Below, piece after piece: positions 1 through 64,000 of a stretch of DNA of 64,000 nucleotides. Location of the stretch: IMG/VR virus record IMGVR_UViG_3300023178_004374. One strand, given 5' to 3'. The translations under genes and the position numbers were made by a program. This DNA comes from an uncultured virus (IMG/VR IMGVR_UViG_3300023178_004374). Its lineage: Duplodnaviria > Heunggongvirae > Uroviricota > Caudoviricetes. Position 1 is the first letter of the stretch. Each line of letters opens with the position of its first letter. Under the pieces are notes generated by a model. The model saw only the letters and a list, made by a program, of their open reading frames with translations, had not been told where the DNA came from and did no database searches.

Positions 1-391
1 GAGCATCAAAATGAGGATGAACTCCTGCTTGAGACTCATCATGAGGATAATTTTGAACAATATATCGATTTGTATCTTGCCATCCCCAATCCCATCCATC
101 AAAAGCTAGATCACAGATCTCAGATAACACTGGTAAAATTTTTTCATTGATAATTGGATTATCTAAAGGTGTATGAGACCAGAAATATGACCATTCAATA
201 TCATTTAATATATTAACTCCGTTGTCACGTTCTTCATGCAAACGTAAGTAATTATACCATCCTTGTTTTGATTGACCAATAGAAGGGTCTAATTTACTAG
301 CCATTTCATTAAGAGATGTAATGTCTTCTTCGTTAAATAATTTATCAGAAATAACATATCCTCTATCGTGAAATATATTCCAATCTATCAT
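1..391 (-). CDS. Phytanoyl-CoA dioxygenase (PhyH)-like 2OG-Fe(II) oxygenase, partial (runs off window)
   Basis: Manual translation MIDWNIFHDRGYVISDKLF...GVHPHFDA; F-x3-GYV N-terminus and HxD motif; ATG overlaps upstream stop (TAATG). Confidence 0.65.
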   Translation of the reverse strand, partial: MIDWNIFHDRGYVISDKLFNEEDITSLNEMASKLDPSIGQSKQGWYNYLRLHEERDNGVNILNDIEWSYFWSHTPLDNPIINEKILPVLSEICDLAFDGWDWGWQDTNRYIVQNYPHDESQAGVHPHFDA

Positions 392-735
392 TAATTTCTC
401 CGCATTTGAGCAGCATCAATAAATGCTTTTTTATTGTCTTTACGAACTGGCATAAGATTAGATTTGTGTGTAACAACAATACCAGCAATCTCATCACCTG
501 TATATTTTTGAGCGTCACGTTTTGTGCCGTTGCCGCATATAACATCTGAAGTTGGAAGTGACTGACGATTTGAACTATAATCAGGCATAGGAGCTCGATA
601 ATTAGATTTTTTGCCAGTCACACCCATTTTCTTTAGAAATTCTTCATGCTCTTGTTGAGCTTTTTTCCAACCAGGTTTACGTTTAATTTTTGATTTACCG
701 TGGACTTGCACACCACGAATCATATGCATACTCAT
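391..735 (-). CDS. Basic hypothetical phage protein
   Basis: 114 aa ORF in tightly overlapping operon. Confidence 0.7.
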   Translation of the reverse strand: MSMHMIRGVQVHGKSKIKRKPGWKKAQQEHEEFLKKMGVTGKKSNYRAPMPDYSSNRQSLPTSDVICGNGTKRDAQKYTGDEIAGIVVTHKSNLMPVRKDNKKAFIDAAQMRRN

Positions 736-920
736 TGGTACACTCCATATATTCTTAGCTTTACATTTCTAATGTGACTACATGCTTTACGTGGTTTCTT
801 TTGACATGTACAACTAAAGCCTTCGTCATGCATAGTAACAGTGCCTTTAGCAAAAGGCCATTCAGTACCAACCATCCAATGATTTTGAGTGTTGATAAGA
901 CTAGCAGGGAAAATATTCAT
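732..920 (-). CDS. Small SWIM-type zinc-finger protein
   Basis: FSCTC...ACSHI motif; AGGAG RBS before MNIFPASL at 920. Confidence 0.6.
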   Translation of the reverse strand: MNIFPASLINTQNHWMVGTEWPFAKGTVTMHDEGFSCTCQKKPRKACSHIRNVKLRIYGVYQ

Positions 921-1005
921 AACATAACTCCTATTAGAACTAAAGGGATTACTACTATTGCAACGAGTAGTCCAATGTGGACATATCGCCAAAGAAGATC
1001 ATGCC

Positions 1006-1212
1006 TCATTCTGTGTACTCTCTTGGTACGGCAGAGGCATCCCATACATATTGTCTATGAGTTGGATCACCAATTACAACAGTGTCGCTATCTGCAACCT
1101 CAGTCCAGACACGATCATCCATCCACCTGTGGTAATAGGCTGGACCACCGAATACACGTCTAGCACGCTGATAAGTATCGTAATCCATTCCTACATAGTG
1201 TATAGTTTTCAT
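1006..1212 (-). CDS. Hypothetical protein, probably leaderless mRNA
   Basis: ATG 7 nt after the -10 box of promoter 1220-1248. Confidence 0.6.
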   Translation of the reverse strand: MKTIHYVGMDYDTYQRARRVFGGPAYYHRWMDDRVWTEVADSDTVVIGDPTHRQYVWDASAVPREYTE

Positions 1213-1219
1213 AACCATT

Positions 1220-1248
1220 ATTCTACCACAGTGCGTTAAGATTGTACA
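1220..1248 (-). promoter_or_regulatory. Early promoter
   Basis: TGTACA-N17-TAGAAT with TGG extended -10. Confidence 0.75.
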
Positions 1249-1514
1249 CCATTATTTTTGTAGTATGTATCATAAATCCATTTTATTTTTTGCCTTTCAG
1301 GATGAAGGCGGATCCACATACCGGTGTCAGGATTAAAATGTTTTCTGAAAAAATTATCCATTTTTCTATTGCCAGTTTTTTCAGCAGGATTAATAGTCTT
1401 GGATAATTCATCAAACTCATGATCGCCCATAATAGGATTGTCTTCCATTTCATAAGCATAAGCTGCAACGGAAAGACGAATCCTATTACGAATTTCTGGA
1501 TTAATCCCAGTCAT
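1236..1514 (-). CDS. Stand-alone protein resembling domain Ia of NAD+-dependent DNA ligase
   Basis: AYAYEMEDNPIMGDHEFDEL resembles LigA YY..D.P.ISDAEYD.L; start MTGINPE at 1514. Confidence 0.55.
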   Translation of the reverse strand: MTGINPEIRNRIRLSVAAYAYEMEDNPIMGDHEFDELSKTINPAEKTGNRKMDNFFRKHFNPDTGMWIRLHPERQKIKWIYDTYYKNNGVQS

Positions 1515-1746
1515 TGTCAAACCTTGTAGTTTCATACATGGTTTCGCCATAATATTCTTTGGCGTATTTAGATGCATCAGTCCACTGATACATGTTAGAC
1601 TCTTTAGGGATGTCCATAAAAGAACGATCAACTTTAGGAGCTCGTATCTTGCGAGTTTTAGATTTGACCGCTGCAAGTTTTTTGCGGCGGTTAGCGACTT
1701 TCTTGATCAAAGCAAGACGTTCTGATTGAGTAGTTGCATATTCCAT
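1501..1746 (-). CDS. Hypothetical protein
   Basis: 81 aa, AGGAG RBS. Confidence 0.7.
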   Translation of the reverse strand: MEYATTQSERLALIKKVANRRKKLAAVKSKTRKIRAPKVDRSFMDIPKESNMYQWTDASKYAKEYYGETMYETTRFDNDWD

Positions 1747-1757
1747 AATATATCTCC

Positions 1758-1961
1758 TTAAGCGGCGTTGATTGCTGCGCAGATTTCGACAGCATTTTCA
1801 CGGATAAATTCGGCTTCGGCTTTTTCAGCCTCCGCCTCAAGGTCAAGTTTAAGCTGACCGATTTCAAGAAGCAAGCGTTCCTTAGACCAAGCCATATTGT
1901 TGGCTTGTAATTGAATGTTAGCTAAACGTTCGCTGATAGTCAGTGTAGTAATTAAATCCAT
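1758..1961 (-). CDS. Hypothetical early protein
   Basis: GGAGG RBS before MDLITT; downstream of promoter 1987-2015. Confidence 0.65.
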   Translation of the reverse strand: MDLITTLTISERLANIQLQANNMAWSKERLLLEIGQLKLDLEAEAEKAEAEFIRENAVEICAAINAA

Positions 1962-1986
1962 GTAGACCTCCATAATTTCTAGAACC

Positions 1987-2046
1987 AATCTACCATAGTT
2001 TAAACCGATTGTACACCTTTTTGTTTCGTTTAAAATCAAACACTTA
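1987..2046 (-). promoter_or_regulatory. Early promoter with upstream IHF box
   Basis: TGTACA-N17-TAGATT (1987-2015); AATCAA-ACAC-TTA at 2034-2046 matches WATCAANNNNTTR. Confidence 0.8.
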
Positions 2047-2275
2047 CGTTTTTTTTCTCTAAGACATATGTGCCATCACCAAGCTTCCAAGCTTCCATTA
2101 GCTTTAAATACATCTCAGCTTTTAAGGTAACTACATCAAATAGTTTAGTCTTTTCATTCCATTGTCTGATATGACAATAGTCATCGTACAAAAGAGCCTG
2201 AACATCTTCAAGCTCTCCTGTATCATCCATAATTGTGATAGCAGTTTCATCCATGTCAGTTTCAATAGTAAACAT
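2036..2275 (-). CDS. Hypothetical protein
   Basis: 79 aa; stop lies within the promoter cassette. Confidence 0.65.
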   Translation of the reverse strand: MFTIETDMDETAITIMDDTGELEDVQALLYDDYCHIRQWNEKTKLFDVVTLKAEMYLKLMEAWKLGDGTYVLEKKNVSV

Positions 2276-2566
2276 TAGATAAAGTCCTTTCCATAAATAC
2301 CTACATAATATTTATGGATGAGTGCTTCTCCGTTTACTAATCGCTCTTGCAATTCTTCAACGGAAATGCTATGAAAAGCTGCTGCTTTTTCATATAGTTT
2401 AGTTGTCCAACTCATCTACAATTTCCATTCCAGAGTCAGAGGATTGGGCCCAGCCTTTTTCATAGGCATAAGCATTTAGTAGAGCTTGCTTTTGGATGTC
2501 AAACAAATTGTTATCTTTCACCCATTGATTGAAATCTTTTTCAATCTCATCTTGAAGATCATACAT

Positions 2567-2788
2567 TTAATATTCCTTTTTATCACCTTCTTTTTCATTA
2601 TACATGTAGCCAGCATAATATGCTTTAATTTCATCTACACTCATTTCACCTTCATCTACGCGATCACTTTGATAAGTTGACCCAATATAAAAGTGAGGAT
2701 CAGGACCACGACGATAATACGAATCAGCCGATCCGCGATCAAAAGGGCCTCCATGGCGGTCATCATAAGTTACTCCTTCCCATTCCAT
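2567..2788 (-). CDS. Small hypothetical phage protein (HGGPFDRGSADSYY motif)
   Basis: 73 aa, operonic overlap. Confidence 0.7.
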   Translation of the reverse strand: MEWEGVTYDDRHGGPFDRGSADSYYRRGPDPHFYIGSTYQSDRVDEGEMSVDEIKAYYAGYMYNEKEGDKKEY

Positions 2789-3144
2789 TACTTTATCCCC
2801 TGTTCACGAGCCGCAGCGATAATGATCGGAGTCAGGACCTCCTCGACTCGGTCTTCCCAGTGACCCCACTGGGATCGACTAGCATAGTTAGTGCAGCGCT
2901 GAGTCGGAGCAAATCCATAGATCTGGTTGAAGAGACCACGCTTATTGCAAAGACCATTGTTAAAAAGATCGTAAGCTGCATTTTGAGCTCTACGGAACTT
3001 GTCAAGTGCCTTGTTCTTGGTCCGTGGATTTTCACAAGCACCAGACAATGGAATCAACTCGTTAAGTTGATCTCTAAGAGTTTCGAAACCAGAGTTTACA
3101 CCCCATGAGTTACTAAACAATTTTTCTTGATAACCTTTGTACAT
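2788..3144 (-). CDS. Hypothetical early protein
   Basis: 118 aa, GGAGG RBS. Confidence 0.7.
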   Translation of the reverse strand: MYKGYQEKLFSNSWGVNSGFETLRDQLNELIPLSGACENPRTKNKALDKFRRAQNAAYDLFNNGLCNKRGLFNQIYGFAPTQRCTNYASRSQWGHWEDRVEEVLTPIIIAAAREQGIK

Positions 3145-3461
3145 TACGCTACCTCCTTAAAACCAGCGATTGCAACTTTGTAAGTTACACCATCAACGAT
3201 CATACGATCACCCATCATTGAAGAACGAAGACCTAAACCATCTTCACGCTCAACCAAAACTTCAACATCGTCATTTGCGTCACCGCCAATTTTTTTAGAC
3301 CAGCTACCCATTACGTTATTTGTATAACGCCATGCATATTCAAGCTGTTCATTAACACCGTGGTTAATGAAATCAGTGACATCAACTTTAGCAACGTCAG
3401 TGAAACCAATCACTTCGCCAGTATCGTTGTCGAATTCTTGATGTTGAACTAAGATTTGCAT
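3144..3461 (-). CDS. Hypothetical early protein (YodL-like RSSxxGD motif)
   Basis: GLRSSMMGD motif; first gene after promoter 3495-3523. Confidence 0.55.
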   Translation of the reverse strand: MQILVQHQEFDNDTGEVIGFTDVAKVDVTDFINHGVNEQLEYAWRYTNNVMGSWSKKIGGDANDDVEVLVEREDGLGLRSSMMGDRMIVDGVTYKVAIAGFKEVA

Positions 3462-3494
3462 TTTTTTCTCCAGTTTTTTTTACCTTATATAACT

Positions 3495-3564
3495 AATCTA
3501 CACTATTTTCACAGTAATGTAAAGGAAAAAGTGCAATTAAAAACTGATAGAAATCAATCGCTTA
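3495..3564 (-). promoter_or_regulatory. Early promoter with upstream IHF box
   Basis: TTTACA-N17-TAGATT; AATCAA-TCGC-TTA at 3552-3564. Confidence 0.75.
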
Positions 3565-3574
3565 CGTTTTTTTT

Positions 3575-3838
3575 TCAGCTGCCGCTATAAATTTTTTGCA
3601 AATGTGTCTCAAATTCTTCTACTTTTGCTAACCGATTCGGCCATAAAATGTATTCTTTTTCTGGATTCTTTTTTAGGTTATTAAGAAGAGGTGTAACAGC
3701 ATTGTATAATTTATCAAGTCTATCTTGATAAGATGTGGCAGTAGCTGCAGTTTCTGTAGCAGCTGTTGTTGCTTTTTGAACTGCTTCTAATTCTGTTTCA
3801 TCAACAGCGGTGAAACCAAAATCAAATATGTCTTCCAT
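3575..3838 (-). CDS. Hypothetical protein
   Basis: 87 aa ORF (FDFGFTAVD...KEYILWPNR). Confidence 0.7.
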   Translation of the reverse strand: MEDIFDFGFTAVDETELEAVQKATTAATETAATATSYQDRLDKLYNAVTPLLNNLKKNPEKEYILWPNRLAKVEEFETHLQKIYSGS

Positions 3839-3918
3839 TTTACTCGTCCTGTTCGTAAATAAACACGTGAGTTTTTTCTTCGTGTTTCGGCTTGAAAAAT
3901 TTCATTCTAATTTTGTAT

Positions 3919-4869
3919 TTAATGATTGAATAATGCATTAAAATCTTTAAATATAAGGCTCGCAATATACTCATGTCCTTCTTTATTTGGGTGTTGATCT
4001 CCAGGATCAGGTTTACCAGTAGATGGGATCACAACATTAGAACAATGAAAAGAATGACAGTGTTTCCATTTCCTAGTCAGACAATTCGAATTCCATCTTA
4101 ATGAATTTTCTAATCCTATTTCCTTTTCAGTATGAAATTTACAGTTTGCATCAAAATAACTTTCAATAGTATTTATTCTATTTTTTAAGTTATTACACTC
4201 ATAACCTATGTGCTTTTTGGATTCTTCATAATCTTCTGGATTTAGACTACCACCCCACCAAGGAGATAGAACTTGACAAAGAAGAAGTTTTATTTCATTT
4301 ACACGGCAATAAAGAATTAAATATTCTAAATAATCTAAATTCAGTTCTATTGCTCCTCGATAGTATTTTCTTGCTTGCTTTCCTTCCATAAATCCAAAAA
4401 TAGTAGACGCAGTGGCGGATTTTAGTTTATGCCCTTGATATCTTGATTGTTGATAGTCAATGATAATTTCTTCAAGCTCATCAAATGATTCTGGATCATC
4501 ATAAAATCCTCGTTGACTTAAATGGCTAACAAGCGAACAAGTTATAGCATTACCATAATAATCTACAAATCTTGTCCATTCAGTAAGACCTATGACTATT
4601 GCTTCTGGTTTTTCATGAGTTTCAAGATAAGTAAATATATTTCTAATAGCTTGTTGATTGCTATCTCCAGACACAGCAACATTAACACATTCATGATTAC
4701 TGCCTGTCTTTTTATTAAGCTGATTTGTTAAAATTTCAGGCCAGGCTGGAAAGAGGTTTAAACCTCTGTGATAATCATGTAATAAATTTTCTTCAGGCGT
4801 TCTTATAAATTGGTGCCAGTAATATGATTCTGCGGTGAAACTACAACCACTAAATAAAACATAAGTCAT
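3919..4869 (-). CDS. SGNH-hydrolase-like protein (GCSFT family)
   Basis: GCSFT block I, G-D-S-N, C-terminal DQHP..GH. Confidence 0.6.
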   Translation of the reverse strand: MTYVLFSGCSFTAESYYWHQFIRTPEENLLHDYHRGLNLFPAWPEILTNQLNKKTGSNHECVNVAVSGDSNQQAIRNIFTYLETHEKPEAIVIGLTEWTRFVDYYGNAITCSLVSHLSQRGFYDDPESFDELEEIIIDYQQSRYQGHKLKSATASTIFGFMEGKQARKYYRGAIELNLDYLEYLILYCRVNEIKLLLCQVLSPWWGGSLNPEDYEESKKHIGYECNNLKNRINTIESYFDANCKFHTEKEIGLENSLRWNSNCLTRKWKHCHSFHCSNVVIPSTGKPDPGDQHPNKEGHEYIASLIFKDFNALFNH

Positions 4870-5699
4870 CCGTATAACTCTACATATTTGCTATGAAATT
4901 GCTCAGCTAAAAGTTTTTGGCCATAAGCGCTTGGATGTGGATCTATAGGATTTATTCTATTTTTTGGAATAGGCGAAAATTCTGGATGATGATCTGTCAT
5001 TGTTATACCACCAAGCTCAGGAAGACAAGGCCAACCCATAAATGTTTTCTTATTAATTAAATGAAACTCTGGTTGTCCAACTAAGCAACTTAAAACTTCT
5101 TTCCAATCCAAATCAGGATTAACTAATTTCCATTGATCTAACTGATGAGAAGTAAACCCTTGACCCATAATATATTTCACATTTAATTCTTCACATAATT
5201 TTTGAAGTGTGTATATTTCTCTAAGATACTTTTTAAATAAATCTACAACAGTATACGGATCTCTTATAACAAATTTCATTAATTTTGTAGAAGCTTTAAA
5301 TCTATCACCAAAAATATTTGGAAAGCCATTAAAATCATCTTCTTCCCATTCAGGTCTTCCATATTTACGATATTCTTCATTTAACCAGACTGAAGGATTA
5401 AAATAATTCATATCATAAACCCACATTCTAGTTAATTGTGACCATTGAATACAAACTAATTCTATATTCTTATAATTGTCAAGAATAAATTTTATGCTGT
5501 CTTGCATAATGTAATCATTACCATGCCCACCACGACCGTGATTGACAACCTTTAAATTCATTTTATTTCCTAAGATTTCAGGCCACATTGGATGTGGTCC
5601 TGTTGGATAATCTTTCATATAATTTGCTTCTGTAATTGTCCAACCTTCTTGTGTAAAACTACAACCAGAAGCAAATAATATTTTAGAAGACTTTAACAT
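4866..5699 (-). CDS. SGNH-hydrolase-like protein (GCSFT family)
   Basis: GCSFT, NHGRGGHGND, DPHPSAYGQ. Confidence 0.6.
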   Translation of the reverse strand: MLKSSKILFASGCSFTQEGWTITEANYMKDYPTGPHPMWPEILGNKMNLKVVNHGRGGHGNDYIMQDSIKFILDNYKNIELVCIQWSQLTRMWVYDMNYFNPSVWLNEEYRKYGRPEWEEDDFNGFPNIFGDRFKASTKLMKFVIRDPYTVVDLFKKYLREIYTLQKLCEELNVKYIMGQGFTSHQLDQWKLVNPDLDWKEVLSCLVGQPEFHLINKKTFMGWPCLPELGGITMTDHHPEFSPIPKNRINPIDPHPSAYGQKLLAEQFHSKYVELYG

Positions 5700-7044
5700 T
5701 ATAATGCTCCTCGAATTGTTTCGCGTGTTCCCATGTATCTACCATAGGCTGTCCTTTAATATTAAGACTTGTATTTAATAACATAGGAACACCTGTTTTA
5801 TCCATCCATTCTTCTAAAATAATTCTTAGTGGTGACATACAATTCTTTCTTACAATTTGTACTCTTGCTGTACCGTCTACATGTGTTACTGAAGAATAAT
5901 CATGTTTAGCTTTTGCTACAAACTGCATATACTCATTCATCGGTCCTTCAAAATATTCGTCAGCATATTCTTCCATGATTGCGGGTGCAAAGGGTCGAAA
6001 CTTTTGTCGACGTTTAATTTGGTTAACTGTGTCTTTAATATCTCGTCTAGGATCAGCAAGCAAGCTACGATTGCCAAGAGCGCGAGGGCCAAACTCTGCA
6101 CGACCGTTTGCAACACCGCAATAAGAATGCTTAAGCAAATGTTCAACAACTTCTGTAGGATTGATTTCTCTTCGTATGTCTGTACCAAGATATGGGTGCC
6201 TCCATTTTAATTTTTTACCATATGCTAATGCTGCAGCGCCAAGAGAGGATCCACAGTCACCAGGATTAGGCATAATCCACATATTTTTTCCACGTTCAGC
6301 TATCTTAGTATTTAAAACACAATTAAGAGCCACACCTCCCATAAACACTAAATTTTTATGAGAACAATATTTGTCTATTATATGTAATATTTCTCTTTCA
6401 ATGCAAAATTGGGCAGAGGCTGCAAGATCTTCATCTTTTGCTTCTGGAATTGCATTGCCAATACCTTTATGGCAGTTAGATTCCATATAAGGTTGCAAGG
6501 CTGTGACATGTTTAGGAGAACCATAAGCTGCCATACCCATTGTAATATATTCATCTTCTTGCGGTTTAAGTCCAATTCTTTGTGTTACCGCAGAATAAAA
6601 AAGACCAAGAGAATATGGATACTTCCAACTCTTGGTCTTTTTCATTTTTGGTATATCGCCATCCATCCAGGCTTTCCAGATAGAAATAGTATCCCATTCA
6701 CCAATGGCATCAACTACTAAAATATCGCATTCATCAAATGTCGATGTATAGAATCCAGCTGCGGCATGAGACATATGATGAGGAAAACAAATATCATATT
6801 TTGTATGAGTTTTCTTCCAGCCTTGTCCAGCATAAAACTGCCGAGTCTTTTTTAGCCAAGGTTTTTCATAAAAAGCAACTAAGTCTGCTCTGCAAATATC
6901 TGTTGCAGAGTTATCAGATAACCATCTATCATTTTTTTTACGAGTAAATCTTTCAGAATGCTCAGCCTTAATAATTCTTCCATTTTTAATCACGCAATGG
7001 CCGGCATCGTGAAATCCCTCACTTATGCCAACAATTAATGTCAT
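5683..7044 (-). CDS. Carbamoyltransferase (NodU/CmcH family)
   Basis: FHDAG, HHMSHAA, GGVALNC, EFGPRALGNRS, FRPFAP, HVDGTARVQ, LNTSLN. Confidence 0.92.
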   Translation of the reverse strand: MTLIVGISEGFHDAGHCVIKNGRIIKAEHSERFTRKKNDRWLSDNSATDICRADLVAFYEKPWLKKTRQFYAGQGWKKTHTKYDICFPHHMSHAAAGFYTSTFDECDILVVDAIGEWDTISIWKAWMDGDIPKMKKTKSWKYPYSLGLFYSAVTQRIGLKPQEDEYITMGMAAYGSPKHVTALQPYMESNCHKGIGNAIPEAKDEDLAASAQFCIEREILHIIDKYCSHKNLVFMGGVALNCVLNTKIAERGKNMWIMPNPGDCGSSLGAAALAYGKKLKWRHPYLGTDIRREINPTEVVEHLLKHSYCGVANGRAEFGPRALGNRSLLADPRRDIKDTVNQIKRRQKFRPFAPAIMEEYADEYFEGPMNEYMQFVAKAKHDYSSVTHVDGTARVQIVRKNCMSPLRIILEEWMDKTGVPMLLNTSLNIKGQPMVDTWEHAKQFEEHYNVKVF

Positions 7045-7448
7045 GATGAATTTGTATACTTTTCAAAGAATTCTTTTTTCTCTTCTTCATCTACAGGAAC
7101 TTCACAAAACGTAACACAAATTTCATTACGTGTTTCTTCTTCTTCCCATGACTCAGGCAGCCATTCTGTAAACCAAGGGTGATTTACAATTTCTTCCATT
7201 GGTTTATTAAATACGTTTAAATCGTCTTTATGCTCTATGTATTTTCTCATAATCGCATCAGACTTTTCTTTCCAAAACCAATTGCCCCATTCTTCAGATT
7301 TTTCTTCCATAGTAGCAAATGCTGCACCATGCTGATCAGCTTTATATGTCTTATTGGCAAGATAACAGCAAGGAAAAACTTGGCCATCAGGATTAATTAA
7401 AATTTTTCCTTCATTTTGCCAACTACATTCAATACAAGTTGTCTTCAT
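7041..7448 (-). CDS. Stand-alone SPASM/twitch Fe-S domain protein
   Basis: C..INPDGQVFPCC...CVTFC. Confidence 0.7.
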   Translation of the reverse strand: MKTTCIECSWQNEGKILINPDGQVFPCCYLANKTYKADQHGAAFATMEEKSEEWGNWFWKEKSDAIMRKYIEHKDDLNVFNKPMEEIVNHPWFTEWLPESWEEEETRNEICVTFCEVPVDEEEKKEFFEKYTNSS

Positions 7449-8277
7449 CTTCAAATTCCTCTATTTCATCTACGCCCTCTTGTGCTTCTTTAAACCAGGC
7501 TTGTTTTTCTACTCTTGTTTTCCAATCCGCTTGAGGTGGTCTAACAGGATTAGGTTTATAATAGTCACCACCAGCTTGTTCTAATGTAGCATCATTACCA
7601 TGTTCATCTTTAAAATGGAAAATAGGACCATTATAAAAACGATTTGATTCTGTAAACCAGGCTTCGGTTGCACCATAAGACATTGCTAAATCTTTAATTT
7701 CTTGCAAATAGTTTTGATTATGTTTATGAACAACCACCATAGCTGTTGCATAACCACCACCTTCAACAAAAGCTTGCATATTTCCTAGCACTTTATTTAA
7801 GTGAGTTTTTCTACGATACGCTTGATGCATTTCTTGATTGATGCCTTCGATTGCCCAATCAACTCTAATAGGTCTTACACCTTCATCTATTGGCATAAGT
7901 TTAGATAATTCACCAAGTTTTCTCCACCAGGCTTTAGACCTAATACTACCATTTGTATCAATGCTTAATTTAACATTAGGACGATGTGTAATAATATATT
8001 CTGCAATTTCATATAGATCTTTACACATTGCAGGGTCTCCCCACGTTCCACAAATATCCCACTCTTTTACTCTTTTAATAAACTCAGGAGGATAAACCTT
8101 TTTAAATTGTGCAAAGGTCCAACTAACAAGAGGAAGCCATTCTTGCTTTCCTAGGCCTCCACCTTCCCAATCTGTTCTGTGACATTCGGGACATCCTGCA
8201 TTACAGTTTGTACATATATCTAACCACATCCACAAATTATTGTCGTCATAGAAATCTTTATATCTTTTATTTGTCAT
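7429..8277 (-). CDS. Radical SAM protein
   Basis: CNAGCPEC (CxxxCxxC), GTWGDP, TNGS. Confidence 0.85.
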   Translation of the reverse strand: MTNKRYKDFYDDNNLWMWLDICTNCNAGCPECHRTDWEGGGLGKQEWLPLVSWTFAQFKKVYPPEFIKRVKEWDICGTWGDPAMCKDLYEIAEYIITHRPNVKLSIDTNGSIRSKAWWRKLGELSKLMPIDEGVRPIRVDWAIEGINQEMHQAYRRKTHLNKVLGNMQAFVEGGGYATAMVVVHKHNQNYLQEIKDLAMSYGATEAWFTESNRFYNGPIFHFKDEHGNDATLEQAGGDYYKPNPVRPPQADWKTRVEKQAWFKEAQEGVDEIEEFEDEDNLY

Positions 8278-8362
8278 TTTCTTTCCGCTCTTGTCTCAAT
8301 TTCCAAAGCATCCATTCATAATACCGTATTGGTTCTGGATCTTCATCGTTACTATCAACCAT
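8267..8362 (-). CDS. Small hypothetical protein (31 aa, MVDSNDEDPEPIRYYEWMLWK...)
   Basis: Manual translation; GAGG RBS; fills the gap between genes. Confidence 0.5.
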   Translation of the reverse strand: MVDSNDEDPEPIRYYEWMLWKLRQERKENDK

Positions 8363-8377
8363 ATGTTACCTCTATAT

Positions 8378-9019
8378 CTATAACTGATTTTTATGTGCTA
8401 GTTCAAGTAAATCGTAGTCTTCAGCGTAATAATCTTTTAACTTATCTACAAATATAGGATCAGTCATGAACTCATCCATAATACGATATTTCATTTTCTT
8501 CTTAAATTCACTATCTTCAGTATAATTTACATTTATATCAAAATCATAATCTGGAAATGCTTTTTTTAATTTTAATTTAATATCTTTATCGTCCATTATA
8601 ATAAAAGTTGTACCATTATATAAGTCTAAATATCTTGCCCATACCCATTGCGGTAAGTGGTGAAGATCAGGCTGTGCGTGCATATCATACCATTCTCTTA
8701 AATTTTTTTGTGCAAAAAAATCTCCCTCTGATTTATGTTTATGAAAATGCCATGCTAATTCTACTGAAGATCCAACCCATCTCTGGATCGGATCTCTAAC
8801 AATTAAATATTTGTGAGTTTTATTAACATTAAAGTTTGATGAATTAATTGGTTGCCATTTTCCATCATTTTTATGACGATTAGTTAATCCATGAATTGTA
8901 GTTTGTGATGCATTTTTTGGAATATCTAACCAAAATCTAGTTTTGTCTGGATGAACTAAACCATTCCCGATTTTTCCTATGCCCCATCTATTTAAATCAC
9001 CACTTAATTTAAATACCAT
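8378..9019 (-). CDS. Sulfotransferase-family protein
   Basis: IPKNASQT (5'-PSB), VRDPIQRW (3'-PB), YAEDY. Confidence 0.7.
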   Translation of the reverse strand: MVFKLSGDLNRWGIGKIGNGLVHPDKTRFWLDIPKNASQTTIHGLTNRHKNDGKWQPINSSNFNVNKTHKYLIVRDPIQRWVGSSVELAWHFHKHKSEGDFFAQKNLREWYDMHAQPDLHHLPQWVWARYLDLYNGTTFIIMDDKDIKLKLKKAFPDYDFDINVNYTEDSEFKKKMKYRIMDEFMTDPIFVDKLKDYYAEDYDLLELAHKNQL

Positions 9020-9489
9020 TAGTGGCCTACATCAACGTGAATAGTATGGCCTACGTAGTGTTTCTTTTCTGTAAAGAAATATCCACGCTTTCCTTTATAT
9101 TTCCAATGGACGACATACATATTGATTTCACGTTTAACAGGTTCAACTACAATTTCACATTTAGTTTCGTACCCATGACCTACATGTTTTCTTTTATTAC
9201 CTTCAATACCTGCACCAAGTACAGCACCTACAGCAGCACCTCCATCATCACCTGTGATGATTTTACCAAGGATTCCACCAATAATTAGGCCTCCAAGAAC
9301 ATCGCCGCTTGGTGTAGTATATTCAATTCTTTCACGTGTACAAACTTCTTTTTCAACATAAACATTTTCGTAAACTCTTTCTGTTTCAACAAACACAACT
9401 TTTGCTGGACGAGTTGCAGCTTGAGCGCATGTAGCAAATGTTGTGCTACCAATGCCAATCAATGCAATTGCGAGAATAAGTTTTTTCAT
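9019..9489 (-). CDS. Secreted glycine-zipper 2TM protein
   Basis: Signal peptide; GGLIIGGILG...GAAVGAVLGA. Confidence 0.7.
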   Translation of the reverse strand: MKKLILAIALIGIGSTTFATCAQAATRPAKVVFVETERVYENVYVEKEVCTRERIEYTTPSGDVLGGLIIGGILGKIITGDDGGAAVGAVLGAGIEGNKRKHVGHGYETKCEIVVEPVKREINMYVVHWKYKGKRGYFFTEKKHYVGHTIHVDVGH

Positions 9490-9515
9490 AGTCTGACTCC
9501 TTAAAGATTTTATAT

Positions 9516-9544
9516 ATACTACCATAGTTCTATTCAAATGTACA
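9516..9544 (-). promoter_or_regulatory. Early promoter
   Basis: TGTACA-N17-TAGTAT. Confidence 0.7.
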
Positions 9545-9551
9545 CCATAAA

Positions 9552-10055
9552 ATGAAAAAAATTACTTTTTTTACAGTAGGTGCACTAGCACTAAGTACTT
9601 CAGCCGCGGCTGATTACGTTCATCCTTTTATTTCGAATAGTTATATGTATATTGGATATAATGAAAAAACGCATAGAAAAGAACTAAAAAAATTTCTTAA
9701 TGTCGATCCATTTGTTACACCTTGGTGTGCAGCATTTATGAATTCAGTTTTACAACAATCAGGATATTGGGGTACTGAAATTATTGATCCTGAAACATCT
9801 TTACTTGCAAGAAGCTTTTTACAATATGGCCAACAAATTCTTCCTCAAGATTTAACTCAAGGAGATATTATAGTTTTCCCAAGAGAAGATGGTGAAGACT
9901 GGCAAGGTCATGTTGGGTTTTTCTTAGAAATGAGAAAAAGAGATAATAAAGAATATGTTGTTATTATAAGTGGAAATGATAAAAACCAAGTAACAATTGG
10001 AGAAAGACCTTTATCTACTGCAATTGGATTTCGCAGATTTATGGTTTTAGATTAA
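9552..10055 (+). CDS. TIGR02594-like NlpC/P60/CHAP peptidoglycan hydrolase with signal peptide
   Basis: PWCAAF, ARSF, GDIIVF, QGHVGF, GN..NQV; only credible plus-strand gene. Confidence 0.8.
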   Translation: MKKITFFTVGALALSTSAAADYVHPFISNSYMYIGYNEKTHRKELKKFLNVDPFVTPWCAAFMNSVLQQSGYWGTEIIDPETSLLARSFLQYGQQILPQDLTQGDIIVFPREDGEDWQGHVGFFLEMRKRDNKEYVVIISGNDKNQVTIGERPLSTAIGFRRFMVLD

Positions 10056-10649
10056 TCCTTTTACTCTTAACATTTTAAATCCAGTTTCAATAAAGAAATA
10101 TTTAGTCATCACTTTATTAATTATTTTCACATGCATACCAGTTAGTTTCGTTGGTCTTTGCTTTTCATAATATTCTAAGTGCTCTTCTTTAAAATCTTCA
10201 CACATAAACATAGATCCAGGTGCAACTGTTTTCCAATCACCTAAATCTCCAAAGTGTTTTGCAAAATATTCTCTTTGTTGTTCTGGATATAAAATATCCT
10301 CATATTTAATGAGTATGCCTTTATCTTTCCATTGATCATACCAAGTTTTATAAACGTACATCAACATATTTAAATTAACATCTTCCACCATAAATGGTCC
10401 TGGTTGGAAAAAATCATAATCATGTTTTTCATAAAAATCTGCACGTTCTCTATAAACTATAGATTCAACCCAAGTGTATGGATTTTTGATTACTTTAAAA
10501 ATTGGATAATCATTTTTTAAATCAGGTTTCATAGAGTGTTTCCACTCTTCATGTCCAGAATTTGCTGGTTCCAATCCATAATTATCTTTAATTAAATTGT
10601 GGACTAAATTTGTTCCTGATCTCTGTAACCCAAATAAGTAGTAGTTCAC
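10047..10649 (-). CDS. Sulfotransferase-like P-loop protein
   Basis: GLQRSGTN, KNPYTWVES, IKYEDI. Confidence 0.65.
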   Translation of the reverse strand: MNYYLFGLQRSGTNLVHNLIKDNYGLEPANSGHEEWKHSMKPDLKNDYPIFKVIKNPYTWVESIVYRERADFYEKHDYDFFQPGPFMVEDVNLNMLMYVYKTWYDQWKDKGILIKYEDILYPEQQREYFAKHFGDLGDWKTVAPGSMFMCEDFKEEHLEYYEKQRPTKLTGMHVKIINKVMTKYFFIETGFKMLRVKGLI

Positions 10650-10762
10650 CCTTGTCCCCTGTATTTTTTAAAACTACGTTTTTTACTTTTATTCATAGAA
10701 GACGTTTTTACATTTCTTCTACCAATTGATGTTTTCTTAGCGTTTGTAAAGCCTTTTGCCAT
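10646..10762 (-). CDS. Small basic protein (38 aa, MAKGFTNAKKTSIG...KKYRGQG)
   Basis: Manual translation; AAGGA RBS. Confidence 0.6.
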   Translation of the reverse strand: MAKGFTNAKKTSIGRRNVKTSSMNKSKKRSFKKYRGQG

Positions 10763-10783
10763 TATATATCCTTTCGTTAAATT

Positions 10784-10860
10784 TGGTCTCGGAGGAGAGA
10801 TTTGAACTCCCGACCCTTTGGTCCCAAACCAAATGCGCTACCAGCCTGCGCTACTCCGAG
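10784..10860 (-). tRNA. tRNA-Pro (UGG)
   Basis: CTCGGAG/CTCCGAG acceptor stem, TT-TGG-GA anticodon loop, GTTCAAATC, encoded CCA. Confidence 0.95.
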
Positions 10861-11383
10861 ATACTACCTCATTTGCATTGATATTAAATGAGATAATTGT
10901 TTTTCTTTTCTTCGATTCATTTGGTGCTGATCTATGACGATATACAGCAGGAAATATAATTATATCACCTTCTGTAACTTGTGGTGTTATTACTTCACGT
11001 GTGATAGGCATTTGCATTTGAGTAGAAGGCCCATCTTCTGGTAATTCAATATAATATACAGCATTCCAAAAACTTCCTGGATGAACGTGCCAAGAATGAG
11101 TATCTTTAGTTTCATATTGTTGAAACCAAGCATTTTTAATACTCCAACTATCAGGTAAAAGCTTTTCAGTAATAATAGGTTCAAGCTCTTGAAAGATAAT
11201 TGGTCCTACAAAATTCCAATATGCTTGTGGCTGCCCACCTGAGTGATGCCAATCAGTATTTTGAATTTTATCTTGTCCTTCAAGAATATTTCCTGATGGA
11301 GTACTAGCTATCATTTCAAGTAAAGTGTCTTTTACTTCCAAATGTCGTTTAAATTTAATTGTTAGAATCATATTATTTTTCAT
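10838..11383 (-). CDS. Putative 2OG-Fe(II) oxygenase
   Basis: WFQQY..HSWHVH, AVYY, EGDIIIFP..YRH, ISFN; 3' end overlaps tRNA-Pro. Confidence 0.8.
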   Translation of the reverse strand: MKNNMILTIKFKRHLEVKDTLLEMIASTPSGNILEGQDKIQNTDWHHSGGQPQAYWNFVGPIIFQELEPIITEKLLPDSWSIKNAWFQQYETKDTHSWHVHPGSFWNAVYYIELPEDGPSTQMQMPITREVITPQVTEGDIIIFPAVYRHRSAPNESKKRKTIISFNINANEVVSRSSAGW

Positions 11384-11390
11384 TTGTTTT

Positions 11391-11467
11391 TGGCGATCAC
11401 GGAAGGACTCGAACCCTCAACCTGCTGATTAGAAGTCAGCTGCTCTATCCAGTTGAGCTACGTGACC
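11391..11467 (-). tRNA. tRNA-Arg (UCU)
   Basis: GGTCACG acceptor, CT-TCT-AA loop, GGTTCGAGTCC, CCA. Confidence 0.95.
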
Positions 11468-11469
11468 AT

Positions 11470-11554
11470 TGGTACCTCCGACCGGACTCGAACCGGTACG
11501 CCTCTAGGCGAGAGATTTTAAGTCTCTTGTGTCTACCTATTCCACCACGGAGGC
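11470..11554 (-). tRNA. tRNA-Leu (UAA)
   Basis: GCCTCCG acceptor, CT-TAA-AA loop, long variable arm, GGTTCGAGTCC, CCA. Confidence 0.95.
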
Positions 11555-11740
11555 TTGTACGCAAATTGCTTGACTATTAGTAGGAAAGTAACCTTCTACA
11601 TCTCCACCTACTGTCACTGACAATCTTTCTCGAGCAAAAAAGCAATCATTAATAGTTGCAAAATAAGTTTTTGGGCCCATAGCATTAACAGCATAAATTG
11701 AATGACCAGAAATTACGATGTATACTAGGACCCAATGCAT
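11537..11740 (-). CDS. Small membrane-anchored Cys-pair protein
   Basis: MHWVLVYIV..., FATINDC, AICV; 3' end overlaps tRNA-Leu. Confidence 0.65.
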   Translation of the reverse strand: MHWVLVYIVISGHSIYAVNAMGPKTYFATINDCFFARERLSVTVGGDVEGYFPTNSQAICVQASVVE

Positions 11741-12141
11741 TATGCAAACTCTTTATATTCTACCACTTTGGCAAGATCTTCGACAAGCTGTTTACCATAC
11801 TGTGTAAACAAGATACCTTGCTCCCACACATAGTGTTCAACGTCTTGAATGTGATAAAAAGTTTCACAGCCGGTGATCCAGCGAAGAGCGTCCCAATAAT
11901 CTCTGGCACCCCAGGTTTGAGCTTGATGAATACGCTCTTTGAATTCATCAACTTTCATTGCTTCCATCTTTTTTTCACGAGCAGTATTCTCCTCAAGCTG
12001 GTCACAAAGAGCATTCCATAGCTCTTGTTTTTGGCGAGGAGTACGATCATTCCAATCGTCCATTATAATACCACGAGGACGAAACCCATAAACATCTTTA
12101 TGAAGGTCTGAGAAGCAATCGTCTGAGTAAGTGAATTCCAT
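11740..12141 (-). CDS. Hypothetical early protein (SDLHKDVYGFRPRG motif)
   Basis: 133 aa, GGAG RBS. Confidence 0.75.
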   Translation of the reverse strand: MEFTYSDDCFSDLHKDVYGFRPRGIIMDDWNDRTPRQKQELWNALCDQLEENTAREKKMEAMKVDEFKERIHQAQTWGARDYWDALRWITGCETFYHIQDVEHYVWEQGILFTQYGKQLVEDLAKVVEYKEFA

Positions 12142-12371
12142 TATACTGTCTCCATTTCAAGATCGGCTAAAGTTTCAAAGCATTCATCAATATAAGATGA
12201 AGCATAAATGCCAGATAAGTCCATATACATATCAGACTCAACAAAATTCCAAAAATCTGTTGAACCAAAACCAGGGCGAAGGTTAAAGTCATCGCGAATT
12301 GCTTTGTCGAAGCTTGCAACTACGTCAGCTTTAATCATTGAACCGTTTGGAAGATGTGTAATTCTTGACAT
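12141..12371 (-). CDS. Hypothetical early protein
   Basis: 76 aa, first gene after promoter. Confidence 0.7.
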   Translation of the reverse strand: MSRITHLPNGSMIKADVVASFDKAIRDDFNLRPGFGSTDFWNFVESDMYMDLSGIYASSYIDECFETLADLEMETV

Positions 12372-12401
12372 TTGATTTTCCTTTGTTTACCTTATAGTAC
12401 T

Positions 12402-12461
12402 AATCTACCATAGTTTAAACCGATTGTACACCTTTTTGTTTCTTTAGAAATCAACTACTTA
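12402..12461 (-). promoter_or_regulatory. Early promoter with upstream IHF box
   Basis: TGTACA-N17-TAGATT, near-identical to the 1987 copy; AATCAA-CTAC-TTA at 12449-12461. Confidence 0.8.
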
Positions 12462-12665
12462 CGTTTTTTTTCCAAAGTCAATATTTAAGTCAATAAGCCC
12501 GTGTTCAATATCTCGTGCTAAAGCTTTAATATCGTCTACCATATATTGACATCGTGCTTTATCATACCATCCTTGAACTCTATATCGTTCGCGGTGGAGT
12601 TCAATACCTTTATCATGCATAACTTTAATTTTATTATAAAAATCTTCTACACTATGTGTCATCAT
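12459..12665 (-). CDS. Hypothetical protein
   Basis: 68 aa; stop within IHF box. Confidence 0.6.
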   Translation of the reverse strand: MMTHSVEDFYNKIKVMHDKGIELHRERYRVQGWYDKARCQYMVDDIKALARDIEHGLIDLNIDFGKKT

Positions 12666-12757
12666 TATCTACTTTCTGTGGTTCATACCACTTCCACAAT
12701 TGTTCAAAATCCGTACAATCATCGCATGGGTCATCACTATCGCCCTCCGATAATGCT

Positions 12758-13369
12758 TCATTTTCCATCTCTTACCTCTACATTTTTAGGAAAATTCATT
12801 ACACCGGTATCGCCTTTATGATTATATACAACAAACTGAGTATTAGAAAATTCTCTAAATATTCCCATCCATACTGGTCTCCACCGACGAGTTAGTTTTT
12901 CCGTTTGGTTGTTTCCTCTATCAGATTGTAAAAACATATCTGACATACTTGTTGTGTCAAATGAAAATAATGAATCAAATCCATACATATGGATTTCATC
13001 ACATCCTAAGCCGCCAGCTTTTGGATTTACAATGTAGTGTGTTGCCATGTGACCACAATTAAAATCTGTATAATTTGGACAATATGGCGGCAGAACTGTG
13101 TAAAATTTTTTAATTTGTTGTGCATATTTCATGTAAAAATGTGGCTTCATTTCCATCCATTTTTTAGGTCTAGCACCTAAAACCCAATCACCCGCAACTT
13201 GTACACTTCCCTCATTAATTGCTTTCATCATTTTAAAATCTACCATTACAGTAGTGTAGCAATTAGCAACTTCAAATGGAGGAACATTACAAGTAATTTT
13301 CAATCCTTTTGAAGGGTTATAAAGTGCAGATGATTTCCCGTTGCCAATAAGATGAGCCACTTTACTCAT
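12758..13369 (-). CDS. Glycosyltransferase-like protein (MAF/sialyltransferase-like LIGNGxS fold)
   Basis: LIGNGKS, CN, IHMYGFD motifs. Confidence 0.55.
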   Translation of the reverse strand: MSKVAHLIGNGKSSALYNPSKGLKITCNVPPFEVANCYTTVMVDFKMMKAINEGSVQVAGDWVLGARPKKWMEMKPHFYMKYAQQIKKFYTVLPPYCPNYTDFNCGHMATHYIVNPKAGGLGCDEIHMYGFDSLFSFDTTSMSDMFLQSDRGNNQTEKLTRRWRPVWMGIFREFSNTQFVVYNHKGDTGVMNFPKNVEVRDGK

Positions 13370-13967
13370 TAATTAATTTCCTTATTTCTTCTTTACCTTT
13401 TTTTCCAGTCCAATGCATAACTAAAACTTTTTTAGGTTCAGAGTTATCTAATTTGTCTAGTCTTAAAGTATTATATTTACGTGATATACTTTCTATATGT
13501 ATTAATCTTCTCATTCCTTCTCTCACTAAAGAATGTAATACTTCTTGATCTCCTACTTGAGGGTTTAAAGAAACAGCCGCTGCCCATTCATCTAAAATAT
13601 TAGGTCTATTTTCAAATAAAACCACTCCTGAATTGTGCCACGTTTCTCCTCTTCGTTTTGACCAAGGTACATCTTCTACCATTGAAAGTTTATTTGGAGA
13701 TGTGTGATCGAAAATATTATCTATTGAACCTAGTACATGACAATCTAAATCAATCCAACAAACCTTTTCGGCTTTCTTAGAAGCATCTATCATAGCAAAT
13801 GGTTTTTTAAACCAATTCTTTTGACCGTCAACAGGTGTTTTAAAATCATCAAAATCATATGGAAGGATAGGTGTAGAACAGTGTTCATTAAAATTTTTTA
13901 AAAACCAGTCTAACATCCATTTATTATTTTTATCATATCCAGTGATAAAAAGATTAGAGTAACGCAT
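13362..13967 (-). CDS. GT-A glycosyltransferase (GT8-like)
   Basis: WFKKP, WIDLD (DxD), NSGVV, GDQE, HWTG. Confidence 0.75.
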   Translation of the reverse strand: MRYSNLFITGYDKNNKWMLDWFLKNFNEHCSTPILPYDFDDFKTPVDGQKNWFKKPFAMIDASKKAEKVCWIDLDCHVLGSIDNIFDHTSPNKLSMVEDVPWSKRRGETWHNSGVVLFENRPNILDEWAAAVSLNPQVGDQEVLHSLVREGMRRLIHIESISRKYNTLRLDKLDNSEPKKVLVMHWTGKKGKEEIRKLINE

Positions 13968-14598
13968 ATCCTTCTCCATAATTATGTTTGGCTTGGCATC
14001 CTCTTTCCTTTTGTATTGTAGTAAACGAATCTTTGACTTCAGCAACATATGGATTTTTTTCTTGTAGCCAAGGGAATGTATCTCTATGTAAAAATACATC
14101 TGTTGGCTTAGCTGCTATTTTAGCTTGTTTAATTAATTCTTTGGCTCCTGCTGGGTTCACTAAATAAGCGTGAGCTCCACCGAAATAAGGTTTTGAAACA
14201 AGTGGACCAACACCAAGGTGAGCTGGATGGTTAAAATTTCCATACGAAGGTTTACCTATATTGCATACTTTATCAAATGGTATATCACTGTTCCATTGAT
14301 TTGTGATAACTGCATCATGCTCAAGAATACCAATTCTGGAATCTTCCTCAACACACTTCTTCCATAATGTATAATGTGATAAAAATGCTGCAATACAATT
14401 TTCAAAACGTGAATATATTTCTTTAAATCCTTCAGGATTAATACCTTCTTCTTCACACTTCTTAAAAACATCTGTATTACGTGGAGTAATTGCATGAAAT
14501 ACTTTTACACTAGCGCCATGAGAAGATGCTGTTCTAATAGCTCTTTTAGCAGCTTGTACTGATTCTTCAATATCATCAATTTGTATTACATAATTCAT
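13954..14598 (-). CDS. Glycosyltransferase family 25
   Basis: FHAITP, FLSHYTLWKK, ILEHDA, AHAYLV..GAKEL. Confidence 0.8.
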   Translation of the reverse strand: MNYVIQIDDIEESVQAAKRAIRTASSHGASVKVFHAITPRNTDVFKKCEEEGINPEGFKEIYSRFENCIAAFLSHYTLWKKCVEEDSRIGILEHDAVITNQWNSDIPFDKVCNIGKPSYGNFNHPAHLGVGPLVSKPYFGGAHAYLVNPAGAKELIKQAKIAAKPTDVFLHRDTFPWLQEKNPYVAEVKDSFTTIQKERGCQAKHNYGEGYALL

Positions 14599-15290
14599 TG
14601 TGTTGTAGTGCTCCGTAACCCTTGAACCCTTGTATAAAATTTTCTAGTGACACCGAGTTTATTTACTAATTGCTTACACATTAAAGCATCATTTGGCCAT
14701 AATCCATAATTATAAACTAATGATATCATTTGCTCAGCGCCAGCTGGTGAAATTATATATGCTGAATTTCCTGCTAATCCTTGAGGAACAGTAATATCAT
14801 TATCAACATAAGGCACTGGTTGATATTGATCAAAATTACCTACTACTAAATCATAGTATTTCTGAGCTAATCTAGTAGCCATTAATGGGTTGTTAATACC
14901 TAAAATATCAAACTTTGTTTTAGTAATATCTACGTCACATCTTAACATAAACATAGCATCGTGTTCAAGTATCATAAAAGGTTCTTGTTTTTCAAAGCAA
15001 GCTTGCCATAATTGAAAATGACTCATTGCTGCAGCCATGCGTGCATACTTATTTTTTGTTTGATAAGCACGTTTTTTCATTCCACTTGCGATGTCAATAA
15101 CTTCACCTTCCCAAGGATAGTTCCAAGTGACATCTGACTCAAACATAAGCCTTTCAACGTTTTCTGGAGTAACGGCATCAAATTTTTCTATTGTAAATTT
15201 ATTATCAACAGACTTTGAGCTTTTAACTAAAAATTCATATCCTTTTTCAGATATGTCGTTGTCTTTGACAACTATTGCAAAGTGTTTCAT
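14595..15290 (-). CDS. Glycosyltransferase family 25
   Basis: FDAVTP, MSHFQLW, ILEHDA, SAYIISP.GA. Confidence 0.8.
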   Translation of the reverse strand: MKHFAIVVKDNDISEKGYEFLVKSSKSVDNKFTIEKFDAVTPENVERLMFESDVTWNYPWEGEVIDIASGMKKRAYQTKNKYARMAAAMSHFQLWQACFEKQEPFMILEHDAMFMLRCDVDITKTKFDILGINNPLMATRLAQKYYDLVVGNFDQYQPVPYVDNDITVPQGLAGNSAYIISPAGAEQMISLVYNYGLWPNDALMCKQLVNKLGVTRKFYTRVQGLRSTTTQ

Positions 15291-15901
15291 TTTGTAATCT
15301 TAAATATGTAACTATCAGGTTCACCTGAGTTTTTCCTTAAATCAAATTCTTCTACTTTGGTAGGTGGTAAGTGCTTTTGAAAAAAATACATTTCATCGGC
15401 GTTATATCTTTCAGGATATTTTCTAATCCATGGATGCTTTTTTTCTTCCTTTGACATGATATGAAGTGGCCATGCATCTTCAATCAAATACATTCCATCA
15501 TCTTTTAAAAAATTGTAAAAGTGTAAAAACGTTTGTCCATTTGCGCGTGGAGTGTGCATTCCATCATCTAGAATAATATCAAATTTAACATCATTCCAAA
15601 CTGTGTCTACTAAGTCACGTGTTGCTTCTTTGGTAGAATCAGCCCTTAACCATTTAACTCTTTCGTGTTTAAGTACTGGAATATTTTTAGGATCAATTCG
15701 TTGAAAAGTATCGATGCCATAAATTGTTGCTCTAGGAAAAAAGTCTAGCCAAGCTTGAATACTATTTCCTTTAAAAATTCCAATTTCTAAAAAATTAATT
15801 GGCAGATTTCTCATACCTTGAAACTCTGCTTCATACACTACATCATAAGAATGTTTACTTGCTTTATCGCAACCATACTTATTAAATAATTCTGCTAACA
15901 T
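15287..15901 (-). CDS. Class I SAM-dependent (sugar O-)methyltransferase
   Basis: CDK..HSY, LEIGI.KG.S, FDIILDDGMH, YLIED. Confidence 0.8.
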   Translation of the reverse strand: MLAELFNKYGCDKASKHSYDVVYEAEFQGMRNLPINFLEIGIFKGNSIQAWLDFFPRATIYGIDTFQRIDPKNIPVLKHERVKWLRADSTKEATRDLVDTVWNDVKFDIILDDGMHTPRANGQTFLHFYNFLKDDGMYLIEDAWPLHIMSKEEKKHPWIRKYPERYNADEMYFFQKHLPPTKVEEFDLRKNSGEPDSYIFKITK

Positions 15902-15902
15902 A

Positions 15903-16502
15903 TTAAATTCCTATTTCAAACTGTAATAGCCCATAACGTTTTATATTATATCCATACTTATTAATGAATTCATTTACAGCTTGTGTAACTCCATGCTTTC
16001 CATGTTTGTTAGTCCACCGATAATCATCCCCAAAAATTTTACCGCCAGGTTTAACTATTTTTCTAGATTCTTCTAAATCATACAAACATCCAATATAATC
16101 ATGCGCACCATCTACATAGACCCAATCTAATTTTTCAGTAAAGCTTTCAAAAAACTCTTTTGACGTCATACGATAGATTGTAACATTATTTGTATCTTTA
16201 AATTTATCGACAACCCGCTTATAGACTTTATCATAATATCTATGGAATGCTTCTTCAGTAGCTTCTCCAGTTAATTTTTTATATTTTTTCAAATAATCTT
16301 CATAGGATCCATGTTCATTTTCTGGTTGATCTTTATATGCAATAGGACTCCAAGCGTCAACTAAATATAAATGCTGTAATCCTTGCTTCCAAAATTTCAT
16401 TGAAGTATTAGCTTCCCATACACCAATTTCACATCCAATCGTATCTTTAGGTATTGCTTTAATAATGCTATCTGCATCTTTATTTACAGGATTTCCCATC
16501 AT
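15903..16502 (-). CDS. Methyltransf_24 family SAM methyltransferase
   Basis: EIGVW, VDAW, DWVYVDGAHDY, KPGG..GDDY. Confidence 0.82.
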   Translation of the reverse strand: MMGNPVNKDADSIIKAIPKDTIGCEIGVWEANTSMKFWKQGLQHLYLVDAWSPIAYKDQPENEHGSYEDYLKKYKKLTGEATEEAFHRYYDKVYKRVVDKFKDTNNVTIYRMTSKEFFESFTEKLDWVYVDGAHDYIGCLYDLEESRKIVKPGGKIFGDDYRWTNKHGKHGVTQAVNEFINKYGYNIKRYGLLQFEIGI

Positions 16503-17191
16503 TGTTCTTGTTTCCAGTAATTTTGATTTGCAGATGTATCAAAATCAAATTTCCAATAATCAATATCAGCTTTATACCAATCTGCTACTATTTGAATTGT
16601 TTCTTTTGTATATATGTCTTTGTAAGATCCTTTATTAAGTGCAGTGACATTTCTTTTCCGTGACATCATAGGTAAATTAAAATATGAACACAAATCATCA
16701 TCTAAATGTTCAAAGCGTATAATATCGCACCTAACATTCCTATCATCGTCAATAACGTGATCAAAAGCAGGATACCATCCACGAACTGCTCTATGCCACA
16801 TATAGTCTTCGGATCCCCATTTATGACGTTCTTCCAAAAAAGCTTCAAACGAACTAACATTAGCATAACTTGGATCTACCTTTTTTTCTACTTCTATTAC
16901 TTTCTTTGCAAAGAAATATCGACTTACAACACGATCCCAAGGATTACGAACTACAGCAAAAGCTTTATTCTGTTCTCTTACTGAAGGATGTATATCTCGC
17001 CACCTTGCATGTTCAAAACCATGATGATCTCCTAAGGATTTCATTTTGTTTAAAACTGCTTGTGAATATTGTGGCGATTTATGAATATTACTTCCAGCTA
17101 CAAGAATTTTTTCTTTTAGCATTGGGCTATGTCTTATTGTCATACCAGCATTTTTTGGTATGTGTATGAATAAATTTTTACTAATTAACAT
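16499..17191 (-). CDS. Sulfotransferase family 2
   Basis: FIHIPKNAG, VRNPWDRVVSRY, IRFEHL. Confidence 0.85.
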   Translation of the reverse strand: MLISKNLFIHIPKNAGMTIRHSPMLKEKILVAGSNIHKSPQYSQAVLNKMKSLGDHHGFEHARWRDIHPSVREQNKAFAVVRNPWDRVVSRYFFAKKVIEVEKKVDPSYANVSSFEAFLEERHKWGSEDYMWHRAVRGWYPAFDHVIDDDRNVRCDIIRFEHLDDDLCSYFNLPMMSRKRNVTALNKGSYKDIYTKETIQIVADWYKADIDYWKFDFDTSANQNYWKQEQ

Positions 17192-17963
17192 TTTTCATTA
17201 ATTCCTCTACGTTTTCTCCGCGTTGAGGAAGTTTATCCTTTAGGAAAAAATGTACAAAATGAGATTTTTTAACAGCATCAGGTTTTACAGCTGTATATAA
17301 AGCATTCCATTGATAGTCTAGATGTTGCAATTTCATAGGCTCTTCTTTAATCCAAGTATTTAGCAGTGTTTGATCAGTGGACCATTTCCATGCTCCTTGA
17401 CCATCAATAAAGGCTTTAAATCTAGGCCTACGCAGAAATTGTTGAGGTGTTTCATCATTTAAAAATCTATCAATAGATTTATTTAAAAGCATAACTCCCA
17501 TGTTAAAAAATTCACCACCTCTTTTGTCCCATTTCCAATCAACGGAACGGATGTTACTATATTGCATTTTGGAATAATTAGCAATCTTTTTAGAATACCA
17601 ATCTAAAATTGGCATTTCACGTTCTACTACGCCAGCGAAGTCAACAGAAGGATCAACAGCGTCGAAAACATTAGGGCTATCTGGTCTGACCCAAACATCG
17701 CTGTCAATGATTGCAACTTGGTCATAAGTTTTAAGATATGTGAATGCATTTTCTTTCTCATAAATAGGTAAATACCCTAATCTGTCTACCGCTTCTTTAC
17801 TTCTATTTGTAGTAAAAGGATCAGGGCGAATAAGAAGGATTGGTGTTTTTTGTCTAATATAATCAGCACCAATCCTTGCGGCGTATTCTTTTACTGAATC
17901 TGTACAGTGATTGTACAGCTTAGATTTTTTTCCAACATATACTTGATATATTAAACGTTTCAT
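17181..17963 (-). CDS. GT-A glycosyltransferase (GT8-like)
   Basis: IIDSD, FFNMGVML, DQTLLN, WNAL, FVHF. Confidence 0.78.
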   Translation of the reverse strand: MKRLIYQVYVGKKSKLYNHCTDSVKEYAARIGADYIRQKTPILLIRPDPFTTNRSKEAVDRLGYLPIYEKENAFTYLKTYDQVAIIDSDVWVRPDSPNVFDAVDPSVDFAGVVEREMPILDWYSKKIANYSKMQYSNIRSVDWKWDKRGGEFFNMGVMLLNKSIDRFLNDETPQQFLRRPRFKAFIDGQGAWKWSTDQTLLNTWIKEEPMKLQHLDYQWNALYTAVKPDAVKKSHFVHFFLKDKLPQRGENVEELMKNVN

Positions 17964-17972
17964 AATAATTTC

Positions 17973-18380
17973 TCATTTTTTAGGAGGGTCGCTTTTCCCT
18001 TTTGTATAAGCTTGAGCACCAAAGAATGCTGCTACTAAACCAGCAATTGCGACAAAATAAGTCGGAGCTATATCGCTTACTAGTTTTGCTGCCGTTTCTT
18101 GTCCAAAAAATGACGTTGCTATTATTGTAATCGGATATAATAACATACCCCACAATGCAAACCACGCCATTGATCTAATTTGATCTTCTTTCTTATCTTC
18201 ATTCTCACGCATTCTTTCGCGATGTTCAAACTCAGCTATTTCTTTTGCCCTTGCCATTTCTTCATCAGTAACAACTCCATCACCATCCGCATCTAAGTGT
18301 GCAAAGATAGAATCGGGTTGCAAAGTTTTTGCTGGAGGTTTTACTTTTTGTTCTACGCCAAAAGCGTTTTTCTCAGCCAT
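17973..18380 (-). CDS. EF-hand-containing two-TM membrane protein
   Basis: DADGDGVVTDEE EF-hand loop; two hydrophobic helices. Confidence 0.65.
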   Translation of the reverse strand: MAEKNAFGVEQKVKPPAKTLQPDSIFAHLDADGDGVVTDEEMARAKEIAEFEHRERMRENEDKKEDQIRSMAWFALWGMLLYPITIIATSFFGQETAAKLVSDIAPTYFVAIAGLVAAFFGAQAYTKGKSDPPKK

Positions 18381-18381
18381 A

Positions 18382-18594
18382 TCATGCGCCAAAAACAGAA
18401 TTTAACACTGGAGCAAATCCTGCTGCTGCCCATAATAAAACTGCAAGTGCTATACTTCCTACAACAACCCATTTTATTTTCATATCGTCAACTATCATTT
18501 TTACACCTATAAGCTCATTACCAAGAACTCTAAGTGATAATTCTAATCTACCTTCAGGTAAATCAACGATATCGTTTTTTCGGTCTTCTGCCAT
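18382..18594 (-). CDS. Small membrane protein
   Basis: C-terminal hydrophobic helix. Confidence 0.6.
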   Translation of the reverse strand: MAEDRKNDIVDLPEGRLELSLRVLGNELIGVKMIVDDMKIKWVVVGSIALAVLLWAAAGFAPVLNSVFGA

Positions 18595-18624
18595 TGTTTC
18601 TCTCCCTGAAACATAACAAAAGCA

Positions 18625-18831
18625 TTATTTAAAATTCATTTCATCTACTATTTCTTGAGCAAGATTTTTTGCTTCTTCAAAACCTTTTCTCAAACTATTG
18701 CTTCTATGTCCATATCTTATGAACCACTGAAGATTATTTATAGTGCCTTGATATTTTTCTTGAGGCAATTTAAAATCACAAACGATCCATTCCCATTGAC
18801 TACGTTTATTTAAAAAATCAAAAATCGTCAC
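18625..18831 (-). CDS. Hypothetical protein
   Basis: 68 aa operonic ORF. Confidence 0.6.
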   Translation of the reverse strand: MTIFDFLNKRSQWEWIVCDFKLPQEKYQGTINNLQWFIRYGHRSNSLRKGFEEAKNLAQEIVDEMNFK

Positions 18832-19346
18832 TCAAAAATACCTTCCTTATTAATCATAGACAAGTTGCCAGCTATTACAATTCTTTCTTCTTCAATTTGC
18901 TGTGGTGGAACTGCATGATAGAGATAACCAGGAAATAAAGTAATTAATCCTGGTATAGGCCTGACATTAAATCCAGCTTCACATGTAGGAAAAATTAATG
19001 GAGAGCTATGTTCTGATGCTTTTAAGTAGTATACGAAACTAAAAGCGGCAGGATGATGCTCATGCATATCTGCACTTTCACCTTTATGATAAACTGCTCC
19101 CCACATATCAGTAATACTTAGTTGTCTTTGATCAGAATAATTATCATGAAATTTAGTTAAACTAATTATAAACTCTTTAAGTGGAATATACAAATCATCA
19201 TAAACCAAAGCTTCAAATTGTGTCATATCAGCTTTGACATTAGTCTTATGATTCATTTCATCACCACGCTTTTTAATGTCTTCTATCCATTTTTCAGATA
19301 GCTCATCTTGCCAAGGAAAATGGCAAGTGATAACATTAGTATTCAT
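18828..19346 (-). CDS. Putative 2OG-Fe(II) oxygenase
   Basis: WGAVY..HEH, SFVYY, LFP..LYHAV, RIVIAGN. Confidence 0.8.
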   Translation of the reverse strand: MNTNVITCHFPWQDELSEKWIEDIKKRGDEMNHKTNVKADMTQFEALVYDDLYIPLKEFIISLTKFHDNYSDQRQLSITDMWGAVYHKGESADMHEHHPAAFSFVYYLKASEHSSPLIFPTCEAGFNVRPIPGLITLFPGYLYHAVPPQQIEEERIVIAGNLSMINKEGIFE

Positions 19347-19362
19347 CTTAATATAAGATTTT

Positions 19363-19947
19363 TCAATTGGTAATATAGTCATAAATTTCTTTCCATGTTG
19401 CAAAGGTAGGAAACATTTCATTATGCATGTTATGACCATGTTCAACTAAAATAGACTCTAAACCCATTTCATCGCCTAGCTCAGCGTTATCAAATTTGTC
19501 TTCAATCCATATATAGCCACTGTCATAATATTCATTTAGAACTTCATCTTTATCAGCACCAGTATCTACAAAAATAAATTTTTCAAAAGCTGTTTCACCA
19601 AAAAGTTTTTTAGTATTCATTATACGAAGCTTTTGTGCAGACTCATCTTTGGATAATGCTGTAATCATATGAAATACATAACCATGTTTACGATGTAATA
19701 AGTCTACATAATACATAGCATCTCGTAAAGGAGGTAAAAAACCAATTGCAGCTGATTCATTAAATTGACGAACAAGACGACGTTTTTCGCGATTTGTTAA
19801 ACCATAACGATCACCCATGTCATAATGAGTCATACCTTTATCAGTCATTTCATAACCTTGAGATTGCATCCAAACATTAAATGCATATTCCCAATTCATG
19901 AGAACGCCATCACAATCAGTTAAAATTACTTTGTTTACATCTTTCAT
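19363..19947 (-). CDS. HAD-family 5'(3')-deoxyribonucleotidase-like (T4 gp30.2-like)
   Basis: LTDCDGVL, WIEDK, HN motifs. Confidence 0.75.
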   Translation of the reverse strand: MKDVNKVILTDCDGVLMNWEYAFNVWMQSQGYEMTDKGMTHYDMGDRYGLTNREKRRLVRQFNESAAIGFLPPLRDAMYYVDLLHRKHGYVFHMITALSKDESAQKLRIMNTKKLFGETAFEKFIFVDTGADKDEVLNEYYDSGYIWIEDKFDNAELGDEMGLESILVEHGHNMHNEMFPTFATWKEIYDYITN

Positions 19948-19975
19948 TATAGATCCTCCTTTACATTATAGGAGT

Positions 19976-20004
19976 ATTCTACCATAGTTTTTCTTAAATG
20001 TAAA
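19976..20004 (-). promoter_or_regulatory. Early promoter
   Basis: TTTACA-N17-TAGAAT. Confidence 0.75.
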
Positions 20005-20110
20005 CCATTTTTTTTCAGAATTCGCTTTATTCTGAAATCTTTTTCTTTTGACATTTGTTTGTTTCGATTTTTCTTTTTATTGCGGGTATCGAATCGACTA
20101 AATTTAGCCA

Positions 20111-20833
20111 TTATTCATTTCCATATAATTTAGCTTGAGTTTTTGGACCAAAAATTCCATCCTCAACTAACCCTTTCATTGCTTGATAATCTCTTAATTT
20201 CCATTCTAAGTCTTGAGAAAAGTATTCAGTAGGATCAACACCTAGCTTTTCTGATAATCTTAAAACACCTAGACCCATAGAACCTTTTATAAGGATATGA
20301 GTATAGTCATAATTTTTTGCATCAGCTTCAACTTTTTCTTTTTGTTTTTTTATAAATTCTGATCTATCGTCTACCTTAACTTCAGGTTTTTCTTTTTGTT
20401 TTTCTATTTGCTTTTCAATTAATTCTTTTCGGTTCTTTTGAACTTCTTTAGGCTTTTGTACCTTAACTTCAGGTGGCAAAGGCTTTGGCTTTGGTTGTTT
20501 TACAACTCTATCTTTAGCGCGTTTAACCAATGCTTTTTTAGAAATGATTTTTCCATCACCTGCTAATATTTTAACACCTTCTAATTCTATTAAAACATCT
20601 GCAGCGATTTTCGGCTTAGGCTTAGCCTTTGGCTTTTCTTTAACTTCTACTTTAGGCTTTTCTACCTTTGGCTTAGGCTTAGGCTTAGCCTTTGGCTTTT
20701 TCTGGGCATTTAAATATTCATCAATTTCTTCTTGAGTAAATTTTTTAGATACTAAAATTTCTCTACGTTTTGGATGTTTCCAACCTTTTAAAGTAGGAAC
20801 AGCATCCTTTTGATATTTTGGAGGTTCAATCAT
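20111..20833 (-). CDS. Lys/Pro-rich protein with C-terminal peptidoglycan-binding domain
   Basis: KPKAKPKPK repeats; YQ..KGLVEDGIFGPKT PG_binding_1 signature. Confidence 0.65.
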   Translation of the reverse strand: MIEPPKYQKDAVPTLKGWKHPKRREILVSKKFTQEEIDEYLNAQKKPKAKPKPKPKVEKPKVEVKEKPKAKPKPKIAADVLIELEGVKILAGDGKIISKKALVKRAKDRVVKQPKPKPLPPEVKVQKPKEVQKNRKELIEKQIEKQKEKPEVKVDDRSEFIKKQKEKVEADAKNYDYTHILIKGSMGLGVLRLSEKLGVDPTEYFSQDLEWKLRDYQAMKGLVEDGIFGPKTQAKLYGNE

Positions 20834-21075
20834 GGTCCATCACCGTAATTACGTGTATTCTCAATTTCTGTCATTAACGCTTCATACCCACCAACATAAT
20901 TACCATACCAAGTAATTTGTGGAACGGTTTTAGCGTTTGGAAAATCTTTTTTAAATTGTTCTTGTTTTTCTGGTGTATCTAAACTTATATATTCATATCT
21001 TAAGTTATACTGTTCACAAGCATTTACTGCTTTCCTGCACCACCCACATGAAGGAGTACCATAAATCTTTATCAT
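20830..21075 (-). CDS. Glutaredoxin
   Basis: CGWC, TVPQI, VGGY. Confidence 0.9.
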   Translation of the reverse strand: MIKIYGTPSCGWCRKAVNACEQYNLRYEYISLDTPEKQEQFKKDFPNAKTVPQITWYGNYVGGYEALMTEIENTRNYGDGP

Positions 21076-21689
21076 ATCCACTCAACTACTTTAGAATAAT
21101 CTGGTTTATCTTCCCACGATTCTATATATTTTTCAGGATCAGGATATCCAGCAGACATTATAAATTGTACTTCATCATCAATAAAATCAAACCCGCGATC
21201 TATCCAATAATCAGGATTATATTCAAAATCTTCAAAGCATAGAGTGTAAGCAACATCTAATCCATTTTCAATTAAAAGCTTACTTAATATAGTAGCATGC
21301 ATTCCTACTTCTATATTAGTACTTTTAATTATAATTCTATCTTTATATTTTTTAGGATCCATTGGAGGCTGTTGATGTCCTCCTGCTAAGTCACTTTCAA
21401 CTTTAGCATTACCTTCAGCTAACCTTACAGTGTAAATAAATTGATATGGTGCTGTCAATAAATTATAATTATCTCTTACACCAGAGTGTTGAGATATTTC
21501 ATATAAACCTTGGTTTAATTCTTTATTAGCCGGTCCAATTGCCCACACTTTGTATGGCATTAAATTTTGTTTAGATGCTACAGCTTCATATGTTTTCTTT
21601 AAACATTCGTCAATAAAAGACTTTTCAGGAATTTTTTCCTGATCATACCATCTAACTTGTTTTCTATCTTTTATAGTTTCGTAAAACAT
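21072..21689 (-). CDS. Nitroreductase-like protein
   Basis: R..VR.Y, SKQNLMPY, EVGM, GLD..YT.CF. Confidence 0.6.
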   Translation of the reverse strand: MFYETIKDRKQVRWYDQEKIPEKSFIDECLKKTYEAVASKQNLMPYKVWAIGPANKELNQGLYEISQHSGVRDNYNLLTAPYQFIYTVRLAEGNAKVESDLAGGHQQPPMDPKKYKDRIIIKSTNIEVGMHATILSKLLIENGLDVAYTLCFEDFEYNPDYWIDRGFDFIDDEVQFIMSAGYPDPEKYIESWEDKPDYSKVVEWI

Positions 21690-21694
21690 GTCCT

Positions 21695-22378
21695 TTACCT
21701 TATTTTTAACATTTCTTTTGTCATAATGTAATCTCTAACTAAATCAGATCTAACAATATCATCCCATCCAAAAGTAAATTGCTTAAAGTGCCTCATTTGT
21801 TCTAAGATAGTAAGAAATTTTATAAGGCCTTCTCTTTCATCTTCCTTTTTAAAATCTGATTGATAATAATCTCCACAAAAAATAATTCTAGTATCTAATC
21901 CAATTCTTGTAATAATAGAGTCAAGTTCATGGAAATTACAATTCTGCATTTCATCAACTATAACAATGGCATTATCAAATGTAGTTCCTCTAATAAAAGA
22001 TGTAGACTCGAAATCTACTTTGTTTGCTGAAAGCATTTTACCCCAAGCACCATCATATCCAAACATTTCACTGAATATTGCTTTGTATGGAACTGTATAA
22101 GATTCCTTTTTAGCTTTCTCATCTCCAGGCAAAAAGCCAATTTCACGTGTAGGAACAACTGATCTTACTACAATAATTTTTCTATATGAAGATGATAATA
22201 AAAATTCTCTTAATGCTAAGTATATAGCAATAAAAGTTTTACCAGTACCTGCAGATCCTGTTAAAACTAAATTGTAACCTTCTTTCCAAGCTTCCCAAAC
22301 TTCTTCTTGTGTATCAGTTATTGGTTCAAAAAATTCTAATTCGTCTGGTAAGACGTTCATTGAGTTTGATTTTTTCAT
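21695..22378 (-). CDS. phoH: PhoH-family ATPase
   Basis: GSAGTGKT, IGFLPG, FIRGTTF, DEMQN, GDYYQSD, DIVRS. Confidence 0.93.
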   Translation of the reverse strand: MKKSNSMNVLPDELEFFEPITDTQEEVWEAWKEGYNLVLTGSAGTGKTFIAIYLALREFLLSSSYRKIIVVRSVVPTREIGFLPGDEKAKKESYTVPYKAIFSEMFGYDGAWGKMLSANKVDFESTSFIRGTTFDNAIVIVDEMQNCNFHELDSIITRIGLDTRIIFCGDYYQSDFKKEDEREGLIKFLTILEQMRHFKQFTFGWDDIVRSDLVRDYIMTKEMLKIR

Positions 22379-22614
22379 CGATGTGTATTAATTTTATTGT
22401 CTTTTGCTGCACCACTTTTTACTCTATCCAACACATCTTTAAAACCTGATGGAATATGAGAGTTCAAACCTTTGACTCCACTTACAATCTTTGGAGCTGA
22501 TGGTACTTGAATTACATCGGGCAGTTCGTCTAATGTTGTCTGTAACTCATCCCATGAACAAATAACTTCCCATTCATGATTATTTTTTATGTCCCTAAGC
22601 GTATACGTTGGCAT
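22375..22614 (-). CDS. FmdB-like small protein (MPTY start)
   Basis: MPTYT..., upstream of phoH as in T4-like phages. Confidence 0.55.
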   Translation of the reverse strand: MPTYTLRDIKNNHEWEVICSWDELQTTLDELPDVIQVPSAPKIVSGVKGLNSHIPSGFKDVLDRVKSGAAKDNKINTHR

Positions 22615-22814
22615 ATCTTTTTCCAGCTTTCCCAATTTTTGTCTACATCATATCTATACATTACTTTCCAATACTTATCTCTACCAGCACCAGACCAAGA
22701 TCTAATGACTCTCTTACCTTTTGGTGACTCTTCTAAACGAAGCCAAGTGCCAGGATTATCCTCAGGACCAAACTTAACTTCATCTATTACTTTATATTCT
22801 ATTTCACCAAACAT
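22587..22814 (-). CDS. Hypothetical protein
   Basis: 75 aa operonic ORF. Confidence 0.6.
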   Translation of the reverse strand: MFGEIEYKVIDEVKFGPEDNPGTWLRLEESPKGKRVIRSWSGAGRDKYWKVMYRYDVDKNWESWKKICQRIRLGT

Positions 22815-23326
22815 TACATTCCTAACCCATAGTGATAACTAGATTTTTCTATGTATTTTTGTATGTTATCAGAAGAATTTACTGCTTTACTAAATAATAT
22901 GTATTCTTTTTCGTGTGCTTCAATCTCCCATGGTCTTTCAGAATATGGCATACGATGACTGTTAAAGTGTTCTTTACCATAAGCTACTTTAAATGATTCT
23001 GATAAAATCCTCATTCTACGAGTAGCGTATTGAGCCACATGAACTAACTCATGACTCAATACTTCTAGCATTTTAATAAAGGATTTTATACCAGAGTAAT
23101 TTACTCGAATTGTGTATTCTTTTGGTGACTTTTCGTAGCAGTCTTCAACATCTACATCGCCCCATATACCATGTGTCACATGTAAGTCTTTAACAACATG
23201 AATATTTAAGAATAAAGAGTCCTTTAATCTTTTAGACACGAGTTGGCTAAGCACGAGATCACAGGCTTCGCATATGATCGCTTGCTGTTTAGATGACATT
23301 TTATATCCAGAAAATTTTATATCCAT
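22814..23326 (-). CDS. Zincin-like metallopeptidase (HExxH)
   Basis: HELVHVAQY...PWEIEA. Confidence 0.75.
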   Translation of the reverse strand: MDIKFSGYKMSSKQQAIICEACDLVLSQLVSKRLKDSLFLNIHVVKDLHVTHGIWGDVDVEDCYEKSPKEYTIRVNYSGIKSFIKMLEVLSHELVHVAQYATRRMRILSESFKVAYGKEHFNSHRMPYSERPWEIEAHEKEYILFSKAVNSSDNIQKYIEKSSYHYGLGM

Positions 23327-23331
23327 AATTT

Positions 23332-23360
23332 AATCTACCACAATTTAAACCAAAAGTAAA
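23332..23360 (-). promoter_or_regulatory. Early promoter (probably leaderless transcript)
   Basis: TTTACT-N17-TAGATT; ATG 5 nt after the -10 box. Confidence 0.7.
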
Positions 23361-23505
23361 CAACTTTATGCTGCTTGTTTCCTTTTTCTTCGGAGTCGAG
23401 CAAACAAACGCAGTGTTCGATCTTCAATCATAGTCTTACGAGCTTTTCTACGTAATCTAGCTGCTTTAGATCTCATCATTCTTGACGCGCGTGTTTTGTC
23501 TTTAG

Positions 23506-24063
23506 TCATGCTACCTCCTTGAACCATTCAGGTACGTTGCGGTTTGTCCAAGCCATTTTAAATCTTGATTGCTTGGTTTGATAGAATGCACGGTACGCCT
23601 CGACTGGATCGCCAAGAGCAATGCATTCGGGATAGTCAGCCATAGCTAACTTAAAAGGTGTTAGGCCTCGCTTTTTGATATTACGTGGAGGCAAAGTAAG
23701 TATATCCTGTAATTTTGATGTACCATGTTCTTTACCATACCGATGAGTATATTCGTGAAGCAAAGCAACAAAATGATCGTAATGCCATTTATAATTACGA
23801 TCCGATTCCATAGTCCATACTGTTGATGGATGACCATGATGCACAGCTTTGTATAGACGTTCTTCTTTATGTGGTGTTGGATGTACCCAATAATTGATCA
23901 TACGTTTACCTGATTTTGATGGACGTTTTTCAACATAACCATCGAGCATACGATGTGCTGTGGATAGCATTTGAGCTGATTCGACAATCATTTTGACCAC
24001 ATGTTTGTCACACTGTAATTGTGCAGCAATAATAGGATCACGATCTAAGATAAAAATATTCAT
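23506..24063 (-). CDS. Pyrimidine-dimer DNA glycosylase (DenV-like)
   Basis: MNIFILD..CDKHVVKMIVESAQMLSTAH, HPSTVW, AYR.FY..K. Confidence 0.82.
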   Translation of the reverse strand: MNIFILDRDPIIAAQLQCDKHVVKMIVESAQMLSTAHRMLDGYVEKRPSKSGKRMINYWVHPTPHKEERLYKAVHHGHPSTVWTMESDRNYKWHYDHFVALLHEYTHRYGKEHGTSKLQDILTLPPRNIKKRGLTPFKLAMADYPECIALGDPVEAYRAFYQTKQSRFKMAWTNRNVPEWFKEVA

Positions 24064-24082
24064 ATGTAACCTCCATTATAAA

Positions 24083-24111
24083 ATCTTACCATATATGAAA
24101 CCAAAAGTAAA
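24083..24111 (-). promoter_or_regulatory. Early promoter
   Basis: TTTACT-N17-TAAGAT. Confidence 0.7.
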
Positions 24112-24196
24112 CCATAAAATTGTAAATAATTCATTTTAACGAAAGATGGATGAATAACATAACTATTTATCCATCCACCTTAAAGCTCCCTAATCT

Positions 24197-24224
24197 ATTA
24201 TACCAAATATTTCAAAAATGTACA
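24197..24224 (-). promoter_or_regulatory. Early promoter (16-bp spacer)
   Basis: TGTACA-N16-TATAAT with TGG. Confidence 0.6.
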
Positions 24225-24466
24225 CCTTTTTATGCTGTAGAATATAATTCATCGATCCGTCTATCTAAAAATCTCTTTTTAAGTAGAACTTTAGATGCTA
24301 ATGAATCATTACCCTCCTTTGTTAGTTTTTCTACAAATTTTTTCAGCTCTTTTGAATCTTGTTGCAGTCTTTCTAACTTGGACATTTGTCCTCCTTTGAA
24401 GTGTATAAGGCCGCTAGCACAGAAGCGCAGCGACCTTAGTAGTTTGAGTTTCTATTTTTATTGTTT

Positions 24467-24886
24467 TTAACCCTTAAGTAAGCCAGGGAAAGCCTCCTCT
24501 ACTACTTGTTTAGTTATGCCCGAAGGCGGTTTTTTGTTAATCATATCGATGACTAACAATGCATCATTAGGATCTATACCTTCTAGAATCCCAATGAATA
24601 TCTGTTCTCGCTTTGCCTTCATCATTTTGTCACCAGGTCCACCTTTCACAAAGAACTTAAACTTTGTGTTTTCACGTAATAGATTACCTGGTGCTGAATG
24701 CGGTTGATTAGGGGTGTAAGGAACATCCTCCCCTGTTGGCAGATTCCATTCAATGGTAGGATCCATTGAACCTCTGAGAATATCTTTAAGTGCCCATGAC
24801 TCATTATTTTTTAGCACTTGAATTCGTTCGTCTTTTTTTCGTTTTTTTCTAGCTTCGTCAAGAACTTCATGAACTAGCATTACCAT
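24467..24886 (-). CDS. Conserved T4-like hypothetical protein
   Basis: W.LP.G..PY.PN, KRE..FI..LEG motifs; downstream of rnh. Confidence 0.7.
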   Translation of the reverse strand: MVMLVHEVLDEARKKRKKDERIQVLKNNESWALKDILRGSMDPTIEWNLPTGEDVPYTPNQPHSAPGNLLRENTKFKFFVKGGPGDKMMKAKREQIFIGILEGIDPNDALLVIDMINKKPPSGITKQVVEEAFPGLLKG

Positions 24887-24923
24887 TATAAACTCCTATT
24901 CATCTTAATTTTATATATAATCA

Positions 24924-25775
24924 TCATATAAATTCTTGAACATTTTCCATAAGTAATTTGCAGCGTTTAGCAATTAAATAAGGAAAAACTTTTCCTTTGT
25001 TTGACCAAGGATCTTGGCCTTCATAGGTTTCAATAATTTCCTGTTTAATATTATCAGGTGTCATAGTTAAGTCAATCATACGTTGATTACGTTGGTAGTT
25101 ACGATATATATCATCTCCCATAGCAGCTTGTAAATTATCAGATGATAACCATTGCTCAATCTTTTTCTTTGTTACAGGAGATTGTCTACGTCCTTCTACA
25201 AAAACATTGTCATCAGAGAGCACATTAGGGACTCCGTCGCCACCATCTCCGCGGAAAATATGTTCCATCATATATTTATGAGGATTAGGATCAGAAACAT
25301 ATTTTTTAGTCATAGGGGAAAACTGACGAATGTTCTTATGTTTTTGTAATTGAATAAAATCTTTATCGGCTGAAACGATCATGACAGGCTCATGTTTGCC
25401 AAACTCTTGAGTTTGTAATGCGATTTGAGCAATTACATCATCGGCTTCACAACCTTGTTGGTGCATAACTTTATAAGGAAAATTATCTCGTATTTCATCA
25501 CGAACCATATTGATAATACGAAACACTTCATTCCAATCAATAGATGACTCATCGCGTGATTTTTTACGACTAGCTTTATATTGAGGAAATACTTCTTTCC
25601 TCCAATTATTTGTACCATCGGCAATAATTACAACTTCACCATATTCTTTTAAGAATTTTTGGCGATACATACGGATTGAATTTAGAATCATATGTCGAAT
25701 AAGATTCTCATCCGCTGCAAGTTTTTGTACTACTACATTGCCGATGGCAATACCATTATAATCTATTAAGATCAT
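24924..25775 (-). CDS. rnh: T4-type RNase H (5'-3' exonuclease)
   Basis: ILIDY, WRKEVFPQYKASR, EADDVI, SADKDF.QL, GDGGDGVPN. Confidence 0.93.
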   Translation of the reverse strand: MILIDYNGIAIGNVVVQKLAADENLIRHMILNSIRMYRQKFLKEYGEVVIIADGTNNWRKEVFPQYKASRKKSRDESSIDWNEVFRIINMVRDEIRDNFPYKVMHQQGCEADDVIAQIALQTQEFGKHEPVMIVSADKDFIQLQKHKNIRQFSPMTKKYVSDPNPHKYMMEHIFRGDGGDGVPNVLSDDNVFVEGRRQSPVTKKKIEQWLSSDNLQAAMGDDIYRNYQRNQRMIDLTMTPDNIKQEIIETYEGQDPWSNKGKVFPYLIAKRCKLLMENVQEFI

Positions 25776-25800
25776 AGTTTACTCCTATCATTATGTAACC

Positions 25801-25829
25801 ATTCTACCATAGTTCTTATCAAATGTAAA
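25801..25829 (-). promoter_or_regulatory. Early promoter
   Basis: TTTACA-N17-TAGAAT. Confidence 0.75.
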
Positions 25830-25838
25830 CCATTTTTT

Positions 25839-26294
25839 TTATTTTTCTGAAACTTTTTGAACTTCCGCTGGATCTATTGTACCTTCAGTCATTAATTTAT
25901 TTCTATTAGCTAAATGACTTTTTTCTATTTCTGCTTTGTTCTGGCCATGATATTTTACAGCATGCCCTTCTTCTATCAAAACTTCAGTGAACATACGATC
26001 ATCTTTTAAAATAAAATCACCAAGGATACGACCAAATTTTCCTTTCATATCCTCTCCATCTTTTGCTGCAAAGGTTTTTAAAGTTGCGCCTTTAGATAAA
26101 AGTTCTTTTGCTCTTTCTTTTGCTGCTAAACCAAAAAGTTTTTCAACCTTATCGCTTGTTCTAGTTTCAGGTGTATCGATACCCATAATTCTAACTCTTT
26201 CATCAGTCAATACAATTCCAAATCCTAAATCGATGTCTACGTCTACAGTATCTCCATCAACTACTCGGAGAATTTTTGCTTTGTATTCGTACAT
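25839..26294 (-). CDS. Thermonuclease (SNase) family
   Basis: VVDGDT, RVRIMGIDTPE, GKFGRIL. Confidence 0.88.
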   Translation of the reverse strand: MYEYKAKILRVVDGDTVDVDIDLGFGIVLTDERVRIMGIDTPETRTSDKVEKLFGLAAKERAKELLSKGATLKTFAAKDGEDMKGKFGRILGDFILKDDRMFTEVLIEEGHAVKYHGQNKAEIEKSHLANRNKLMTEGTIDPAEVQKVSEK

Positions 26295-26709
26295 TTTTAT
26301 ATTCCTTTAAATGTTTACTATGAATTTTGCCTCCAATAAATTCATTATAATAATCATCACGGAATAGTACTTCACGATCAATTTGTTCTTTCATTTCTAA
26401 ATAAGTCATTTCACCTTTTGATTTACATAGGTGGAGGATGTTCCTTTTAAATCTTTTTTGTCCCTCATTTTCGACTAACATTTTTACTTCTTCGTTAGAT
26501 CCGAAATATTCTCTCCAATCAGACTCTATTTTTGTTATTCTTTTACGAGTCTTTCCTTTAAGAGGTTTTAATTTTCTTGTTCCCCAAAATAATTTTTTTC
26601 CTACATATTTTTTACCGTTATTTAAATCAGTAATTATGTAAACAAAACCAGCCAAATCTTCATAAGAAAATTCAGCTGGTTCAAATTCTTTTTCATTATA
26701 ATACCACAT
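26257..26709 (-). CDS. GIY-YIG (Seg-like) nuclease-domain protein
   Basis: GFVY..NGKKYVGKK, YFGS, YYN. Confidence 0.75.
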   Translation of the reverse strand: MWYYNEKEFEPAEFSYEDLAGFVYIITDLNNGKKYVGKKLFWGTRKLKPLKGKTRKRITKIESDWREYFGSNEEVKMLVENEGQKRFKRNILHLCKSKGEMTYLEMKEQIDREVLFRDDYYNEFIGGKIHSKHLKEYKNVRIQSKNSPSS

Positions 26710-26714
26710 ATGTT

Positions 26715-26722
26715 TATTTATA
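26715..26722 (-). promoter_or_regulatory. T4-type late promoter TATAAATA
   Basis: Exact gp55 consensus, 5 nt before ATG. Confidence 0.65.
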
Positions 26723-26990
26723 GTACAGTAATATCAACCATATGTCCTATTTGTCTAATCATTACTCGCTCACCTTTAGCATTATAATTGTAATATGTTT
26801 CACGAATATATTCACGATCTGTATTTTTATGTTCATGGTTAAAAGGCATATTTTCACTTACACCTTTTAGAGATTGAGCTTTATTAGGAATATTCATAGG
26901 CATATTTTTACTTATGCCTTGCATCATCATAGCGTTTTGTATATTAGTAGCTACTGAATTAAATTCCATTTTATTACTCGTTTGAATCAT
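26718..26990 (-). CDS. Hypothetical protein
   Basis: Internal repeat GISKNMPMN/GVSENMPFN; start uncertain. Confidence 0.55.
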   Translation of the reverse strand: MIQTSNKMEFNSVATNIQNAMMMQGISKNMPMNIPNKAQSLKGVSENMPFNHEHKNTDREYIRETYYNYNAKGERVMIRQIGHMVDITVL

Positions 26991-27117
26991 CCATTTGATC
27001 TAAATAAACAGCATTTACTTGTGTGCCACACATAGGACAAAAATCTGGCTCTTCTTGTAGTGTTGAAACTGTGGTTTCTTCTTCACAGTATTGACACTCG
27101 ATGTAGTAATGTTTCAA
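26974..27117 (-). CDS. Small zinc-ribbon protein (47 aa)
   Basis: Manual translation; TTG start; CQYC...FCPMCG. Confidence 0.6.
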   Translation of the reverse strand: MKHYYIECQYCEEETTVSTLQEEPDFCPMCGTQVNAVYLDQMDDSNE

Positions 27118-27129
27118 TCCCTTATGCTC

Positions 27130-29358
27130 CTAGAAAGTAATTTCGCACGCTCCACCATGACACGCCATTGCACCCATTGTATCGATATCTGTAAATCTTT
27201 TTTCTGTTAGTTGTGTTACAAAATCCACTGCAGTATAATTCTGTTGAATCTTAGTCCATTTATGAAGAAGGAAAACATCCTTTAGACAATACTCAGTTTC
27301 CTTTGTATCACCCATAAAATAGTTATCAGCAAACTTATTAAAGCGGCGGATCCATTCTTTATTCAAGTCGCTTACTTCTCCTCTATATTCTTCAGGTTGC
27401 TGTGCTATAAAGGTAGCATCCCAAAGATCTCTAAATCCTGATTTACGTGTATCGACAATCAGACCAGATGCAAACAATGCAGCTTTACCGTATTTATCAA
27501 CAATCTGATCTTCAGTCATGACTTCACTCATAGGAGCTTGAGCAAAATCTTTATCACCGGAACCAGCTAAGAAACTAATACCTGCAAAATAATTACGATT
27601 TTCATATACATAATCTTCAATTTGTGACCACATATGTGGCATCACTGTAACGGTGTTTGACACATTGTGCCTGATTCTTTCATCAGCACACAGCTCTTTA
27701 TTGGTACCACTTTCAACCCAGCTGGATTGAACGAGCTTGACTTTTTCGAGCAATTCGGTTCCATACAGGTCTTCTCTATAGAGAGAGTTTTGAGGGGAAA
27801 TAACAGGAAAAGCAATACAATAATCAGTGTTATTGCTAGACCATACCGACTCCTCAACCATGTAAGGGTTTTCAGAAGCAATAAGCTGAGCAACTTCAGT
27901 CTCCTTATTTAGTTGTATATGGCGTAAATAACGAGGGGAATGCTCAGCGTGAATACCACTAGCAGTTTGCAATAAAACCGAAGCGTTTCCTGATGGCTTG
28001 ACACACGTTGTTCTAGCCGCTGGATTGATTCCAATAAGTCCTGCAACTTCTCGGTTGACTTGTTTGACAATTTCAGCACCCTTTTCTTGAATAGTTTCAT
28101 TTAATAAAACATCTGGATTATTCATCCAACCTGTAATTGAAACACCTAATAGTGCTTCTCTTTCATAGATCTTTTTGGAAATTTCCCCTATATATTTAAA
28201 ATCAGTGTATCCTGCTTGAAGTGTACCCATAATTGAAGCAGCACGACATGCTTTATAAAATTCTTTTTCAGTTGTACATTTCCCACCGTTGATTTCAGTT
28301 AAGTTACATCCTTGCCAACCTGATTCTCCATCAATTTGCGGATACATACCAATCTCAACACACGGATTAGTCGTGAAATCTCTGTCTTCGACAAAGTAAA
28401 ATCCTGGTTCTCCAAATTGTTTGATTGGTTCCATGATTTTTTTAAAATCTTCTTTAGTAATTTCGGATCTGACGATAACAGCTGAATTATTGCTTCTGCC
28501 CCGTTGAGGGTTATCGTTGAACCAATTTCCTGTTTTTGCATTCATCATCTCCTCATCGTCTGGTGAAAATAAGCAAATAGTAGCAGACCTACGTACACCA
28601 CCTGCTAAAACTGCGTCTGCGGCGTGCATTGCGATATCATATACTTCAATTGGCTTAAGCCTTTTACGACCAGATAAAACAACACCTTGTAACATATGTT
28701 CAATTTTATCGAGAGCACGACGAAGTGGTTCTGGTCCAGGGGCTTTGAATCCACCTGAAATCTTTGCGCCTTTCGGTCTTACATTTTGTAAGTCAAAATA
28801 AATTTTACGTCCTTCAAAATCTGGATGAGTTCCACCGCCAACAAAATAAGAAGACATAAGAACTGATAAAGAATCAGCCCAACCTTCAATTGAATCCTCA
28901 ACAACAAAACCCTTTGCCTGTTTTTTACGTTCTGTAATATCTGGCATTTTATCTACATGATGCTTTTGAACAGAAAATCCAGCACCAGCACCACACAAGA
29001 GGATGTAAAACAATTCACCAAAAAATTCTGCTCTATCTGCGTAACTAGACGTGCAATTGTACATCCGCATTTGATGCTTCTTGAGCTGTTCACCGCCAAA
29101 CTGGAGCGCTCTCTGAGCACCTAAAGCGTATTGTAGTTTATATAAGGACTCTGCTTCATCTATAAGTTGTTCTAGTTCCGGTGACATTTTTTCTGAATAA
29201 TACTCTCTATGCATATCCATGACACGAGTCACAGCTTCTTCCCAAGTTTCATAACGATTTAATTCTTCACTCCAACGAGAGTACCCTTCATAAAATTTAG
29301 TCTGAGACAGAAGTTGACGGGTATTAACTTCTGAATTGTTTGGAACTATTTTTAACAT
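27130..29358 (-). CDS. nrdJ: Class II (adenosylcobalamin-dependent, monomeric-type) ribonucleotide reductase
   Basis: YNC, GGVRRSA, TNPCVEI, CNLTEIN, TCVKPSGN, C-terminal ACHGGACEI; no beta subunit nearby. Confidence 0.88.
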   Translation of the reverse strand: MLKIVPNNSEVNTRQLLSQTKFYEGYSRWSEELNRYETWEEAVTRVMDMHREYYSEKMSPELEQLIDEAESLYKLQYALGAQRALQFGGEQLKKHQMRMYNCTSSYADRAEFFGELFYILLCGAGAGFSVQKHHVDKMPDITERKKQAKGFVVEDSIEGWADSLSVLMSSYFVGGGTHPDFEGRKIYFDLQNVRPKGAKISGGFKAPGPEPLRRALDKIEHMLQGVVLSGRKRLKPIEVYDIAMHAADAVLAGGVRRSATICLFSPDDEEMMNAKTGNWFNDNPQRGRSNNSAVIVRSEITKEDFKKIMEPIKQFGEPGFYFVEDRDFTTNPCVEIGMYPQIDGESGWQGCNLTEINGGKCTTEKEFYKACRAASIMGTLQAGYTDFKYIGEISKKIYEREALLGVSITGWMNNPDVLLNETIQEKGAEIVKQVNREVAGLIGINPAARTTCVKPSGNASVLLQTASGIHAEHSPRYLRHIQLNKETEVAQLIASENPYMVEESVWSSNNTDYCIAFPVISPQNSLYREDLYGTELLEKVKLVQSSWVESGTNKELCADERIRHNVSNTVTVMPHMWSQIEDYVYENRNYFAGISFLAGSGDKDFAQAPMSEVMTEDQIVDKYGKAALFASGLIVDTRKSGFRDLWDATFIAQQPEEYRGEVSDLNKEWIRRFNKFADNYFMGDTKETEYCLKDVFLLHKWTKIQQNYTAVDFVTQLTEKRFTDIDTMGAMACHGGACEITF

Positions 29359-29435
29359 GAGTTTTTCCTTTGCGTAAAAAAGATCAAGCACACCTGGATG
29401 GCATGCTGCATAAGTAGGATTGTTTTCTTGATAGT

Positions 29436-29480
29436 ATTATATATTAAAACACGAGTTTGTACATATACCATATATGGTAT
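29436..29480 (-). promoter_or_regulatory. nrdJ promoter with NrdR-box-like palindrome
   Basis: TGTACA...TATAAT; perfect palindrome ATACCATATATGGTAT at 29465-29480. Confidence 0.6.
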
Positions 29481-29509
29481 ATTCCCATATTTTTTTAATT
29501 TTTATTGAT

Positions 29510-29860
29510 TTATTTTTCTGAGGTTAAAGCTTCTTCATAGTAACCTATGATAGCCTGTTGATCCTTTATATATCTACGTAAGTCACCTATACCAAGAGCT
29601 AGGTTTTCGTATCCTTTAGGAGTTATAGCAAATAAAACTACATCGCCTGTCTTAGTATCGATTTCAGCTAGCTTTTCTTCTAGGTTTTCTTCAGTAATAA
29701 CAAACCAATCAACTGATGGCATAGTTACTGCTTTAGGTCTTTCTTGAATAGGAACAAGTTGTTCTTGATATTCAGTTTGGACCACTACTTCCGGTTCCGG
29801 TGTCCTCATTCCGCACGCTGTCAGTAGGAATGGGATCGTCAGAAGGAGGAGTAGTTTCAT
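29510..29860 (-). CDS. o-spanin (Rz1-like lipoprotein)
   Basis: Lipobox LLTAC, Pro-rich; overlaps 3' end of i-spanin. Confidence 0.8.
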   Translation of the reverse strand: MKLLLLLTIPFLLTACGMRTPEPEVVVQTEYQEQLVPIQERPKAVTMPSVDWFVITEENLEEKLAEIDTKTGDVVLFAITPKGYENLALGIGDLRRYIKDQQAIIGYYEEALTSEK

Positions 29861-30221
29861 TTTGTATTCTGTTAATGAGCTTTTCAACTGCTGCATTAAC
29901 CCTGTCTTCGAGTCCTTGTGCATTTGTTAATGCCTCCATAGTCAAGTCAATTTCTGCAAATACACCTCTGAGTTTATCAAGGTGCTCTTGTGATTTTTGT
30001 AATTGTTTAGTTAAATTACGATTTAATTCTTCATTTCTTTGTGCATCTTCTGCCATTTTATCTACTGTCACTTGTAAAGTTTCTGCAGCAGATTTTAATT
30101 TCACGTTATTTTCTCTTAGTGTTCCAATTGTTTCTTGTGACCACATATAATAAGAATATCCAGCATATCCAATAGAAGACATTAATCCTAAAATTAGTAA
30201 TATTAAATAAAGTCTAGCCAT
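29772..30221 (-). CDS. i-spanin (Rz-like)
   Basis: N-terminal TM followed by long coiled coil. Confidence 0.8.
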   Translation of the reverse strand: MARLYLILLILGLMSSIGYAGYSYYMWSQETIGTLRENNVKLKSAAETLQVTVDKMAEDAQRNEELNRNLTKQLQKSQEHLDKLRGVFAEIDLTMEALTNAQGLEDRVNAAVEKLINRIQNETTPPSDDPIPTDSVRNEDTGTGSSGPN

Positions 30222-30222
30222 A

Positions 30223-30435
30223 TCAATCCTCAATAAATTCTAATATTTCTTTTTTGCCATTTGTCTTTTCCATAGTTTTAACAGTATGCTTCTCACAAGA
30301 ATATCTGCTACTATCACCAAGATTTCGTTCAATTTGGCGCTTAGTTCCTAAACAATCAACTAAGCTGTCCTTTGGTGTATACTCTATCACTTTGTTATTC
30401 ATATAAAGAAATAAAACAAATAAAGTCTCTATCAT
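30223..30435 (-). CDS. Small membrane-anchored Cys-pair protein
   Basis: Hydrophobic N-terminus, SLVDC...YSCE. Confidence 0.6.
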   Translation of the reverse strand: MIETLFVLFLYMNNKVIEYTPKDSLVDCLGTKRQIERNLGDSSRYSCEKHTVKTMEKTNGKKEILEFIED

Positions 30436-30881
30436 TAGTGACCCCCATTTACACGTTTTATTCCATTTAAATCATGAACTAAATCCATTATATCATTACG
30501 AATTTTTTCATGAGCTTTTTCTAATTGTTCAATTCGATCTTTATAAAAGTTTAGAGTTAATTGTTGTTGTTGATCAAACGGAGCTTGCCCACTTTCTATT
30601 TCATTTGTTAATTTATCTAATTCACCAGCAAGATGTTCTATTAGCATAAATTGTTCGCTATCTGCTGGTAAACTTCCCATTTCACCACGAGGCCATTTAA
30701 TACGAAACTCAGTATTCATCTGTACATCATTATGCATCATGGTTTGTGATGTTTCAATATTATTTAATCGTTCTACAATACCAAAGTATGCCCACGTGGC
30801 AATACTTGCTCCTACAACTAAAGATAAAATATTTCTAAGTGGTAAAGCAACTTCAGTATTTTCTGAAATTTTACTTGCCAT
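30435..30881 (-). CDS. Membrane-anchored coiled-coil hypothetical protein
   Basis: TM helix, FRIKWPRGEMGSLPAD. Confidence 0.7.
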   Translation of the reverse strand: MASKISENTEVALPLRNILSLVVGASIATWAYFGIVERLNNIETSQTMMHNDVQMNTEFRIKWPRGEMGSLPADSEQFMLIEHLAGELDKLTNEIESGQAPFDQQQQLTLNFYKDRIEQLEKAHEKIRNDIMDLVHDLNGIKRVNGGH

Positions 30882-31113
30882 CCTCTACATACCTTCTAAA
30901 TCTCTTTAAGAGTTTAGGATGCTTGTCTTTTCTTCTTCTACGGTCAACAGCAATCTGTCCTTGAGAGGTAGTAGCTGGATTAGGAATTGATGCAGTGTTA
31001 GCACCACCTGGAACTTCTTCAATATTCAAGGTTTTTGGATAATTTTTATCACCTGGTTTTAATTTAGGCTTACCCGCCGCTCTTCGTTTTCGAATGTTAT
31101 CCCATAAACTCAT
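30871..31113 (-). CDS. Basic hypothetical protein (possible internal head protein)
   Basis: 80 aa, K/R-rich. Confidence 0.6.
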   Translation of the reverse strand: MSLWDNIRKRRAAGKPKLKPGDKNYPKTLNIEEVPGGANTASIPNPATTSQGQIAVDRRRRKDKHPKLLKRFRRYVEDGK

Positions 31114-31682
31114 TTTATTAGTTCTCCTGGTGTAATATACACCTTTTGATTTGAGAGAAGGTGGACTGCTTCGTAAATATCTAAACCGTAGATCTGACCT
31201 ATAGGATAAGCGGTGTTGTCTACCTTAATCTTATCTTTAGCAGAGACTACCTCCTCATATGTAGTATTTATAACTTTAGGGTACTTTACTTTATAAATTC
31301 CTGGTGATAATCTATTATCTTCTAATACAAACCATTCATTTTGTTCTTTAATAAGATCTGTTGGATCTATATCGAGTCCATCTAGTATTTTATCAATGTC
31401 TTTATCACTTAGTTGATTATGCTCTTTAATAAGATAGAGAGCTGCTGCGATCGATGTTAATTTATTAAAGCCAACTGTTCTTTTTACATTTGCGGCAAGT
31501 CTTATGAACGGAGTAAAAGCAGACTTTTTCTCATTTGTATCAAGCTTGACTTCTTTTTTTCTTTTTCCATTTTCATCAATAATACCTAGCTTATACGCAT
31601 CCCACTTCTTCCAATCCATGACAAGCATGCGAAGAAATCTAAACGTAAATGCAAGGTCGGCAGCTCTTTTAACTATTCCCAT
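31110..31682 (-). CDS. Conserved T4-like hypothetical protein
   Basis: AYKLGIIDENGK motif, AAALYLIKE. Confidence 0.7.
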   Translation of the reverse strand: MGIVKRAADLAFTFRFLRMLVMDWKKWDAYKLGIIDENGKRKKEVKLDTNEKKSAFTPFIRLAANVKRTVGFNKLTSIAAALYLIKEHNQLSDKDIDKILDGLDIDPTDLIKEQNEWFVLEDNRLSPGIYKVKYPKVINTTYEEVVSAKDKIKVDNTAYPIGQIYGLDIYEAVHLLSNQKVYITPGELIK

Positions 31683-32050
31683 TAAATTTTCCTTAAAGCT
31701 TCAATCACCTTCTTATCCATTTCCACATTCACATATTGATTATTTTTAATATGTTTTAAGAATACTAGAAAAGGTTTAATAACTTCCCATTGTTTCTTAT
31801 CCAATTTATAATCTAACATTTTCAAAGAAGGTTCTATATCAAAAGCATTGAATATAACAATCAAATGATTTAGTATTAATCGTTCTGATAATTTTCCTGT
31901 TTCTAGGTACTTATTCACCAGCCTTTTAACATACTTAAATCTATTCAAATCTTCGTGAAATTCTTCTATATCAATACAGCGAGGATTATAATAATGCCTT
32001 GCTGCAAAGAACTGAAAATTTTCATCAGTTACATTATCAAGTATTTTCAT
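31682..32050 (-). CDS. Conserved T4-like hypothetical protein
   Basis: YYNP.C..EF.EDL.RFKY.KRL, RLILNH. Confidence 0.75.
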   Translation of the reverse strand: MKILDNVTDENFQFFAARHYYNPRCIDIEEFHEDLNRFKYVKRLVNKYLETGKLSERLILNHLIVIFNAFDIEPSLKMLDYKLDKKQWEVIKPFLVFLKHIKNNQYVNVEMDKKVIEALRKI

Positions 32051-33277
32051 TTATTTTACAGGAGCCTTATCTCCTGCTGGATTATCACCTTTTCTTTTTG
32101 GTGATGCTTTTAAGCCTTTACGGAAATCTTTAAAGTTTTTCGCATCAACTTTTGGTTCATCAATTGGCTCAGGAGTTGGCATTTTCTTTGCTGCTTGAGC
32201 TTTTGCATTTGGTGCCAAGCCCTTACCCATAGGATCTTGATATCCTTTACGATTCTTATCAGCAGCAGGAATATTTTCATATGCTTCTCTAGCTGGAACC
32301 TTTGCTTTACCTGTAAGTTTATTAACGGCCATATTTGTGCCTTTCTGGCGTCTCACAAATTGAGCAATGCCTTTTTTACGTTGTTTTTCATAGCCTTTTT
32401 TGACATCAGCTGAAGCACCTGCTTGACCCATTCCACCAGTTCCGGTACGATCTCCTGCATGTGCAGCAGAAGCTGGTACTTTTTTCAAATATCTACCAAC
32501 CATTCCCTTTGAAACTTCATCAACCGCCGCTTCATTAGTTGGTTTAACTTTTGAACGACCAGTCATTTTATTTACATACATATCAGATCCTCTTGATCTT
32601 TTAGTTAAGCCTGACATTGCTTTAAGCCCTGCTTTTGCATGCTTAACACTTGCTGGCTGATCTAATGCTGCTTTGACTTTATTTCTTTTTCTTTCAATGT
32701 CTTGCTTAGCTGCGCTAGCATATTTAGACAATTTTGTTCTTGAAATTTCATCAACTGATGTAGCTTCTTTTTTAACTGCGCCTGGCTTAAGCTTACCATC
32801 ACGATCACGATCAGCTTTTTCTTTATCCATTCTCATTTTTTGTAATGGAGACATCATTCTTTTCGCTTGACCTTGAGGTTCATTATATGCTTCATTTTTC
32901 TTTTTATCCCAAGGTGCTTGAGGAAGCGTTGGTTTTTTCTTAGACGGCTTGATACTTGCAAGAGCACGTTTAATTTGTTTAGGTGTTAAATTCTTTTCTT
33001 CAACACTTTCTTTTTTGGCATCAGGATGTCCTTTACCACCATCTTTGCGAGTTGCCCAGACAGCTTTTCTTTGAGCATTGGATACATATCCTTCATCTTT
33101 GCTCATAGATTTTTTAATTGTTTTACGACGATTATGAAGATACTTGTCAGATTCATCTTCATCACCGTCATTATCGATGTCACCATCTTTGCGATCAGCA
33201 TGAGTGCCTTTTAACTCATCTTTATCAACCGGATCCATCTTTTTCTTTTTTTCTAAAAGTTCTTTTACCCATTCTCT
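32051..33277 (-). CDS. Basic repeat protein, putative internal head (poly)protein
   Basis: DIDNDGDEDESDKYL; two VDE(I/V)S...VNK(M/L)TG..KV repeats. Confidence 0.65.
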   Translation of the reverse strand, partial: REWVKELLEKKKKMDPVDKDELKGTHADRKDGDIDNDGDEDESDKYLHNRRKTIKKSMSKDEGYVSNAQRKAVWATRKDGGKGHPDAKKESVEEKNLTPKQIKRALASIKPSKKKPTLPQAPWDKKKNEAYNEPQGQAKRMMSPLQKMRMDKEKADRDRDGKLKPGAVKKEATSVDEISRTKLSKYASAAKQDIERKRNKVKAALDQPASVKHAKAGLKAMSGLTKRSRGSDMYVNKMTGRSKVKPTNEAAVDEVSKGMVGRYLKKVPASAAHAGDRTGTGGMGQAGASADVKKGYEKQRKKGIAQFVRRQKGTNMAVNKLTGKAKVPAREAYENIPAADKNRKGYQDPMGKGLAPNAKAQAAKKMPTPEPIDEPKVDAKNFKDFRKGLKASPKRKGDNPAGDKAPVK

Positions 33278-33294
33278 CATGGTTTTCTCCGTTT

Positions 33295-33570
33295 CTACAT
33301 TAGAACATTTGCTGCTATTGCACCGACTGCTGAAACAATAGCTATCCAAAATAATTTATTTATCGTTTGAACTGTACGACAATTATCTTCAACCTTCTTC
33401 TCTATGGCATCTAGTTTTTCTGAAAACTTATTCATACGTTCCCATGATCTTTCACGATACTCATTGTATGCATCCATTTTTTCTTCGAATCGAGCTATAG
33501 ATACGACAACGTCGCTAAGCTTATCAAGCTTTTCCTCAATACGATCTAAACGTGCGTCTGTATCAGCCAT
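33295..33570 (-). CDS. Coiled-coil plus C-terminal TM protein (XhlA/holin-like)
   Basis: RLDRIEEKLD coiled coil, terminal hydrophobic helix. Confidence 0.6.
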   Translation of the reverse strand: MADTDARLDRIEEKLDKLSDVVVSIARFEEKMDAYNEYRERSWERMNKFSEKLDAIEKKVEDNCRTVQTINKLFWIAIVSAVGAIAANVLM

Positions 33571-34457
33571 TAGCATTTCCACCTTCTTAGAGACATTGCT
33601 TTACGAGTAGGACGACCCTTATCATCTTTCATTGGTCCGGGCATACCACTCATTCTAGCACAAAATGATTTTCTTCTCTTAGCAGCTTTACTACCACGTT
33701 TTACTGAACCTGTTACAGGTGCTTGTAAGTTACCACCAGTTTTTCTATTATAATAATCTCTGCCTTTTTGTGTTAATCCAGCGCCCTTTTCAGTTGCTCT
33801 TTTATGACCTTTTGCATCTTCACCACGGGCTTCATTTGTTTTTCTTTTTGCATTTAAATATGCAGCAACCGCCATAGTTCTTCTTTTCTTATCTGATTTA
33901 CCAGCAAATTGTGGTGCATCTGATTTTTTAAAATCTTTAATCCAAGATCCAATGCCATCACTTACATTTAGATCTTCTTTCTGAGTTTTCATTTTATTAA
34001 TTTTACTAATTGACCTAGACGCATGTCTAGCAGTATTCATTGCTTTTACCATATCGCTATGACTACCAGACTGCGCGGCTTTTTTCATAGATCCACGAGC
34101 ATTTTTTCTCATCATTTTATAACGATCTAATTCCTTTTCACGCTTGGTATCTTCTTTAGCCATTGACCCCTGTTTAACAACACCAGATTTTTTAATCTTA
34201 TTAATAAGTTTCATTGTGCGCATAGGAGTAGCAGTTTCTTTTTGTGCTCTTTTACTTTTACATGATTCACAACCACAATCTTCATGAACTTCTTCGCAAG
34301 TGCAAGGATCGCAATTACATTTACCACACACCCATTCTTCATTAGCACGTTTACTAATATCAGATAATGATTTTTGAGTAGAAGACATTTTCTTTGGCTT
34401 TTTATTTCTATTCATATGTGCTTTAAATTTTTGTAAATCTACTTTAGGTGCTGGCAT
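33570..34457 (-). CDS. Basic modular protein, putative internal head protein
   Basis: CGKCNCDPCTC; SDAPQFAGKS; RRKSFCARM...RRWKC. Confidence 0.65.
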   Translation of the reverse strand: MPAPKVDLQKFKAHMNRNKKPKKMSSTQKSLSDISKRANEEWVCGKCNCDPCTCEEVHEDCGCESCKSKRAQKETATPMRTMKLINKIKKSGVVKQGSMAKEDTKREKELDRYKMMRKNARGSMKKAAQSGSHSDMVKAMNTARHASRSISKINKMKTQKEDLNVSDGIGSWIKDFKKSDAPQFAGKSDKKRRTMAVAAYLNAKRKTNEARGEDAKGHKRATEKGAGLTQKGRDYYNRKTGGNLQAPVTGSVKRGSKAAKRRKSFCARMSGMPGPMKDDKGRPTRKAMSLRRWKC

Positions 34458-34705
34458 TATTTTACCCTCGCTGCTAAATCTTTATCCGCTTTACCCCAAG
34501 TACCAGAAGATTTTGTAACGAAAGAATTAACTCTTGCTAAGCCCCATTGCTGTGGAGTAGTGCCTGGACGATGTCCAGTTCTCCATGCTGCTACACCTCT
34601 ATTATATACTTTACGTAATACTCCTAGTGACATGCCAGATTTTTCTGCCTTTTTCTTTAATGCGGCTGAGGCATCTTCTGCAATATAAGCCTTAAATTTA
34701 ATCAT
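34457..34705 (-). CDS. Small basic protein with CTS-like N-terminus
   Basis: MIKFKAYIAE; VYNRGVAAW..WGLARVNSF. Confidence 0.7.
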   Translation of the reverse strand: MIKFKAYIAEDASAALKKKAEKSGMSLGVLRKVYNRGVAAWRTGHRPGTTPQQWGLARVNSFVTKSSGTWGKADKDLAARVK

Positions 34706-36150
34706 TTGTCTTCTCCGTACATTTGTTTAAACCTTAGAGTGTGCTTACTTGGTTTTGTTTTTGCTGTTGCATCACCTGGTGCTTTTTTATATGCCTTTGG
34801 ATTATCATCATCCATTTTAGCATGCTTCTTAAAATGTCTATCTCTTGAAACTTTTGTTTTTTTAGATAATCCTGAATGGTATGCTTTCGGTTGGGTTCCT
34901 TTACGATCTTTAATATCAGGATCTTGAGGAGAACTTGTAGCTTCTTTTGGTTCACCTGGAGTTATCTTCTTTGCTTTTTTAGTTGATTCAGGTGTACCCC
35001 ATTCTGGCTGATCTTTATACCAACGATCTTCCTTTAGTCTATCCATTACAAGTTCTTTAGCATAACCTTTACCTTGTACAGTATTATCCCAAACCCATTC
35101 ACGTCTACGTTTATCCCACATCATAATTTTCCATTCGCCTCTATGACGTTCATTATGATCTAGTGATTTTTCGATTTGATAGCGTTGACCATTAATAGTG
35201 ATTTCAATCTCACCATTTGGACCAGAGCGTTTCCAACGTGGGGCTACAGCTTCATGTAATGATTCTCTAACAACTCCATCCTTATACTCTTTAGGAGTAT
35301 CTAAGACATCATATGTAAATTCTCTTGGATCTACTTTATCAACATCACTTAACCAGCATCTCCATGTTTCACCCTTTGATTCAACTATTAAATAATTAGT
35401 TCCAAGGTGTTTAATTTTTCCAACTATACCATTTTTCATCATAACTACACTTTCACCTACTGTGAAAATGTTTTTGTCTTGTACATATGATTCTCTTAAT
35501 TCAGAAACCGGTTCTAATTGTATATGATTTTTAAATTCTTTTTGTTCTTTTAATCCCATTCCTTTACGGACTGCATTAAACATTCTTTTCGCTTCGTTAT
35601 TTGCTATATTTTTTGGAAGGCCTTGAGCAAATTTTGTAAAGTCATTTTCTGCTGCCGCGTTTCTCATTTTAGACGCTGACATACCTTCAGTTCCTTCGGC
35701 ATCAGGATCTCTAGCACCAGCTGAGATCACCTTTATAGATTTAAAATTATAAAATCCATGTCGTCCTTCTTGTCCATTGTATCTTTTTAGAAGTGCACTA
35801 AATTCTTGTAATCTATCTGAACCTACAACCATTACAGCATTTATATAACCTTCCTTATATAAAACTGACGCAGCTTCTAATGCATTTCTAATTTTTTTAT
35901 TTAATATAATAGAACGAGCATGACGAGGAAACATTTTCCTCGCGTACTTAATTTTTTCTTGATATGTTAATGGATTTTTCTTTGCATCTTGAGATTGAGA
36001 TACAAACACGCGATAAGGCATTTTGCCAGATGAACTAGCTAACTTATCCATTAGCTTCTCATGGCCAATGGTTGGAGGATTCATTCGACCGAATGTAAAA
36101 TAAACGGTCTTTTCCTCTTCTACAAGGAATTGTTTAAACGAATTGTACAT
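34702..36150 (-). CDS. HIGH-superfamily (cytidylyl/adenylyl)transferase fused to basic C-terminal modules
   Basis: FGRMNPPTIGHEKL, KNPL, VVGSDR, GMSASKMR; N-terminus MYNSFKQFLVEE. Confidence 0.8.
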   Translation of the reverse strand: MYNSFKQFLVEEEKTVYFTFGRMNPPTIGHEKLMDKLASSSGKMPYRVFVSQSQDAKKNPLTYQEKIKYARKMFPRHARSIILNKKIRNALEAASVLYKEGYINAVMVVGSDRLQEFSALLKRYNGQEGRHGFYNFKSIKVISAGARDPDAEGTEGMSASKMRNAAAENDFTKFAQGLPKNIANNEAKRMFNAVRKGMGLKEQKEFKNHIQLEPVSELRESYVQDKNIFTVGESVVMMKNGIVGKIKHLGTNYLIVESKGETWRCWLSDVDKVDPREFTYDVLDTPKEYKDGVVRESLHEAVAPRWKRSGPNGEIEITINGQRYQIEKSLDHNERHRGEWKIMMWDKRRREWVWDNTVQGKGYAKELVMDRLKEDRWYKDQPEWGTPESTKKAKKITPGEPKEATSSPQDPDIKDRKGTQPKAYHSGLSKKTKVSRDRHFKKHAKMDDDNPKAYKKAPGDATAKTKPSKHTLRFKQMYGEDK

Positions 36151-36570
36151 TTACTTTCTTCTTTTAGTTAACTCAGCTTTTCTTACCTTAGGCAACATCT
36201 TTTTAACCAATCGGTCAATCCGTGGTTTCATTTTATCTAGACGTTTTTCTATTTCTTGGCGACGGGCAAAAGTCAACTCTGACTTAGGAATATCCTTTGT
36301 CAGTTTTTTAAGAACTGCATTTCTCGCCTGCTTTCTAGCACGCTTTTCAAGTTTTTCTTTTGATGCAATTCTTCTGCTTGCACGTTGACGACCCAACTTT
36401 AATCGAGCTTTAAATCGTTTCATTTGTCTTGAACGTGCTAAGCGTTGAGGCGTCGTAAGTGCTTCCTCAACCTCTTCATCTGTACGCTTTCTTTTCATGT
36501 CAGCGTATTTGATTTCTACTGGTTCTCCTGGTCGGAGATCTACTATCATTAAATCTTTAAAATCGATCAT
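36151..36570 (-). CDS. Very basic hypothetical protein
   Basis: R/K-rich, EEALT..QR. Confidence 0.7.
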   Translation of the reverse strand: MIDFKDLMIVDLRPGEPVEIKYADMKRKRTDEEVEEALTTPQRLARSRQMKRFKARLKLGRQRASRRIASKEKLEKRARKQARNAVLKKLTKDIPKSELTFARRQEIEKRLDKMKPRIDRLVKKMLPKVRKAELTKRRK

Positions 36571-37799
36571 TAGTTCCTCGTTGGCTTGTCCCATCCTTTT
36601 ATAACGTCAGGCGAGAAGTTGTTGTATGAAAATTCCAATCTATCAACAATCTTCACCGCATCACCACCAAGTCTATCAATTGCTACATAACCTTCGTGAC
36701 CTGTTGTTTTAAAACCTTTTCTTGTTATAACAAAAGTATCGACTTTTTGTAGCCGATTAAGTATATTTATAAGTTTTAATTTTGCTAGCACGATAACTTT
36801 TTGTAAATCGTACATTTTTATTAAACTTGCTTTATTTTTTTCATCAAAAAAGGTTAGCAATTGAGATAACTTATCTCTTTGAGCTTGCTTACCTTTATCA
36901 CTTTTTCTCTTTGCAATTTCTTTTCCATACTTTAATCTAATCCAACGTATAAGCATGTTTGCATGCTTAGTTGTATCAGTAATAACCTGTCCTTTACGTA
37001 CATATTTATTATGGAATTGTTCTATCAATCTTGCTAAGTCCTGGTTACCTTCAAGCTGACGAAGTGTACTACCAGAAATTTGATTAAAAATCTTTCCAGC
37101 TTGAGATAGATATTGATTGACTTCTTCAGTATCCTTTTTTGACATAGTTAACTTAGTCATATCCCTGAGCATTGCGTCTTGCGACCACACAGTTCTGGTT
37201 GCGTTAAACTTGGATACATCAACTCCGTACGAAGCTCGCATAGTTTCGAAGGAGTTACCTTTATAGGTTGTATGCCAGACGATTCCAATTTTAGATTGCT
37301 TAATAGCCTTAGCTCCAGCCGACTTGCTAGGCACCGCATAGACGATAGTATTAGGATGGAATGTAACATATGATTCTCCTTTGATCTTCTGTGTTTTTAC
37401 ATCACCAGGACCAAACAAAAAATCACCTTGAACAACACCTTTTATTCCAAGCTTTGGTAACTCTCTAAGGGCGTGCTTAAGCTTAACAGCCAGATCACCA
37501 CTAGTATCAGCATCCACGTCAGCATCAGACTTATATACCTTAGGGTTCTTATTGAAGATCCCTTTCTTGGCGACAAAAAATTCGCCATCAGATGGGTCAA
37601 TCCCAGCAAAAATAGCAGGAGCACCATCCCATTTAACAGATACATTACCATCTTTGACACCTCCAAGCATATCTCTTAAATCACGTAAAGCGAAGATTGC
37701 TTCACGAGCTCCTTTAACACCACCATATATGACTCTATCTTCAATATGAGTCATGTGCGTGTTTTTATTTTCGCTTATAACACTTTTGAAAGTTTCCAT
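36570..37799 (-). CDS. Ligase-like nucleotidyltransferase (DUF6267-like)
   Basis: SVKWDGAP (KxDG), QGDFLF, HEGYV, VKIVDR; N-terminus METFKSVISE. Confidence 0.65.
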   Translation of the reverse strand: METFKSVISENKNTHMTHIEDRVIYGGVKGAREAIFALRDLRDMLGGVKDGNVSVKWDGAPAIFAGIDPSDGEFFVAKKGIFNKNPKVYKSDADVDADTSGDLAVKLKHALRELPKLGIKGVVQGDFLFGPGDVKTQKIKGESYVTFHPNTIVYAVPSKSAGAKAIKQSKIGIVWHTTYKGNSFETMRASYGVDVSKFNATRTVWSQDAMLRDMTKLTMSKKDTEEVNQYLSQAGKIFNQISGSTLRQLEGNQDLARLIEQFHNKYVRKGQVITDTTKHANMLIRWIRLKYGKEIAKRKSDKGKQAQRDKLSQLLTFFDEKNKASLIKMYDLQKVIVLAKLKLINILNRLQKVDTFVITRKGFKTTGHEGYVAIDRLGGDAVKIVDRLEFSYNNFSPDVIKGWDKPTRN

Positions 37800-37827
37800 T
37801 TTCTTACCTTTATTTAATTATAAGCTA

Positions 37828-37856
37828 ATCTTACCATAATTCTTATCAAATGTAAA
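37828..37856 (-). promoter_or_regulatory. Early promoter
   Basis: TTTACA-N17-TAAGAT. Confidence 0.7.
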
Positions 37857-37859
37857 CCA

Positions 37860-38621
37860 TTATTTTGCTATAGTTATAAGATCAAAAGAAGCACTAACTG
37901 TGGTACCAGTAGAAGCAATCGCTCTTATTTCAATATCTGTTTTTGCCGTTATTAGGAGTGGTATATCATAATTTCTTGTGTGATAACCTCCTGGAACATC
38001 CATAATATCTCTTGTTCTAAAACCGCTGTTTAAAACTCTAGTATATAACGAAACAGTAGCACTACTATTATAAGCGCCTATACCAACATTCCAAGTTGTT
38101 AAATATCCTGTGCAGTGTGCTGGAATTGTATATAAAGCAAGTTGTGTTTGACCCAATCCAAAAGTTGATCCAGTTCCTATAGTGCCAATATCTGCTAATA
38201 CTGTTCCGGTTCCACCAGCTCCTGTTGTAACTCTTACATTACCAACGTTTGTTCCTTCTGATCCTGCCTCAACAACAAAAGCTCGGAACACTCTTAAAAA
38301 TTCTACTGTTGAAGCAGATCCACCTACTGTTAATGTTTCCTGTACATTACGATAGTTTACATCCAATCCTTGAACTGTAACGGTCCTTGCTCCAGTTCCA
38401 GCAGCAGCATCATCAGCATCATCACTTGTAACATAAACAGTAGAAGGAGAAGTCAAATATTCATAAATTCCACCTTGCATCCAAACAGTTTCTGGTGCAC
38501 CACCTACACTTGGATTTCTACCAAACTTATGGATATAATCTGTGTTAAGAACTCTTTTATGAGAAATATCTACTTTTTCTGCTAAATGAGTATTTGAAAA
38601 ATATCTAGTTGTGTTAGCCAT
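37860..38621 (-). CDS. Gly/Thr-rich putative virion protein
   Basis: HKFGRNP, GTGART, beta-rich composition. Confidence 0.6.
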   Translation of the reverse strand: MANTTRYFSNTHLAEKVDISHKRVLNTDYIHKFGRNPSVGGAPETVWMQGGIYEYLTSPSTVYVTSDDADDAAAGTGARTVTVQGLDVNYRNVQETLTVGGSASTVEFLRVFRAFVVEAGSEGTNVGNVRVTTGAGGTGTVLADIGTIGTGSTFGLGQTQLALYTIPAHCTGYLTTWNVGIGAYNSSATVSLYTRVLNSGFRTRDIMDVPGGYHTRNYDIPLLITAKTDIEIRAIASTGTTVSASFDLITIAK

Positions 38622-38622
38622 T

Positions 38623-39402
38623 CTATGCTCCAGTAAACCATTTTACATCTAAGTCACCAATATTAACATTATTTTTGGCTTTAACTGGCGCAATATTATA
38701 TGGAGATTTCTTTGCGGCTGGAATACTAAATTGCATTTCAAAAGTAAATTGATAATTATCTTTTCCTTTGTATTGAACTCTAGCTCTATATGTGGCTTTA
38801 GCTGATTTACTAAATCTAGGAATGCCAGATAATTTTAAAGGATTTTTTGTTCCAAGTAAATAAAAACCATGTGTTCCAACATTAACATAATATGTTTTCT
38901 TTTTATTATAATATTGTTCTATCTTTGCAGCAGGAATCTCACCTTTAATATCTTTAAACATTTTTAAATCACGTTCATATTTTTCGCGTTTAGATGAAAG
39001 TGCTGCTTCTGCTTCAGTCTTTTTACTTAATCCTGTTCCTTTAAATGGTTCTGCTCTCCATTGTTTTTGAATTAAGTCTGTGATTCCAACTTCTTTTGCG
39101 AGATTTATAATGAATAACTTTTCATCATCTTTCTCATTTGGATTACCTATTGACCAAGTACCAGAATCATACTTCATAACAAGAGAGCCAGCAGAAGCAG
39201 CAGTGATTTTTAATTCTAATCCTGCTTTTACTCCATTTTTTTGAATCATTAAATCGGGTTGATCATGACCTGCGCCAGCTGGACTAAAATTTCCAGGAAC
39301 AATTCCTAGTGGTTTTAGTGCTTTAGCAGCATTCACTTCATATTGAAATCCTTGTTGCGCTGCCATTTCTGAAATGTATCCTTTAAAGCTATCCATTACC
39401 AT
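38623..39402 (-). CDS. PD-(D/E)xK endonuclease-like protein
   Basis: GFQYE, QPDL...LELK; N-terminus MDSFKGYISE; late promoter upstream. Confidence 0.65.
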   Translation of the reverse strand: MVMDSFKGYISEMAAQQGFQYEVNAAKALKPLGIVPGNFSPAGAGHDQPDLMIQKNGVKAGLELKITAASAGSLVMKYDSGTWSIGNPNEKDDEKLFIINLAKEVGITDLIQKQWRAEPFKGTGLSKKTEAEAALSSKREKYERDLKMFKDIKGEIPAAKIEQYYNKKKTYYVNVGTHGFYLLGTKNPLKLSGIPRFSKSAKATYRARVQYKGKDNYQFTFEMQFSIPAAKKSPYNIAPVKAKNNVNIGDLDVKWFTGA

Positions 39403-39424
39403 CTACCTATAGATTATTTTTATC

Positions 39425-39432
39425 TATTTATA
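39425..39432 (-). promoter_or_regulatory. T4-type late promoter TATAAATA
   Basis: Exact consensus directly after a terminator. Confidence 0.75.
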
Positions 39433-39433
39433 T

Positions 39434-39459
39434 AAAAAAAGAGGTCCATCAGGACCTCT
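39434..39459 (-). terminator. Rho-independent terminator
   Basis: AGAGGTCC-TGAT-GGACCTCT stem followed by T-run. Confidence 0.85.
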
Positions 39460-39483
39460 AGTAGCGGGAGAAAAAAATGAAAA

Positions 39484-39738
39484 TTATCTACGACGATAGA
39501 TGTATGCATCCATTTTCTTAGCTAATGTTAAGGGCAAAGATTGGTTGTATCTTCGTACACCATAACGATGACCTCGCCCTTGACATTTTACATAATAACG
39601 ATAATCATATCCAAAGTGTTTTAAATCTTTGTTTAGATTAGTAACCATTTTTCTAATTTGTCTAAGCTCAGCTTGATCTTCATCAGAAGTGGTAAAAGTA
39701 CCGATATAGCAATCGGTACGATTTTGATTAATTTGCAT
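39484..39738 (-). CDS. Hypothetical early protein
   Basis: YVKCQGRG motif; GGAG RBS. Confidence 0.65.
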   Translation of the reverse strand: MQINQNRTDCYIGTFTTSDEDQAELRQIRKMVTNLNKDLKHFGYDYRYYVKCQGRGHRYGVRRYNQSLPLTLAKKMDAYIYRRR

Positions 39739-39943
39739 GGCGGAAGCTCCATATTTCATATGCAACTTCTTTAACATAATCTAAAGAGTGCTGTACATAT
39801 GAAAACAAATAATCATTTGACTTATAAGCCTCGATTACTTGTTGTTCAAACTCACTATAAGAAGAAGTTTCTTGTGCAACGAAATCCATTTCGTCTGCAA
39901 CCATTTCTTCTTGTTCCATTACTAATTCTTTCATACGACCCAT
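39728..39943 (-). CDS. Hypothetical early protein
   Basis: AGGAG RBS. Confidence 0.65.
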   Translation of the reverse strand: MGRMKELVMEQEEMVADEMDFVAQETSSYSEFEQQVIEAYKSNDYLFSYVQHSLDYVKEVAYEIWSFRHAN

Positions 39944-39955
39944 AACAAATACTCC

Positions 39956-40162
39956 TTATATAATGGCGCTGTAAACAGCTTCACGTACAGCCGTATCATC
40001 GGCTTCTTCAAATTCAGGAATTAGTGCAAGCCGTGCAAGAGCATCGTCTGCCCAATTCCAAACGGTTTCAATATCATAATTGATTTTGAGATTCAATCCT
40101 TTGGTGATAATCTCTGCAACTTTAACGTTACCTTCAGTAGTAAACATTCCATAATCAGTCAT
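39956..40162 (-). CDS. Hypothetical early protein
   Basis: YGMFT.EGN...DTAVRE; AGGAG RBS. Confidence 0.7.
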   Translation of the reverse strand: MTDYGMFTTEGNVKVAEIITKGLNLKINYDIETVWNWADDALARLALIPEFEEADDTAVREAVYSAII

Positions 40163-40184
40163 GATATTTTCTCCTTATAATATT

Positions 40185-40264
40185 AATCTACCATATTATG
40201 AGCCGAATGTAAAGGAAAAAATGCATTTTATTTGATTTTTGTTTCGTTTAAAAACAATCACTTA
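40185..40264 (-). promoter_or_regulatory. Early promoter with upstream IHF-like box
   Basis: TTTACA-N17-TAGATT; AAACAA-TCAC-TTA at 40252-40264 (one mismatch). Confidence 0.72.
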
Positions 40265-40857
40265 CGTTTTTTTAAAACTCCTATGCTACTGTGTTGCTCT
40301 TCAGTTAAATCTGGACGGCGATATTCTTCTACAAAATCCCAATCAGGCCAGTTAGATATGCCTGTTATAGCTTCCCGTGGTCGTGGCATGTAATAATCAT
40401 GCGCGATTAAATATCCACCTGGCTTAACACGATTTGCCCAGTGAGACATACCATACCAAACCTTTCCATGATCTCCGTCTTCAAAATATAAGTCAATTGG
40501 TGTATCCCAATCTAAAAAATCTTGAGGACTATATCCTTTCATAAAATGAATGTTAGGAAATCTATTACAATTTTCTCTTACGGTTTTTTCATTTGGAATA
40601 ATTCCAAATTCACTTATAAGCTTTTCTTTAACATATGGGCCGTATTCTCCACAGTTTTCCCACATGCCAGAATTGGCAGCTGGATCAATTGTAAAAATTT
40701 TGACATCGGGTCTAGCAGCAGCTAACCTAGTAGTGGTGGCACCTAAATAAGTACCTACTTCTAAAACAATCCCATTAGGTGGAACTAAATTTAAATATTC
40801 AATAAGCTTATCTATTTCAGGAATAGGCTCTAATACATCAAGGCGATGTGTCTCCAT
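40258..40857 (-). CDS. Methyltransf_24 family methyltransferase
   Basis: LEVGTYLG, IDLYFEDGDH, KPGG..AHDY. Confidence 0.8.
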   Translation of the reverse strand: METHRLDVLEPIPEIDKLIEYLNLVPPNGIVLEVGTYLGATTTRLAAARPDVKIFTIDPAANSGMWENCGEYGPYVKEKLISEFGIIPNEKTVRENCNRFPNIHFMKGYSPQDFLDWDTPIDLYFEDGDHGKVWYGMSHWANRVKPGGYLIAHDYYMPRPREAITGISNWPDWDFVEEYRRPDLTEEQHSSIGVLKKRK

Positions 40858-41956
40858 ACCAAATTGCTCCTTCTCTTTCTCTCCAAGGATCCACTACAAT
40901 TGAACCTTCAGGAAAATCATAATCTTGATTTGATTTTCCAAAAGTAGTTTGTCTTGAATGAGCGGTCAGGAATATTGCAGGTTCATCAAATTTGTCGAAT
41001 TCAGCTTCGCAAAATTGTGCTACTAAGATTGAAGGTGAACCATCTTCATATGGAACATCAGGTTTAAATCCTTTACCTACAATAACAATTGGAAGACCAT
41101 GTAATACAGACAATGCTTTTAAATAGTTAGCCATATTTCTAGCTTGTTCTTCTCTTGCTTTAATAATAGCATCAAATAAATCATATCCGAGATTAATTTC
41201 TTGAGCTAACCAACGCAAAGCAATGTTATCTCTTGGATGACAAGATCCACCATCACCCATTCCAGCTTTCATGTATTTTGGAGACATAATTCTATTTGTA
41301 GAATATGCTAAAGCATCTGTAACAACATCTACATTCATGTTTCCAATCTTCATCGCTACATCTTGAATCATATTCGCAAGAGTAATTTTTGTAGTAATAA
41401 ATGTATTGTAGAAAATTTTAACTGATTCACATTCTTCCCATGTTCCTCTAATATATCTTTCACAATCGCACATATCTCTATAGAAACTTTCAAGCTTATC
41501 CATTGAATCTGGATCACCACCCATCATAATCATTTCAGGTCTTAAGAAATCTTCTTTTACTGTACCCATTGCAATAAGATAAGGGTTATACACAAACTTG
41601 GCATTCTTAACTAATGGCGCAAAATGTTTAGTAGTTGTTCCTGGCAAAACAGTAGATATTAAAACTAAAATTTGATCTTGATGCATGTGTTTATCAGCTT
41701 CTTTTAGTACATCTTGAACAATGGTGTAATCAAAATTCTTAGGTTCTAAATCACTACATACATATTTTCCATCATAAAGTGGATCATGTGGTGTTGGCAC
41801 TGCTACAAATACAATTTCGCGGAGATGAACTGCATCTTTAATTGAGTCAGCACCACTTCCATTTATATCATAACCAACTACATCATGACCAGCTTCAGAC
41901 ATTGCTTCCACTACTGGTCCACCTAATTTTCCTAATCCAATAAATCCTATTCTCAT
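40838..41956 (-). CDS. UDP-glucose/GDP-mannose dehydrogenase family
   Basis: GLGKLG, AVPTP, STVLPG, KIFYNTF, GDGGSCHPRD. Confidence 0.88.
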   Translation of the reverse strand: MRIGFIGLGKLGGPVVEAMSEAGHDVVGYDINGSGADSIKDAVHLREIVFVAVPTPHDPLYDGKYVCSDLEPKNFDYTIVQDVLKEADKHMHQDQILVLISTVLPGTTTKHFAPLVKNAKFVYNPYLIAMGTVKEDFLRPEMIMMGGDPDSMDKLESFYRDMCDCERYIRGTWEECESVKIFYNTFITTKITLANMIQDVAMKIGNMNVDVVTDALAYSTNRIMSPKYMKAGMGDGGSCHPRDNIALRWLAQEINLGYDLFDAIIKAREEQARNMANYLKALSVLHGLPIVIVGKGFKPDVPYEDGSPSILVAQFCEAEFDKFDEPAIFLTAHSRQTTFGKSNQDYDFPEGSIVVDPWREREGAIWYGDTSP

Positions 41957-43197
41957 GATTCTAATACTTTCTTTAATTCCTGCTCAAAAGCCAAGGCGTT
42001 TGTTTTTCTTAATAAATGTTGACGATTAAACTGTGTTTTTTCTCGAACACTGGATTGATTAAATAAATCTTTATTTACCCATAATCTCTTAACATTATCT
42101 ATAATGCAATTATGATCTTGTCCTATAAAAGAGTTAGGAGATCGTAAATTATCCCATTGGAAATCAAATAACTCATCATAAACTTGATAACCTAAATTTC
42201 CTAGTGCATGATTATGTCCTGGTCCAGCACTAATTATAAATGGCTGCTCTGCCATAATGTGTTTAAAAGTTTTTTCTGTAAAAAAATGTGAAGCCCAAGA
42301 TACTTCAGCTACAATACTAAAATGACTATCATACACACCCATAGGAATTCTACGTTCAGCGGAATTGTATTTACTATGATAATCAAAACTAGAAATATCA
42401 TATTGATCTTCAAATGGAATATGTTTATGTAGTTGTTCAGTATTTTTTAAACATTGGAGAAACAATGCTTGATGTTCTTTACTAAACCACCTAATTTGAT
42501 TTTCCCATAGAAATTCTAAATCATTCCAAGTCATCATATATTTTGAAAAATAATCTCCTAATACAGTAGAATAAAATACATTTTCTTCACCAATCTCATT
42601 AAATAATGCTTGCAACATTAATGTGGCTGGATATTTTCTAATCTCACCAGGAATAAAATTACAAAAATATTTTTTCTTTTCTTTTTCTCTTGGAGAAGCA
42701 TTTATTCTCCACTCAATATTATTTCTTTCATGGTTAATTCTCATATTAAATTCAAACATATTTAAATTATGAGTAATTTTACGAAGATCTGGATCAACTA
42801 ATTCTGGCCATTGATTGTCTGTTGATTCAAGATGTTGTGAAAGAATTTTAATATTATTTTCTATTAGATAATCTTTATGCTTAAACCAAAAATATTGATT
42901 TTCTATTTCTGGTCTTAATTTACTTTCAGTAAATTCCCATGAGTAGTCAAGCCAAATTTCTATATTATTATCTAATCCCCATTGTATGTGTTCCCAATAA
43001 GGAAACTCTTCATGAAGAAATGCTGTAGCTGGTTCCAATGGTAGGAACATTAAATTTTTTTCTTTTTTCTTTGGCTTATCTTCGAAGATATGTTTTCTAG
43101 TACAATACTTCTTACCAGTCATTTCTTCATACTGCTCAATGAGAGTATAGTAAAATTTTGTAGGTTGATCTTTAATACAATAATAATTAAAGTGCAT
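41953..43197 (-). CDS. Hypothetical protein, possibly glycosyltransferase-like (TEKTFK family)
   Basis: FSIVAE...FFTEKTFK...PFI...LGY..YDELFD. Confidence 0.55.
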   Translation of the reverse strand: MHFNYYCIKDQPTKFYYTLIEQYEEMTGKKYCTRKHIFEDKPKKKEKNLMFLPLEPATAFLHEEFPYWEHIQWGLDNNIEIWLDYSWEFTESKLRPEIENQYFWFKHKDYLIENNIKILSQHLESTDNQWPELVDPDLRKITHNLNMFEFNMRINHERNNIEWRINASPREKEKKKYFCNFIPGEIRKYPATLMLQALFNEIGEENVFYSTVLGDYFSKYMMTWNDLEFLWENQIRWFSKEHQALFLQCLKNTEQLHKHIPFEDQYDISSFDYHSKYNSAERRIPMGVYDSHFSIVAEVSWASHFFTEKTFKHIMAEQPFIISAGPGHNHALGNLGYQVYDELFDFQWDNLRSPNSFIGQDHNCIIDNVKRLWVNKDLFNQSSVREKTQFNRQHLLRKTNALAFEQELKKVLES

Positions 43198-43234
43198 AAT
43201 GTCTCTCTTTTCAAATCAATGTATAATATCTATA

Positions 43235-43708
43235 TCAAAATCTACCAAGAAATCTTGCTATGTATCCTACAAATGGAAGTAATGATAAAGCCATCAATAA
43301 GTTCATGCCCGTATGGGCCATAGCTATTCGAAGAGTATCACCTTTTGGCCATCCATCTGAGACGAAAAAGCCAGCTAACCATATCGTACCTGTCGTACCA
43401 ATGTTAGCTCCAAGCACGGCAGCAACTGCTGCTGGAAGTGGTAAAGCTCCAGATGCAACTAAAGCAATGATTGCTGTGGTTGATAACGATGATGATTGCC
43501 AAAGGAGAGTCATAACGATTCCTCCAATGAACATGTAAATTGGACTACCTAAAAAGAATTGTAGATGGTCCATGTTTCCCATTGATTTCATTCCACCTGA
43601 GAATGTTTTGAGACCAATGTAAAAAATCACCAGTCCAACAAGAGCGGTGATTACAGGATTTCCTAGATCCATTTTCTTTACCTTTTTCCAGAGTTTTGTT
43701 GTTGACAT
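43235..43708 (-). CDS. Short Na+/Pi cotransporter (SLC34/NptA-like, single repeat)
   Basis: LWQSSSLST, LGANIGTT; hydrophobic. Confidence 0.82.
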   Translation of the reverse strand: MSTTKLWKKVKKMDLGNPVITALVGLVIFYIGLKTFSGGMKSMGNMDHLQFFLGSPIYMFIGGIVMTLLWQSSSLSTTAIIALVASGALPLPAAVAAVLGANIGTTGTIWLAGFFVSDGWPKGDTLRIAMAHTGMNLLMALSLLPFVGYIARFLGRF

Positions 43709-43724
43709 GTCGTATCCTTAAAAT

Positions 43725-43752
43725 AAAAAGGGCATATAGTATATACCCTTTT
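43725..43752 (-). terminator. Rho-independent terminator
   Basis: AAAAGGGTATATA-CTATATGCCCTTTTT. Confidence 0.7.
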
Positions 43753-43784
43753 CTTTAGCGAAACTTTGTAAAAGTTTTGTAAAA

Positions 43785-44735
43785 TTATGCAGCGTTGGCG
43801 TATTCAACTGCTTTTTCTGCTGCTTTAATTTTACGTAGTTGATTTCCACCAAACCACTGACTGTGCAAGCGATTTTCAGAATTACGTCCTTGAACGTGAT
43901 CAGTGTGGAAAGTTACAGAGTTAAAAGCTTGCCACCATGTACCAGCACCGTATTGTGCACCAGGCTGAGTTTCTAATGAATCGTAACATGTTTTTGCAGC
44001 ACGGCTAAGATCATCTAAAGTTTCTACTGTGCGTTCAGTTGTTTTACGTGAAGTGTTAGGGAACACATCATTGTAATACTGAATAAGAGAGTCAACAGAA
44101 AATTTACGAGAACCTAAGAACTCTGCCATTTCTTTGTACTTCTCAAACTTTTCATGAGCTAGGCCAAGAGTTTCTTTAACTTGATCAGCATCAAACTCTG
44201 TACGGTGTCCAACTTTGACAGCACGATCTGCTGCTTGGCTAAGTGAAAGAGTAAGCGTGTTTTTACAAACAACACGAATAGGTGTAAATCGAATGTCGAT
44301 TGACTTACCATATTGATGAGGGTTAGAGAAAAGTAGGTAAGACTCTACTGTGTCTTCACCAAAAATGTCGAATGACTCTTTAATTTTTGCAAGAGACCAA
44401 ACCATTTGTCCACCTTTAAGTGAACCTGCTGTATGCATTTCCATATCGCCTGCGGCAACATACTCAGCAAAGAATTCGAAAGCTTCTTCGTTTTGTACTG
44501 GATTCCAATCAGTACCTACAACATCTAGAACTTTATTATCTGATGTACGAACCAAAGCTTGTTTTTGACCGACTGGAACACCAGTCTCAGTCATGATTTT
44601 TTGTTTTTCAACAGACCAATCTAAGCCTGCTTTTTGCATCATTTGAACTGGTGTCAAATCATTGTTAACCTCTACACCAAGACCGTGCCAAGGTAACTCA
44701 CCAGCGTATGCCATTGTTTCTACTTCATGTGCCAT
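43785..44735 (-). CDS. DUF932 / TIGR03299-like protein
   Basis: MAY.GE.PWHGLG, AGLDW, VQNEEAF, FTPIRVVC.NTL, GTWW.AFN. Confidence 0.88.
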   Translation of the reverse strand: MAHEVETMAYAGELPWHGLGVEVNNDLTPVQMMQKAGLDWSVEKQKIMTETGVPVGQKQALVRTSDNKVLDVVGTDWNPVQNEEAFEFFAEYVAAGDMEMHTAGSLKGGQMVWSLAKIKESFDIFGEDTVESYLLFSNPHQYGKSIDIRFTPIRVVCKNTLTLSLSQAADRAVKVGHRTEFDADQVKETLGLAHEKFEKYKEMAEFLGSRKFSVDSLIQYYNDVFPNTSRKTTERTVETLDDLSRAAKTCYDSLETQPGAQYGAGTWWQAFNSVTFHTDHVQGRNSENRLHSQWFGGNQLRKIKAAEKAVEYANAA

Positions 44736-44768
44736 AATATAATCTCCATCATTTCATTTGATAAGAAT

Positions 44769-44797
44769 ATACTACCATATTTTAAACCGATTGTAAA
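44769..44797 (-). promoter_or_regulatory. Early promoter
   Basis: TTTACA-N17-TAGTAT. Confidence 0.75.
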
Positions 44798-44816
44798 CCC
44801 CTAAAGTGCATTTTTT

Positions 44817-45032
44817 TCATTTTTTTTGCATAAAAGTTTCAGCTTCTCTTTTTTTCCAAGCAGCTTCAAATCCAATTTCACCATACTCAGCTCTTTCACA
44901 GTTTCCCCATAGTCTTTTCATATAAGAATTGTAGGTACCTTCTACTTCTTCGTCGGAAGCTTTAGGATTTATTAGGTGGCCTTTTACTAACCAGTGTAAT
45001 CGGTTAGCTTCTTTCCGCATCCAAGGCGTCAT
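44817..45032 (-). CDS. Hypothetical protein
   Basis: AGGAG RBS, 71 aa. Confidence 0.65.
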   Translation of the reverse strand: MTPWMRKEANRLHWLVKGHLINPKASDEEVEGTYNSYMKRLWGNCERAEYGEIGFEAAWKKREAETFMQKK

Positions 45033-45099
45033 ATAACTCTCCTTTCATTGCTTATAATTATATATGTGTGAGAGAAATTTTGTTACCGGTAACAGAAAA

Positions 45100-45288
45100 T
45101 TATTTTCTTCTTTTTACTACAATATAAAGAGGACAATTTGAATCAAAGGGAATGTATCTTTTAGGAGGATAATGATTATAGAATCGAGAAATATTTCTTG
45201 CAGGTCGATATTCGCAAACTTTGACAAGTCCATTGTAGTTTCCCATCCAAATATGTGTTGCCAAAATTGCAGATAAAGCTATTGTCAT
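45100..45288 (-). CDS. Small hypothetical Cys-pair protein
   Basis: VCEY...CP. Confidence 0.55.
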   Translation of the reverse strand: MTIALSAILATHIWMGNYNGLVKVCEYRPARNISRFYNHYPPKRYIPFDSNCPLYIVVKRRK

Positions 45289-45929
45289 TCATTAGCTTCT
45301 TCTTCTTTAGTTTTATATTGCCATTCATCAGTATGTCCAACTGACCACTTTGGTTCAGTTTCAACAGCATAATTTTGTGTACATACTTTAAAGTCAGGTC
45401 TTAATAAATTATCGATAGTTAAGGAGCTATCTCTGAAGAGAACCCTATTATTAGGCTGAGCAGCGAATTGACCATTGTCGAGTCTAATAACATTAAATGA
45501 TTTGTGCTCAGGGTCGTGTTCGCTGAAGTTGGTGTCAAGGATGGAAGTATCGCGGTGACAATTATCGATTGTGAATTCATATTCACCGGCATGCATACGT
45601 TTGTCTTTTCCAAAAAATTCGCATCGTGACAAGATTGGTTTTTGGACAACGGTAATGTCGTAATCAAAACAATCCCAAAGCTGAAGAACATCAAGAGGAA
45701 GAAGCTCGTCATGATCCGTTTTCCAAACAAACGCGGAAATTGGTAGTTTGTCATAAAGAGCTCCATAGTCAGTTAATAGTGTTTCAAAATAAAGTGCTTT
45801 ATACTTTACGCTCTTTACGCTTATCCATATCCCTGGTGTAAATTCTCCATGCCCATGTTCTAAGTCATAAAGATATTCCTTTCGAACATAGACATGGATG
45901 GGGGGTAAAGGGTGAATTAAAAAAGCCAT
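45285..45929 (-). CDS. Conserved marine-phage hypothetical protein
   Basis: VRKEYLYDL, LYDKLPISAF, LQLWDCF, NGQFAAQPNNR. Confidence 0.75.
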   Translation of the reverse strand: MAFLIHPLPPIHVYVRKEYLYDLEHGHGEFTPGIWISVKSVKYKALYFETLLTDYGALYDKLPISAFVWKTDHDELLPLDVLQLWDCFDYDITVVQKPILSRCEFFGKDKRMHAGEYEFTIDNCHRDTSILDTNFSEHDPEHKSFNVIRLDNGQFAAQPNNRVLFRDSSLTIDNLLRPDFKVCTQNYAVETEPKWSVGHTDEWQYKTKEEEANE

Positions 45930-45944
45930 AATATATTTTTTTAA

Positions 45945-46124
45945 TTATCCTTTACGCCAAATCGTATAAGCACCTACAGCAATAGCACCATATGCTATCA
46001 ATTCTGCGAAAGGTGGAAAGACAATGATAGCAGCTCCGCCGCCGATCATTATTACTCCATCTAAGCTAGATCTTTCAGTAACTTTTGATTTTAACCAAGC
46101 AATTTTAGATTTTAACCAGTCCAT
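45945..46124 (-). CDS. Small two-TM membrane protein (59 aa)
   Basis: Manual translation MDWLKSKIAW...ERSSLDG...YTIWRKG; GGAGG RBS. Confidence 0.65.
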   Translation of the reverse strand: MDWLKSKIAWLKSKVTERSSLDGVIMIGGGAAIIVFPPFAELIAYGAIAVGAYTIWRKG

Positions 46125-46126
46125 GG

Positions 46127-46300
46127 TTATTCCTCCGATAGTTTAACCCAAAAACAGTCTAGGGTTTGATTTTTGTCTGTAATAAGCACTGAAGCTTTGC
46201 TCATTGCTTTTACACATGAATCTTTATCAGTATAGTTTCCTAAATGATAAGTCTTCATCTCTTGTGAGCTAGTCAAAGCTAGCCATACGAGTACCCACAT
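46127..46300 (-). CDS. Small membrane-anchored Cys-pair protein (57 aa)
   Basis: Manual translation MWVLVWLAL...YTDKDSC...LDCF; GAGG RBS. Confidence 0.65.
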   Translation of the reverse strand: MWVLVWLALTSSQEMKTYHLGNYTDKDSCVKAMSKASVLITDKNQTLDCFWVKLSEE

Positions 46301-46310
46301 ACTATAACCT

Positions 46311-46676
46311 CTATTTTAACATATTTTCTATGTCGTCTAATATATATCCTATTCCTTCAGCTAATCCAAATAATATAGCACCCGCAAAAAGAAGCATTAA
46401 GAAAAGAAAAGGGGCAAAAACAAATGCCCACCAATATGCTCTTATAAAACTTATTCCTTTTTCTTTTCTTAATTCAGCTTTATGTTCAAACCAATGAGCT
46501 ATCCATCGAGCCCATTTCTTTAAGGTTGCAGTTAACCAATCACTTAATACCCATCTTAATATTCTCATAACTATGAGTATAGGGCTAGTAATAACATCCC
46601 AAATGATTAAAATAATATCTACAAATAAATCAACGCAATGGTCTATTGTAATCCATTTTTTAAATTTATTCCACAT
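46311..46676 (-). CDS. Membrane protein
   Basis: Trp-rich, hydrophobic helices. Confidence 0.6.
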   Translation of the reverse strand: MWNKFKKWITIDHCVDLFVDIILIIWDVITSPILIVMRILRWVLSDWLTATLKKWARWIAHWFEHKAELRKEKGISFIRAYWWAFVFAPFLFLMLLFAGAILFGLAEGIGYILDDIENMLK

Positions 46677-46677
46677 A

Positions 46678-47145
46678 TTATGGCGCCTGATTAAAAATCC
46701 AAACAAACCCTACCATTATCGCGACTGAAGTAACAAATAAGCCAATTCCAACAAGCCATTCCATTATTGCTTGTTTACGTTCGATTGCTGCGTATTCTCT
46801 TTCTTTTTGTTCTTTACGCATTTGGGTTTCAATGTGAACAATTTCTTTCCATGCAGATGGACCATAGTATAAAGAAATATAGCTGCGGAGTTCTTCACGC
46901 ATCTCATCTACTTTTTTCTTTTGCATCCATGATTCAACAGCATTTGCCTGATGACCACCTCCTAGCTTTTTCCACCAAGGAGGTTTTTTATCTTGCTCTG
47001 CTGCAAAATTAATATCAGAAATTGCTTTTGACCATTGGCCAAGTTGACCTGACATATCTTGTATATCTTTACCAAGAGCAACCGCTTGCTTAATTCCATT
47101 AAAGGCAGCAGTCGCTACACCTACGGCGCTTATAGGGTCTATCAT
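46678..47145 (-). CDS. Membrane-anchored hypothetical protein (MIDP start), late
   Basis: GAGG RBS; C-terminal TM; late promoter upstream. Confidence 0.7.
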   Translation of the reverse strand: MIDPISAVGVATAAFNGIKQAVALGKDIQDMSGQLGQWSKAISDINFAAEQDKKPPWWKKLGGGHQANAVESWMQKKKVDEMREELRSYISLYYGPSAWKEIVHIETQMRKEQKEREYAAIERKQAIMEWLVGIGLFVTSVAIMVGFVWIFNQAP

Positions 47146-47224
47146 TAAACACCTCGTTATATCGTTTCATTTATCTTAAATTACAGATAATAACAAAGTA
47201 TTCAAGTAATTACCACCTTTTATC

Positions 47225-47232
47225 TATTTATA
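47225..47232 (-). promoter_or_regulatory. T4-type late promoter TATAAATA
   Basis: Exact consensus at a gene end. Confidence 0.65.
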
Positions 47233-47455
47233 CTTCACCGTCCTTCGAAGCACCCCAAACAGTACATTTTGCTTCAACAAATTCATGGCCATACAATTGA
47301 TTATTTTCTATCATAAAATTCATTTGTCTAGCTAGAGCTTCGTAACATTGTACTTCTGTACTATATTTAAATTTCGAATTAAATAGCACATTGCAAGTTT
47401 CAAAACTTGGTTCTATATCTGGTATACAAAGTAAGATTGCTGCTGTCCATAACAT
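47228..47455 (-). CDS. Small membrane-anchored Cys-rich protein
   Basis: MLWTAAILLC, YSTEVQC, AKC. Confidence 0.65.
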   Translation of the reverse strand: MLWTAAILLCIPDIEPSFETCNVLFNSKFKYSTEVQCYEALARQMNFMIENNQLYGHEFVEAKCTVWGASKDGEV

Positions 47456-47471
47456 GACTGTCTCCTAAAAT

Positions 47472-47497
47472 AAAAAAGGGAGCTAACCGTGGCCCCC
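47472..47497 (-). terminator. Rho-independent terminator of the tmRNA/OMP unit
   Basis: GGGGGC-CACGGTTA-GCTCCC followed by T6. Confidence 0.75.
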
Positions 47498-47537
47498 TGC
47501 GCGTTCATTACGGAACGACCCGATACTAATATTTATA

Positions 47538-47918
47538 TTAGAATGAGAATGCAACCCCTACAGTGGTGTTACCAAACTCTAAATCTGCATCAGTGCTAAC
47601 TTCCCCATAAGCACGGAGTCCATCAAAAAGCTGATAACCAACTTCAAAATCTAATCCTTCAAAGATGTCGTCGCCACTATTTAGCTCTAAAACATCAAAA
47701 GTACTAGATACTTTAAAATCAGTTCCCCATGCTTTCCAACCAGCGTGTGGTTCAAATTCCATTGACCATTCTTCGACGCCGGTTTCATAGTTTGTATCTA
47801 CTGTAGCTCCAATAGACAACGTTTGTCCTAGTACACCGATGTCAGCTGCTTCTGCTTCTTCTGCTGCGCAAGCAGCTAACGTAATTGCCGATACTGCGGC
47901 TAATGCTGCAATTTTCAT
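47538..47918 (-). CDS. Small outer-membrane beta-barrel protein
   Basis: Signal peptide, amphipathic strands, C-terminal VGVAFSF BAM signal. Confidence 0.7.
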   Translation of the reverse strand: MKIAALAAVSAITLAACAAEEAEAADIGVLGQTLSIGATVDTNYETGVEEWSMEFEPHAGWKAWGTDFKVSSTFDVLELNSGDDIFEGLDFEVGYQLFDGLRAYGEVSTDADLEFGNTTVGVAFSF

Positions 47919-47949
47919 TTTTCTTCCTTTACTATTTCTGTGCGAATTC

Positions 47950-48250
47950 ACCACTTTTCTGTTGCTAGGTAAGTGGCCAACCCCCTGTGTTATGCTGCTA
48001 GAGCGTAACCAGATGGTGCAAAGTTATCGTTTGCATTTGATTTTCGTAGACTCAAATACCAGTCGATCCTATTTCAGCCCCATCAAAAACACTTCTAATA
48101 AACTTCCAAATAGTACAATTACCAATCCGTACTGTACAAGTCTCAATGACAAATATGTAACTATATCACTCATTTCATTCTCCAAGTGTTTATGGTGGAG
48201 CTGCGCGGTACCGCCCCGCGGTCCTGAATACCCTCTAACATCTACTTGTT
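47950..48250 (-). ncRNA. ssrA: Two-piece, circularly permuted tmRNA (alphaproteobacterial type); ends approximate
   Basis: Acceptor piece ends ...GGACCGCGGGGCGGTACCGCGCAGCTCCACCA (48193); coding piece starts GGGGCTGAAATAGGATCGAC (48081); G3:U70 pair; tag ANDNFAPSGYALAA* at 48034-47990. Confidence 0.93.
48069..48173 (-). CDS. Putative 34-aa hydrophobic peptide in the tmRNA intervening segment
   Basis: GGAGAATGAA-ATG; MSDIVTYLSLRLVQYGLVIVLFGSLLEVFLMGLK*. Confidence 0.5.
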   Translation of the reverse strand: MSDIVTYLSLRLVQYGLVIVLFGSLLEVFLMGLK

Positions 48251-48280
48251 TATTTAACCACATATCCCAAGGATTGTAAA
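48251..48280 (-). promoter_or_regulatory. tmRNA promoter (early-type -35)
   Basis: TTTACA-N17-TTAAAT with TGTGG; -10 deviates from consensus. Confidence 0.55.
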
Positions 48281-48358
48281 TGGCTAAAAATTATTTTTTT
48301 ATACTGTGATATAATTATCACTTTGCCAGTACTATCATCATAGGCAACGTATTTTGAA

Positions 48359-48745
48359 CTATTCTTGTACTTCCGTATCGTGTATGTAGAGTTGGATGAG
48401 GGCATAATGTAATACCTTCAAAAGATCCTTTCTTGCATCAGCGGCAGTACCTTTTTTACCGTAGCGCTGAGCATATTTTAATACATTACCCATACAAAAT
48501 CCAGTACCATGTCCACCATCTATAATAAATTCTGTAGCTTGAAATTTATCTTTAGCATAATGAGCATCATAAGTTGAGTCAATGTATTTTTTAAATTCTT
48601 CAATAAGAGCACCTTCATTAAACTTGTAATCGGTGCTTTCACTAACAAATGTAAGAGTAGGTCCCCAATCTTTATAGTCTTCAAAATCTGACGTATCAAT
48701 TGTTATTGTTTGTCCTAGACCTACGCTTGAGTCTCCGTTTTCCAT
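48359..48745 (-). CDS. DUF3310-like protein (T7 gp1.7/SaV-related nucleotide kinase-like)
   Basis: HY..., GFCMGNVLKYAQRYGKKG, DLLKVLHY. Confidence 0.75.
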   Translation of the reverse strand: MENGDSSVGLGQTITIDTSDFEDYKDWGPTLTFVSESTDYKFNEGALIEEFKKYIDSTYDAHYAKDKFQATEFIIDGGHGTGFCMGNVLKYAQRYGKKGTAADARKDLLKVLHYALIQLYIHDTEVQE

Positions 48746-48899
48746 AACCAAGTTCCTTCATTATTTTCATTCTTTGCTCATGTGAATAATTAATCCACTG
48801 AGATATTTGCTCAATGGTTCTGTCACACCCATGACATTTCTTTGTTTCTTTATCAATTCGACAAACACCGATACAGGGTGTAACATATAAGTACTCCAT
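48696..48899 (-). CDS. DUF1289 family protein
   Basis: PCIGVC...CHGCDRT.EQI..W. Confidence 0.8.
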   Translation of the reverse strand: MEYLYVTPCIGVCRIDKETKKCHGCDRTIEQISQWINYSHEQRMKIMKELGYGKRRLKRRSRTNNNN

Positions 48900-48904
48900 A
48901 TAAA

Positions 48905-49393
48905 TTATTTATAGAAAATATGTGTACCAATTTTCTTAATTTCTGATAGCGATGCAACCCAATATGGTTTTACATATGTTGCATGATAGTGAGTTGCTCC
49001 AGCAGTCGGATCTTCTCTTCCCCATGCATAATCTTCTAATACCATTTTTACAACACGACCAGCACGTTCCCATGCTTCTATTTCTTTAGGACGATCTGAT
49101 TTACCATCATGCGTCCAGCTAAATTGTTTTCTTTGCCATACAACATCACATACGTCATTGGGAAATTTTTCAGACTTCCATCTATTTAGAGTGACCCATG
49201 CTACAGAAGCTTGACCTAACATGCTTTCATTGCGTGCTTCAAAATAAACATTCTGCTGTATGCAATATCTGTCATCATCAGAAAATGATTTAACAAATTT
49301 TTCTACATCAGCTGCGCGAGCGGATGCTAGTGTTGCAATTGAAATAACGATAGCACAATTAACAGCACCAGAAAGTAAGCTTGATAGTTTCAT
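48905..49393 (-). CDS. SleB-like cell wall hydrolase (Hydrolase_2) with signal peptide
   Basis: YFEARNE, LNR, QFSW, GATHYHA.YV.PYW, IGTHIFY. Confidence 0.9.
   Translation of the reverse strand: MKLSSLLSGAVNCAIVISIATLASARAADVEKFVKSFSDDDRYCIQQNVYFEARNESMLGQASVAWVTLNRWKSEKFPNDVCDVVWQRKQFSWTHDGKSDRPKEIEAWERAGRVVKMVLEDYAWGREDPTAGATHYHATYVKPYWVASLSEIKKIGTHIFYK
48906..48913 (-). promoter_or_regulatory. T4-type late promoter TATAAATA
   Basis: Exact consensus 6 nt before the DUF1289 ATG. Confidence 0.6.
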
Positions 49394-49418
49394 TTTACTG
49401 CCTCATTTTTTATAGTAT

Positions 49419-49478
49419 ATTCTACCACAGAAAATAACGATTGTAAACCTTTTTGTTTCTTTAGAAATCAACTACTTA
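49419..49478 (-). promoter_or_regulatory. Early promoter with upstream IHF box
   Basis: TTTACA-N17-TAGAAT; AATCAA-CTAC-TTA at 49466-49478. Confidence 0.8.
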
Positions 49479-49690
49479 CGTTTTTTATCAAGTTTTTTTA
49501 TACCTGTTGTCCAATTATCAGCGGCATCATTTACATAATGAATTGATTTACCTTTAAAATCTTCTGTAAAAAAAATTTTTCCGCCTGAATTAAAGTATTT
49601 AATATAAGCATATTCTTCTTTATAATCAAAATGAACTTCACAATAATCATCATTAAGTTGTGAATACCATGTTGATAATTTTTTACCCAT
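49472..49690 (-). CDS. Hypothetical protein
   Basis: 72 aa; stop within IHF box. Confidence 0.65.
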   Translation of the reverse strand: MGKKLSTWYSQLNDDYCEVHFDYKEEYAYIKYFNSGGKIFFTEDFKGKSIHYVNDAADNWTTGIKKLDKKRK

Positions 49691-50369
49691 CTAAGATCTC
49701 CATTATACTAGGATAAATTGCAGATATTGCTTTTGCTATTTCTTTTGCCAATTCGATATGTTCCATTTGTGTCCCATTTGCCGTGCGCAAATCAATGTAA
49801 TGTATCCAAGAACGAATGGTGCCATTAACATAAAGACGAGAGACTGTGTTTCCTTCCGGCAAAACAGCCCTGGCTTGTTCCTTGGCAATCCCGTTTTCAA
49901 TTGCCCATTCGTATGCTGCTTTTGCTTGATTGATAACACTCTGTTGGTATCCTTCCCATTGCATTTGTAATTCTTTATCATTAATACTTATACTATTTTG
50001 ACGATTTTTAGTGTCTTGTAATCGTGCTTCTCTTAAAATAAAATTGTCATTAAGATCGCGGATGTCAGCATACCGCTGAGAAAACTCTTGAAAGGAAAAG
50101 GAGCGGTGTCGAAGGAATTGTCGGGCAATGTCTCTTGTGGTTTCGACTTCGAGGCAGGCGCTTGCCATTTCGAATGGTGACCAGTGCTTGTGCTTGATGA
50201 GATATTTAAGTAGCTTTGTTGTTGTTTTGGTGTTAGCTTGGTTTTGTGGATTGGAGACACGGGCGCAATAGGCGACGAGGTCTTGGATGTTATCAAGCCC
50301 CGCGTAACCAAGTTCTCCTGCGTGGATACGACCTGAGGGTTGGCTATAGGATATGAGACGTGCATGCAT
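49683..50369 (-). CDS. thyX: Flavin-dependent thymidylate synthase
   Basis: HWSPFE, RQFLRHRSFSFQEFSQRY, KEQARAVLP. Confidence 0.95.
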   Translation of the reverse strand: MHARLISYSQPSGRIHAGELGYAGLDNIQDLVAYCARVSNPQNQANTKTTTKLLKYLIKHKHWSPFEMASACLEVETTRDIARQFLRHRSFSFQEFSQRYADIRDLNDNFILREARLQDTKNRQNSISINDKELQMQWEGYQQSVINQAKAAYEWAIENGIAKEQARAVLPEGNTVSRLYVNGTIRSWIHYIDLRTANGTQMEHIELAKEIAKAISAIYPSIMEILDG

Positions 50370-50378
50370 TTAGTTCTC

Positions 50379-51746
50379 CTAGTTTAATTTAAAATCAGCA
50401 AATTTATTTCCAACATCTGTTTTATCAAATGTAGGCGTATCATCTATTAAAGTTTGTTCTTTATCATCCACATCATATAATTTCATTTTAGATCGATCTA
50501 CACCAATCACAAAACGTTTTTTATATGTTGGATCATTATATCTATTCTTTAATTGTTTAACTGCAAGTTGACCCATACCTTCTAGTTCTTCTGTTGAGAT
50601 GAGTGCGAACATGAGGTCTGCGGTTGCGGGTAATCCAAAAGATTCGGACGTATCTTCAAGCCCAACATCTGTGTTAGAATAACCAGAACGAGTCGTTTGC
50701 GTTGCAGAGACGATCGGAACGTCGAACTCGACCGCAAGGCCACGTATTTCTTCAGCGATTGCTTTAATGTAGTTGTATGAATTAATTGCACCGCCCATTC
50801 CTTTCATTCTACTTGATGCACAAATATTTAAATAATCAATGTATATAATATCAGGTTCAAATGATCGTTTTAACTTAAGCTCATTGAGCAAGGCACGGAA
50901 GTGTGCTGCATTGGCCTGACCTGTTGGATACTCTTTTATAATTAGTTTACCACTTGTCTTTTTAGATAATGTTGTCACTCTATCGGCATACATTGACTTA
51001 CTTAAATTTGGAATTTGATCAATTGGTATATCGAGAAGATTAGCATCAATACGTTCAGCAATTCTTTCTTCAGCCATTTCCATAGTAAGATATAGCACGT
51101 TTTTATTATCTGCTAAATTCGCAGCAGCACAATGACACATAAACAAAGACTTACCAACACCAGTGCCTGCAAGACAAATATTAAGTGTTTTATTTGGTAA
51201 ACCACCTTTAGTGATTTTATTAAAGAAGTCAAGGTCAAATGGAAGTCTTTCTTCATCGCGGTGGTAAAACTCATATCGTTCATCAGAATTTTCTATATAA
51301 TCATGTCCAATATTCGTATCAAAAGAAACACCTAATGCTTTGGTTAGAATATCTGGTAAAGCATTCTTAGATAAACTTTGGTGTTTGCCATCAATAATAG
51401 TTATTGATTCCATGATAGCGTTATATAGTGCACGATCTTGACACCATTTTTCTGCAGTATCATAAAGCCATTGTTGATCGCTTTCTTCTTTATCAAATAA
51501 TTGCGGGATGATTTCTATAGCATGTCGATATTGCTCTTCAGTAAATGATTCGCTTTGTTCAATTTCAATTTTAAATGATTCTTCATTTGGAATCTTATTA
51601 TATTTAGCAACAAACTTTGCGACTTCTTTAAATATTTTTTGATACGTACCTTCAAAATAGTCTGGCTTAATAAAAGGCAAGACTTTTCTCATAAACGTTT
51701 CATTAGTAATAATGTTTTTAATTATAGTTTGTTCAATGGAATTCAT
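50379..51746 (-). CDS. 41: T4 gp41-like replicative helicase
   Basis: AGTGVGKS, EMAEERIAERIDAN, IDYLNIC, SATQTTR, SESFGLPATAD, QLKNRY. Confidence 0.95.
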   Translation of the reverse strand: MNSIEQTIIKNIITNETFMRKVLPFIKPDYFEGTYQKIFKEVAKFVAKYNKIPNEESFKIEIEQSESFTEEQYRHAIEIIPQLFDKEESDQQWLYDTAEKWCQDRALYNAIMESITIIDGKHQSLSKNALPDILTKALGVSFDTNIGHDYIENSDERYEFYHRDEERLPFDLDFFNKITKGGLPNKTLNICLAGTGVGKSLFMCHCAAANLADNKNVLYLTMEMAEERIAERIDANLLDIPIDQIPNLSKSMYADRVTTLSKKTSGKLIIKEYPTGQANAAHFRALLNELKLKRSFEPDIIYIDYLNICASSRMKGMGGAINSYNYIKAIAEEIRGLAVEFDVPIVSATQTTRSGYSNTDVGLEDTSESFGLPATADLMFALISTEELEGMGQLAVKQLKNRYNDPTYKKRFVIGVDRSKMKLYDVDDKEQTLIDDTPTFDKTDVGNKFADFKLN

Positions 51747-52030
51747 TTGTATCCTTCAAGTGATTCAGAAATAATTGATATTAATATGTCACCAGCATAA
51801 CGTTGAAACTCTTCATTGTCTTCTGTTAAATCTTGATCTGGTGTTTCAACAATTTCTAAGTTAAATGTCATCCTAGTATCTGTTTCATCGAGTCCATCAC
51901 CTTCCAGTGCGATTTTACCATAGGCAATTACAGTTTCAATATAATCTCCTGTTAAAAATCTCACATTCCAATGATTATCATCTGTAGATGATGGAATCAA
52001 TTCATAATCAATATTTTCTTTATGGTTCAT
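51743..52030 (-). CDS. Acidic protein at the T4 gp40 position
   Basis: Lies between uvsX and gene 41, as gp40 does in T4. Confidence 0.55.
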   Translation of the reverse strand: MNHKENIDYELIPSSTDDNHWNVRFLTGDYIETVIAYGKIALEGDGLDETDTRMTFNLEIVETPDQDLTEDNEEFQRYAGDILISIISESLEGYK

Positions 52031-53079
52031 TCAATTACTTCCTCTACAATAGCATCCATTGATACTTGATCTTGGTATCCAATTGAATATTGTTTTTTTA
52101 GAAACTCTTTAAAATTAGTATTAGCAAAAATGCTATCCCAAAATTCTTTTTCTAAAGTTTGATCATGCCTAACCTTTTGGCCAATTTCACCTGTCTCCAT
52201 ATTAACCGCTGCATACCAGCCATTTGAAGGTTTAGTAACGTACCCACCAACAAGAGCCACGTCAAGCAACCCAGAATAATTGCGAACACCGCCGTCCCAG
52301 GAAACAGTAATAGGAATTTTAGACTTTTCTTTAACATACCTGCTCTTCTCCACATTAATAACAAAATGATAACCTTGAATCTCGGTACCTTTTTTGTCTT
52401 GTTGTCTGCCGAGAATCCAGATATTGTCAGCTGAATAATAAATGCCTGTTCCGCCACCAACAATATCTCTAGGAAATAATCCAATTTCTTTATATGTATG
52501 ATTTACTGCAAGTAAAGGAATATTCTTCATAGCAAGATAAGGTGTTGCCATACGAAATAAACCTTTGAGAGCTTTAGCGCGAGACATATCTGCTACAGAT
52601 TTTTCATTGAGAGTGTCTTCCATTTCTTTCTTTGAAGCAAGATTGCCAATGGAATCTATAACTACTACAACTTTATCATCTCTATCCAAATTTTCTAGTT
52701 GTGCAATTAAATCAAACTTTAATTCTTCTACGTTTGTAATAGGAGTGTGCAATACTCTATTTGTATCTACGCCAAATTGTTCAAAATAACTTTGAGGCGA
52801 ACCAAATTCTGAATCATAAAAAAGCATAACAGAATCTGGATGTTTTTTCATATATGCTCCAGCAATTAAAAGAGCAAAGGATGTTTTAAAATGTTTTGAA
52901 GGGCCAGCTAAAACAGTAAGACCAGGTGCTAGCCCACCGTCAACTGATCCTGATAATGCAACATTCACCATTGGAACGTCTGTTGGAACCATATCTTTTT
53001 CAGTAAAAAATTTTGATTCTGCAAGAACTTCAGTATGATTTAACTTTGAGTTCTTTTTTAATTTATCCATAATAGACAT
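52027..53079 (-). CDS. uvsX: UvsX RecA-like recombinase
   Basis: AGPSKHFKT, YDSEFG, DSIGNLASKKE, GGTGIYYSAD. Confidence 0.95.
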   Translation of the reverse strand: MSIMDKLKKNSKLNHTEVLAESKFFTEKDMVPTDVPMVNVALSGSVDGGLAPGLTVLAGPSKHFKTSFALLIAGAYMKKHPDSVMLFYDSEFGSPQSYFEQFGVDTNRVLHTPITNVEELKFDLIAQLENLDRDDKVVVVIDSIGNLASKKEMEDTLNEKSVADMSRAKALKGLFRMATPYLAMKNIPLLAVNHTYKEIGLFPRDIVGGGTGIYYSADNIWILGRQQDKKGTEIQGYHFVINVEKSRYVKEKSKIPITVSWDGGVRNYSGLLDVALVGGYVTKPSNGWYAAVNMETGEIGQKVRHDQTLEKEFWDSIFANTNFKEFLKKQYSIGYQDQVSMDAIVEEVIE

Positions 53080-53089
53080 AGGATACTCC

Positions 53090-54280
53090 TTACATAAATG
53101 CTTCTAATGTTGCCGGTTGTTTTTCAGACCAAAAGGTTTCTGATTTATTATCTTGAATTACGAAATCTGACTCAACAAGACAAGCATCACCGCTTAAAAA
53201 TCTTTTTACATTTTCAGCCATGTCTTGTGCAGTAGTTACTGGAACGTTTTGACAAATCATATTAATGTTTTTTCGACCACCTACTAATTGAAAATCCTTA
53301 GGCATTTTCATAATTGACAAAGCTTCTCTAATATTTAAATATCTGTCTTGATCTGGATGAGTAAGTTCCATTGGAAAATGACCAACAAAAGCACCAATAT
53401 AATTTTTACCAACTTCTGTAGTTTTTCTCATAATGTTACCACCAGCTTTTAGCTTTTCACCCATCCTACGACATTTACGTGCATGATTTTCATGGCCATT
53501 ATCGTCCATCCATTTTGCTACATCTTCGTAATCAACACCTTTGTCTTCAATATAATGCAATGGATTGGTTGTTTTTTCAATTAAATTGAAAAATTCCATA
53601 TGACTAATACCACCATGCATTTCTTGTAATACGTATTGATAAAAAGGTTCTTCAGATGGAGTCTTACTATTTGTTAAAGTTTCAAACATTGGATCTGCTT
53701 CATTGGTTGCAGCAGAACGAATAGTGTCTTCAATTTTTTCATATTGTCTTTTATAAAAATTAAATCTTGGAATTGAGTTACCTTTCCAGAAAAAATAGAA
53801 AGTTCTATCTCTAATTTGACTTAGTCCATGTAAAATAGATTTAGTTTTATAAATGCTAAAGGTATAACCATTTTTTCTTGCTAGTTGACGAAGTTGTGCT
53901 ACAACCTTTTCACCCATTTTGCTTGCTAATCTTGGAGCATTTTCTCCCCAAAAAACTGTTGGCTGAATTGATTCCAAAACATATTCTGCTGACTTGACCA
54001 TCCAGTCATTAGTGCTGCTATCAGCATTGCTGCTAGGAGAAAGGGAAGACAAGCCAGCGCAAGGGCAAACAGTGTTGACAACATCGACACTATGAGGCGC
54101 AAGACCACCCACGTCAAGCTTATAATAAGGAACGCTATTGTCGTAATAATTAAGAAGTTGGCTGTCATTTGCTTCAAAGTCCGTATATGATAATATATAT
54201 TCAGGTTTTGTCCCAAATACATTTTGCATTGCTATTGTTTCTCCACCAATGAGTGGAACTATACTTGCATACTTAACCAT
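53090..54280 (-). CDS. DNA cytosine-C5 methyltransferase-like protein (divergent motif I)
   Basis: PCAGLS (IV), GENAP (VI), QIRDRTF (VIII), RYL..RE....P.DF (IX), QNVPV (X); motif I reads VPLIGG. Confidence 0.75.
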   Translation of the reverse strand: MVKYASIVPLIGGETIAMQNVFGTKPEYILSYTDFEANDSQLLNYYDNSVPYYKLDVGGLAPHSVDVVNTVCPCAGLSSLSPSSNADSSTNDWMVKSAEYVLESIQPTVFWGENAPRLASKMGEKVVAQLRQLARKNGYTFSIYKTKSILHGLSQIRDRTFYFFWKGNSIPRFNFYKRQYEKIEDTIRSAATNEADPMFETLTNSKTPSEEPFYQYVLQEMHGGISHMEFFNLIEKTTNPLHYIEDKGVDYEDVAKWMDDNGHENHARKCRRMGEKLKAGGNIMRKTTEVGKNYIGAFVGHFPMELTHPDQDRYLNIREALSIMKMPKDFQLVGGRKNINMICQNVPVTTAQDMAENVKRFLSGDACLVESDFVIQDNKSETFWSEKQPATLEAFM

Positions 54281-55091
54281 AATTTACATTCTGAGCCTTT
54301 TCTCTTTCATCTTTATCATAACAATTACGATACTTATTATTCTCTTCGATAACTTTTTCTAAAACGGAAAAAGATTTCGCAAAGTTCGCAAACGCTGCTG
54401 TGTCTTTTGGGAAGCAAGCGCCACCAAAGCCACGCTTGCCATCAAACCCAGGCACAGTAATATGAGACCTACCAATTCTTGGATCTGTTCCAATTGCGTT
54501 ACTGATAACACCATAATTTCCTCCAAAGTTTTCTATGACATCATAAAATTGATTCATCCATAAGACCTTTGATGCAAGGAAACAATTAATTCCATACTTT
54601 ACAAAGCTTGCATCAGTGGACGTCATGTGATATACAGGACACGGCTTGCATAAGCTAAAGTCTTTATAGATTTGTTCTAATCTTTCTGTAGCTTCTGGAT
54701 TTCCTCCAAAAATATGCATAGATGGATTTACAAAATCTTCACATGCATTTTTTTCAGTTAAAAATTCAGGATTGTAAACTACTCTAGCACCTCCACCGCG
54801 TCTTGAAAATTTTTCAATTATGTCAGGTGTCACAGTTGATTTAATAACAATGATTCCTGATCTACGTAGCAAAAGTTTTGTTACAGTATCAACTACAATA
54901 GAACAATCGATCGATCCATCTTTACCCATAGGTGTAGGAACACAAACAAACGTTATATCTTCACTTAATTCTACATCATCTAAAGTAGTATTATAGAGAG
55001 GATCGATGATAGTTTTAGTAATAGCTTTATTTGAAAAGCCATAATCCACAGCTTTGCCAACAAACCCGTGGCCAACAATTGTCATTCTCAT
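54273..55091 (-). CDS. UDP-glucose 6-dehydrogenase-like (lacks C-terminal domain)
   Basis: GHGFVG, CVPTP, IKSTV, YNPEFL, GFGGACFPKD. Confidence 0.85.
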   Translation of the reverse strand: MRMTIVGHGFVGKAVDYGFSNKAITKTIIDPLYNTTLDDVELSEDITFVCVPTPMGKDGSIDCSIVVDTVTKLLLRRSGIIVIKSTVTPDIIEKFSRRGGGARVVYNPEFLTEKNACEDFVNPSMHIFGGNPEATERLEQIYKDFSLCKPCPVYHMTSTDASFVKYGINCFLASKVLWMNQFYDVIENFGGNYGVISNAIGTDPRIGRSHITVPGFDGKRGFGGACFPKDTAAFANFAKSFSVLEKVIEENNKYRNCYDKDEREKAQNVNYG

Positions 55092-56050
55092 TAATTAACT
55101 CCATAATAACTTTTGTACCATGTAATGAATTCTTTAACACCATCTGTTATAGAAGTTTTAGGATTATAACCTAACGCTTGTAATTTAGTAGTGTCAGACC
55201 ACGTCTCAGGGACATCTGCAGGATGTTTAGGCGCTAATTCTCTTTCTGCTTTCCGATCAAGATTTTTTTCAATTTCATCTACAAAATCTAATAGATTAAC
55301 CTGTTGGCCATAACCAATATTATAGATTTCATGCCATTCTTGATTGGTTTCATTCATAGCTTTATCTACTACTAATTCTATACCATCTACGATGTCTTGT
55401 ACATAGGTAAAATCACGTTTCATATCACCATAATTATAAAGTGTGATTGGTTCACCTTTAACGATTCCATCTGTGAATTTAAATAGAGCCATGTCTGGTC
55501 GACCATATGGTCCATACACTGTAAAGAAGCGAAGGCCTGCAGAACGTGAAATTTTAGAATGAGAAAACTGACATTCATTTACTCGTTTAGACCAACCATA
55601 TGGATTGTTTTGTAAATCTGGTCGATCATGTTCATTCCAAGGTAAAGGCTGTCCATGCATAACGCAGGAGCTTGATGCATATACAACTGGTATGTTTAGT
55701 TCTTCACATACTTCTATAATACGTTGTGTTCCAGTTATGTTAGTATCAATATATGGTTGCGGTTCTTCAAGAGCGTGTCTTGGATTTGCATATGCAGCTA
55801 AGTGTAATACAATATCTACATCTTTCATAAATGACGTATTGTCATTAATTACTTTAAAGTCTTCAATGTCCCCTCGCATAATAGGAACATTATATTCTTC
55901 TTGTAAAATGTTAGCACGATCTTCTTTTAATTGTGGATCGTAATAATCATTAAAATTGTCTAAGCCACATACTTCCCAATTATTTTTTGCGAAGTGCCTG
56001 GCTGCGTGAAAGCCGATCATGCCGGCAATACCTGTTACTAAAATTTTCAT
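55091..56050 (-). CDS. NAD-dependent epimerase, UDP-glucuronate 4-epimerase type
   Basis: TGIAGMIG, DNFNDYYD..LK..R, YASSS, YGWSK, LRFFTVYGPYGRPDMA. Confidence 0.85.
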   Translation of the reverse strand: MKILVTGIAGMIGFHAARHFAKNNWEVCGLDNFNDYYDPQLKEDRANILQEEYNVPIMRGDIEDFKVINDNTSFMKDVDIVLHLAAYANPRHALEEPQPYIDTNITGTQRIIEVCEELNIPVVYASSSCVMHGQPLPWNEHDRPDLQNNPYGWSKRVNECQFSHSKISRSAGLRFFTVYGPYGRPDMALFKFTDGIVKGEPITLYNYGDMKRDFTYVQDIVDGIELVVDKAMNETNQEWHEIYNIGYGQQVNLLDFVDEIEKNLDRKAERELAPKHPADVPETWSDTTKLQALGYNPKTSITDGVKEFITWYKSYYGVN

Positions 56051-57294
56051 ACGAAAAATTCCTCTAGTCCTTGTGGTTGGTTTTCAGTTGTGTTAATAGC
56101 AAGATCAATAATTTCATTTACAACATCCTCACCATTGGAGTGTTGTTTCCAAAATTCAAATGCCATTTCTCTCCAATCATCTCTCATAGACGGATCGTTT
56201 TTGAGTTTTGTCATCATTTCTTGACACTCTTTAAAATTAGTATAGTCAACACCAAGAGTGCCAGAATTTTTGCATTGACTAATAGGATCACCCTGTACAG
56301 GGTGTATTACGTTATCACAGAAATGTTTATGGAATAATGGTACAGTGCCAGATGCAATACATTCAGCATGACAATTTTCAATATTGTTACCATATGTTTC
56401 TGCTTTTAAATGATAAAGATCTGAACCAAATGCTGAACGTGCCATTCTCATCATTGCCTCATTATTTATGTATTGAGGATATAGATAAGCACCTTTATTG
56501 GTTTCTTCTTTACCATACAAGTCAGGTGTAAACTTGACTTCATTAAATTTCTTTTCTGGTCTAAAATAATTTTCAACCATGCGGCGATCAACAGGATTAT
56601 CTTCTTTATTATCACGATATAAAACAAGAGGATATTGTATAGAAGCTTCTAAACCTTCAAGGACAGTTATAAATCCTTGCTCCATCAAAGCATCTTGATG
56701 GAAATCAATCATTAAACTAGGACCTTTCCACATTGCAGTACGACCAATCCAACGAACCATATTATGCTGTTGTTCTTCAATTGGTCGCCAATACTTTTGA
56801 CGGTGATCCTCATAATCAAAACCCAAACCCATTTTAGTTAATGGAGTTTGGATTCTATTTTTCTTCATAAATTTTGAGAAATCATTTTCAAGACTGTGAG
56901 TCATAATGACATCAACATTTTCGCAAACTTCTTTTAGATTAGCATTACGTGCTATTGAAGCAGCTTTATGGTCTACATTAATAAACGCTTTACGTATTTT
57001 TAGTCTCTGTAAAAATGGTACAAAATTATCTTGACAATCTTGTGGATGAGACTTAGAAGGTACTGAATAAATGATTGCTAAATCATACATTGAATTAATA
57101 ACATCTGCAGTTAATTCCCACTGCGTACCCATTACAAATTCTTTTTGATCAATTTCTAATCCTTTAGCTCGTCCCCATTTTTTATCAATTGCAGAATAGA
57201 TATCTGCTCCTGTTACTTTTTGCATTTGAATAGCACATTGTGTTACACCGCAGCCTTCAGTACCACGACCAAGGATAATAGCAATTCTAGTCAT
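56047..57294 (-). CDS. T4 DNA alpha-glucosyltransferase homologue (GT-B)
   Basis: RIAIILGRGTEGCGVT matches T4 Agt N-terminus (RGLEGCGVT); RWIGRTA.WKG; similar length. Confidence 0.78.
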   Translation of the reverse strand: MTRIAIILGRGTEGCGVTQCAIQMQKVTGADIYSAIDKKWGRAKGLEIDQKEFVMGTQWELTADVINSMYDLAIIYSVPSKSHPQDCQDNFVPFLQRLKIRKAFINVDHKAASIARNANLKEVCENVDVIMTHSLENDFSKFMKKNRIQTPLTKMGLGFDYEDHRQKYWRPIEEQQHNMVRWIGRTAMWKGPSLMIDFHQDALMEQGFITVLEGLEASIQYPLVLYRDNKEDNPVDRRMVENYFRPEKKFNEVKFTPDLYGKEETNKGAYLYPQYINNEAMMRMARSAFGSDLYHLKAETYGNNIENCHAECIASGTVPLFHKHFCDNVIHPVQGDPISQCKNSGTLGVDYTNFKECQEMMTKLKNDPSMRDDWREMAFEFWKQHSNGEDVVNEIIDLAINTTENQPQGLEEFFV

Positions 57295-57351
57295 TTATGA
57301 TTCCTTAAATTTACAAGTGTGTGATATACGTATTTATGATTATTAAATATA

Positions 57352-57380
57352 ATTCTAACATATTTTTACACAAATGTAAA
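57352..57380 (-). promoter_or_regulatory. Early promoter of the agt-like/epimerase/ugd/MTase operon
   Basis: TTTACA-N17-TAGAAT. Confidence 0.72.
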
Positions 57381-57389
57381 CTATTTTTT

Positions 57390-57704
57390 TTATTTTGGTG
57401 AAGAACAATGCATGTGACATTCTTTACATGCATTTTCAGGATGTTCATATAATTCTTTGTGAAAGTTATACCACTGTTCTGATTCTATAATATCAAGAAT
57501 GTCATCATTTCGATCAACTCTTAATTCATCATCCCATAAATTTTTAGTATTATTTTTATAGTTGTGATACTTATCTAAATAACAACAAGGAAGAAGATGC
57601 CCTGAAGCAGTAAAGGCTAAACCATTTCCTGCACCAGGAAATCCATCATTGGGTTTATAATCGCCTTCCATTGTTACGCTCCAACATTGAGGATAAAGTT
57701 TCAT
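57390..57704 (-). CDS. Stand-alone SPASM/twitch domain protein
   Basis: PQC, GHLLPCC, CKECHMHC. Confidence 0.7.
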   Translation of the reverse strand: MKLYPQCWSVTMEGDYKPNDGFPGAGNGLAFTASGHLLPCCYLDKYHNYKNNTKNLWDDELRVDRNDDILDIIESEQWYNFHKELYEHPENACKECHMHCSSPK

Positions 57705-58426
57705 ACTCTTTTTTTCTCACCAAATAGTTTTTTAGAAATTAAATTTATATTTGTAGGAGGAGCAACTGGACTGTCAGGATTAAACCTACCTGAAGTAAGT
57801 AATATTAATTCTACATCTATTTCATCTGCCATTTCTTTTGCTTTCATAATATCATGTTCATTATATGCAAATGGAATGTATTGCCAAATGACTCTCCACC
57901 TTTCCCATTCAGGTTCTCTTCTTTGCCTTGATGCTACATATTTCATTGCCTCAAAAGCTGAATGAAAATCTTGGCCAACTCTATGAATAGCTGCTTTTTC
58001 ATCTATGCCATCTATACCAAAGTGCCATTCTATTCTAGTTGGAAGTTGCCAAGCTACATCTACAAGTTCATCCCAATACTCTTGTTTTTTTCCAGATCCA
58101 TTTGTATGAATTTCGATTTTTTCTAAATATGTTACATCATCTATTGATGACAATAATGAAATAAAATCTTTGTGATAGATAGGATCAGAAATCTGACCAC
58201 AAAATGAAATGCCACTTCTTACGAAGTTAGTTAACTTTCTCAATTCTTTTGATTTTAAATCACCATAAGATTTCCTATAATCAGAAATCATAGGTTGTCC
58301 TTGAACTTCAGATTGGCGTGAACAAAACTGACATTGAAGTAAACACCTATGAGTAGTGTCTACATTTATTACTGTCCATCTGTATCCCTCTATAATTTTG
58401 GAATACATTTCAGCAAATGAATTCAT
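57701..58426 (-). CDS. Radical SAM protein
   Basis: CLLQCQFC, CGQISDP, HTNGS, FGIDG, WQYIPF.YNEH. Confidence 0.85.
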   Translation of the reverse strand: MNSFAEMYSKIIEGYRWTVINVDTTHRCLLQCQFCSRQSEVQGQPMISDYRKSYGDLKSKELRKLTNFVRSGISFCGQISDPIYHKDFISLLSSIDDVTYLEKIEIHTNGSGKKQEYWDELVDVAWQLPTRIEWHFGIDGIDEKAAIHRVGQDFHSAFEAMKYVASRQRREPEWERWRVIWQYIPFAYNEHDIMKAKEMADEIDVELILLTSGRFNPDSPVAPPTNINLISKKLFGEKKRV

Positions 58427-58844
58427 ACTCTACGCCTGCTTCATCAAATAATTGTTTAGTCATATTCCATGACTCGACCCACTGTTCTTTTATTTTTTGT
58501 CTTGGCATAACAACTCTTTTTATTCCTACCTGAATAACACCAAGAGCACAATGGTTGCAAACAGGCAAGCCATGAACAAATAAGGTAGCTCCATCTAATG
58601 ATACTCCGTTGTATGTTGCGTTATAAATTACATTCTGTTCAGCATGTACTATGTACTTGTATTTAGTTTCTCTCACTGCATATCTATCAAGAGAATCTGT
58701 TATTCCTCTAGGAAAACCATTATATCCTTGAGATAAAACTTGACCTTTAGATCCTACAGCAATAGCACCGATTTGAGAAGATGGATCTTTAGACCACTTA
58801 GATACTTCTTCTGCTAATTTTAAATATCGTATATCCCATTTCAT
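58410..58844 (-). CDS. cd: dCMP deaminase
   Basis: GYNGFPRG, HAEQN, PVCNHC. Confidence 0.92.
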   Translation of the reverse strand: MKWDIRYLKLAEEVSKWSKDPSSQIGAIAVGSKGQVLSQGYNGFPRGITDSLDRYAVRETKYKYIVHAEQNVIYNATYNGVSLDGATLFVHGLPVCNHCALGVIQVGIKRVVMPRQKIKEQWVESWNMTKQLFDEAGVEYEFIC

Positions 58845-59089
58845 ACTTCTTGCTCTTCACCAAAAGATTTTTTTAATATTTCTTTTATTACTTTTTCTTG
58901 CAAACAGTTTACTGCTAATATTGGCATGTCTTTTCCATATTCTTCTTTTAATTTTCCAAGATACGCGATTTGATCTAATGGATCTCTAATACTAACCATA
59001 CATTCTTCTCTAGTTTCAAACCTAGGCTTTTCAAAAATATAAACATCGCCTTGCAATGTTCCAAATATTACTACTATTAACCAGTTCAT
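58841..59089 (-). CDS. Small membrane-anchored Cys-pair protein
   Basis: MNWLIVVIF, FETREEC, VNCL. Confidence 0.65.
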   Translation of the reverse strand: MNWLIVVIFGTLQGDVYIFEKPRFETREECMVSIRDPLDQIAYLGKLKEEYGKDMPILAVNCLQEKVIKEILKKSFGEEQEV

Positions 59090-59235
59090 TTTACATACCA
59101 CTTCATCCAGATAGGTCCTATTCTAATAGAATAATACCTGGTAGTTTCATTATTACATCTAACTTCTTTAGGTGTAATTTTAAACTTCCAAGTACTAATA
59201 TGCCATATCCAAGTAATGTAAAATTTTATTAACAT

Positions 59236-59793
59236 CTACCATTTAACGATATAATAATTTTCATTTAGTTGTTTAATAATAGGATTATAAGGATACAACA
59301 ATTTTTGTAATTCTTCTTTAGTGTATTTATGGTATTCTTCAGCAATGCCATCATCATACCATTCTGCATAAAATATAAAAAAAGCATGCTGAGCATTAAA
59401 ATTTCTATAGTGCTCCAACAACTTAGGAAGACCTATGTAATTAGGTACACCAAATAAACTAACAAGAACATCACAGCTATCATCTATATTTTCATTACAA
59501 TCAGCTAAAACAAAGTTATAATCTTTAAACTTTTCTTTAGCATTATTTAACATGCCTTGAGATAAATCATATCCTGTAAAATTTTCTGGTCCAGGCCATT
59601 GTAAGATAGGAATGTCTTGTCCGGATCCAACACCTAATGAAATAATTTTTCCCTCTTCTATATTCTCCATCCAAAACTCATGAGCATCTTTCTCATCTTG
59701 CATATAGATGTTGTTTTCCCATCCGCCATCAACATATTTTTCTTCATAATATGTCTTAGCAGCATGATTATATTTTTCAACTAAGTCTACCAT
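59236..59793 (-). CDS. Class I SAM-dependent methyltransferase
   Basis: ISLGVGSG, GYDLSQGML..A. Confidence 0.75.
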   Translation of the reverse strand: MVDLVEKYNHAAKTYYEEKYVDGGWENNIYMQDEKDAHEFWMENIEEGKIISLGVGSGQDIPILQWPGPENFTGYDLSQGMLNNAKEKFKDYNFVLADCNENIDDSCDVLVSLFGVPNYIGLPKLLEHYRNFNAQHAFFIFYAEWYDDGIAEEYHKYTKEELQKLLYPYNPIIKQLNENYYIVKW

Positions 59794-60470
59794 CCTATAT
59801 CTCCATACATATTTACTGCAATTTTAGCACACTCATCAAGAGATAGACCTTTTTCATTATCTAATTGATCATATGCATATTCTAATTCTCTACACCCCAT
59901 ACAATAACCACAAGGTTCAGTGGCGTGAGTGTTACATGAAATAGTTGTGTCATAAATATAGTCAAATCCATTCCGTCTTCCTAAATCAATTACATGATAT
60001 TTTTCAATATGTTCAAACGGATTCTTCCAAAATTTATCATTAGTTAGCCATGGGCGTTTTGCCATTCCCTTTTGGTCTACATTCCAACGAGGAAACCATT
60101 GAGGATGTGGAGGCAAAATATTTCCACAATAAAGTTCTTCAATATCTTCATCATTTCTTACATCTTGAAACGCAAGCATAAGTCTAGCAAAATGATTTTT
60201 CATTTCCCAATTATGATACTTTTCTCCGATGATTTCTAATTCTAAATCAACGTCAAATTTTTCAAGGATTTCTTCAATTAAAGGTTTCTTAGGATCCCAT
60301 GAAGTCTGTACATTAAAAATTCTAATTTCTGTATCAGGAAAATTGTCCCATAATAATTTAAAAAGTGTAGTGCTGTCAGCGCCTGATGACATTAACACAC
60401 CAATCTTTTTAGCTGGATTTAGTTTTACAATTCTTTCATCCCATTCAGGACCACATCTAAATTCTTTCAT
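59787..60470 (-). CDS. QueC-like PP-loop ATPase
   Basis: MSSGADST PP-loop; TISC...CGYCMGC.E zinc motif. Confidence 0.72.
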   Translation of the reverse strand: MKEFRCGPEWDERIVKLNPAKKIGVLMSSGADSTTLFKLLWDNFPDTEIRIFNVQTSWDPKKPLIEEILEKFDVDLELEIIGEKYHNWEMKNHFARLMLAFQDVRNDEDIEELYCGNILPPHPQWFPRWNVDQKGMAKRPWLTNDKFWKNPFEHIEKYHVIDLGRRNGFDYIYDTTISCNTHATEPCGYCMGCRELEYAYDQLDNEKGLSLDECAKIAVNMYGDIGW

Positions 60471-60479
60471 TCCATATCC

Positions 60480-61178
60480 TTATTTAACTAAATGGAAGTG
60501 ACGTTCATACACGTGTAAATTCATGACTTGCCACATTAACATACCTTTTTCAATAGGACCATGTTCACCATAAATTTCTGCTAATGAATTCCATTCTCTT
60601 ACAAATTTATCCATTAAGTATTGTGCCCAAGCATAATCATTTTTATATCCATAAACAACATCATTAGAACGCATTTGAGATACCATTGAAAGTATGCCAT
60701 CACGAATATAAAATGTTTGTGCATTAGTGCAAATAAAATCAGATTTACCGCCTTCATTATATTCACACCATATTGATGGACGGTTATAAATCATTTGTGC
60801 ACGACGTGAATCTGGATTAGCTTGTAATTCATCAAAGGCATGTTGGAATTGATAATGATATTTTTCAGAAAAAAGTAAGTGACCATAATTAGAATTTATT
60901 TCACCATGTTTATTTGCTGCGTATTGCCATGCTTGAGGAGGTGCATCTGAATCAACACCATTTATATCATAAATGTTTGTTGAACCTGATTCATACCAAG
61001 CTATTTCTTTGTTAATATATTCTTGACTAGGTGTACCAAAAATAGCAGGTTCAGTGCATAAAAAATTAGCACCAATTAACTCAATAGTTTTTTGACCTGT
61101 TTTATCTATAGTAAAGGCTTCATCATTTAGTTCATCAATAAAAAATTGACGTATGTCACTAACCGTTTGGAGAATCAT
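60480..61178 (-). CDS. 42: dCMP hydroxymethylase (T4 gp42 family)
   Basis: INSNYG, SDFICTN (catalytic Cys), MRSNDVVYGYKNDYAW (Asp at the dCMP-specificity position), NLHVYERHF. Confidence 0.88.
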   Translation of the reverse strand: MILQTVSDIRQFFIDELNDEAFTIDKTGQKTIELIGANFLCTEPAIFGTPSQEYINKEIAWYESGSTNIYDINGVDSDAPPQAWQYAANKHGEINSNYGHLLFSEKYHYQFQHAFDELQANPDSRRAQMIYNRPSIWCEYNEGGKSDFICTNAQTFYIRDGILSMVSQMRSNDVVYGYKNDYAWAQYLMDKFVREWNSLAEIYGEHGPIEKGMLMWQVMNLHVYERHFHLVK

Positions 61179-61596
61179 TTTTTTCTAGCTCTCTTTCAAA
61201 TACTCTTTTACGCAAATCTGATGACGAAAATCTGTGGTCTCGTTTATTAAAATATAAAGAAATATTTCTACGTCTACATTCATCTTTGCCAGTAAAATCT
61301 TTATCTTTATATTCATCACCAAGTATACGTACATCAATTGGATACATGTTTATTATATCAAGTAAATCGGATTCTGTACAATAAACAATGATTTCATCTA
61401 CATATTTTACTGCAGAAAGTTGTTTGTATCTTTCTACTACACTTTGAATAGGTGAGTTTTTTTCTTCACGATCCCAAGACGGATCTACTTGCAATCCACA
61501 AATAAGCCAATCGCATTGTTCTTTTGCTTCTCTTAGCATTGCGATATGACCAGCATGAAGCAAGTCAAACGTACTACATGTAAATCCTACTTTCAT
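61159..61596 (-). CDS. Cytidylyltransferase (TagD/RfaE-like)
   Basis: FDLLHAGH, VKYVDE, SSSDLR. Confidence 0.88.
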   Translation of the reverse strand: MKVGFTCSTFDLLHAGHIAMLREAKEQCDWLICGLQVDPSWDREEKNSPIQSVVERYKQLSAVKYVDEIIVYCTESDLLDIINMYPIDVRILGDEYKDKDFTGKDECRRRNISLYFNKRDHRFSSSDLRKRVFERELEKNDSPNG

Positions 61597-61597
61597 A

Positions 61598-61984
61598 TTA
61601 ACAACCTATTTTATCTACACTAAATGGATCACTATCATCATCAATATGATAACCAACAGTTTCACGCTCAATATCATTATGATTAAATTCTGCCCAGTAT
61701 AGCTCATATGCTACGCCTTCTTTAAGACACTCAAATTGATGATAAAGACCAGGTTTAACTTTGTGATAATCACCTTCATGAAGAATAGTAATATCAACTA
61801 AATCATAATCACGTTGCCATGTACGAATAAGCATCTTACCAGATTCGACATAAAAACCATTCCATTTATAACGATGTAAGTGTTTAGAACACACGCCGCC
61901 TTCTTCCATTTCAATACGATGAAACTCTAATGCACCATTTGCTTCAATAAGCTCAGTAGTGCCCCATACTTTTCCTGCTTTCAT
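61598..61984 (-). CDS. Cupin (sugar isomerase-like)
   Basis: KVWG, CSKHLH..K..F...G, PG.YHQF. Confidence 0.75.
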   Translation of the reverse strand: MKAGKVWGTTELIEANGALEFHRIEMEEGGVCSKHLHRYKWNGFYVESGKMLIRTWQRDYDLVDITILHEGDYHKVKPGLYHQFECLKEGVAYELYWAEFNHNDIERETVGYHIDDDSDPFSVDKIGC

Positions 61985-62059
61985 TTATTCATCTCCGTTA
62001 CTGCAATAATATAAAATCCAATAATTATAATTGCTAGGATACTAATTGCTGTAAATACT

Positions 62060-63250
62060 TCACCCATTTATCATCCTTTCTAAGATTTCTAAGACTTCTT
62101 CGCTTCTATCTTCGGCTCCTCTAATTAGAGAATTTGTTACACAATTACGAGTAAATTCTAATGGAAATCTTTTACCTTTTTTATCCATACCAGTATTAAT
62201 TAAATAAACATTAACATCATGTTCTTCTATTTTTTCCATTAACATATCGCTATATACATTTACATTTCTAGGCATAAAAGGTGATCCATAACATGGTGAA
62301 AATATTTTTTTAATTTCTTCAACACCTGCTTCAGTGCCTGGCATTTGACTTGTATATCCAGTTTCAAAGAACCGTCTTACAGTTTCTCCAGAAATTTTAC
62401 TTACTGGAGGAAAACTACCTGTAGCATCCATTGTTAGAAAAAATATATTATTAGGATGTTTGAATTGTGTATCATTTATATATGCATTTTCTACATACTT
62501 TAAAGGATAACTTAATCTAGCATTAGCAGCACCAGGATTTTCTATTACTAATGTTTCAGCTTTTTTTGCAGCTTCCACAGCATTAAAAATAGTTGGATGT
62601 GTTTCAGGTGACAAACCTTCTGATTTAGCATAGCAGCCTTCTTCAACTTTTGCGATGCCTTCTTCATTCCAAGATACTTCATCATCTGAAATTAAACCAA
62701 ATTGAGGATCACTACTTAATGTTGTTTTACCTGTTCCACTTAATCCAAACATAAGATTAGTTTTATCCTTAAAAGTAAAAGCACTACAATGCATTGGTAA
62801 AACATTTTCGTCTGGTAATTCAAATCCTAAAATACCAAACACTCCTTTTTTAATTTCACCTAGAAAAGTAGTTCCACCAATTAACATAATTTTTTCATCT
62901 AAATGTACAGCAATTGTAGGTGGACAATTAATTTCAGTGTTGTGAATAATTTTCCATTCTGCATAATGTTCAGTTGGATCATCTACTACTGAAAACATGT
63001 TTCTTACAAATTGAGCATGTCTATCATCATTAGTTAAGACAGCAAAACCGCGACGAGAAGTATAAAAATGCAAGTAATGTTTATAATTGTATTCATTTAA
63101 ATCTTCATAAAATTCCCAAAAATATTTTTCTTCGCCTATCTTATTATATTTTGGTCTTGATAAATCTAGTTTTCTAGCTAAGTTTCCATAAAATATTTTA
63201 TTCTCAGGAGATCTGCCAGTTGGGTTAGTTATTATTTCTATATTAGCCAT
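62060..63250 (-). CDS. pckA: Phosphoenolpyruvate carboxykinase (ATP), shortened
   Basis: TGRSP..K, GEIKKG.F, PMHCSA, FGLSGTGKTTLS, DDE..W, EGCYAK, GYTS..GTE.G. Confidence 0.88.
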   Translation of the reverse strand: MANIEIITNPTGRSPENKIFYGNLARKLDLSRPKYNKIGEEKYFWEFYEDLNEYNYKHYLHFYTSRRGFAVLTNDDRHAQFVRNMFSVVDDPTEHYAEWKIIHNTEINCPPTIAVHLDEKIMLIGGTTFLGEIKKGVFGILGFELPDENVLPMHCSAFTFKDKTNLMFGLSGTGKTTLSSDPQFGLISDDEVSWNEEGIAKVEEGCYAKSEGLSPETHPTIFNAVEAAKKAETLVIENPGAANARLSYPLKYVENAYINDTQFKHPNNIFFLTMDATGSFPPVSKISGETVRRFFETGYTSQMPGTEAGVEEIKKIFSPCYGSPFMPRNVNVYSDMLMEKIEEHDVNVYLINTGMDKKGKRFPLEFTRNCVTNSLIRGAEDRSEEVLEILERMING

Positions 63251-63915
63251 TTTTCATTCCACCTTTTTTCATCTTCTGGTGTATTAATTTCTATTCCATT
63301 AAATTCAGTATGCAGTATACCTATGTCCCAACCTGTTTTTAACCAGCGCAATTGCTCTAGTTGTTCTATTCTTTCTTCTTCTATTATACCATACTTGCTA
63401 TAGAATTGTAAAGGATTTCTTTTATATCCATAAATTCCTAAATGCCAATCGCCATAGCCTGCCATTCCTCTTCCGAACCAAAGGGCTTTATCTCCACCTC
63501 TTACTACTTTTACAGAGTTAGGATCATTTCGCATTTTTTCTGGCATATCGGTGAAAAGAGTAGTGATAGGGTAATGCTTTAAATGCCATATTACTTTATT
63601 AATCATATGCTTATTCACATCAGGCATATCACCTTGAACGTTTATGTACTGATCATATTCTGGTATTTTATCGAGCGCTCCGGCACATCTTTCTGTACCA
63701 TTATTATATTCTGTAGTATCTAATCGACAATTATTGTCATTAAATAATGAAGCAATTCTATAGTCATCAGTAAGTACATATGTATCTAAACCTGTATCAG
63801 CACAAGTCTCATACACTCTTTCAATCATAGTCATTTCACCAAGATTAACTAATGGCTTACCAGGGTATCTACTTGACTCATATCTCGCTGGAATAAGAAT
63901 AGCGGTGGATTTCAT
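63238..63915 (-). CDS. kdsB: 3-deoxy-manno-octulosonate cytidylyltransferase
   Basis: IPARYESSRYPGKPL, GTER, NVQGD, HLGIYGY, EQLEQLRWL. Confidence 0.92.
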   Translation of the reverse strand: MKSTAILIPARYESSRYPGKPLVNLGEMTMIERVYETCADTGLDTYVLTDDYRIASLFNDNNCRLDTTEYNNGTERCAGALDKIPEYDQYINVQGDMPDVNKHMINKVIWHLKHYPITTLFTDMPEKMRNDPNSVKVVRGGDKALWFGRGMAGYGDWHLGIYGYKRNPLQFYSKYGIIEEERIEQLEQLRWLKTGWDIGILHTEFNGIEINTPEDEKRWNEKWLI

Positions 63916-64000
63916 CTACAACTCTTTCAAAATCATCTAATCTAAGCATACTTTCCGAATCACTGGGTGCGGATTCAGGCATAGGGTGGACTTCGATAAA
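63878..64000 (-). CDS. kdsA: KDO-8-phosphate synthase, C-terminal end (partial)
   Basis: Manual translation FIEVHPMPESAPSDSESML..., the KdsA/DAHP synthase I C-terminal motif; directly upstream of kdsB. Confidence 0.75.
   Translation of the reverse strand, partial: FIEVHPMPESAPSDSESMLRLDDFERVVDEIHRYSYSSEI

Follow-up and report, generated by a model that had tools for sequence, protein, structure and literature searches.

A candidate small protein gene nested in the intervening segment of a two-piece phage tmRNA gene

The spacer that separates the two pieces of a permuted tmRNA gene is treated as discarded sequence, and annotation follows that view. The locus described here raises the question of whether such a spacer can house a protein gene, from which RNA this gene would be translated, and whether its translation would have consequences for the tmRNA itself. 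The permuted two-piece tmRNA genes of Alphaproteobacteria were reportedly described by Keiler et al. in 2000. Genes of this type occur in Alphaproteobacteria and in marine phages, such as Methylophilales phage Melnitz, according to the available portions of PMC9004378 and PMC11915505; the latter, in the part available, defines the intervening segment (IVS) as the sequence that is absent from the mature tmRNA.

The DNA analysed, hereafter the window, is a stretch of 64,000 nucleotides from an uncultured virus (IMG/VR IMGVR_UViG_3300023178_004374). The phage is a T4-like marine myovirus, and the window encodes a DnaB-like helicase, an endolysin-type cell wall hydrolase, a thymidylate-synthase-like ORF and tRNAs. 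The helicase is 68% identical to that of Phage C48C1 (Kyanoviridae), the nearest named phage by this protein, in which a permuted tmRNA was not found; the nearest virus record has 78% of the window's sampled words. Three phage tRNA genes, Pro-TGG, Arg-TCT and Leu-TAA, are clustered at 10784..11554 on the minus strand.

The minus strand at 47946..48283 is a permuted, alpha-type two-piece tmRNA gene. It is matched by the Rfam models tmRNA_permuted (RF04321) at 48245..47990, minus strand, with 87.2 bits (cut-off 47), and alpha_tmRNA (RF01849) at 48283..47946, minus strand, with 72.1 bits (cut-off 50), while an ARAGORN run on the window did not report a tmRNA gene. The parts of the gene, together with the elements found in its spacer, are the following, in the order of transcription.

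48193..48245, minus strand: acceptor piece, the 3' half of the tRNA-like domain with the T arm and an encoded CCA, from the RF04321 and RF01849 alignments
48082..48192, minus strand: intervening segment (IVS), 111 nt
48184..48191, minus strand: 5' strand of the IVS closing helix (AAACACTT)
48180..48183, minus strand: Shine-Dalgarno sequence (SD) GGAG, 6 nt before the ATG and directly 3' of the helix strand
48069..48173, minus strand: 34-codon ORF with its TAG, for a hydrophobic, single-helix-like peptide
48087..48094, minus strand: 3' strand of the IVS closing helix (AAGTGTTT), overlapping ORF codons 27-29
47946..48081, minus strand: tmRNA coding piece, behind a putative RNase P cut at 48082/48081

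The acceptor piece reads ...CTCCACCA at its 3' end, the last A being 48193, and the coding piece begins at G 48081 (GGGGCTGAAATAGGATCGAC). In the acceptor stem, GGGGCTG (48081..48075) pairs with CAGCTCC, which is followed by ACCA (48203..48193); the stem includes the G3-U70 pair and is also formed in the predicted fold. The tag frame, from GCA 48034 to TAA 47990, gives ANDNFAPSGYALAA, with the hydrophobic ending of the ..LAA type being present. From G1 to the tag stop, the coding piece measures 92 nt in the window, against 127-133 nt in four of six family relatives and 99 in L343, and the extra sequence that the relatives have before the resume codon is replaced in the window by a short hairpin. 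The usual pseudoknot may be missing from the window's tmRNA.

Regarding the spacer, GGAG(A) is located at 48183..48179 (minus strand) and is followed by two start codons, the first of which (ATG 48178) yields only M-K-stop, while the second (ATG 48173) opens the ORF of 34 codons. The stop, TAG 48071..48069, lies inside GAAATAG of the mature tmRNA, the ORF overlapping the coding piece by 13 nt (48081..48069), and the putative RNase P cut falls in codon 31, with 13 nt remaining up to the last base of the TAG. An earlier note on this DNA, made from the letters alone, had pointed out the GGAGA, the ATGs, the 34-codon ORF, the TAG and the 111-nt spacer, and every one of its coordinates proved correct on the minus strand. 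It had also called the peptide single-TM-like, in agreement with a Kyte-Doolittle 19-residue mean of up to 2.14; by its hydropathy, the 34-aa peptide probably forms a single membrane helix, and as a working guess it could be a small membrane protein with the envelope of the infected host as its site of action.

Neither Pfam nor PHROG matched the 34-aa peptide, the protein atlas had no usable match, and searches of 50,697 phage records with the tmRNA region (blastn) and with the peptide (tblastn) returned nothing. By exact look-up, the protein collection contains the 64-aa extended form alone (P0001, 22 contigs) and not the 34-aa ORF. This longer ORF (48069..48263, minus strand), which starts at 48263 inside the acceptor piece, was rejected as the true gene; its extension is not conserved, because L258 and L343 carry a stop 6 nt before the ATG.

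Relatives of the ORF were gathered by a scan for the tmRNA 5' motif and by a scan with the back-translated peptide. They form a family of seven distinct sequences with 65-85% protein identity, seen so far inside tmRNA spacers alone: all of the loci matched in the peptide scan (10/10) are of this kind, and so are L120 and L343. As their homologs all lie in spacers, a tmRNA-linked role is possible for this family. In the alignment of homologous spacers that the earlier note had proposed, all seven distinct members have 34 codons, the ATG is kept, the frame relative to the tmRNA is unchanged and the TAG occupies +11..13. The spacers are 111-112 nt long, the sole 1-nt difference being located upstream of the ATG, and the SD is GGAG, 6 nt before the ATG, in 6/7 members and GGGA in L120. 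The out-of-frame lengths and the missing RBS or ATG that the earlier note had named as refuting its idea were not seen in these homologs.

The dN/dS comparison that had also been proposed was carried out on six sequences (window, L252, L253, L120, L257 and L258), as the seventh, L343, was found later. For codons 2-26, outside the RNA-constrained part, the 15 pairs have a mean pS of 0.599 and a mean pN of 0.176 in the ORF frame, and in the other frames this relation vanishes or is inverted, with pS/pN of 0.365/0.249 in frame +1 and 0.154/0.289 in frame +2. The variable columns at codon positions 1, 2 and 3 are 14, 8 and 20 of 25, respectively. As far as the aligned codons can tell, these comparisons show that the peptide sequence is under purifying selection, and the 34-codon ORF is very probably a real protein-coding gene. 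The IVS is conserved above both mature tmRNA pieces in 18/21 family pairs; between the window and L252, for example, the identity is 89% in the IVS versus 72% and 67% in the mature pieces. A spacer that is better conserved than the tmRNA body hints at exchange.

For the origin of the transcript, the surroundings of the tmRNA gene have to be considered, which comprise two co-oriented genes and a promoter-like element.

48359..48751, minus strand: upstream co-oriented gene, DUF3310, PHROG 480
48252..48280, minus strand: promoter-like element, TTTACA (48280..48275), 17 nt, TTAAAT (48257..48252), a weak consensus match
47538..47918, minus strand: downstream co-oriented gene, 126 aa from ATG 47918, with a signal-peptide-like start

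The TTTACA-N17-TTAAAT site aligns with TTGACA-N17-TATAAA of L120 and of phage Melnitz, and it was not called by the promoter scan; as a weak lead, transcription from this element would begin near the first base of the acceptor piece. No terminator was predicted between the tmRNA and the downstream gene. Given the co-oriented neighbours, the lack of a predicted terminator and the weak promoter-like site, the tmRNA precursor is likely to be the mRNA of the ORF. The product of the downstream gene has no Pfam or PHROG family, and near-identical copies of the gene (94-100%) were present in 5/6 viral contigs found; its C-terminal ..GVAFSF end is reminiscent of an outer-membrane beta-barrel. As for RNA data, none of the 24 listed runs contained half of the window's sampled words. 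Contigs of four runs align for the most part with the conserved tag region and seem to derive from many organisms; their exact matches end at 47979 and resume at 48284, the spacer being uncovered at identity, and such contigs cannot reveal RNA ends.

The pairing of the spacer ends, which the earlier note had also described, turned out to be general. The 8-bp closing helix has at least 7/8 pairs in 86/91 of the unique viral spacers of at least 28 nt listed, against 39% in a null with mismatched ends, and in 44/68 bacterial spacers, against a null of 0.12, with several pair types occurring at each helix position. The window spacer folds as a long hairpin (-24.3 kcal/mol, z -2.5 versus shuffles), the GGAG being unpaired in the predicted precursor fold. 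Since the spacer folds better than its own shuffles, some constraint at the RNA level is possible. A conserved RNA structure inside the spacer was considered and rejected, as the six relatives share the closing helix alone, their consensus fold having -10.4 kcal/mol and a covariation term of -0.6.

In order to place the window among other tmRNA genes, two samples of viral contigs were surveyed, the counts of which are samples and not a census. Sample 1, obtained with the pattern GGGGNNGAAATAGGATCGAC, has at least 120 loci, 114 with a spacer (106 unique); of its six loci without a spacer, most are truncated on the upstream side, and in one the CCA is 294 nt distant. The spacers of sample 1 have a median of 84 nt, and among the matches listed there are 45 unique spacers of at least 95 nt, 32 of which have a sense ATG-ORF covering at least 70%, against 3/45 in antisense and 139/2250 dinucleotide shuffles with a comparable ORF. 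Sample 2, obtained with the ..GAACTAGG.. variant, also has at least 120 viral loci, 116 of them with a spacer (94 unique and new). It contributed 29 spacers of at least 95 nt, with a sense ORF in 17/29 listed, against 4/29 in antisense and 112/1450 dinucleotide shuffles. When both samples are joined, a sense ORF is present in 49/74 of the unique spacers of at least 95 nt listed and an antisense ORF in 7/74, the shuffles giving 6-8%. The spacers are interrelated, the 49 ORFs corresponding to 24 families in an all-against-all BLASTP and not to 49 independent events; a membrane-like stretch is found in 7 of the families.

These ORFs start at a median spacer position of 20, and 36/49 have a 4-nt SD core upstream. 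Within the other spacer-ORF families the length differences are multiples of three, and the pS/pN values are 0.64/0.16 for L041/L100, 0.44/0.06 for L075/L091 and 0.375/0.04 for L118/L123. The canonical ANDN...AA tag frame is kept by 44/49 of the ORF-bearing tmRNAs, so that they look like working tmRNA genes and not like wrecks. The survey shows that in phage tmRNA genes of the permuted alpha type spacers are often enlarged and occupied by one predicted small ORF.

As a bacterial control, the pattern of sample 1 was applied to genome contigs, giving 120 loci with 106 unique spacers. Their median is 30 nt and their maximum 83 nt, and no gene-sized ORF was found among these resolved spacers, in contrast to the window, whose spacer houses a conserved gene. 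Of the 14 unresolved bacterial loci, 12 have their closest CCACC-type end at a distance of 6-55 nt upstream, and the other two are truncated. Among the long viral spacers listed, 25/74 have no ORF, for example those of L016, L021, L025, L055 and L105, and look structured. The ORF-less long spacers are richer in G+C (mean 0.41 vs 0.32, sample 1), and no Rfam family was found inside the spacer in the 20 that were scanned.

Concerning the nature of the cargo, 20 spacer ORFs were scanned against Pfam and PHROGs. The only Pfam match was that of L127 (336-524, minus strand), whose ORF belongs to DUF6356 with 46.2 bits (cut-off 24.4); the corresponding protein cluster has 229 members without a functional name, seven of them labelled 'hypothetical protein' or with gene-caller coordinates. 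No PHROG family was assigned to 19/20, L080 having two weak matches with E above 1e-3, and neither search found a homing-endonuclease or maturase domain among the 20. Two families are also present outside spacers: the spacer ORF of L011 is 42% identical (E 5e-11) to a free-standing 71-aa ORF of the window (44817..45032, minus strand), and gene 85 of Melnitz, located immediately upstream of the Melnitz tmRNA, is a homolog of the L041/L100 family with 52% identity. The free-standing occurrence of these two cargo families supports the idea of a permissive slot for ordinary small phage genes.

It is thus considered likely that a small protein gene is nested in the IVS of the phage tmRNA gene, the spacer being a site that accommodates ordinary small accessory genes of phages, translated from the precursor. 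The peptide would be translated from the unprocessed tmRNA precursor, probably while this is still under transcription, from an ORF whose start lies some 20 nt inside the spacer, right behind the 5' strand of the closing helix, and which continues up to or across the 3' strand. While terminating at the TAG (48069), a ribosome would sit over the closing helix and the coding piece's first bases, so that a given molecule could either be translated or form its acceptor stem and thereby be cut by RNase P, but not both at once. Once the ribosome is gone, the RNA would fold and be processed into mature tmRNA.

Mixed tRNA-mRNA transcripts are known from tRNA operons that contain a protein gene and from the tRNA region of phage T4, with its small ORFs. 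As proposed here for the tmRNA precursor, one primary transcript is both an mRNA and the precursor of a stable RNA cut by RNase P. Unlike in those transcripts, the window ORF is situated between two pairing halves of one RNA and overlaps the mature molecule by 13 nt.

The tmRNAs of Alphaproteobacteria and of Melnitz, a phage cultured on Methylophilales H5P1, share with that of the window the order of acceptor piece, spacer and coding piece, the tRNA-like core, the type of tag and the closing helix. The spacer of Melnitz also opens with the same TAAACACTTGGAGAA, behind which an ATG ORF extends into the phage's tmRNA. In the Melnitz genome (MZ577097, L248), this is an unannotated ORF with SD and ATG at 1805-1969, entering the mature tmRNA, with the tmRNA feature at 1693-2145, and it resembles the ORFs of L090, L282, L313 and L318 (..PKYLSG.. 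family). The record has no CDS annotated inside the tmRNA, and the locus tags 87 and 88 are absent. The available portions of the Melnitz paper (PMC9004378) describe a tmRNA with a glutamine riboswitch and contain no mention of the spacer ORF.

Other cargo of tmRNA genes has been reported, namely T-loop group I introns, some of them with LAGLIDADG homing endonuclease genes, and, in spacers, one tRNA-Ala gene and one repetitive element (PMC11915505, in the part available). Like the spacer genes, the intron, tRNA and repeat cargo described in that part is extra material in a portion of the tmRNA that is removed. In comparison with the introns covered there, the cargo of the spacers consists of small proteins without an endonuclease domain, and the processing is of the tRNA type and not self-splicing. 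Protein genes in tmRNA spacers were not reported in the literature searched, including the available text of PMC11915505, PMC9004378, PMC4383926, PMC10117765 and PMC11590407, an earlier mention being possible. The gene-in-spacer habit of marine phage tmRNA genes is widespread and apparently undescribed.

A further-reaching reading, which is unlikely, takes phage two-piece tmRNA precursors as dual-function RNAs, in which the spacer is dedicated to expression, the translation of the cargo competes on every molecule with maturation by RNase P and the stops located in the mature tmRNA create a self-timed, arfA-like circuit. If this were true, maturation would turn the message into a non-stop substrate of the tmRNA that has just been released, and the peptide would be made only in an early interval or when trans-translation is saturated. 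The message of arfA has no stop codon and is subject to repression by trans-translation (PMC10107115, in the portion available). The likeness to the arfA case as given in that portion is that an endonucleolytic cut before the stop would produce a non-stop substrate of tmRNA; the difference is that the non-stop arrangement is the regulatory principle of arfA, whereas among the spacer ORFs it is found in 20/49 and varies within a family.

The earlier note had argued that only the precursor encodes the full peptide, and indeed the ORF extends past the RNase P site, with its stop in the mature tmRNA, in 7/7 family members. Since the stop of the window's family lies beyond that site, a cut at G48081 would leave the SD and ATG with no stop, and the cleaved spacer RNA of the window would be a non-stop substrate of trans-translation, like the arfA mRNA. 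From this geometry an arfA-like sensor could be derived, as the earlier note did: RNase P would remove the stop, ribosomes stalled on the cleaved RNA would be rescued and the peptide would be tagged for degradation, which is improbable as an explanation of the locus; it is equally improbable that the level of the peptide reports the balance between precursor and trans-translation capacity. The position of the cut inside codon 31, kept in all seven distinct members of the window's family, is what would be expected of such a sensor.

The positions of the stops across the spacer ORFs argue against it. Among the 49 spacer ORFs, the stop lies within the spacer in 29, of which 14 use the TGA of the ..TGAT leader and 15 stop farther upstream, and within the mature tmRNA in 20, of which 13 use the TAG at +11..13 and 7 terminate at +30..42. 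In the largest family (8 members) the ORFs end at -12, -7 and +42, and those that reach the 3' end use the three frames in a ratio of 14 : 13 : 7, with no clear preference for the loss of the stop. Moreover, the TAG belongs to the tmRNA 5' motif GGGGNNGAAATAGGATCGAC, which was required by the search pattern and is also found in 120 bacterial loci without a gene-sized spacer ORF. As each frame that enters the conserved 3' end meets a fixed stop, a stop in the mature tmRNA appears as a by-product of the reading frame. Thus, the non-stop geometry stands for the window's family and does not extend to the spacer ORFs overall. As a general design the feedback sensor is not borne out, with most stops inside the spacer and a cargo of 24 mutually unrelated families, two of them also free-standing, which agrees better with a slot for genes than with a dedicated sensor; for the window's own family it is possible.

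Another unlikely alternative is that translation itself is the function, the ribosomes holding the helix and the acceptor stem open and so timing or throttling the maturation of the tmRNA in step with the translational capacity of the cell, with the peptide being secondary. It would account for a layout that is constant across different cargo, with the SD placed right after the 5' helix strand, or within the strand itself in some families, and the start near position 20. In addition, 49/49 ORFs end at most 15 nt before the end of the spacer or beyond it, so that a terminating ribosome would always reach the 3' helix strand. However, a secondary peptide is at odds with the purifying selection on amino acids in every family tested and with the cargo families that are also free-standing genes, and the tight packing of ORFs that is normal in phage genomes explains the layout without regulation.

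That the region is not a gene, being a chance frame in AT-rich sequence or owing its conservation to spacer RNA structure, is highly improbable: the ORF is very short and lacks a database family, the window spacer has the fold z of -2.5 and a comparable ORF arises in 6-8% of shuffled spacers, but the synonymous excess is frame-specific, the frame, length, SD and ATG are kept at 65-85% protein identity, the closing helix alone is conserved as structure, and sense ORFs outnumber antisense ones by 49 to 7 among the matches listed.

If the spacer ORFs are ordinary small phage genes translated from the tmRNA precursor, a hidden class of phage small proteins would be added, and the locus would provide a naturally occurring case of a single RNA with the two obligatory roles of messenger and precursor of a structured RNA. 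It would also represent a simple system for the competition between translation and RNase P, with Melnitz, on OM43, as the cultured case. Regarding annotation, a tmRNA finder set up for short spacers can overlook genes of this kind, and the start of the ORF is misplaced by gene callers. The spacers of L075, L091 and L102, read by eye, apparently contain two overlapping conserved ORFs in different frames, one of 23-25 aa from about position 14 and a membrane-like one of 44 aa from about position 42-48, and L102 carries an in-frame 6-nt indel.

Follow-up and report, generated by a model that had tools for sequence, protein, structure and literature searches.

A gene island in marine T4-like phages that very probably makes and glycosylates hydroxymethylcytosine, possibly with an acidic, phage-made sugar

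Does the gene island beside uvsX in an uncultured tailed virus serve to attach a sugar to its DNA, and would that sugar be glucose, as in T4, or one that the phage makes itself? The question concerns a stretch of 64,000 nucleotides (the window) from the Caudoviricetes record IMGVR_UViG_3300023178_004374, for which an earlier note had proposed a new DNA hypermodification, namely hydroxymethylcytosine (hmC) carrying a uronic acid or a tailored sugar. Judged by sequence comparison, the block is conserved in a group of marine T4-like phages that is widespread, and it very probably provides hmC and a sugar, which is possibly acidic and phage-made. We are confident that the island makes hmC DNA and glycosylates the hmC. 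The whole statement, in which the sugar on hmC is a uronic acid, is plausible with regard to the donor but unproven, and in our judgement falls somewhat short of probable. To call the modification new was overstated, as a 2023 preprint had already described hexuronic-acid 5hmC made by other enzymes.

Layout and conservation of the island

The genes that the earlier note had named for the operon and its flanks all exist, and all lie on the minus strand. The operon consists of an Agt-family (GT-B) homologue (56047-57294; PF11440, 9.7e-31; phrog_2888, 5.2e-69), an SDR epimerase of the UDP-glucuronate/galacturonate 4-epimerase type (55091-56050), a Ugd-like gene, here termed mini-Ugd (54273-55091), and a C5-MTase-like gene (53090-54280; PF00145, 9.4e-18), which overlap by 4, 1 and 8 nt. 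It is flanked by the UvsX recombinase gene (52027-53079; phrog_97, 5.5e-89). As had been noted, the β-glucosyltransferase gene of T4 lies between uvsX and gp42, the order in the T4 record being 42, b-gt, segA, uvsX, 40, 41. The early promoter that had been ascribed to the operon is at most a candidate: one sigma-70-like site (57352..57380, minus strand; TTTACA-17-TAGAAT with a TG), a consensus match only, lies inside the 95-nt gap that precedes the Agt gene, but the region is not enriched in sigma-70-like matches (69 versus 60.2 +/- 7.4 in shuffles). In relatives, 21 of the 51 unique upstream regions contain TT[TG]ACA-N16-18-TA[TG]AAT, versus 0.035 in shuffles, although these occurrences are not independent because the sequences are related.

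Linkage was surveyed over 80 related marine viral loci, with denominators that vary by gene. The four operon genes proved to be tightly linked: the epimerase gene lies directly downstream of the Agt gene in 69/69 loci, with a spacing of 0-12 nt in most, the C5-MTase-like gene lies downstream of the Agt gene in 50/50, gp42 is linked to it in 47/47, and mini-Ugd is linked in 54/61 and absent beside the epimerase gene in 7/61. As the 80 loci form one clade, these counts are not independent events. Furthermore, the association of the ugd and epimerase genes with agt does not extend to a sister clade, in which the epimerase/mini-Ugd pair is located directly upstream of uvsX in 80/80 loci, with an Agt, gp42, dCMP deaminase or C5-MTase-like gene near the pair in 0/80. 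The closest isolate, C48C1 (Kyanoviridae by record; marine clade; gp41 68%, UvsX 76%), likewise carries the pair in this place (epimerase 50%, mini-Ugd 45%). Unlike the window it has no ThyX, and a search of 145.8 kb of its genome gave none of the four genes that the sister-clade loci lack; instead, Tet_JBP, an unknown ORF and UDP-galactopyranose mutase form what is probably its DNA-modification cluster, elsewhere in the genome and 13 kb from the pair. The pair therefore predates the hmC genes and has some role even in their absence.

Synthesis of hydroxymethylcytosine

The gp42-like protein (60480-61178) aligns with T4 gp42 (PDB 1B49) with an E value of 2.5e-62, and the two motifs highlighted before, SDFICTN with the catalytic Cys and KNDYAW with its Asp, match T4 gp42 residue for residue. 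At the diagnostic positions that separate the types of thymidylate synthase (TS) homologues (PMC13326640), corresponding to L143, D169 and N177 of E. coli ThyA, the protein has Asp. Across the family, xxDF[IV]CTN is found in 59/60 and RSND...KND in 60/60 members. We thus regard the protein as a predicted T4-type dCMP hydroxymethylase (5hmdCMP synthase) that has all three diagnostic residues. Assignment to the newly described 5-hydroxy-dCMP type was ruled out, as D169N is absent; the Asp is retained in the window and in 60/60 relatives, and therefore the predicted base is 5hmC and not 5hoC.

Other genes fit such a pathway. A dCMP deaminase gene (58410-58844; PF00383, 2.9e-18; phrog_174, 4.4e-41) lies upstream of the Agt gene in 65/66 loci, and the separate ThyX that had been claimed is encoded at 49683-50369 (PF02511, 5.3e-42; minus strand). 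A PRA-PH-type NTP pyrophosphohydrolase gene is located just outside the window; PRA-PH scored over the Pfam cut-off in 5/5 related records, where it lies 1.4-7 kb upstream of gp42, while the gp56-family dCTPase PF08761 was found in 0/5. The MetaGPA paper reported that a TS homologue, PRA-PH and dCMP deaminase co-occur on cytosine-modified contigs. A T4 gp1-type dNMP kinase was not identified, the one candidate being a small P-loop kinase to which no specificity was assigned. By homology, the pyrophosphohydrolase would lower dCTP before replication, dCMP deaminase and ThyX would supply dTMP, and the gp42-type enzyme would form 5-hydroxymethyl-dCMP, which would then be incorporated into phage DNA.

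In the C5-MTase-like protein the motifs PLIGG, CPCAGLS, GENAP, QxRxR and QNVP are invariant (n=26 sequences), and its fold resembles MET1, M.HaeIII, M.HhaI and the C5-carboxymethyltransferase 8YF3. The protein is thus a divergent DNA cytosine-C5 transferase homologue with all catalytic motifs present, and may transfer a group to cytosines that escaped replacement.

The sugar donor and alternative readings

The donor used by T4 Agt is UDP-glucose. Residues 3-397 of the Agt homologue align with T4 AGT (1XV5; E 3.8e-40), that is over the full length, and the β-phosphate Gly/Arg, the ribose Glu and two of the three glucose-contacting His residues are kept. The position of the third, His114, is Val in 56/56 clade members. 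A His occupies it in T4, in three other Agts from enterobacterial or Pseudomonas phages and in the epimerase-less S-TIM5 homologue, so that among the Agts compared the change is confined to the epimerase-linked clade, which we count as evidence for a donor other than glucose. The epimerase has as its closest solved relatives 5U4Q (2.6e-70), B. cereus UGAepi 6ZL6 (5.5e-42) and MoeE5 (4.3e-28), and its GRPDMA motif aligns with B. cereus Arg185, the residue gripping the carboxylate of UDP-GalA. Both lines agree with the earlier assignment of a UDP-glucuronate 4-epimerase-type enzyme, which is the predicted activity.

The UDP-glucose dehydrogenase that had been claimed is a more complicated case. 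Mini-Ugd, of 272 aa, matches PF03721 and PF00984 only and aligns with residues 78-295 of the 446-aa UGDH 4A7P. The NAD motif and the catalytic Cys are kept, and GHGFVG and GGACFPKD are invariant (n=29 sequences). However, the C-terminal domain, which binds UDP in all solved UGDHs, is missing. The predicted model (pLDDT 91.3) matches UGDHs with a TMq of about 0.8 and a TMt of about 0.5, the ORF is 270-293 aa long in 56/57 cases, and in the complete relative G003 it is the sole Ugd-like gene. The protein is thus best described as a conserved mini-enzyme, a UGDH catalytic core from which the UDP-binding domain is absent.

In the reading that we favour, the Agt-family enzyme would flip out hmC after replication and transfer a sugar onto it from a UDP-sugar. 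Host UDP-glucose would most likely not serve as the donor. More probably the sugar would come from UDP-galacturonate, or else UDP-glucuronate, and the two genes whose translation is coupled to that of Agt would provide it: mini-Ugd would oxidise UDP-glucose, and the UDP-glucuronate so formed would be turned into UDP-galacturonate by the UGAepi-type epimerase. Of the earlier proposal of a self-made donor and an acidic sugar, the gp42, the Agt, the epimerase type, the linkage and the Val speak for it, whereas the truncation of mini-Ugd speaks against it, as do the sister-clade pair, the seven loci lacking Ugd, the two retained His residues and the missing gp1-type kinase.

Some of these same observations would suit α-glucosyl-hmC as in T4, made from host UDP-glucose, with the epimerase/mini-Ugd pair being an older, independent cassette that serves, for instance, surface or virion glycans or another auxiliary role, and around which the hmC genes happened to be inserted. 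Relative to C48C1 the hmC genes do flank a pre-existing pair in the same uvsX slot, Ugd is evidently dispensable in some loci, and the homology to Agt extends over the full length. The published pelagimyophage reading takes Ugd, rfaE and glycosyltransferases as LPS-related auxiliary metabolism, and GT25, GT8-like and sulfotransferase genes lie elsewhere in the window, away from the island. We nevertheless consider this reading rather unlikely, as the epimerase gene is never parted from the Agt gene, the His114 position is altered solely in the epimerase-linked clade, glycosyltransferases encoded next to epimerases in phage DNA-modification clusters needed the epimerase in every case tested except one (preprint), and the T4 gp43-uvsX interval carries DNA-modification genes, gp42 and b-gt. 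The LPS interpretation, and the many LPS-type sugar-nucleotide genes that the window has inside the island and beyond it, could also mean that all sugar genes including Agt act on non-DNA acceptors such as envelope or virion glycans, leaving plain hmC and/or 5mC in the DNA. This seems very improbable, as the Agt homologue matches the DNA-specific T4 Agt family over its whole length and is constantly linked to gp42 and to a DNA C5-cytosine enzyme, and as the island lies inside the replication gene module.

A different or more complex glycan on hmC, through another nucleotide sugar, an extended or tailored sugar, or oxidation of a DNA-attached sugar by mini-Ugd, would accommodate the missing UDP-binding domain. 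An RfaE-domain-II/TagD-like nucleotidyltransferase gene (61159..61596, minus strand; PF01467, 6.5e-15; TIGR02199, 1.4e-18; TIGR01518, 5.6e-18) overlaps the gp42 start, lies upstream of gp42 in 29/36 loci and could point to heptose or glycerol-phosphate. A Kdo-type pathway is suggested by the variable upstream part of the island, with cupin, PEPCK-like and KdsB-like genes (61598..63915, minus strand; PF07883; PF01293, 1.1e-93; NF003952, 1.5e-48); outside the window, the DNA polymerase-uvsX interval also holds PMM-like and RfaE-II/MPI-type genes and a KdsA-type gene, just past the window edge on an identical contig. The slot between the dCMP deaminase and Agt genes varies across loci, with methyltransferases, an oxygenase or radical SAM/SPASM pairs. 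The radical SAM (57701-58426; PF04055) and SPASM (57390-57704; PF13186) genes of the window have close copies in L001-L005 and L071 only, with pairs 30-48% identical in L016, L017, L064-L067 and L080. The SAM methyltransferase gene (59236-59793), a variable accessory gene, and the QueC-like PP-loop gene (59787-60470), whose product has SSGADS but a weak match limited to the C-terminus (E 6.7e-6), occur in L001-L005 and L071 only. These genes are not conserved among related loci, which weakens the earlier suggestion that they could tailor the sugar. More complex glycans are improbable overall: the island has one recognisable glycosyltransferase only, the UDP-contacting residues of the Agt homologue are kept and Kdo-type genes occur in few loci only. 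In addition, a UGAepi-type epimerase requires a UDP-uronate, and therefore we argue that mini-Ugd acts on a nucleotide sugar.

Comparison with known systems

The T4 hmC pathway (gp42, dCMP deaminase, gp56, gp1, a-gt and b-gt) is a close parallel: the gp42 catalytic and specificity residues are the same, the phage likewise encodes a dCMP deaminase and an Agt homologue of full length, and the genes occupy the same slot from DNA polymerase to uvsX. In contrast to T4, the phage has a PRA-PH-type pyrophosphohydrolase in place of the gp56-family dCTPase, no recognisable gp1, ThyX rather than the ThyA-type td, Val for His114, and an Agt gene coupled to genes for a UGAepi-type epimerase, mini-Ugd and a C5-cytosine transferase homologue.

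Pyle et al. (2023 preprint, bioRxiv 10.1101/2023.12.21.572611) described metavirome clusters of C5-MT, 5mYOX (TET) and GT genes, in whose subclass II a GT is joined by an epimerase; one such pair gave hexuronic acid on 5hmC (433 amu), Kdo-5hmC and heptose-5hmC adducts were also found, and GTs beside epimerases needed the epimerase in all tested cases but one. Compared by description, the island shares with these clusters a C5-MT homologue, a GT and an adjoining sugar epimerase. However, they use TET, whereas Tet_JBP was found in 0/3 clade records here and hmC would come from gp42 before replication; their GT57 is GT-A and the enzyme here an Agt-type GT-B; and here the phage also encodes a Ugd-like protein. 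RB69 and DLP3, with arabinosyl-5-hydroxycytosine (NAR 2026, PMC13326640), are T4-like and combine a gp42-like TS homologue, NDP-sugar synthesis and DNA glycosyltransferases, but the D169N of 5hodCMP synthases is absent here and the sugar pathway differs. Bacillus phage SP-15 provides a case of a uronic acid in phage DNA, with phosphoglucuronate on a hypermodified uracil and a Ugd homologue in the modification cluster, although its Ugd is full length (436 aa), the base is a uracil derivative and the linkage is a phosphodiester. That a phage may supply its own donor for hmC glycosylation, as had been proposed, has parallels in print and in Pseudoalteromonas phage XG4, where gp42 occurs together with two GTs, a gene for NDP-sugar synthesis and a C5-MTase-like gene; phage G similarly combines a C5-MTase with an Agt-like gene and genes for sugar nucleotides.

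The gp43-uvsX interval

We consider it highly probable that this phage makes hydroxymethylcytosine (hmC) by a pre-replicative pathway and glycosylates it with an Agt-type enzyme. Every sizeable ORF of the region is encoded on the minus strand, and the names used here come from family scans. In order of increasing coordinates, genes for ThyX (49683-50369), a gp41-type helicase (50379-51746), a 95-aa ORF (51743-52030) and UvsX (52027-53079) precede those for a C5-cytosine methylase homologue (53090-54280; PF00145, 9.4e-18), a 272-aa Ugd-like protein (54273-55091), an SDR epimerase (55091-56050) and an Agt homologue (56047-57294). The successive overlaps of Agt, epimerase, Ugd-like and methylase homologue genes are 4, 1 and 8 nt. 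SPASM (57390-57704) and radical SAM (57701-58426) genes follow, then a dCMP deaminase gene (58410-58844), an 86-aa ORF (58841-59101) and genes for a SAM methyltransferase (59236-59793), a QueC-like protein (59787-60470) and a gp42-like thymidylate synthase homologue (60480-61178). An earlier note had described an early-promoter operon of an Agt homologue, an epimerase, a UDP-glucose dehydrogenase and a C5-methyltransferase between uvsX and gp42, the interval that holds the beta-glucosyltransferase gene in T4. This observation is correct, since the ORF positions, the family scans and the T4 gene order, which we verified in the T4 record, all agree; the genes and coordinates stand, but the 'UDP-glucose dehydrogenase' is a truncated Ugd and the 'early' promoter is putative.

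Beyond gp42 lie genes for an RfaE-II/TagD-like nucleotidyltransferase (61159-61596), a cupin (61598-61984), a PEPCK-like protein of 396 aa (62060-63250; PF01293, 1.1e-93) and a KdsB-like cytidylyltransferase (63238-63915). On a contig identical to the window, the sequence past the window's end encodes a DNA polymerase, a PMM-like protein, a PRA-PH-type protein and a primase, together with an RfaE-II/MPI-type fusion, a small split P-loop kinase and a 2OG oxygenase. The same outside stretch has a KdsA-type DAHP_synth_1 gene (9034-9819 of stretch L186) close to the window's end. Given the genes inside and past the window's end, we regard the gp43-uvsX interval as an island of about 20 kb of sugar-nucleotide and DNA-modification genes. 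The PEPCK-like, KdsB-like and KdsA-type genes look like a phage-encoded pathway for a Kdo-type ulosonic acid beside gp42. A PRA-PH-type NTP pyrophosphohydrolase exceeds the Pfam cut-off in five of five related records, its gene lying upstream of gp42 at a distance of 1.4-7 kb, which agrees with the MetaGPA co-occurrence network on cytosine-modified contigs, as given in the available text of that source (PMC8670742). The T4 gp56-type dCTPase (PF08761) was found in none of the five, in a weak search whose control was found in only 1 of 14 genomes; MazG (PF03819) was rejected, its weak matches being the PRA-PH gene. No near-identical record turned up among annotated phages when the region was searched with Megablast.

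The rest of the window, with genes for PhoH, 2OG-Fe(II) oxygenases, a carbamoyltransferase, a class II RNR, RNase H and further glycan genes, resembles a marine T4-like myovirus. The class II RNR gene and a staphylococcal-nuclease-like gene have as their neighbour a gene for a SegE-type GIY-YIG homing endonuclease (26257-26709, minus strand; PF19835, 4.4e-37). A glycan-tailoring cluster (12758-17963, minus strand) encodes a nucleotide-diphospho-sugar transferase-like ORF, a GT25, two Methyltransf_24 proteins, a sulfotransferase and a GT8-like protein, and might draw on nucleotide sugars for targets other than DNA. The carbamoyltransferase is Nol-like (5683-7044, minus strand) and adjoins a SPASM and radical SAM pair in a cluster spanning 5683-8277. 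A carbamoyltransferase for hmC has been described with MetaGPA (PMC8670742, available text); we set the window's gene aside for this role, as it lies 54 kb from gp42 and has a 43% homologue in phage C48C1, which lacks gp42.

Hydroxymethylase, glycosyltransferase and donor genes

The gp42 homologue aligns with T4 dCMP hydroxymethylase (1B49) with an E-value of 2.5e-62 and has the thymidylate synthase fold with its catalytic Cys; its SDFICTN pairs with T4 SDFMCTN, and xxDF[IV]CTN is kept in 59 of 60 related sequences spanning both this and the KND motif. According to the available text of a 2026 paper (PMC13326640), some gp42-like enzymes yield 5-hydroxy-dCMP, and in E. coli ThyA numbering N177D denotes dCMP as the substrate, L143D/E hydroxymethylation and D169N the 5-hydroxy type. 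Like the T4 enzyme, the window protein has Asp at all three diagnostic positions, namely at N177 (KNDYAW; KND in all 60 relatives), at L143 (KSDF) and at D169, where the Asp is kept within RSNDVV in the window and in 60/60 relatives. From these residues its product is predicted to be 5hmdCMP, and a 5-hydroxycytosine reading is ruled out by the absence of the D169N marker.

The Agt homologue matches PF11440 at 9.7e-31 (cut-off 25 bits) and phrog_2888 at 5.2e-69, and its residues 3-397 align with T4 AGT (1XV5; E 3.8e-40), which amounts to full-length homology. In the T4 enzyme, Gly15 and Arg204 contact the beta-phosphate and Glu311 the ribose, while His114, His116 and His140 contact the glucose (PMC6024577, available text, citing Lariviere 2005). 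The UDP contacts are kept in all 56 unique Agt sequences of the clade, that is, the marine T4-like viral loci found with the window's Agt homologue, as EGCG (Gly15), RWIGR (Arg204) and an aligned Glu (Glu311). Among the glucose contacts, the clade retains His116 and His140, but all 56 sequences have Val where T4 has His114; His occupies this position in T4, Klebsiella phage Metamorpho, Pseudomonas phage PSGBLB0006, Erwinia phage IT22 and the epimerase-less homologue of cyanophage S-TIM5. Because of this Val we class the window protein with the Agt-family DNA glycosyltransferases and do not call it a glucosyltransferase. The substitution is consistent with an altered sugar pocket and does not indicate which sugar it would hold.

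The epimerase is an SDR protein with catalytic Tyr and Lys, its PYGWSK aligning with PYGVTK, and among solved structures it comes closest to 5U4Q (2.6e-70), Bacillus cereus 6ZL6 (5.5e-42) and MoeE5 6KV9 (4.3e-28). The latter two we take to be UDP-GlcA epimerases. Its GRPDMAL aligns with QRPDMAF and thus with B. cereus Arg185, which grips the carboxylate of UDP-GalA (PMC12338863, available text). The adjoining Ugd-like protein has an NAD motif, GHGFVG, and a catalytic-Cys motif, GGACFPKD, that are invariant in 29 aligned sequences; however, it ends after the central domain, aligning with residues 78-295 of a 446-aa UGDH, and has no Pfam match to the C-terminal UDP-sugar-binding domain PF03720. 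The ORF is 270-293 aa long in 56 of 57 relatives. Its model (pLDDT 91.3) retrieves only UGDHs in Foldseek, over about 80% of the model and about half of each target (TMt ~0.5). As the UDP-binding domain is missing, we name the protein a UGDH core (mini-Ugd) rather than a canonical UDP-glucose 6-dehydrogenase. Phage SP-15 was rejected as a precedent, its Ugd being full length. The mini-Ugd is the only Ugd-like gene in the complete related record G003. The window has a second Ugd-like gene of 372 aa (40838-41956), in a minus-strand cluster (40258-43197) with an uncharacterised 414-aa ORF and a Methyltransf_24 gene; it is shared, at 100% identity, with the nearest record only and is absent from G003 and the related record G002, which rules it out as a general source of UDP-GlcA.

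When viral contigs were scanned with the Agt homologue, 88 relatives were confirmed; 80 of them (72-100% identity) were kept, and each neighbour was counted over the loci long enough to show it. All 80 loci form one clade, so the following counts do not represent independent events: the epimerase lies directly after Agt in 69/69 loci, the methylase homologue near Agt in 50/50, gp42 before Agt in 47/47, dCMP deaminase near Agt in 65/66, the nucleotidyltransferase near Agt in 29/36 and a Ugd-like gene after the epimerase in 54/61, one of the seven exceptions (L035) having its Ugd gene upstream of gp42. In three loci (L013, L025 and L033) the entire block is found on the opposite side of uvsX-gp41-ThyX, which adds little independent evidence because epimerase and Ugd are sandwiched within the block. 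The radical SAM/SPASM, methyltransferase and QueC-like genes occur in the closest relatives only; the product of the last combines a PP-loop (SSGADS) with Cys residues clustered at the C-terminus, which place it in a family that activates carboxylates with ATP. Other loci have methyltransferases, a 2OG oxygenase or other radical SAM pairs in the slot between deaminase and Agt. An ORF of about 125 aa occupies this gap in 36 loci (e.g. L006, 659-1063) and is absent from the window; its sole match is a sub-threshold one to the UDG superfamily (E 0.0011).

The methylase homologue and the sister clade

Motifs PLIGG, CPCAGLS, GENAP, Q155/R157/R159 and QNVP of the methylase homologue are invariant in 26 sequences, and we take them to be motifs I, IV (PC), VI (ENV-like), VIII (QxRxR) and X. 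The protein scores 65.1 bits against the Pfam family (cut-off 22) and just 29.1 against TIGR00675, where 100.65 is needed, and has no PDB match by sequence; its model (pLDDT 81.8) matches DNA C5-methyltransferases, and also a DNA C5-carboxymethyltransferase, at TM 0.5-0.6. Eight matching records were found among annotated phages. Four S-TIM5-type cyanophages carry it, and in S-TIM5 itself the annotated 'ThyA' (L082, 5766-6602), encoded at a distance of 2.4 kb, shows Asp at the N177 and Cys at the L143 position. Given that Asp, we read it as dCMP-directed; it probably modifies dCMP instead of serving as a thymidylate synthase. S-TIM5 also carries an Agt-like gene elsewhere in its genome. In Pseudoalteromonas phage vB_Psh_XG4 (XG4; L087, 100-6580; an unannotated record) the homologue comes last in a series that starts with a T4-type gp42 (5.6e-62) and continues with a 131-aa ORF, an NTP-transferase/APH-kinase fusion and two glycosyltransferases, and this is a parallel hmC-glycosylation module with another sugar supply. 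In Bacillus phage G it lies less than 7 kb from an Agt-like gene and a glucose-1-P thymidylyltransferase gene. The homologue occurs with dCMP-directed thymidylate synthase homologues in three lineages; this recurrent and puzzling pairing with gp42-type enzymes, which themselves occupy C5, matters even if the sugar is plain glucose.

The closest isolate is phage C48C1 (gp41 68%, UvsX 76%), in which the DNA polymerase gene is followed by those for Dam methylase, primase, epimerase (50%), mini-Ugd (45%) and UvsX, in this order. It has neither Agt nor gp42, and a search covering 145.8 of its 156.2 kb found no deaminase, methylase homologue, ThyX or Kdo-type genes. With the C48C1 epimerase as query, 80 loci were obtained (80-90% identity); every one has an Epi(-Ugd-UvsX-gp41) pattern, and in none of the 80 were Agt, gp42, deaminase or the methylase homologue present within the flanks. 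Since this sister clade has the pair of epimerase and mini-Ugd without the hmC genes, we regard the pair as older than those genes, which were inserted on either side of it. C48C1 has, 13 kb from the pair, three consecutive genes annotated 'hypothetical' (L171, 3584-7031; 49583-53030 of the record): one for a Tet_JBP dioxygenase (472 aa, 3.3e-19), one for an uncharacterised protein of 344 aa and one for a UDP-galactopyranose mutase, which matches 3HDQ at 6e-70. With this gene content, C48C1 is likely to glycosylate its DNA by another, post-replicative route. The same search that finds Tet_JBP (PF12851) in C48C1 finds it in none of three records of the window's clade, one a complete genome, and we rule out a TET route there.

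The sugar on hydroxymethylcytosine and known systems

The earlier note proposed that hmC made by gp42 receives a uronic acid or tailored sugar from a phage-made donor, and this interpretation is partly supported. Within the clade the epimerase and Ugd genes are linked to the Agt-like gene, as that proposal expects, but in the C48C1 clade the pair stands without Agt, which by the note's own standard goes part of the way to refuting it. Taken as a whole, the statement that hmC is glycosylated by the Agt-type enzyme with a phage-made uronic acid as the likeliest single donor is one we hold tentatively. Plain glucosylation, with epimerase and Ugd as an unrelated older cassette, is to be weighed against it; the greater age of the pair is what such a cassette would show, and Val in place of a glucose-contacting His would fit another sugar, and on balance we think this reading rather unlikely. 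Other or composite glycans, to which the Kdo-type genes beside gp42 and the changing genes of the deaminase-Agt slot might belong, are improbable. The pelagimyophage literature takes Ugd, rfaE and glycosyltransferase genes as LPS-related (PMC7029224, available text); with the Agt homologue matching T4 AGT over its full length, and with a gp42 gene in the same block, acceptors other than DNA seem very improbable to us.

Put together, the uronic acid reading would be that an abundant marine T4-like clade swaps C for hmC and caps it with galacturonic acid, tailored in some strains, with the C5 homologue as a required partner, a joint proposal that we regard as possible but doubtful. UDP-glucose would be turned into the donor by the domain-minimal UGDH and the UGAepi-type epimerase, both already in the phage lineage; in some strains the QueC-like PP-loop enzyme and the methyltransferase might amidate or esterify the carboxylate; and the co-inherited C5-cytosine transferase homologue would be required, either modifying residual cytosines or transferring a non-methyl group. 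Were the sugar a uronic acid, the modified cytosines of a common group of ocean phages would each carry a negative charge. This would matter for how the DNA is packaged, for how restriction, CRISPR and defences specific for glucosyl-hmC are evaded, and for sequencing bias in marine viromes. It would also mean that the donor of a T4-type Agt can be switched to an acidic sugar and that a UGDH remains functional when the UDP-binding domain is missing. Even if the sugar is plain glucose, genes that are commonly classed in marine myoviruses as LPS auxiliary genes are here part of a DNA-modification island.

In the library searched there was no account of this marine cluster or of galacturonosyl-hmC, searches combining glucuronic or galacturonic acid, hydroxymethylcytosine and phage gave nothing closer than the study of Pyle et al. 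(2023), and those on C48C1 gave nothing relevant. In the available text of that study (bioRxiv 10.1101/2023.12.21.572611), metavirome clusters of C5-methyltransferase (C5-MT), TET-like oxygenase and glycosyltransferases were reconstituted; glycosyltransferases with an adjacent epimerase needed it in all but one case, hexuronic-acid 5hmC (433 amu) was obtained with the contig 57 pair and with the contig 91 glycosyltransferase alone, Kdo and heptose adducts (including Kdo-5hmC) were seen too, and GT57 is a GT-A enzyme. A survey there places GT-B enzymes, in general terms, near thymidylate synthase homologues, methyltransferases and epimerases. As hexuronic-acid 5hmC is described in that text, a uronic acid on 5hmC is not categorically new, and what stands of the 'new hypermodification' of the earlier note is its route, enzymes and distribution. 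With the subclass II clusters, as that text describes them (C5-MT, 5mYOX, glycosyltransferase and epimerase), the window shares a glycosyltransferase adjoining a sugar epimerase and a C5-MT homologue, whereas the 5mYOX/TET dioxygenase was found in none of three records of its clade. It differs from those clusters in its gp42 route, its Agt-type GT-B enzyme, its UGAepi-type epimerase with a domain-minimal UGDH and its wide spread among marine phages.
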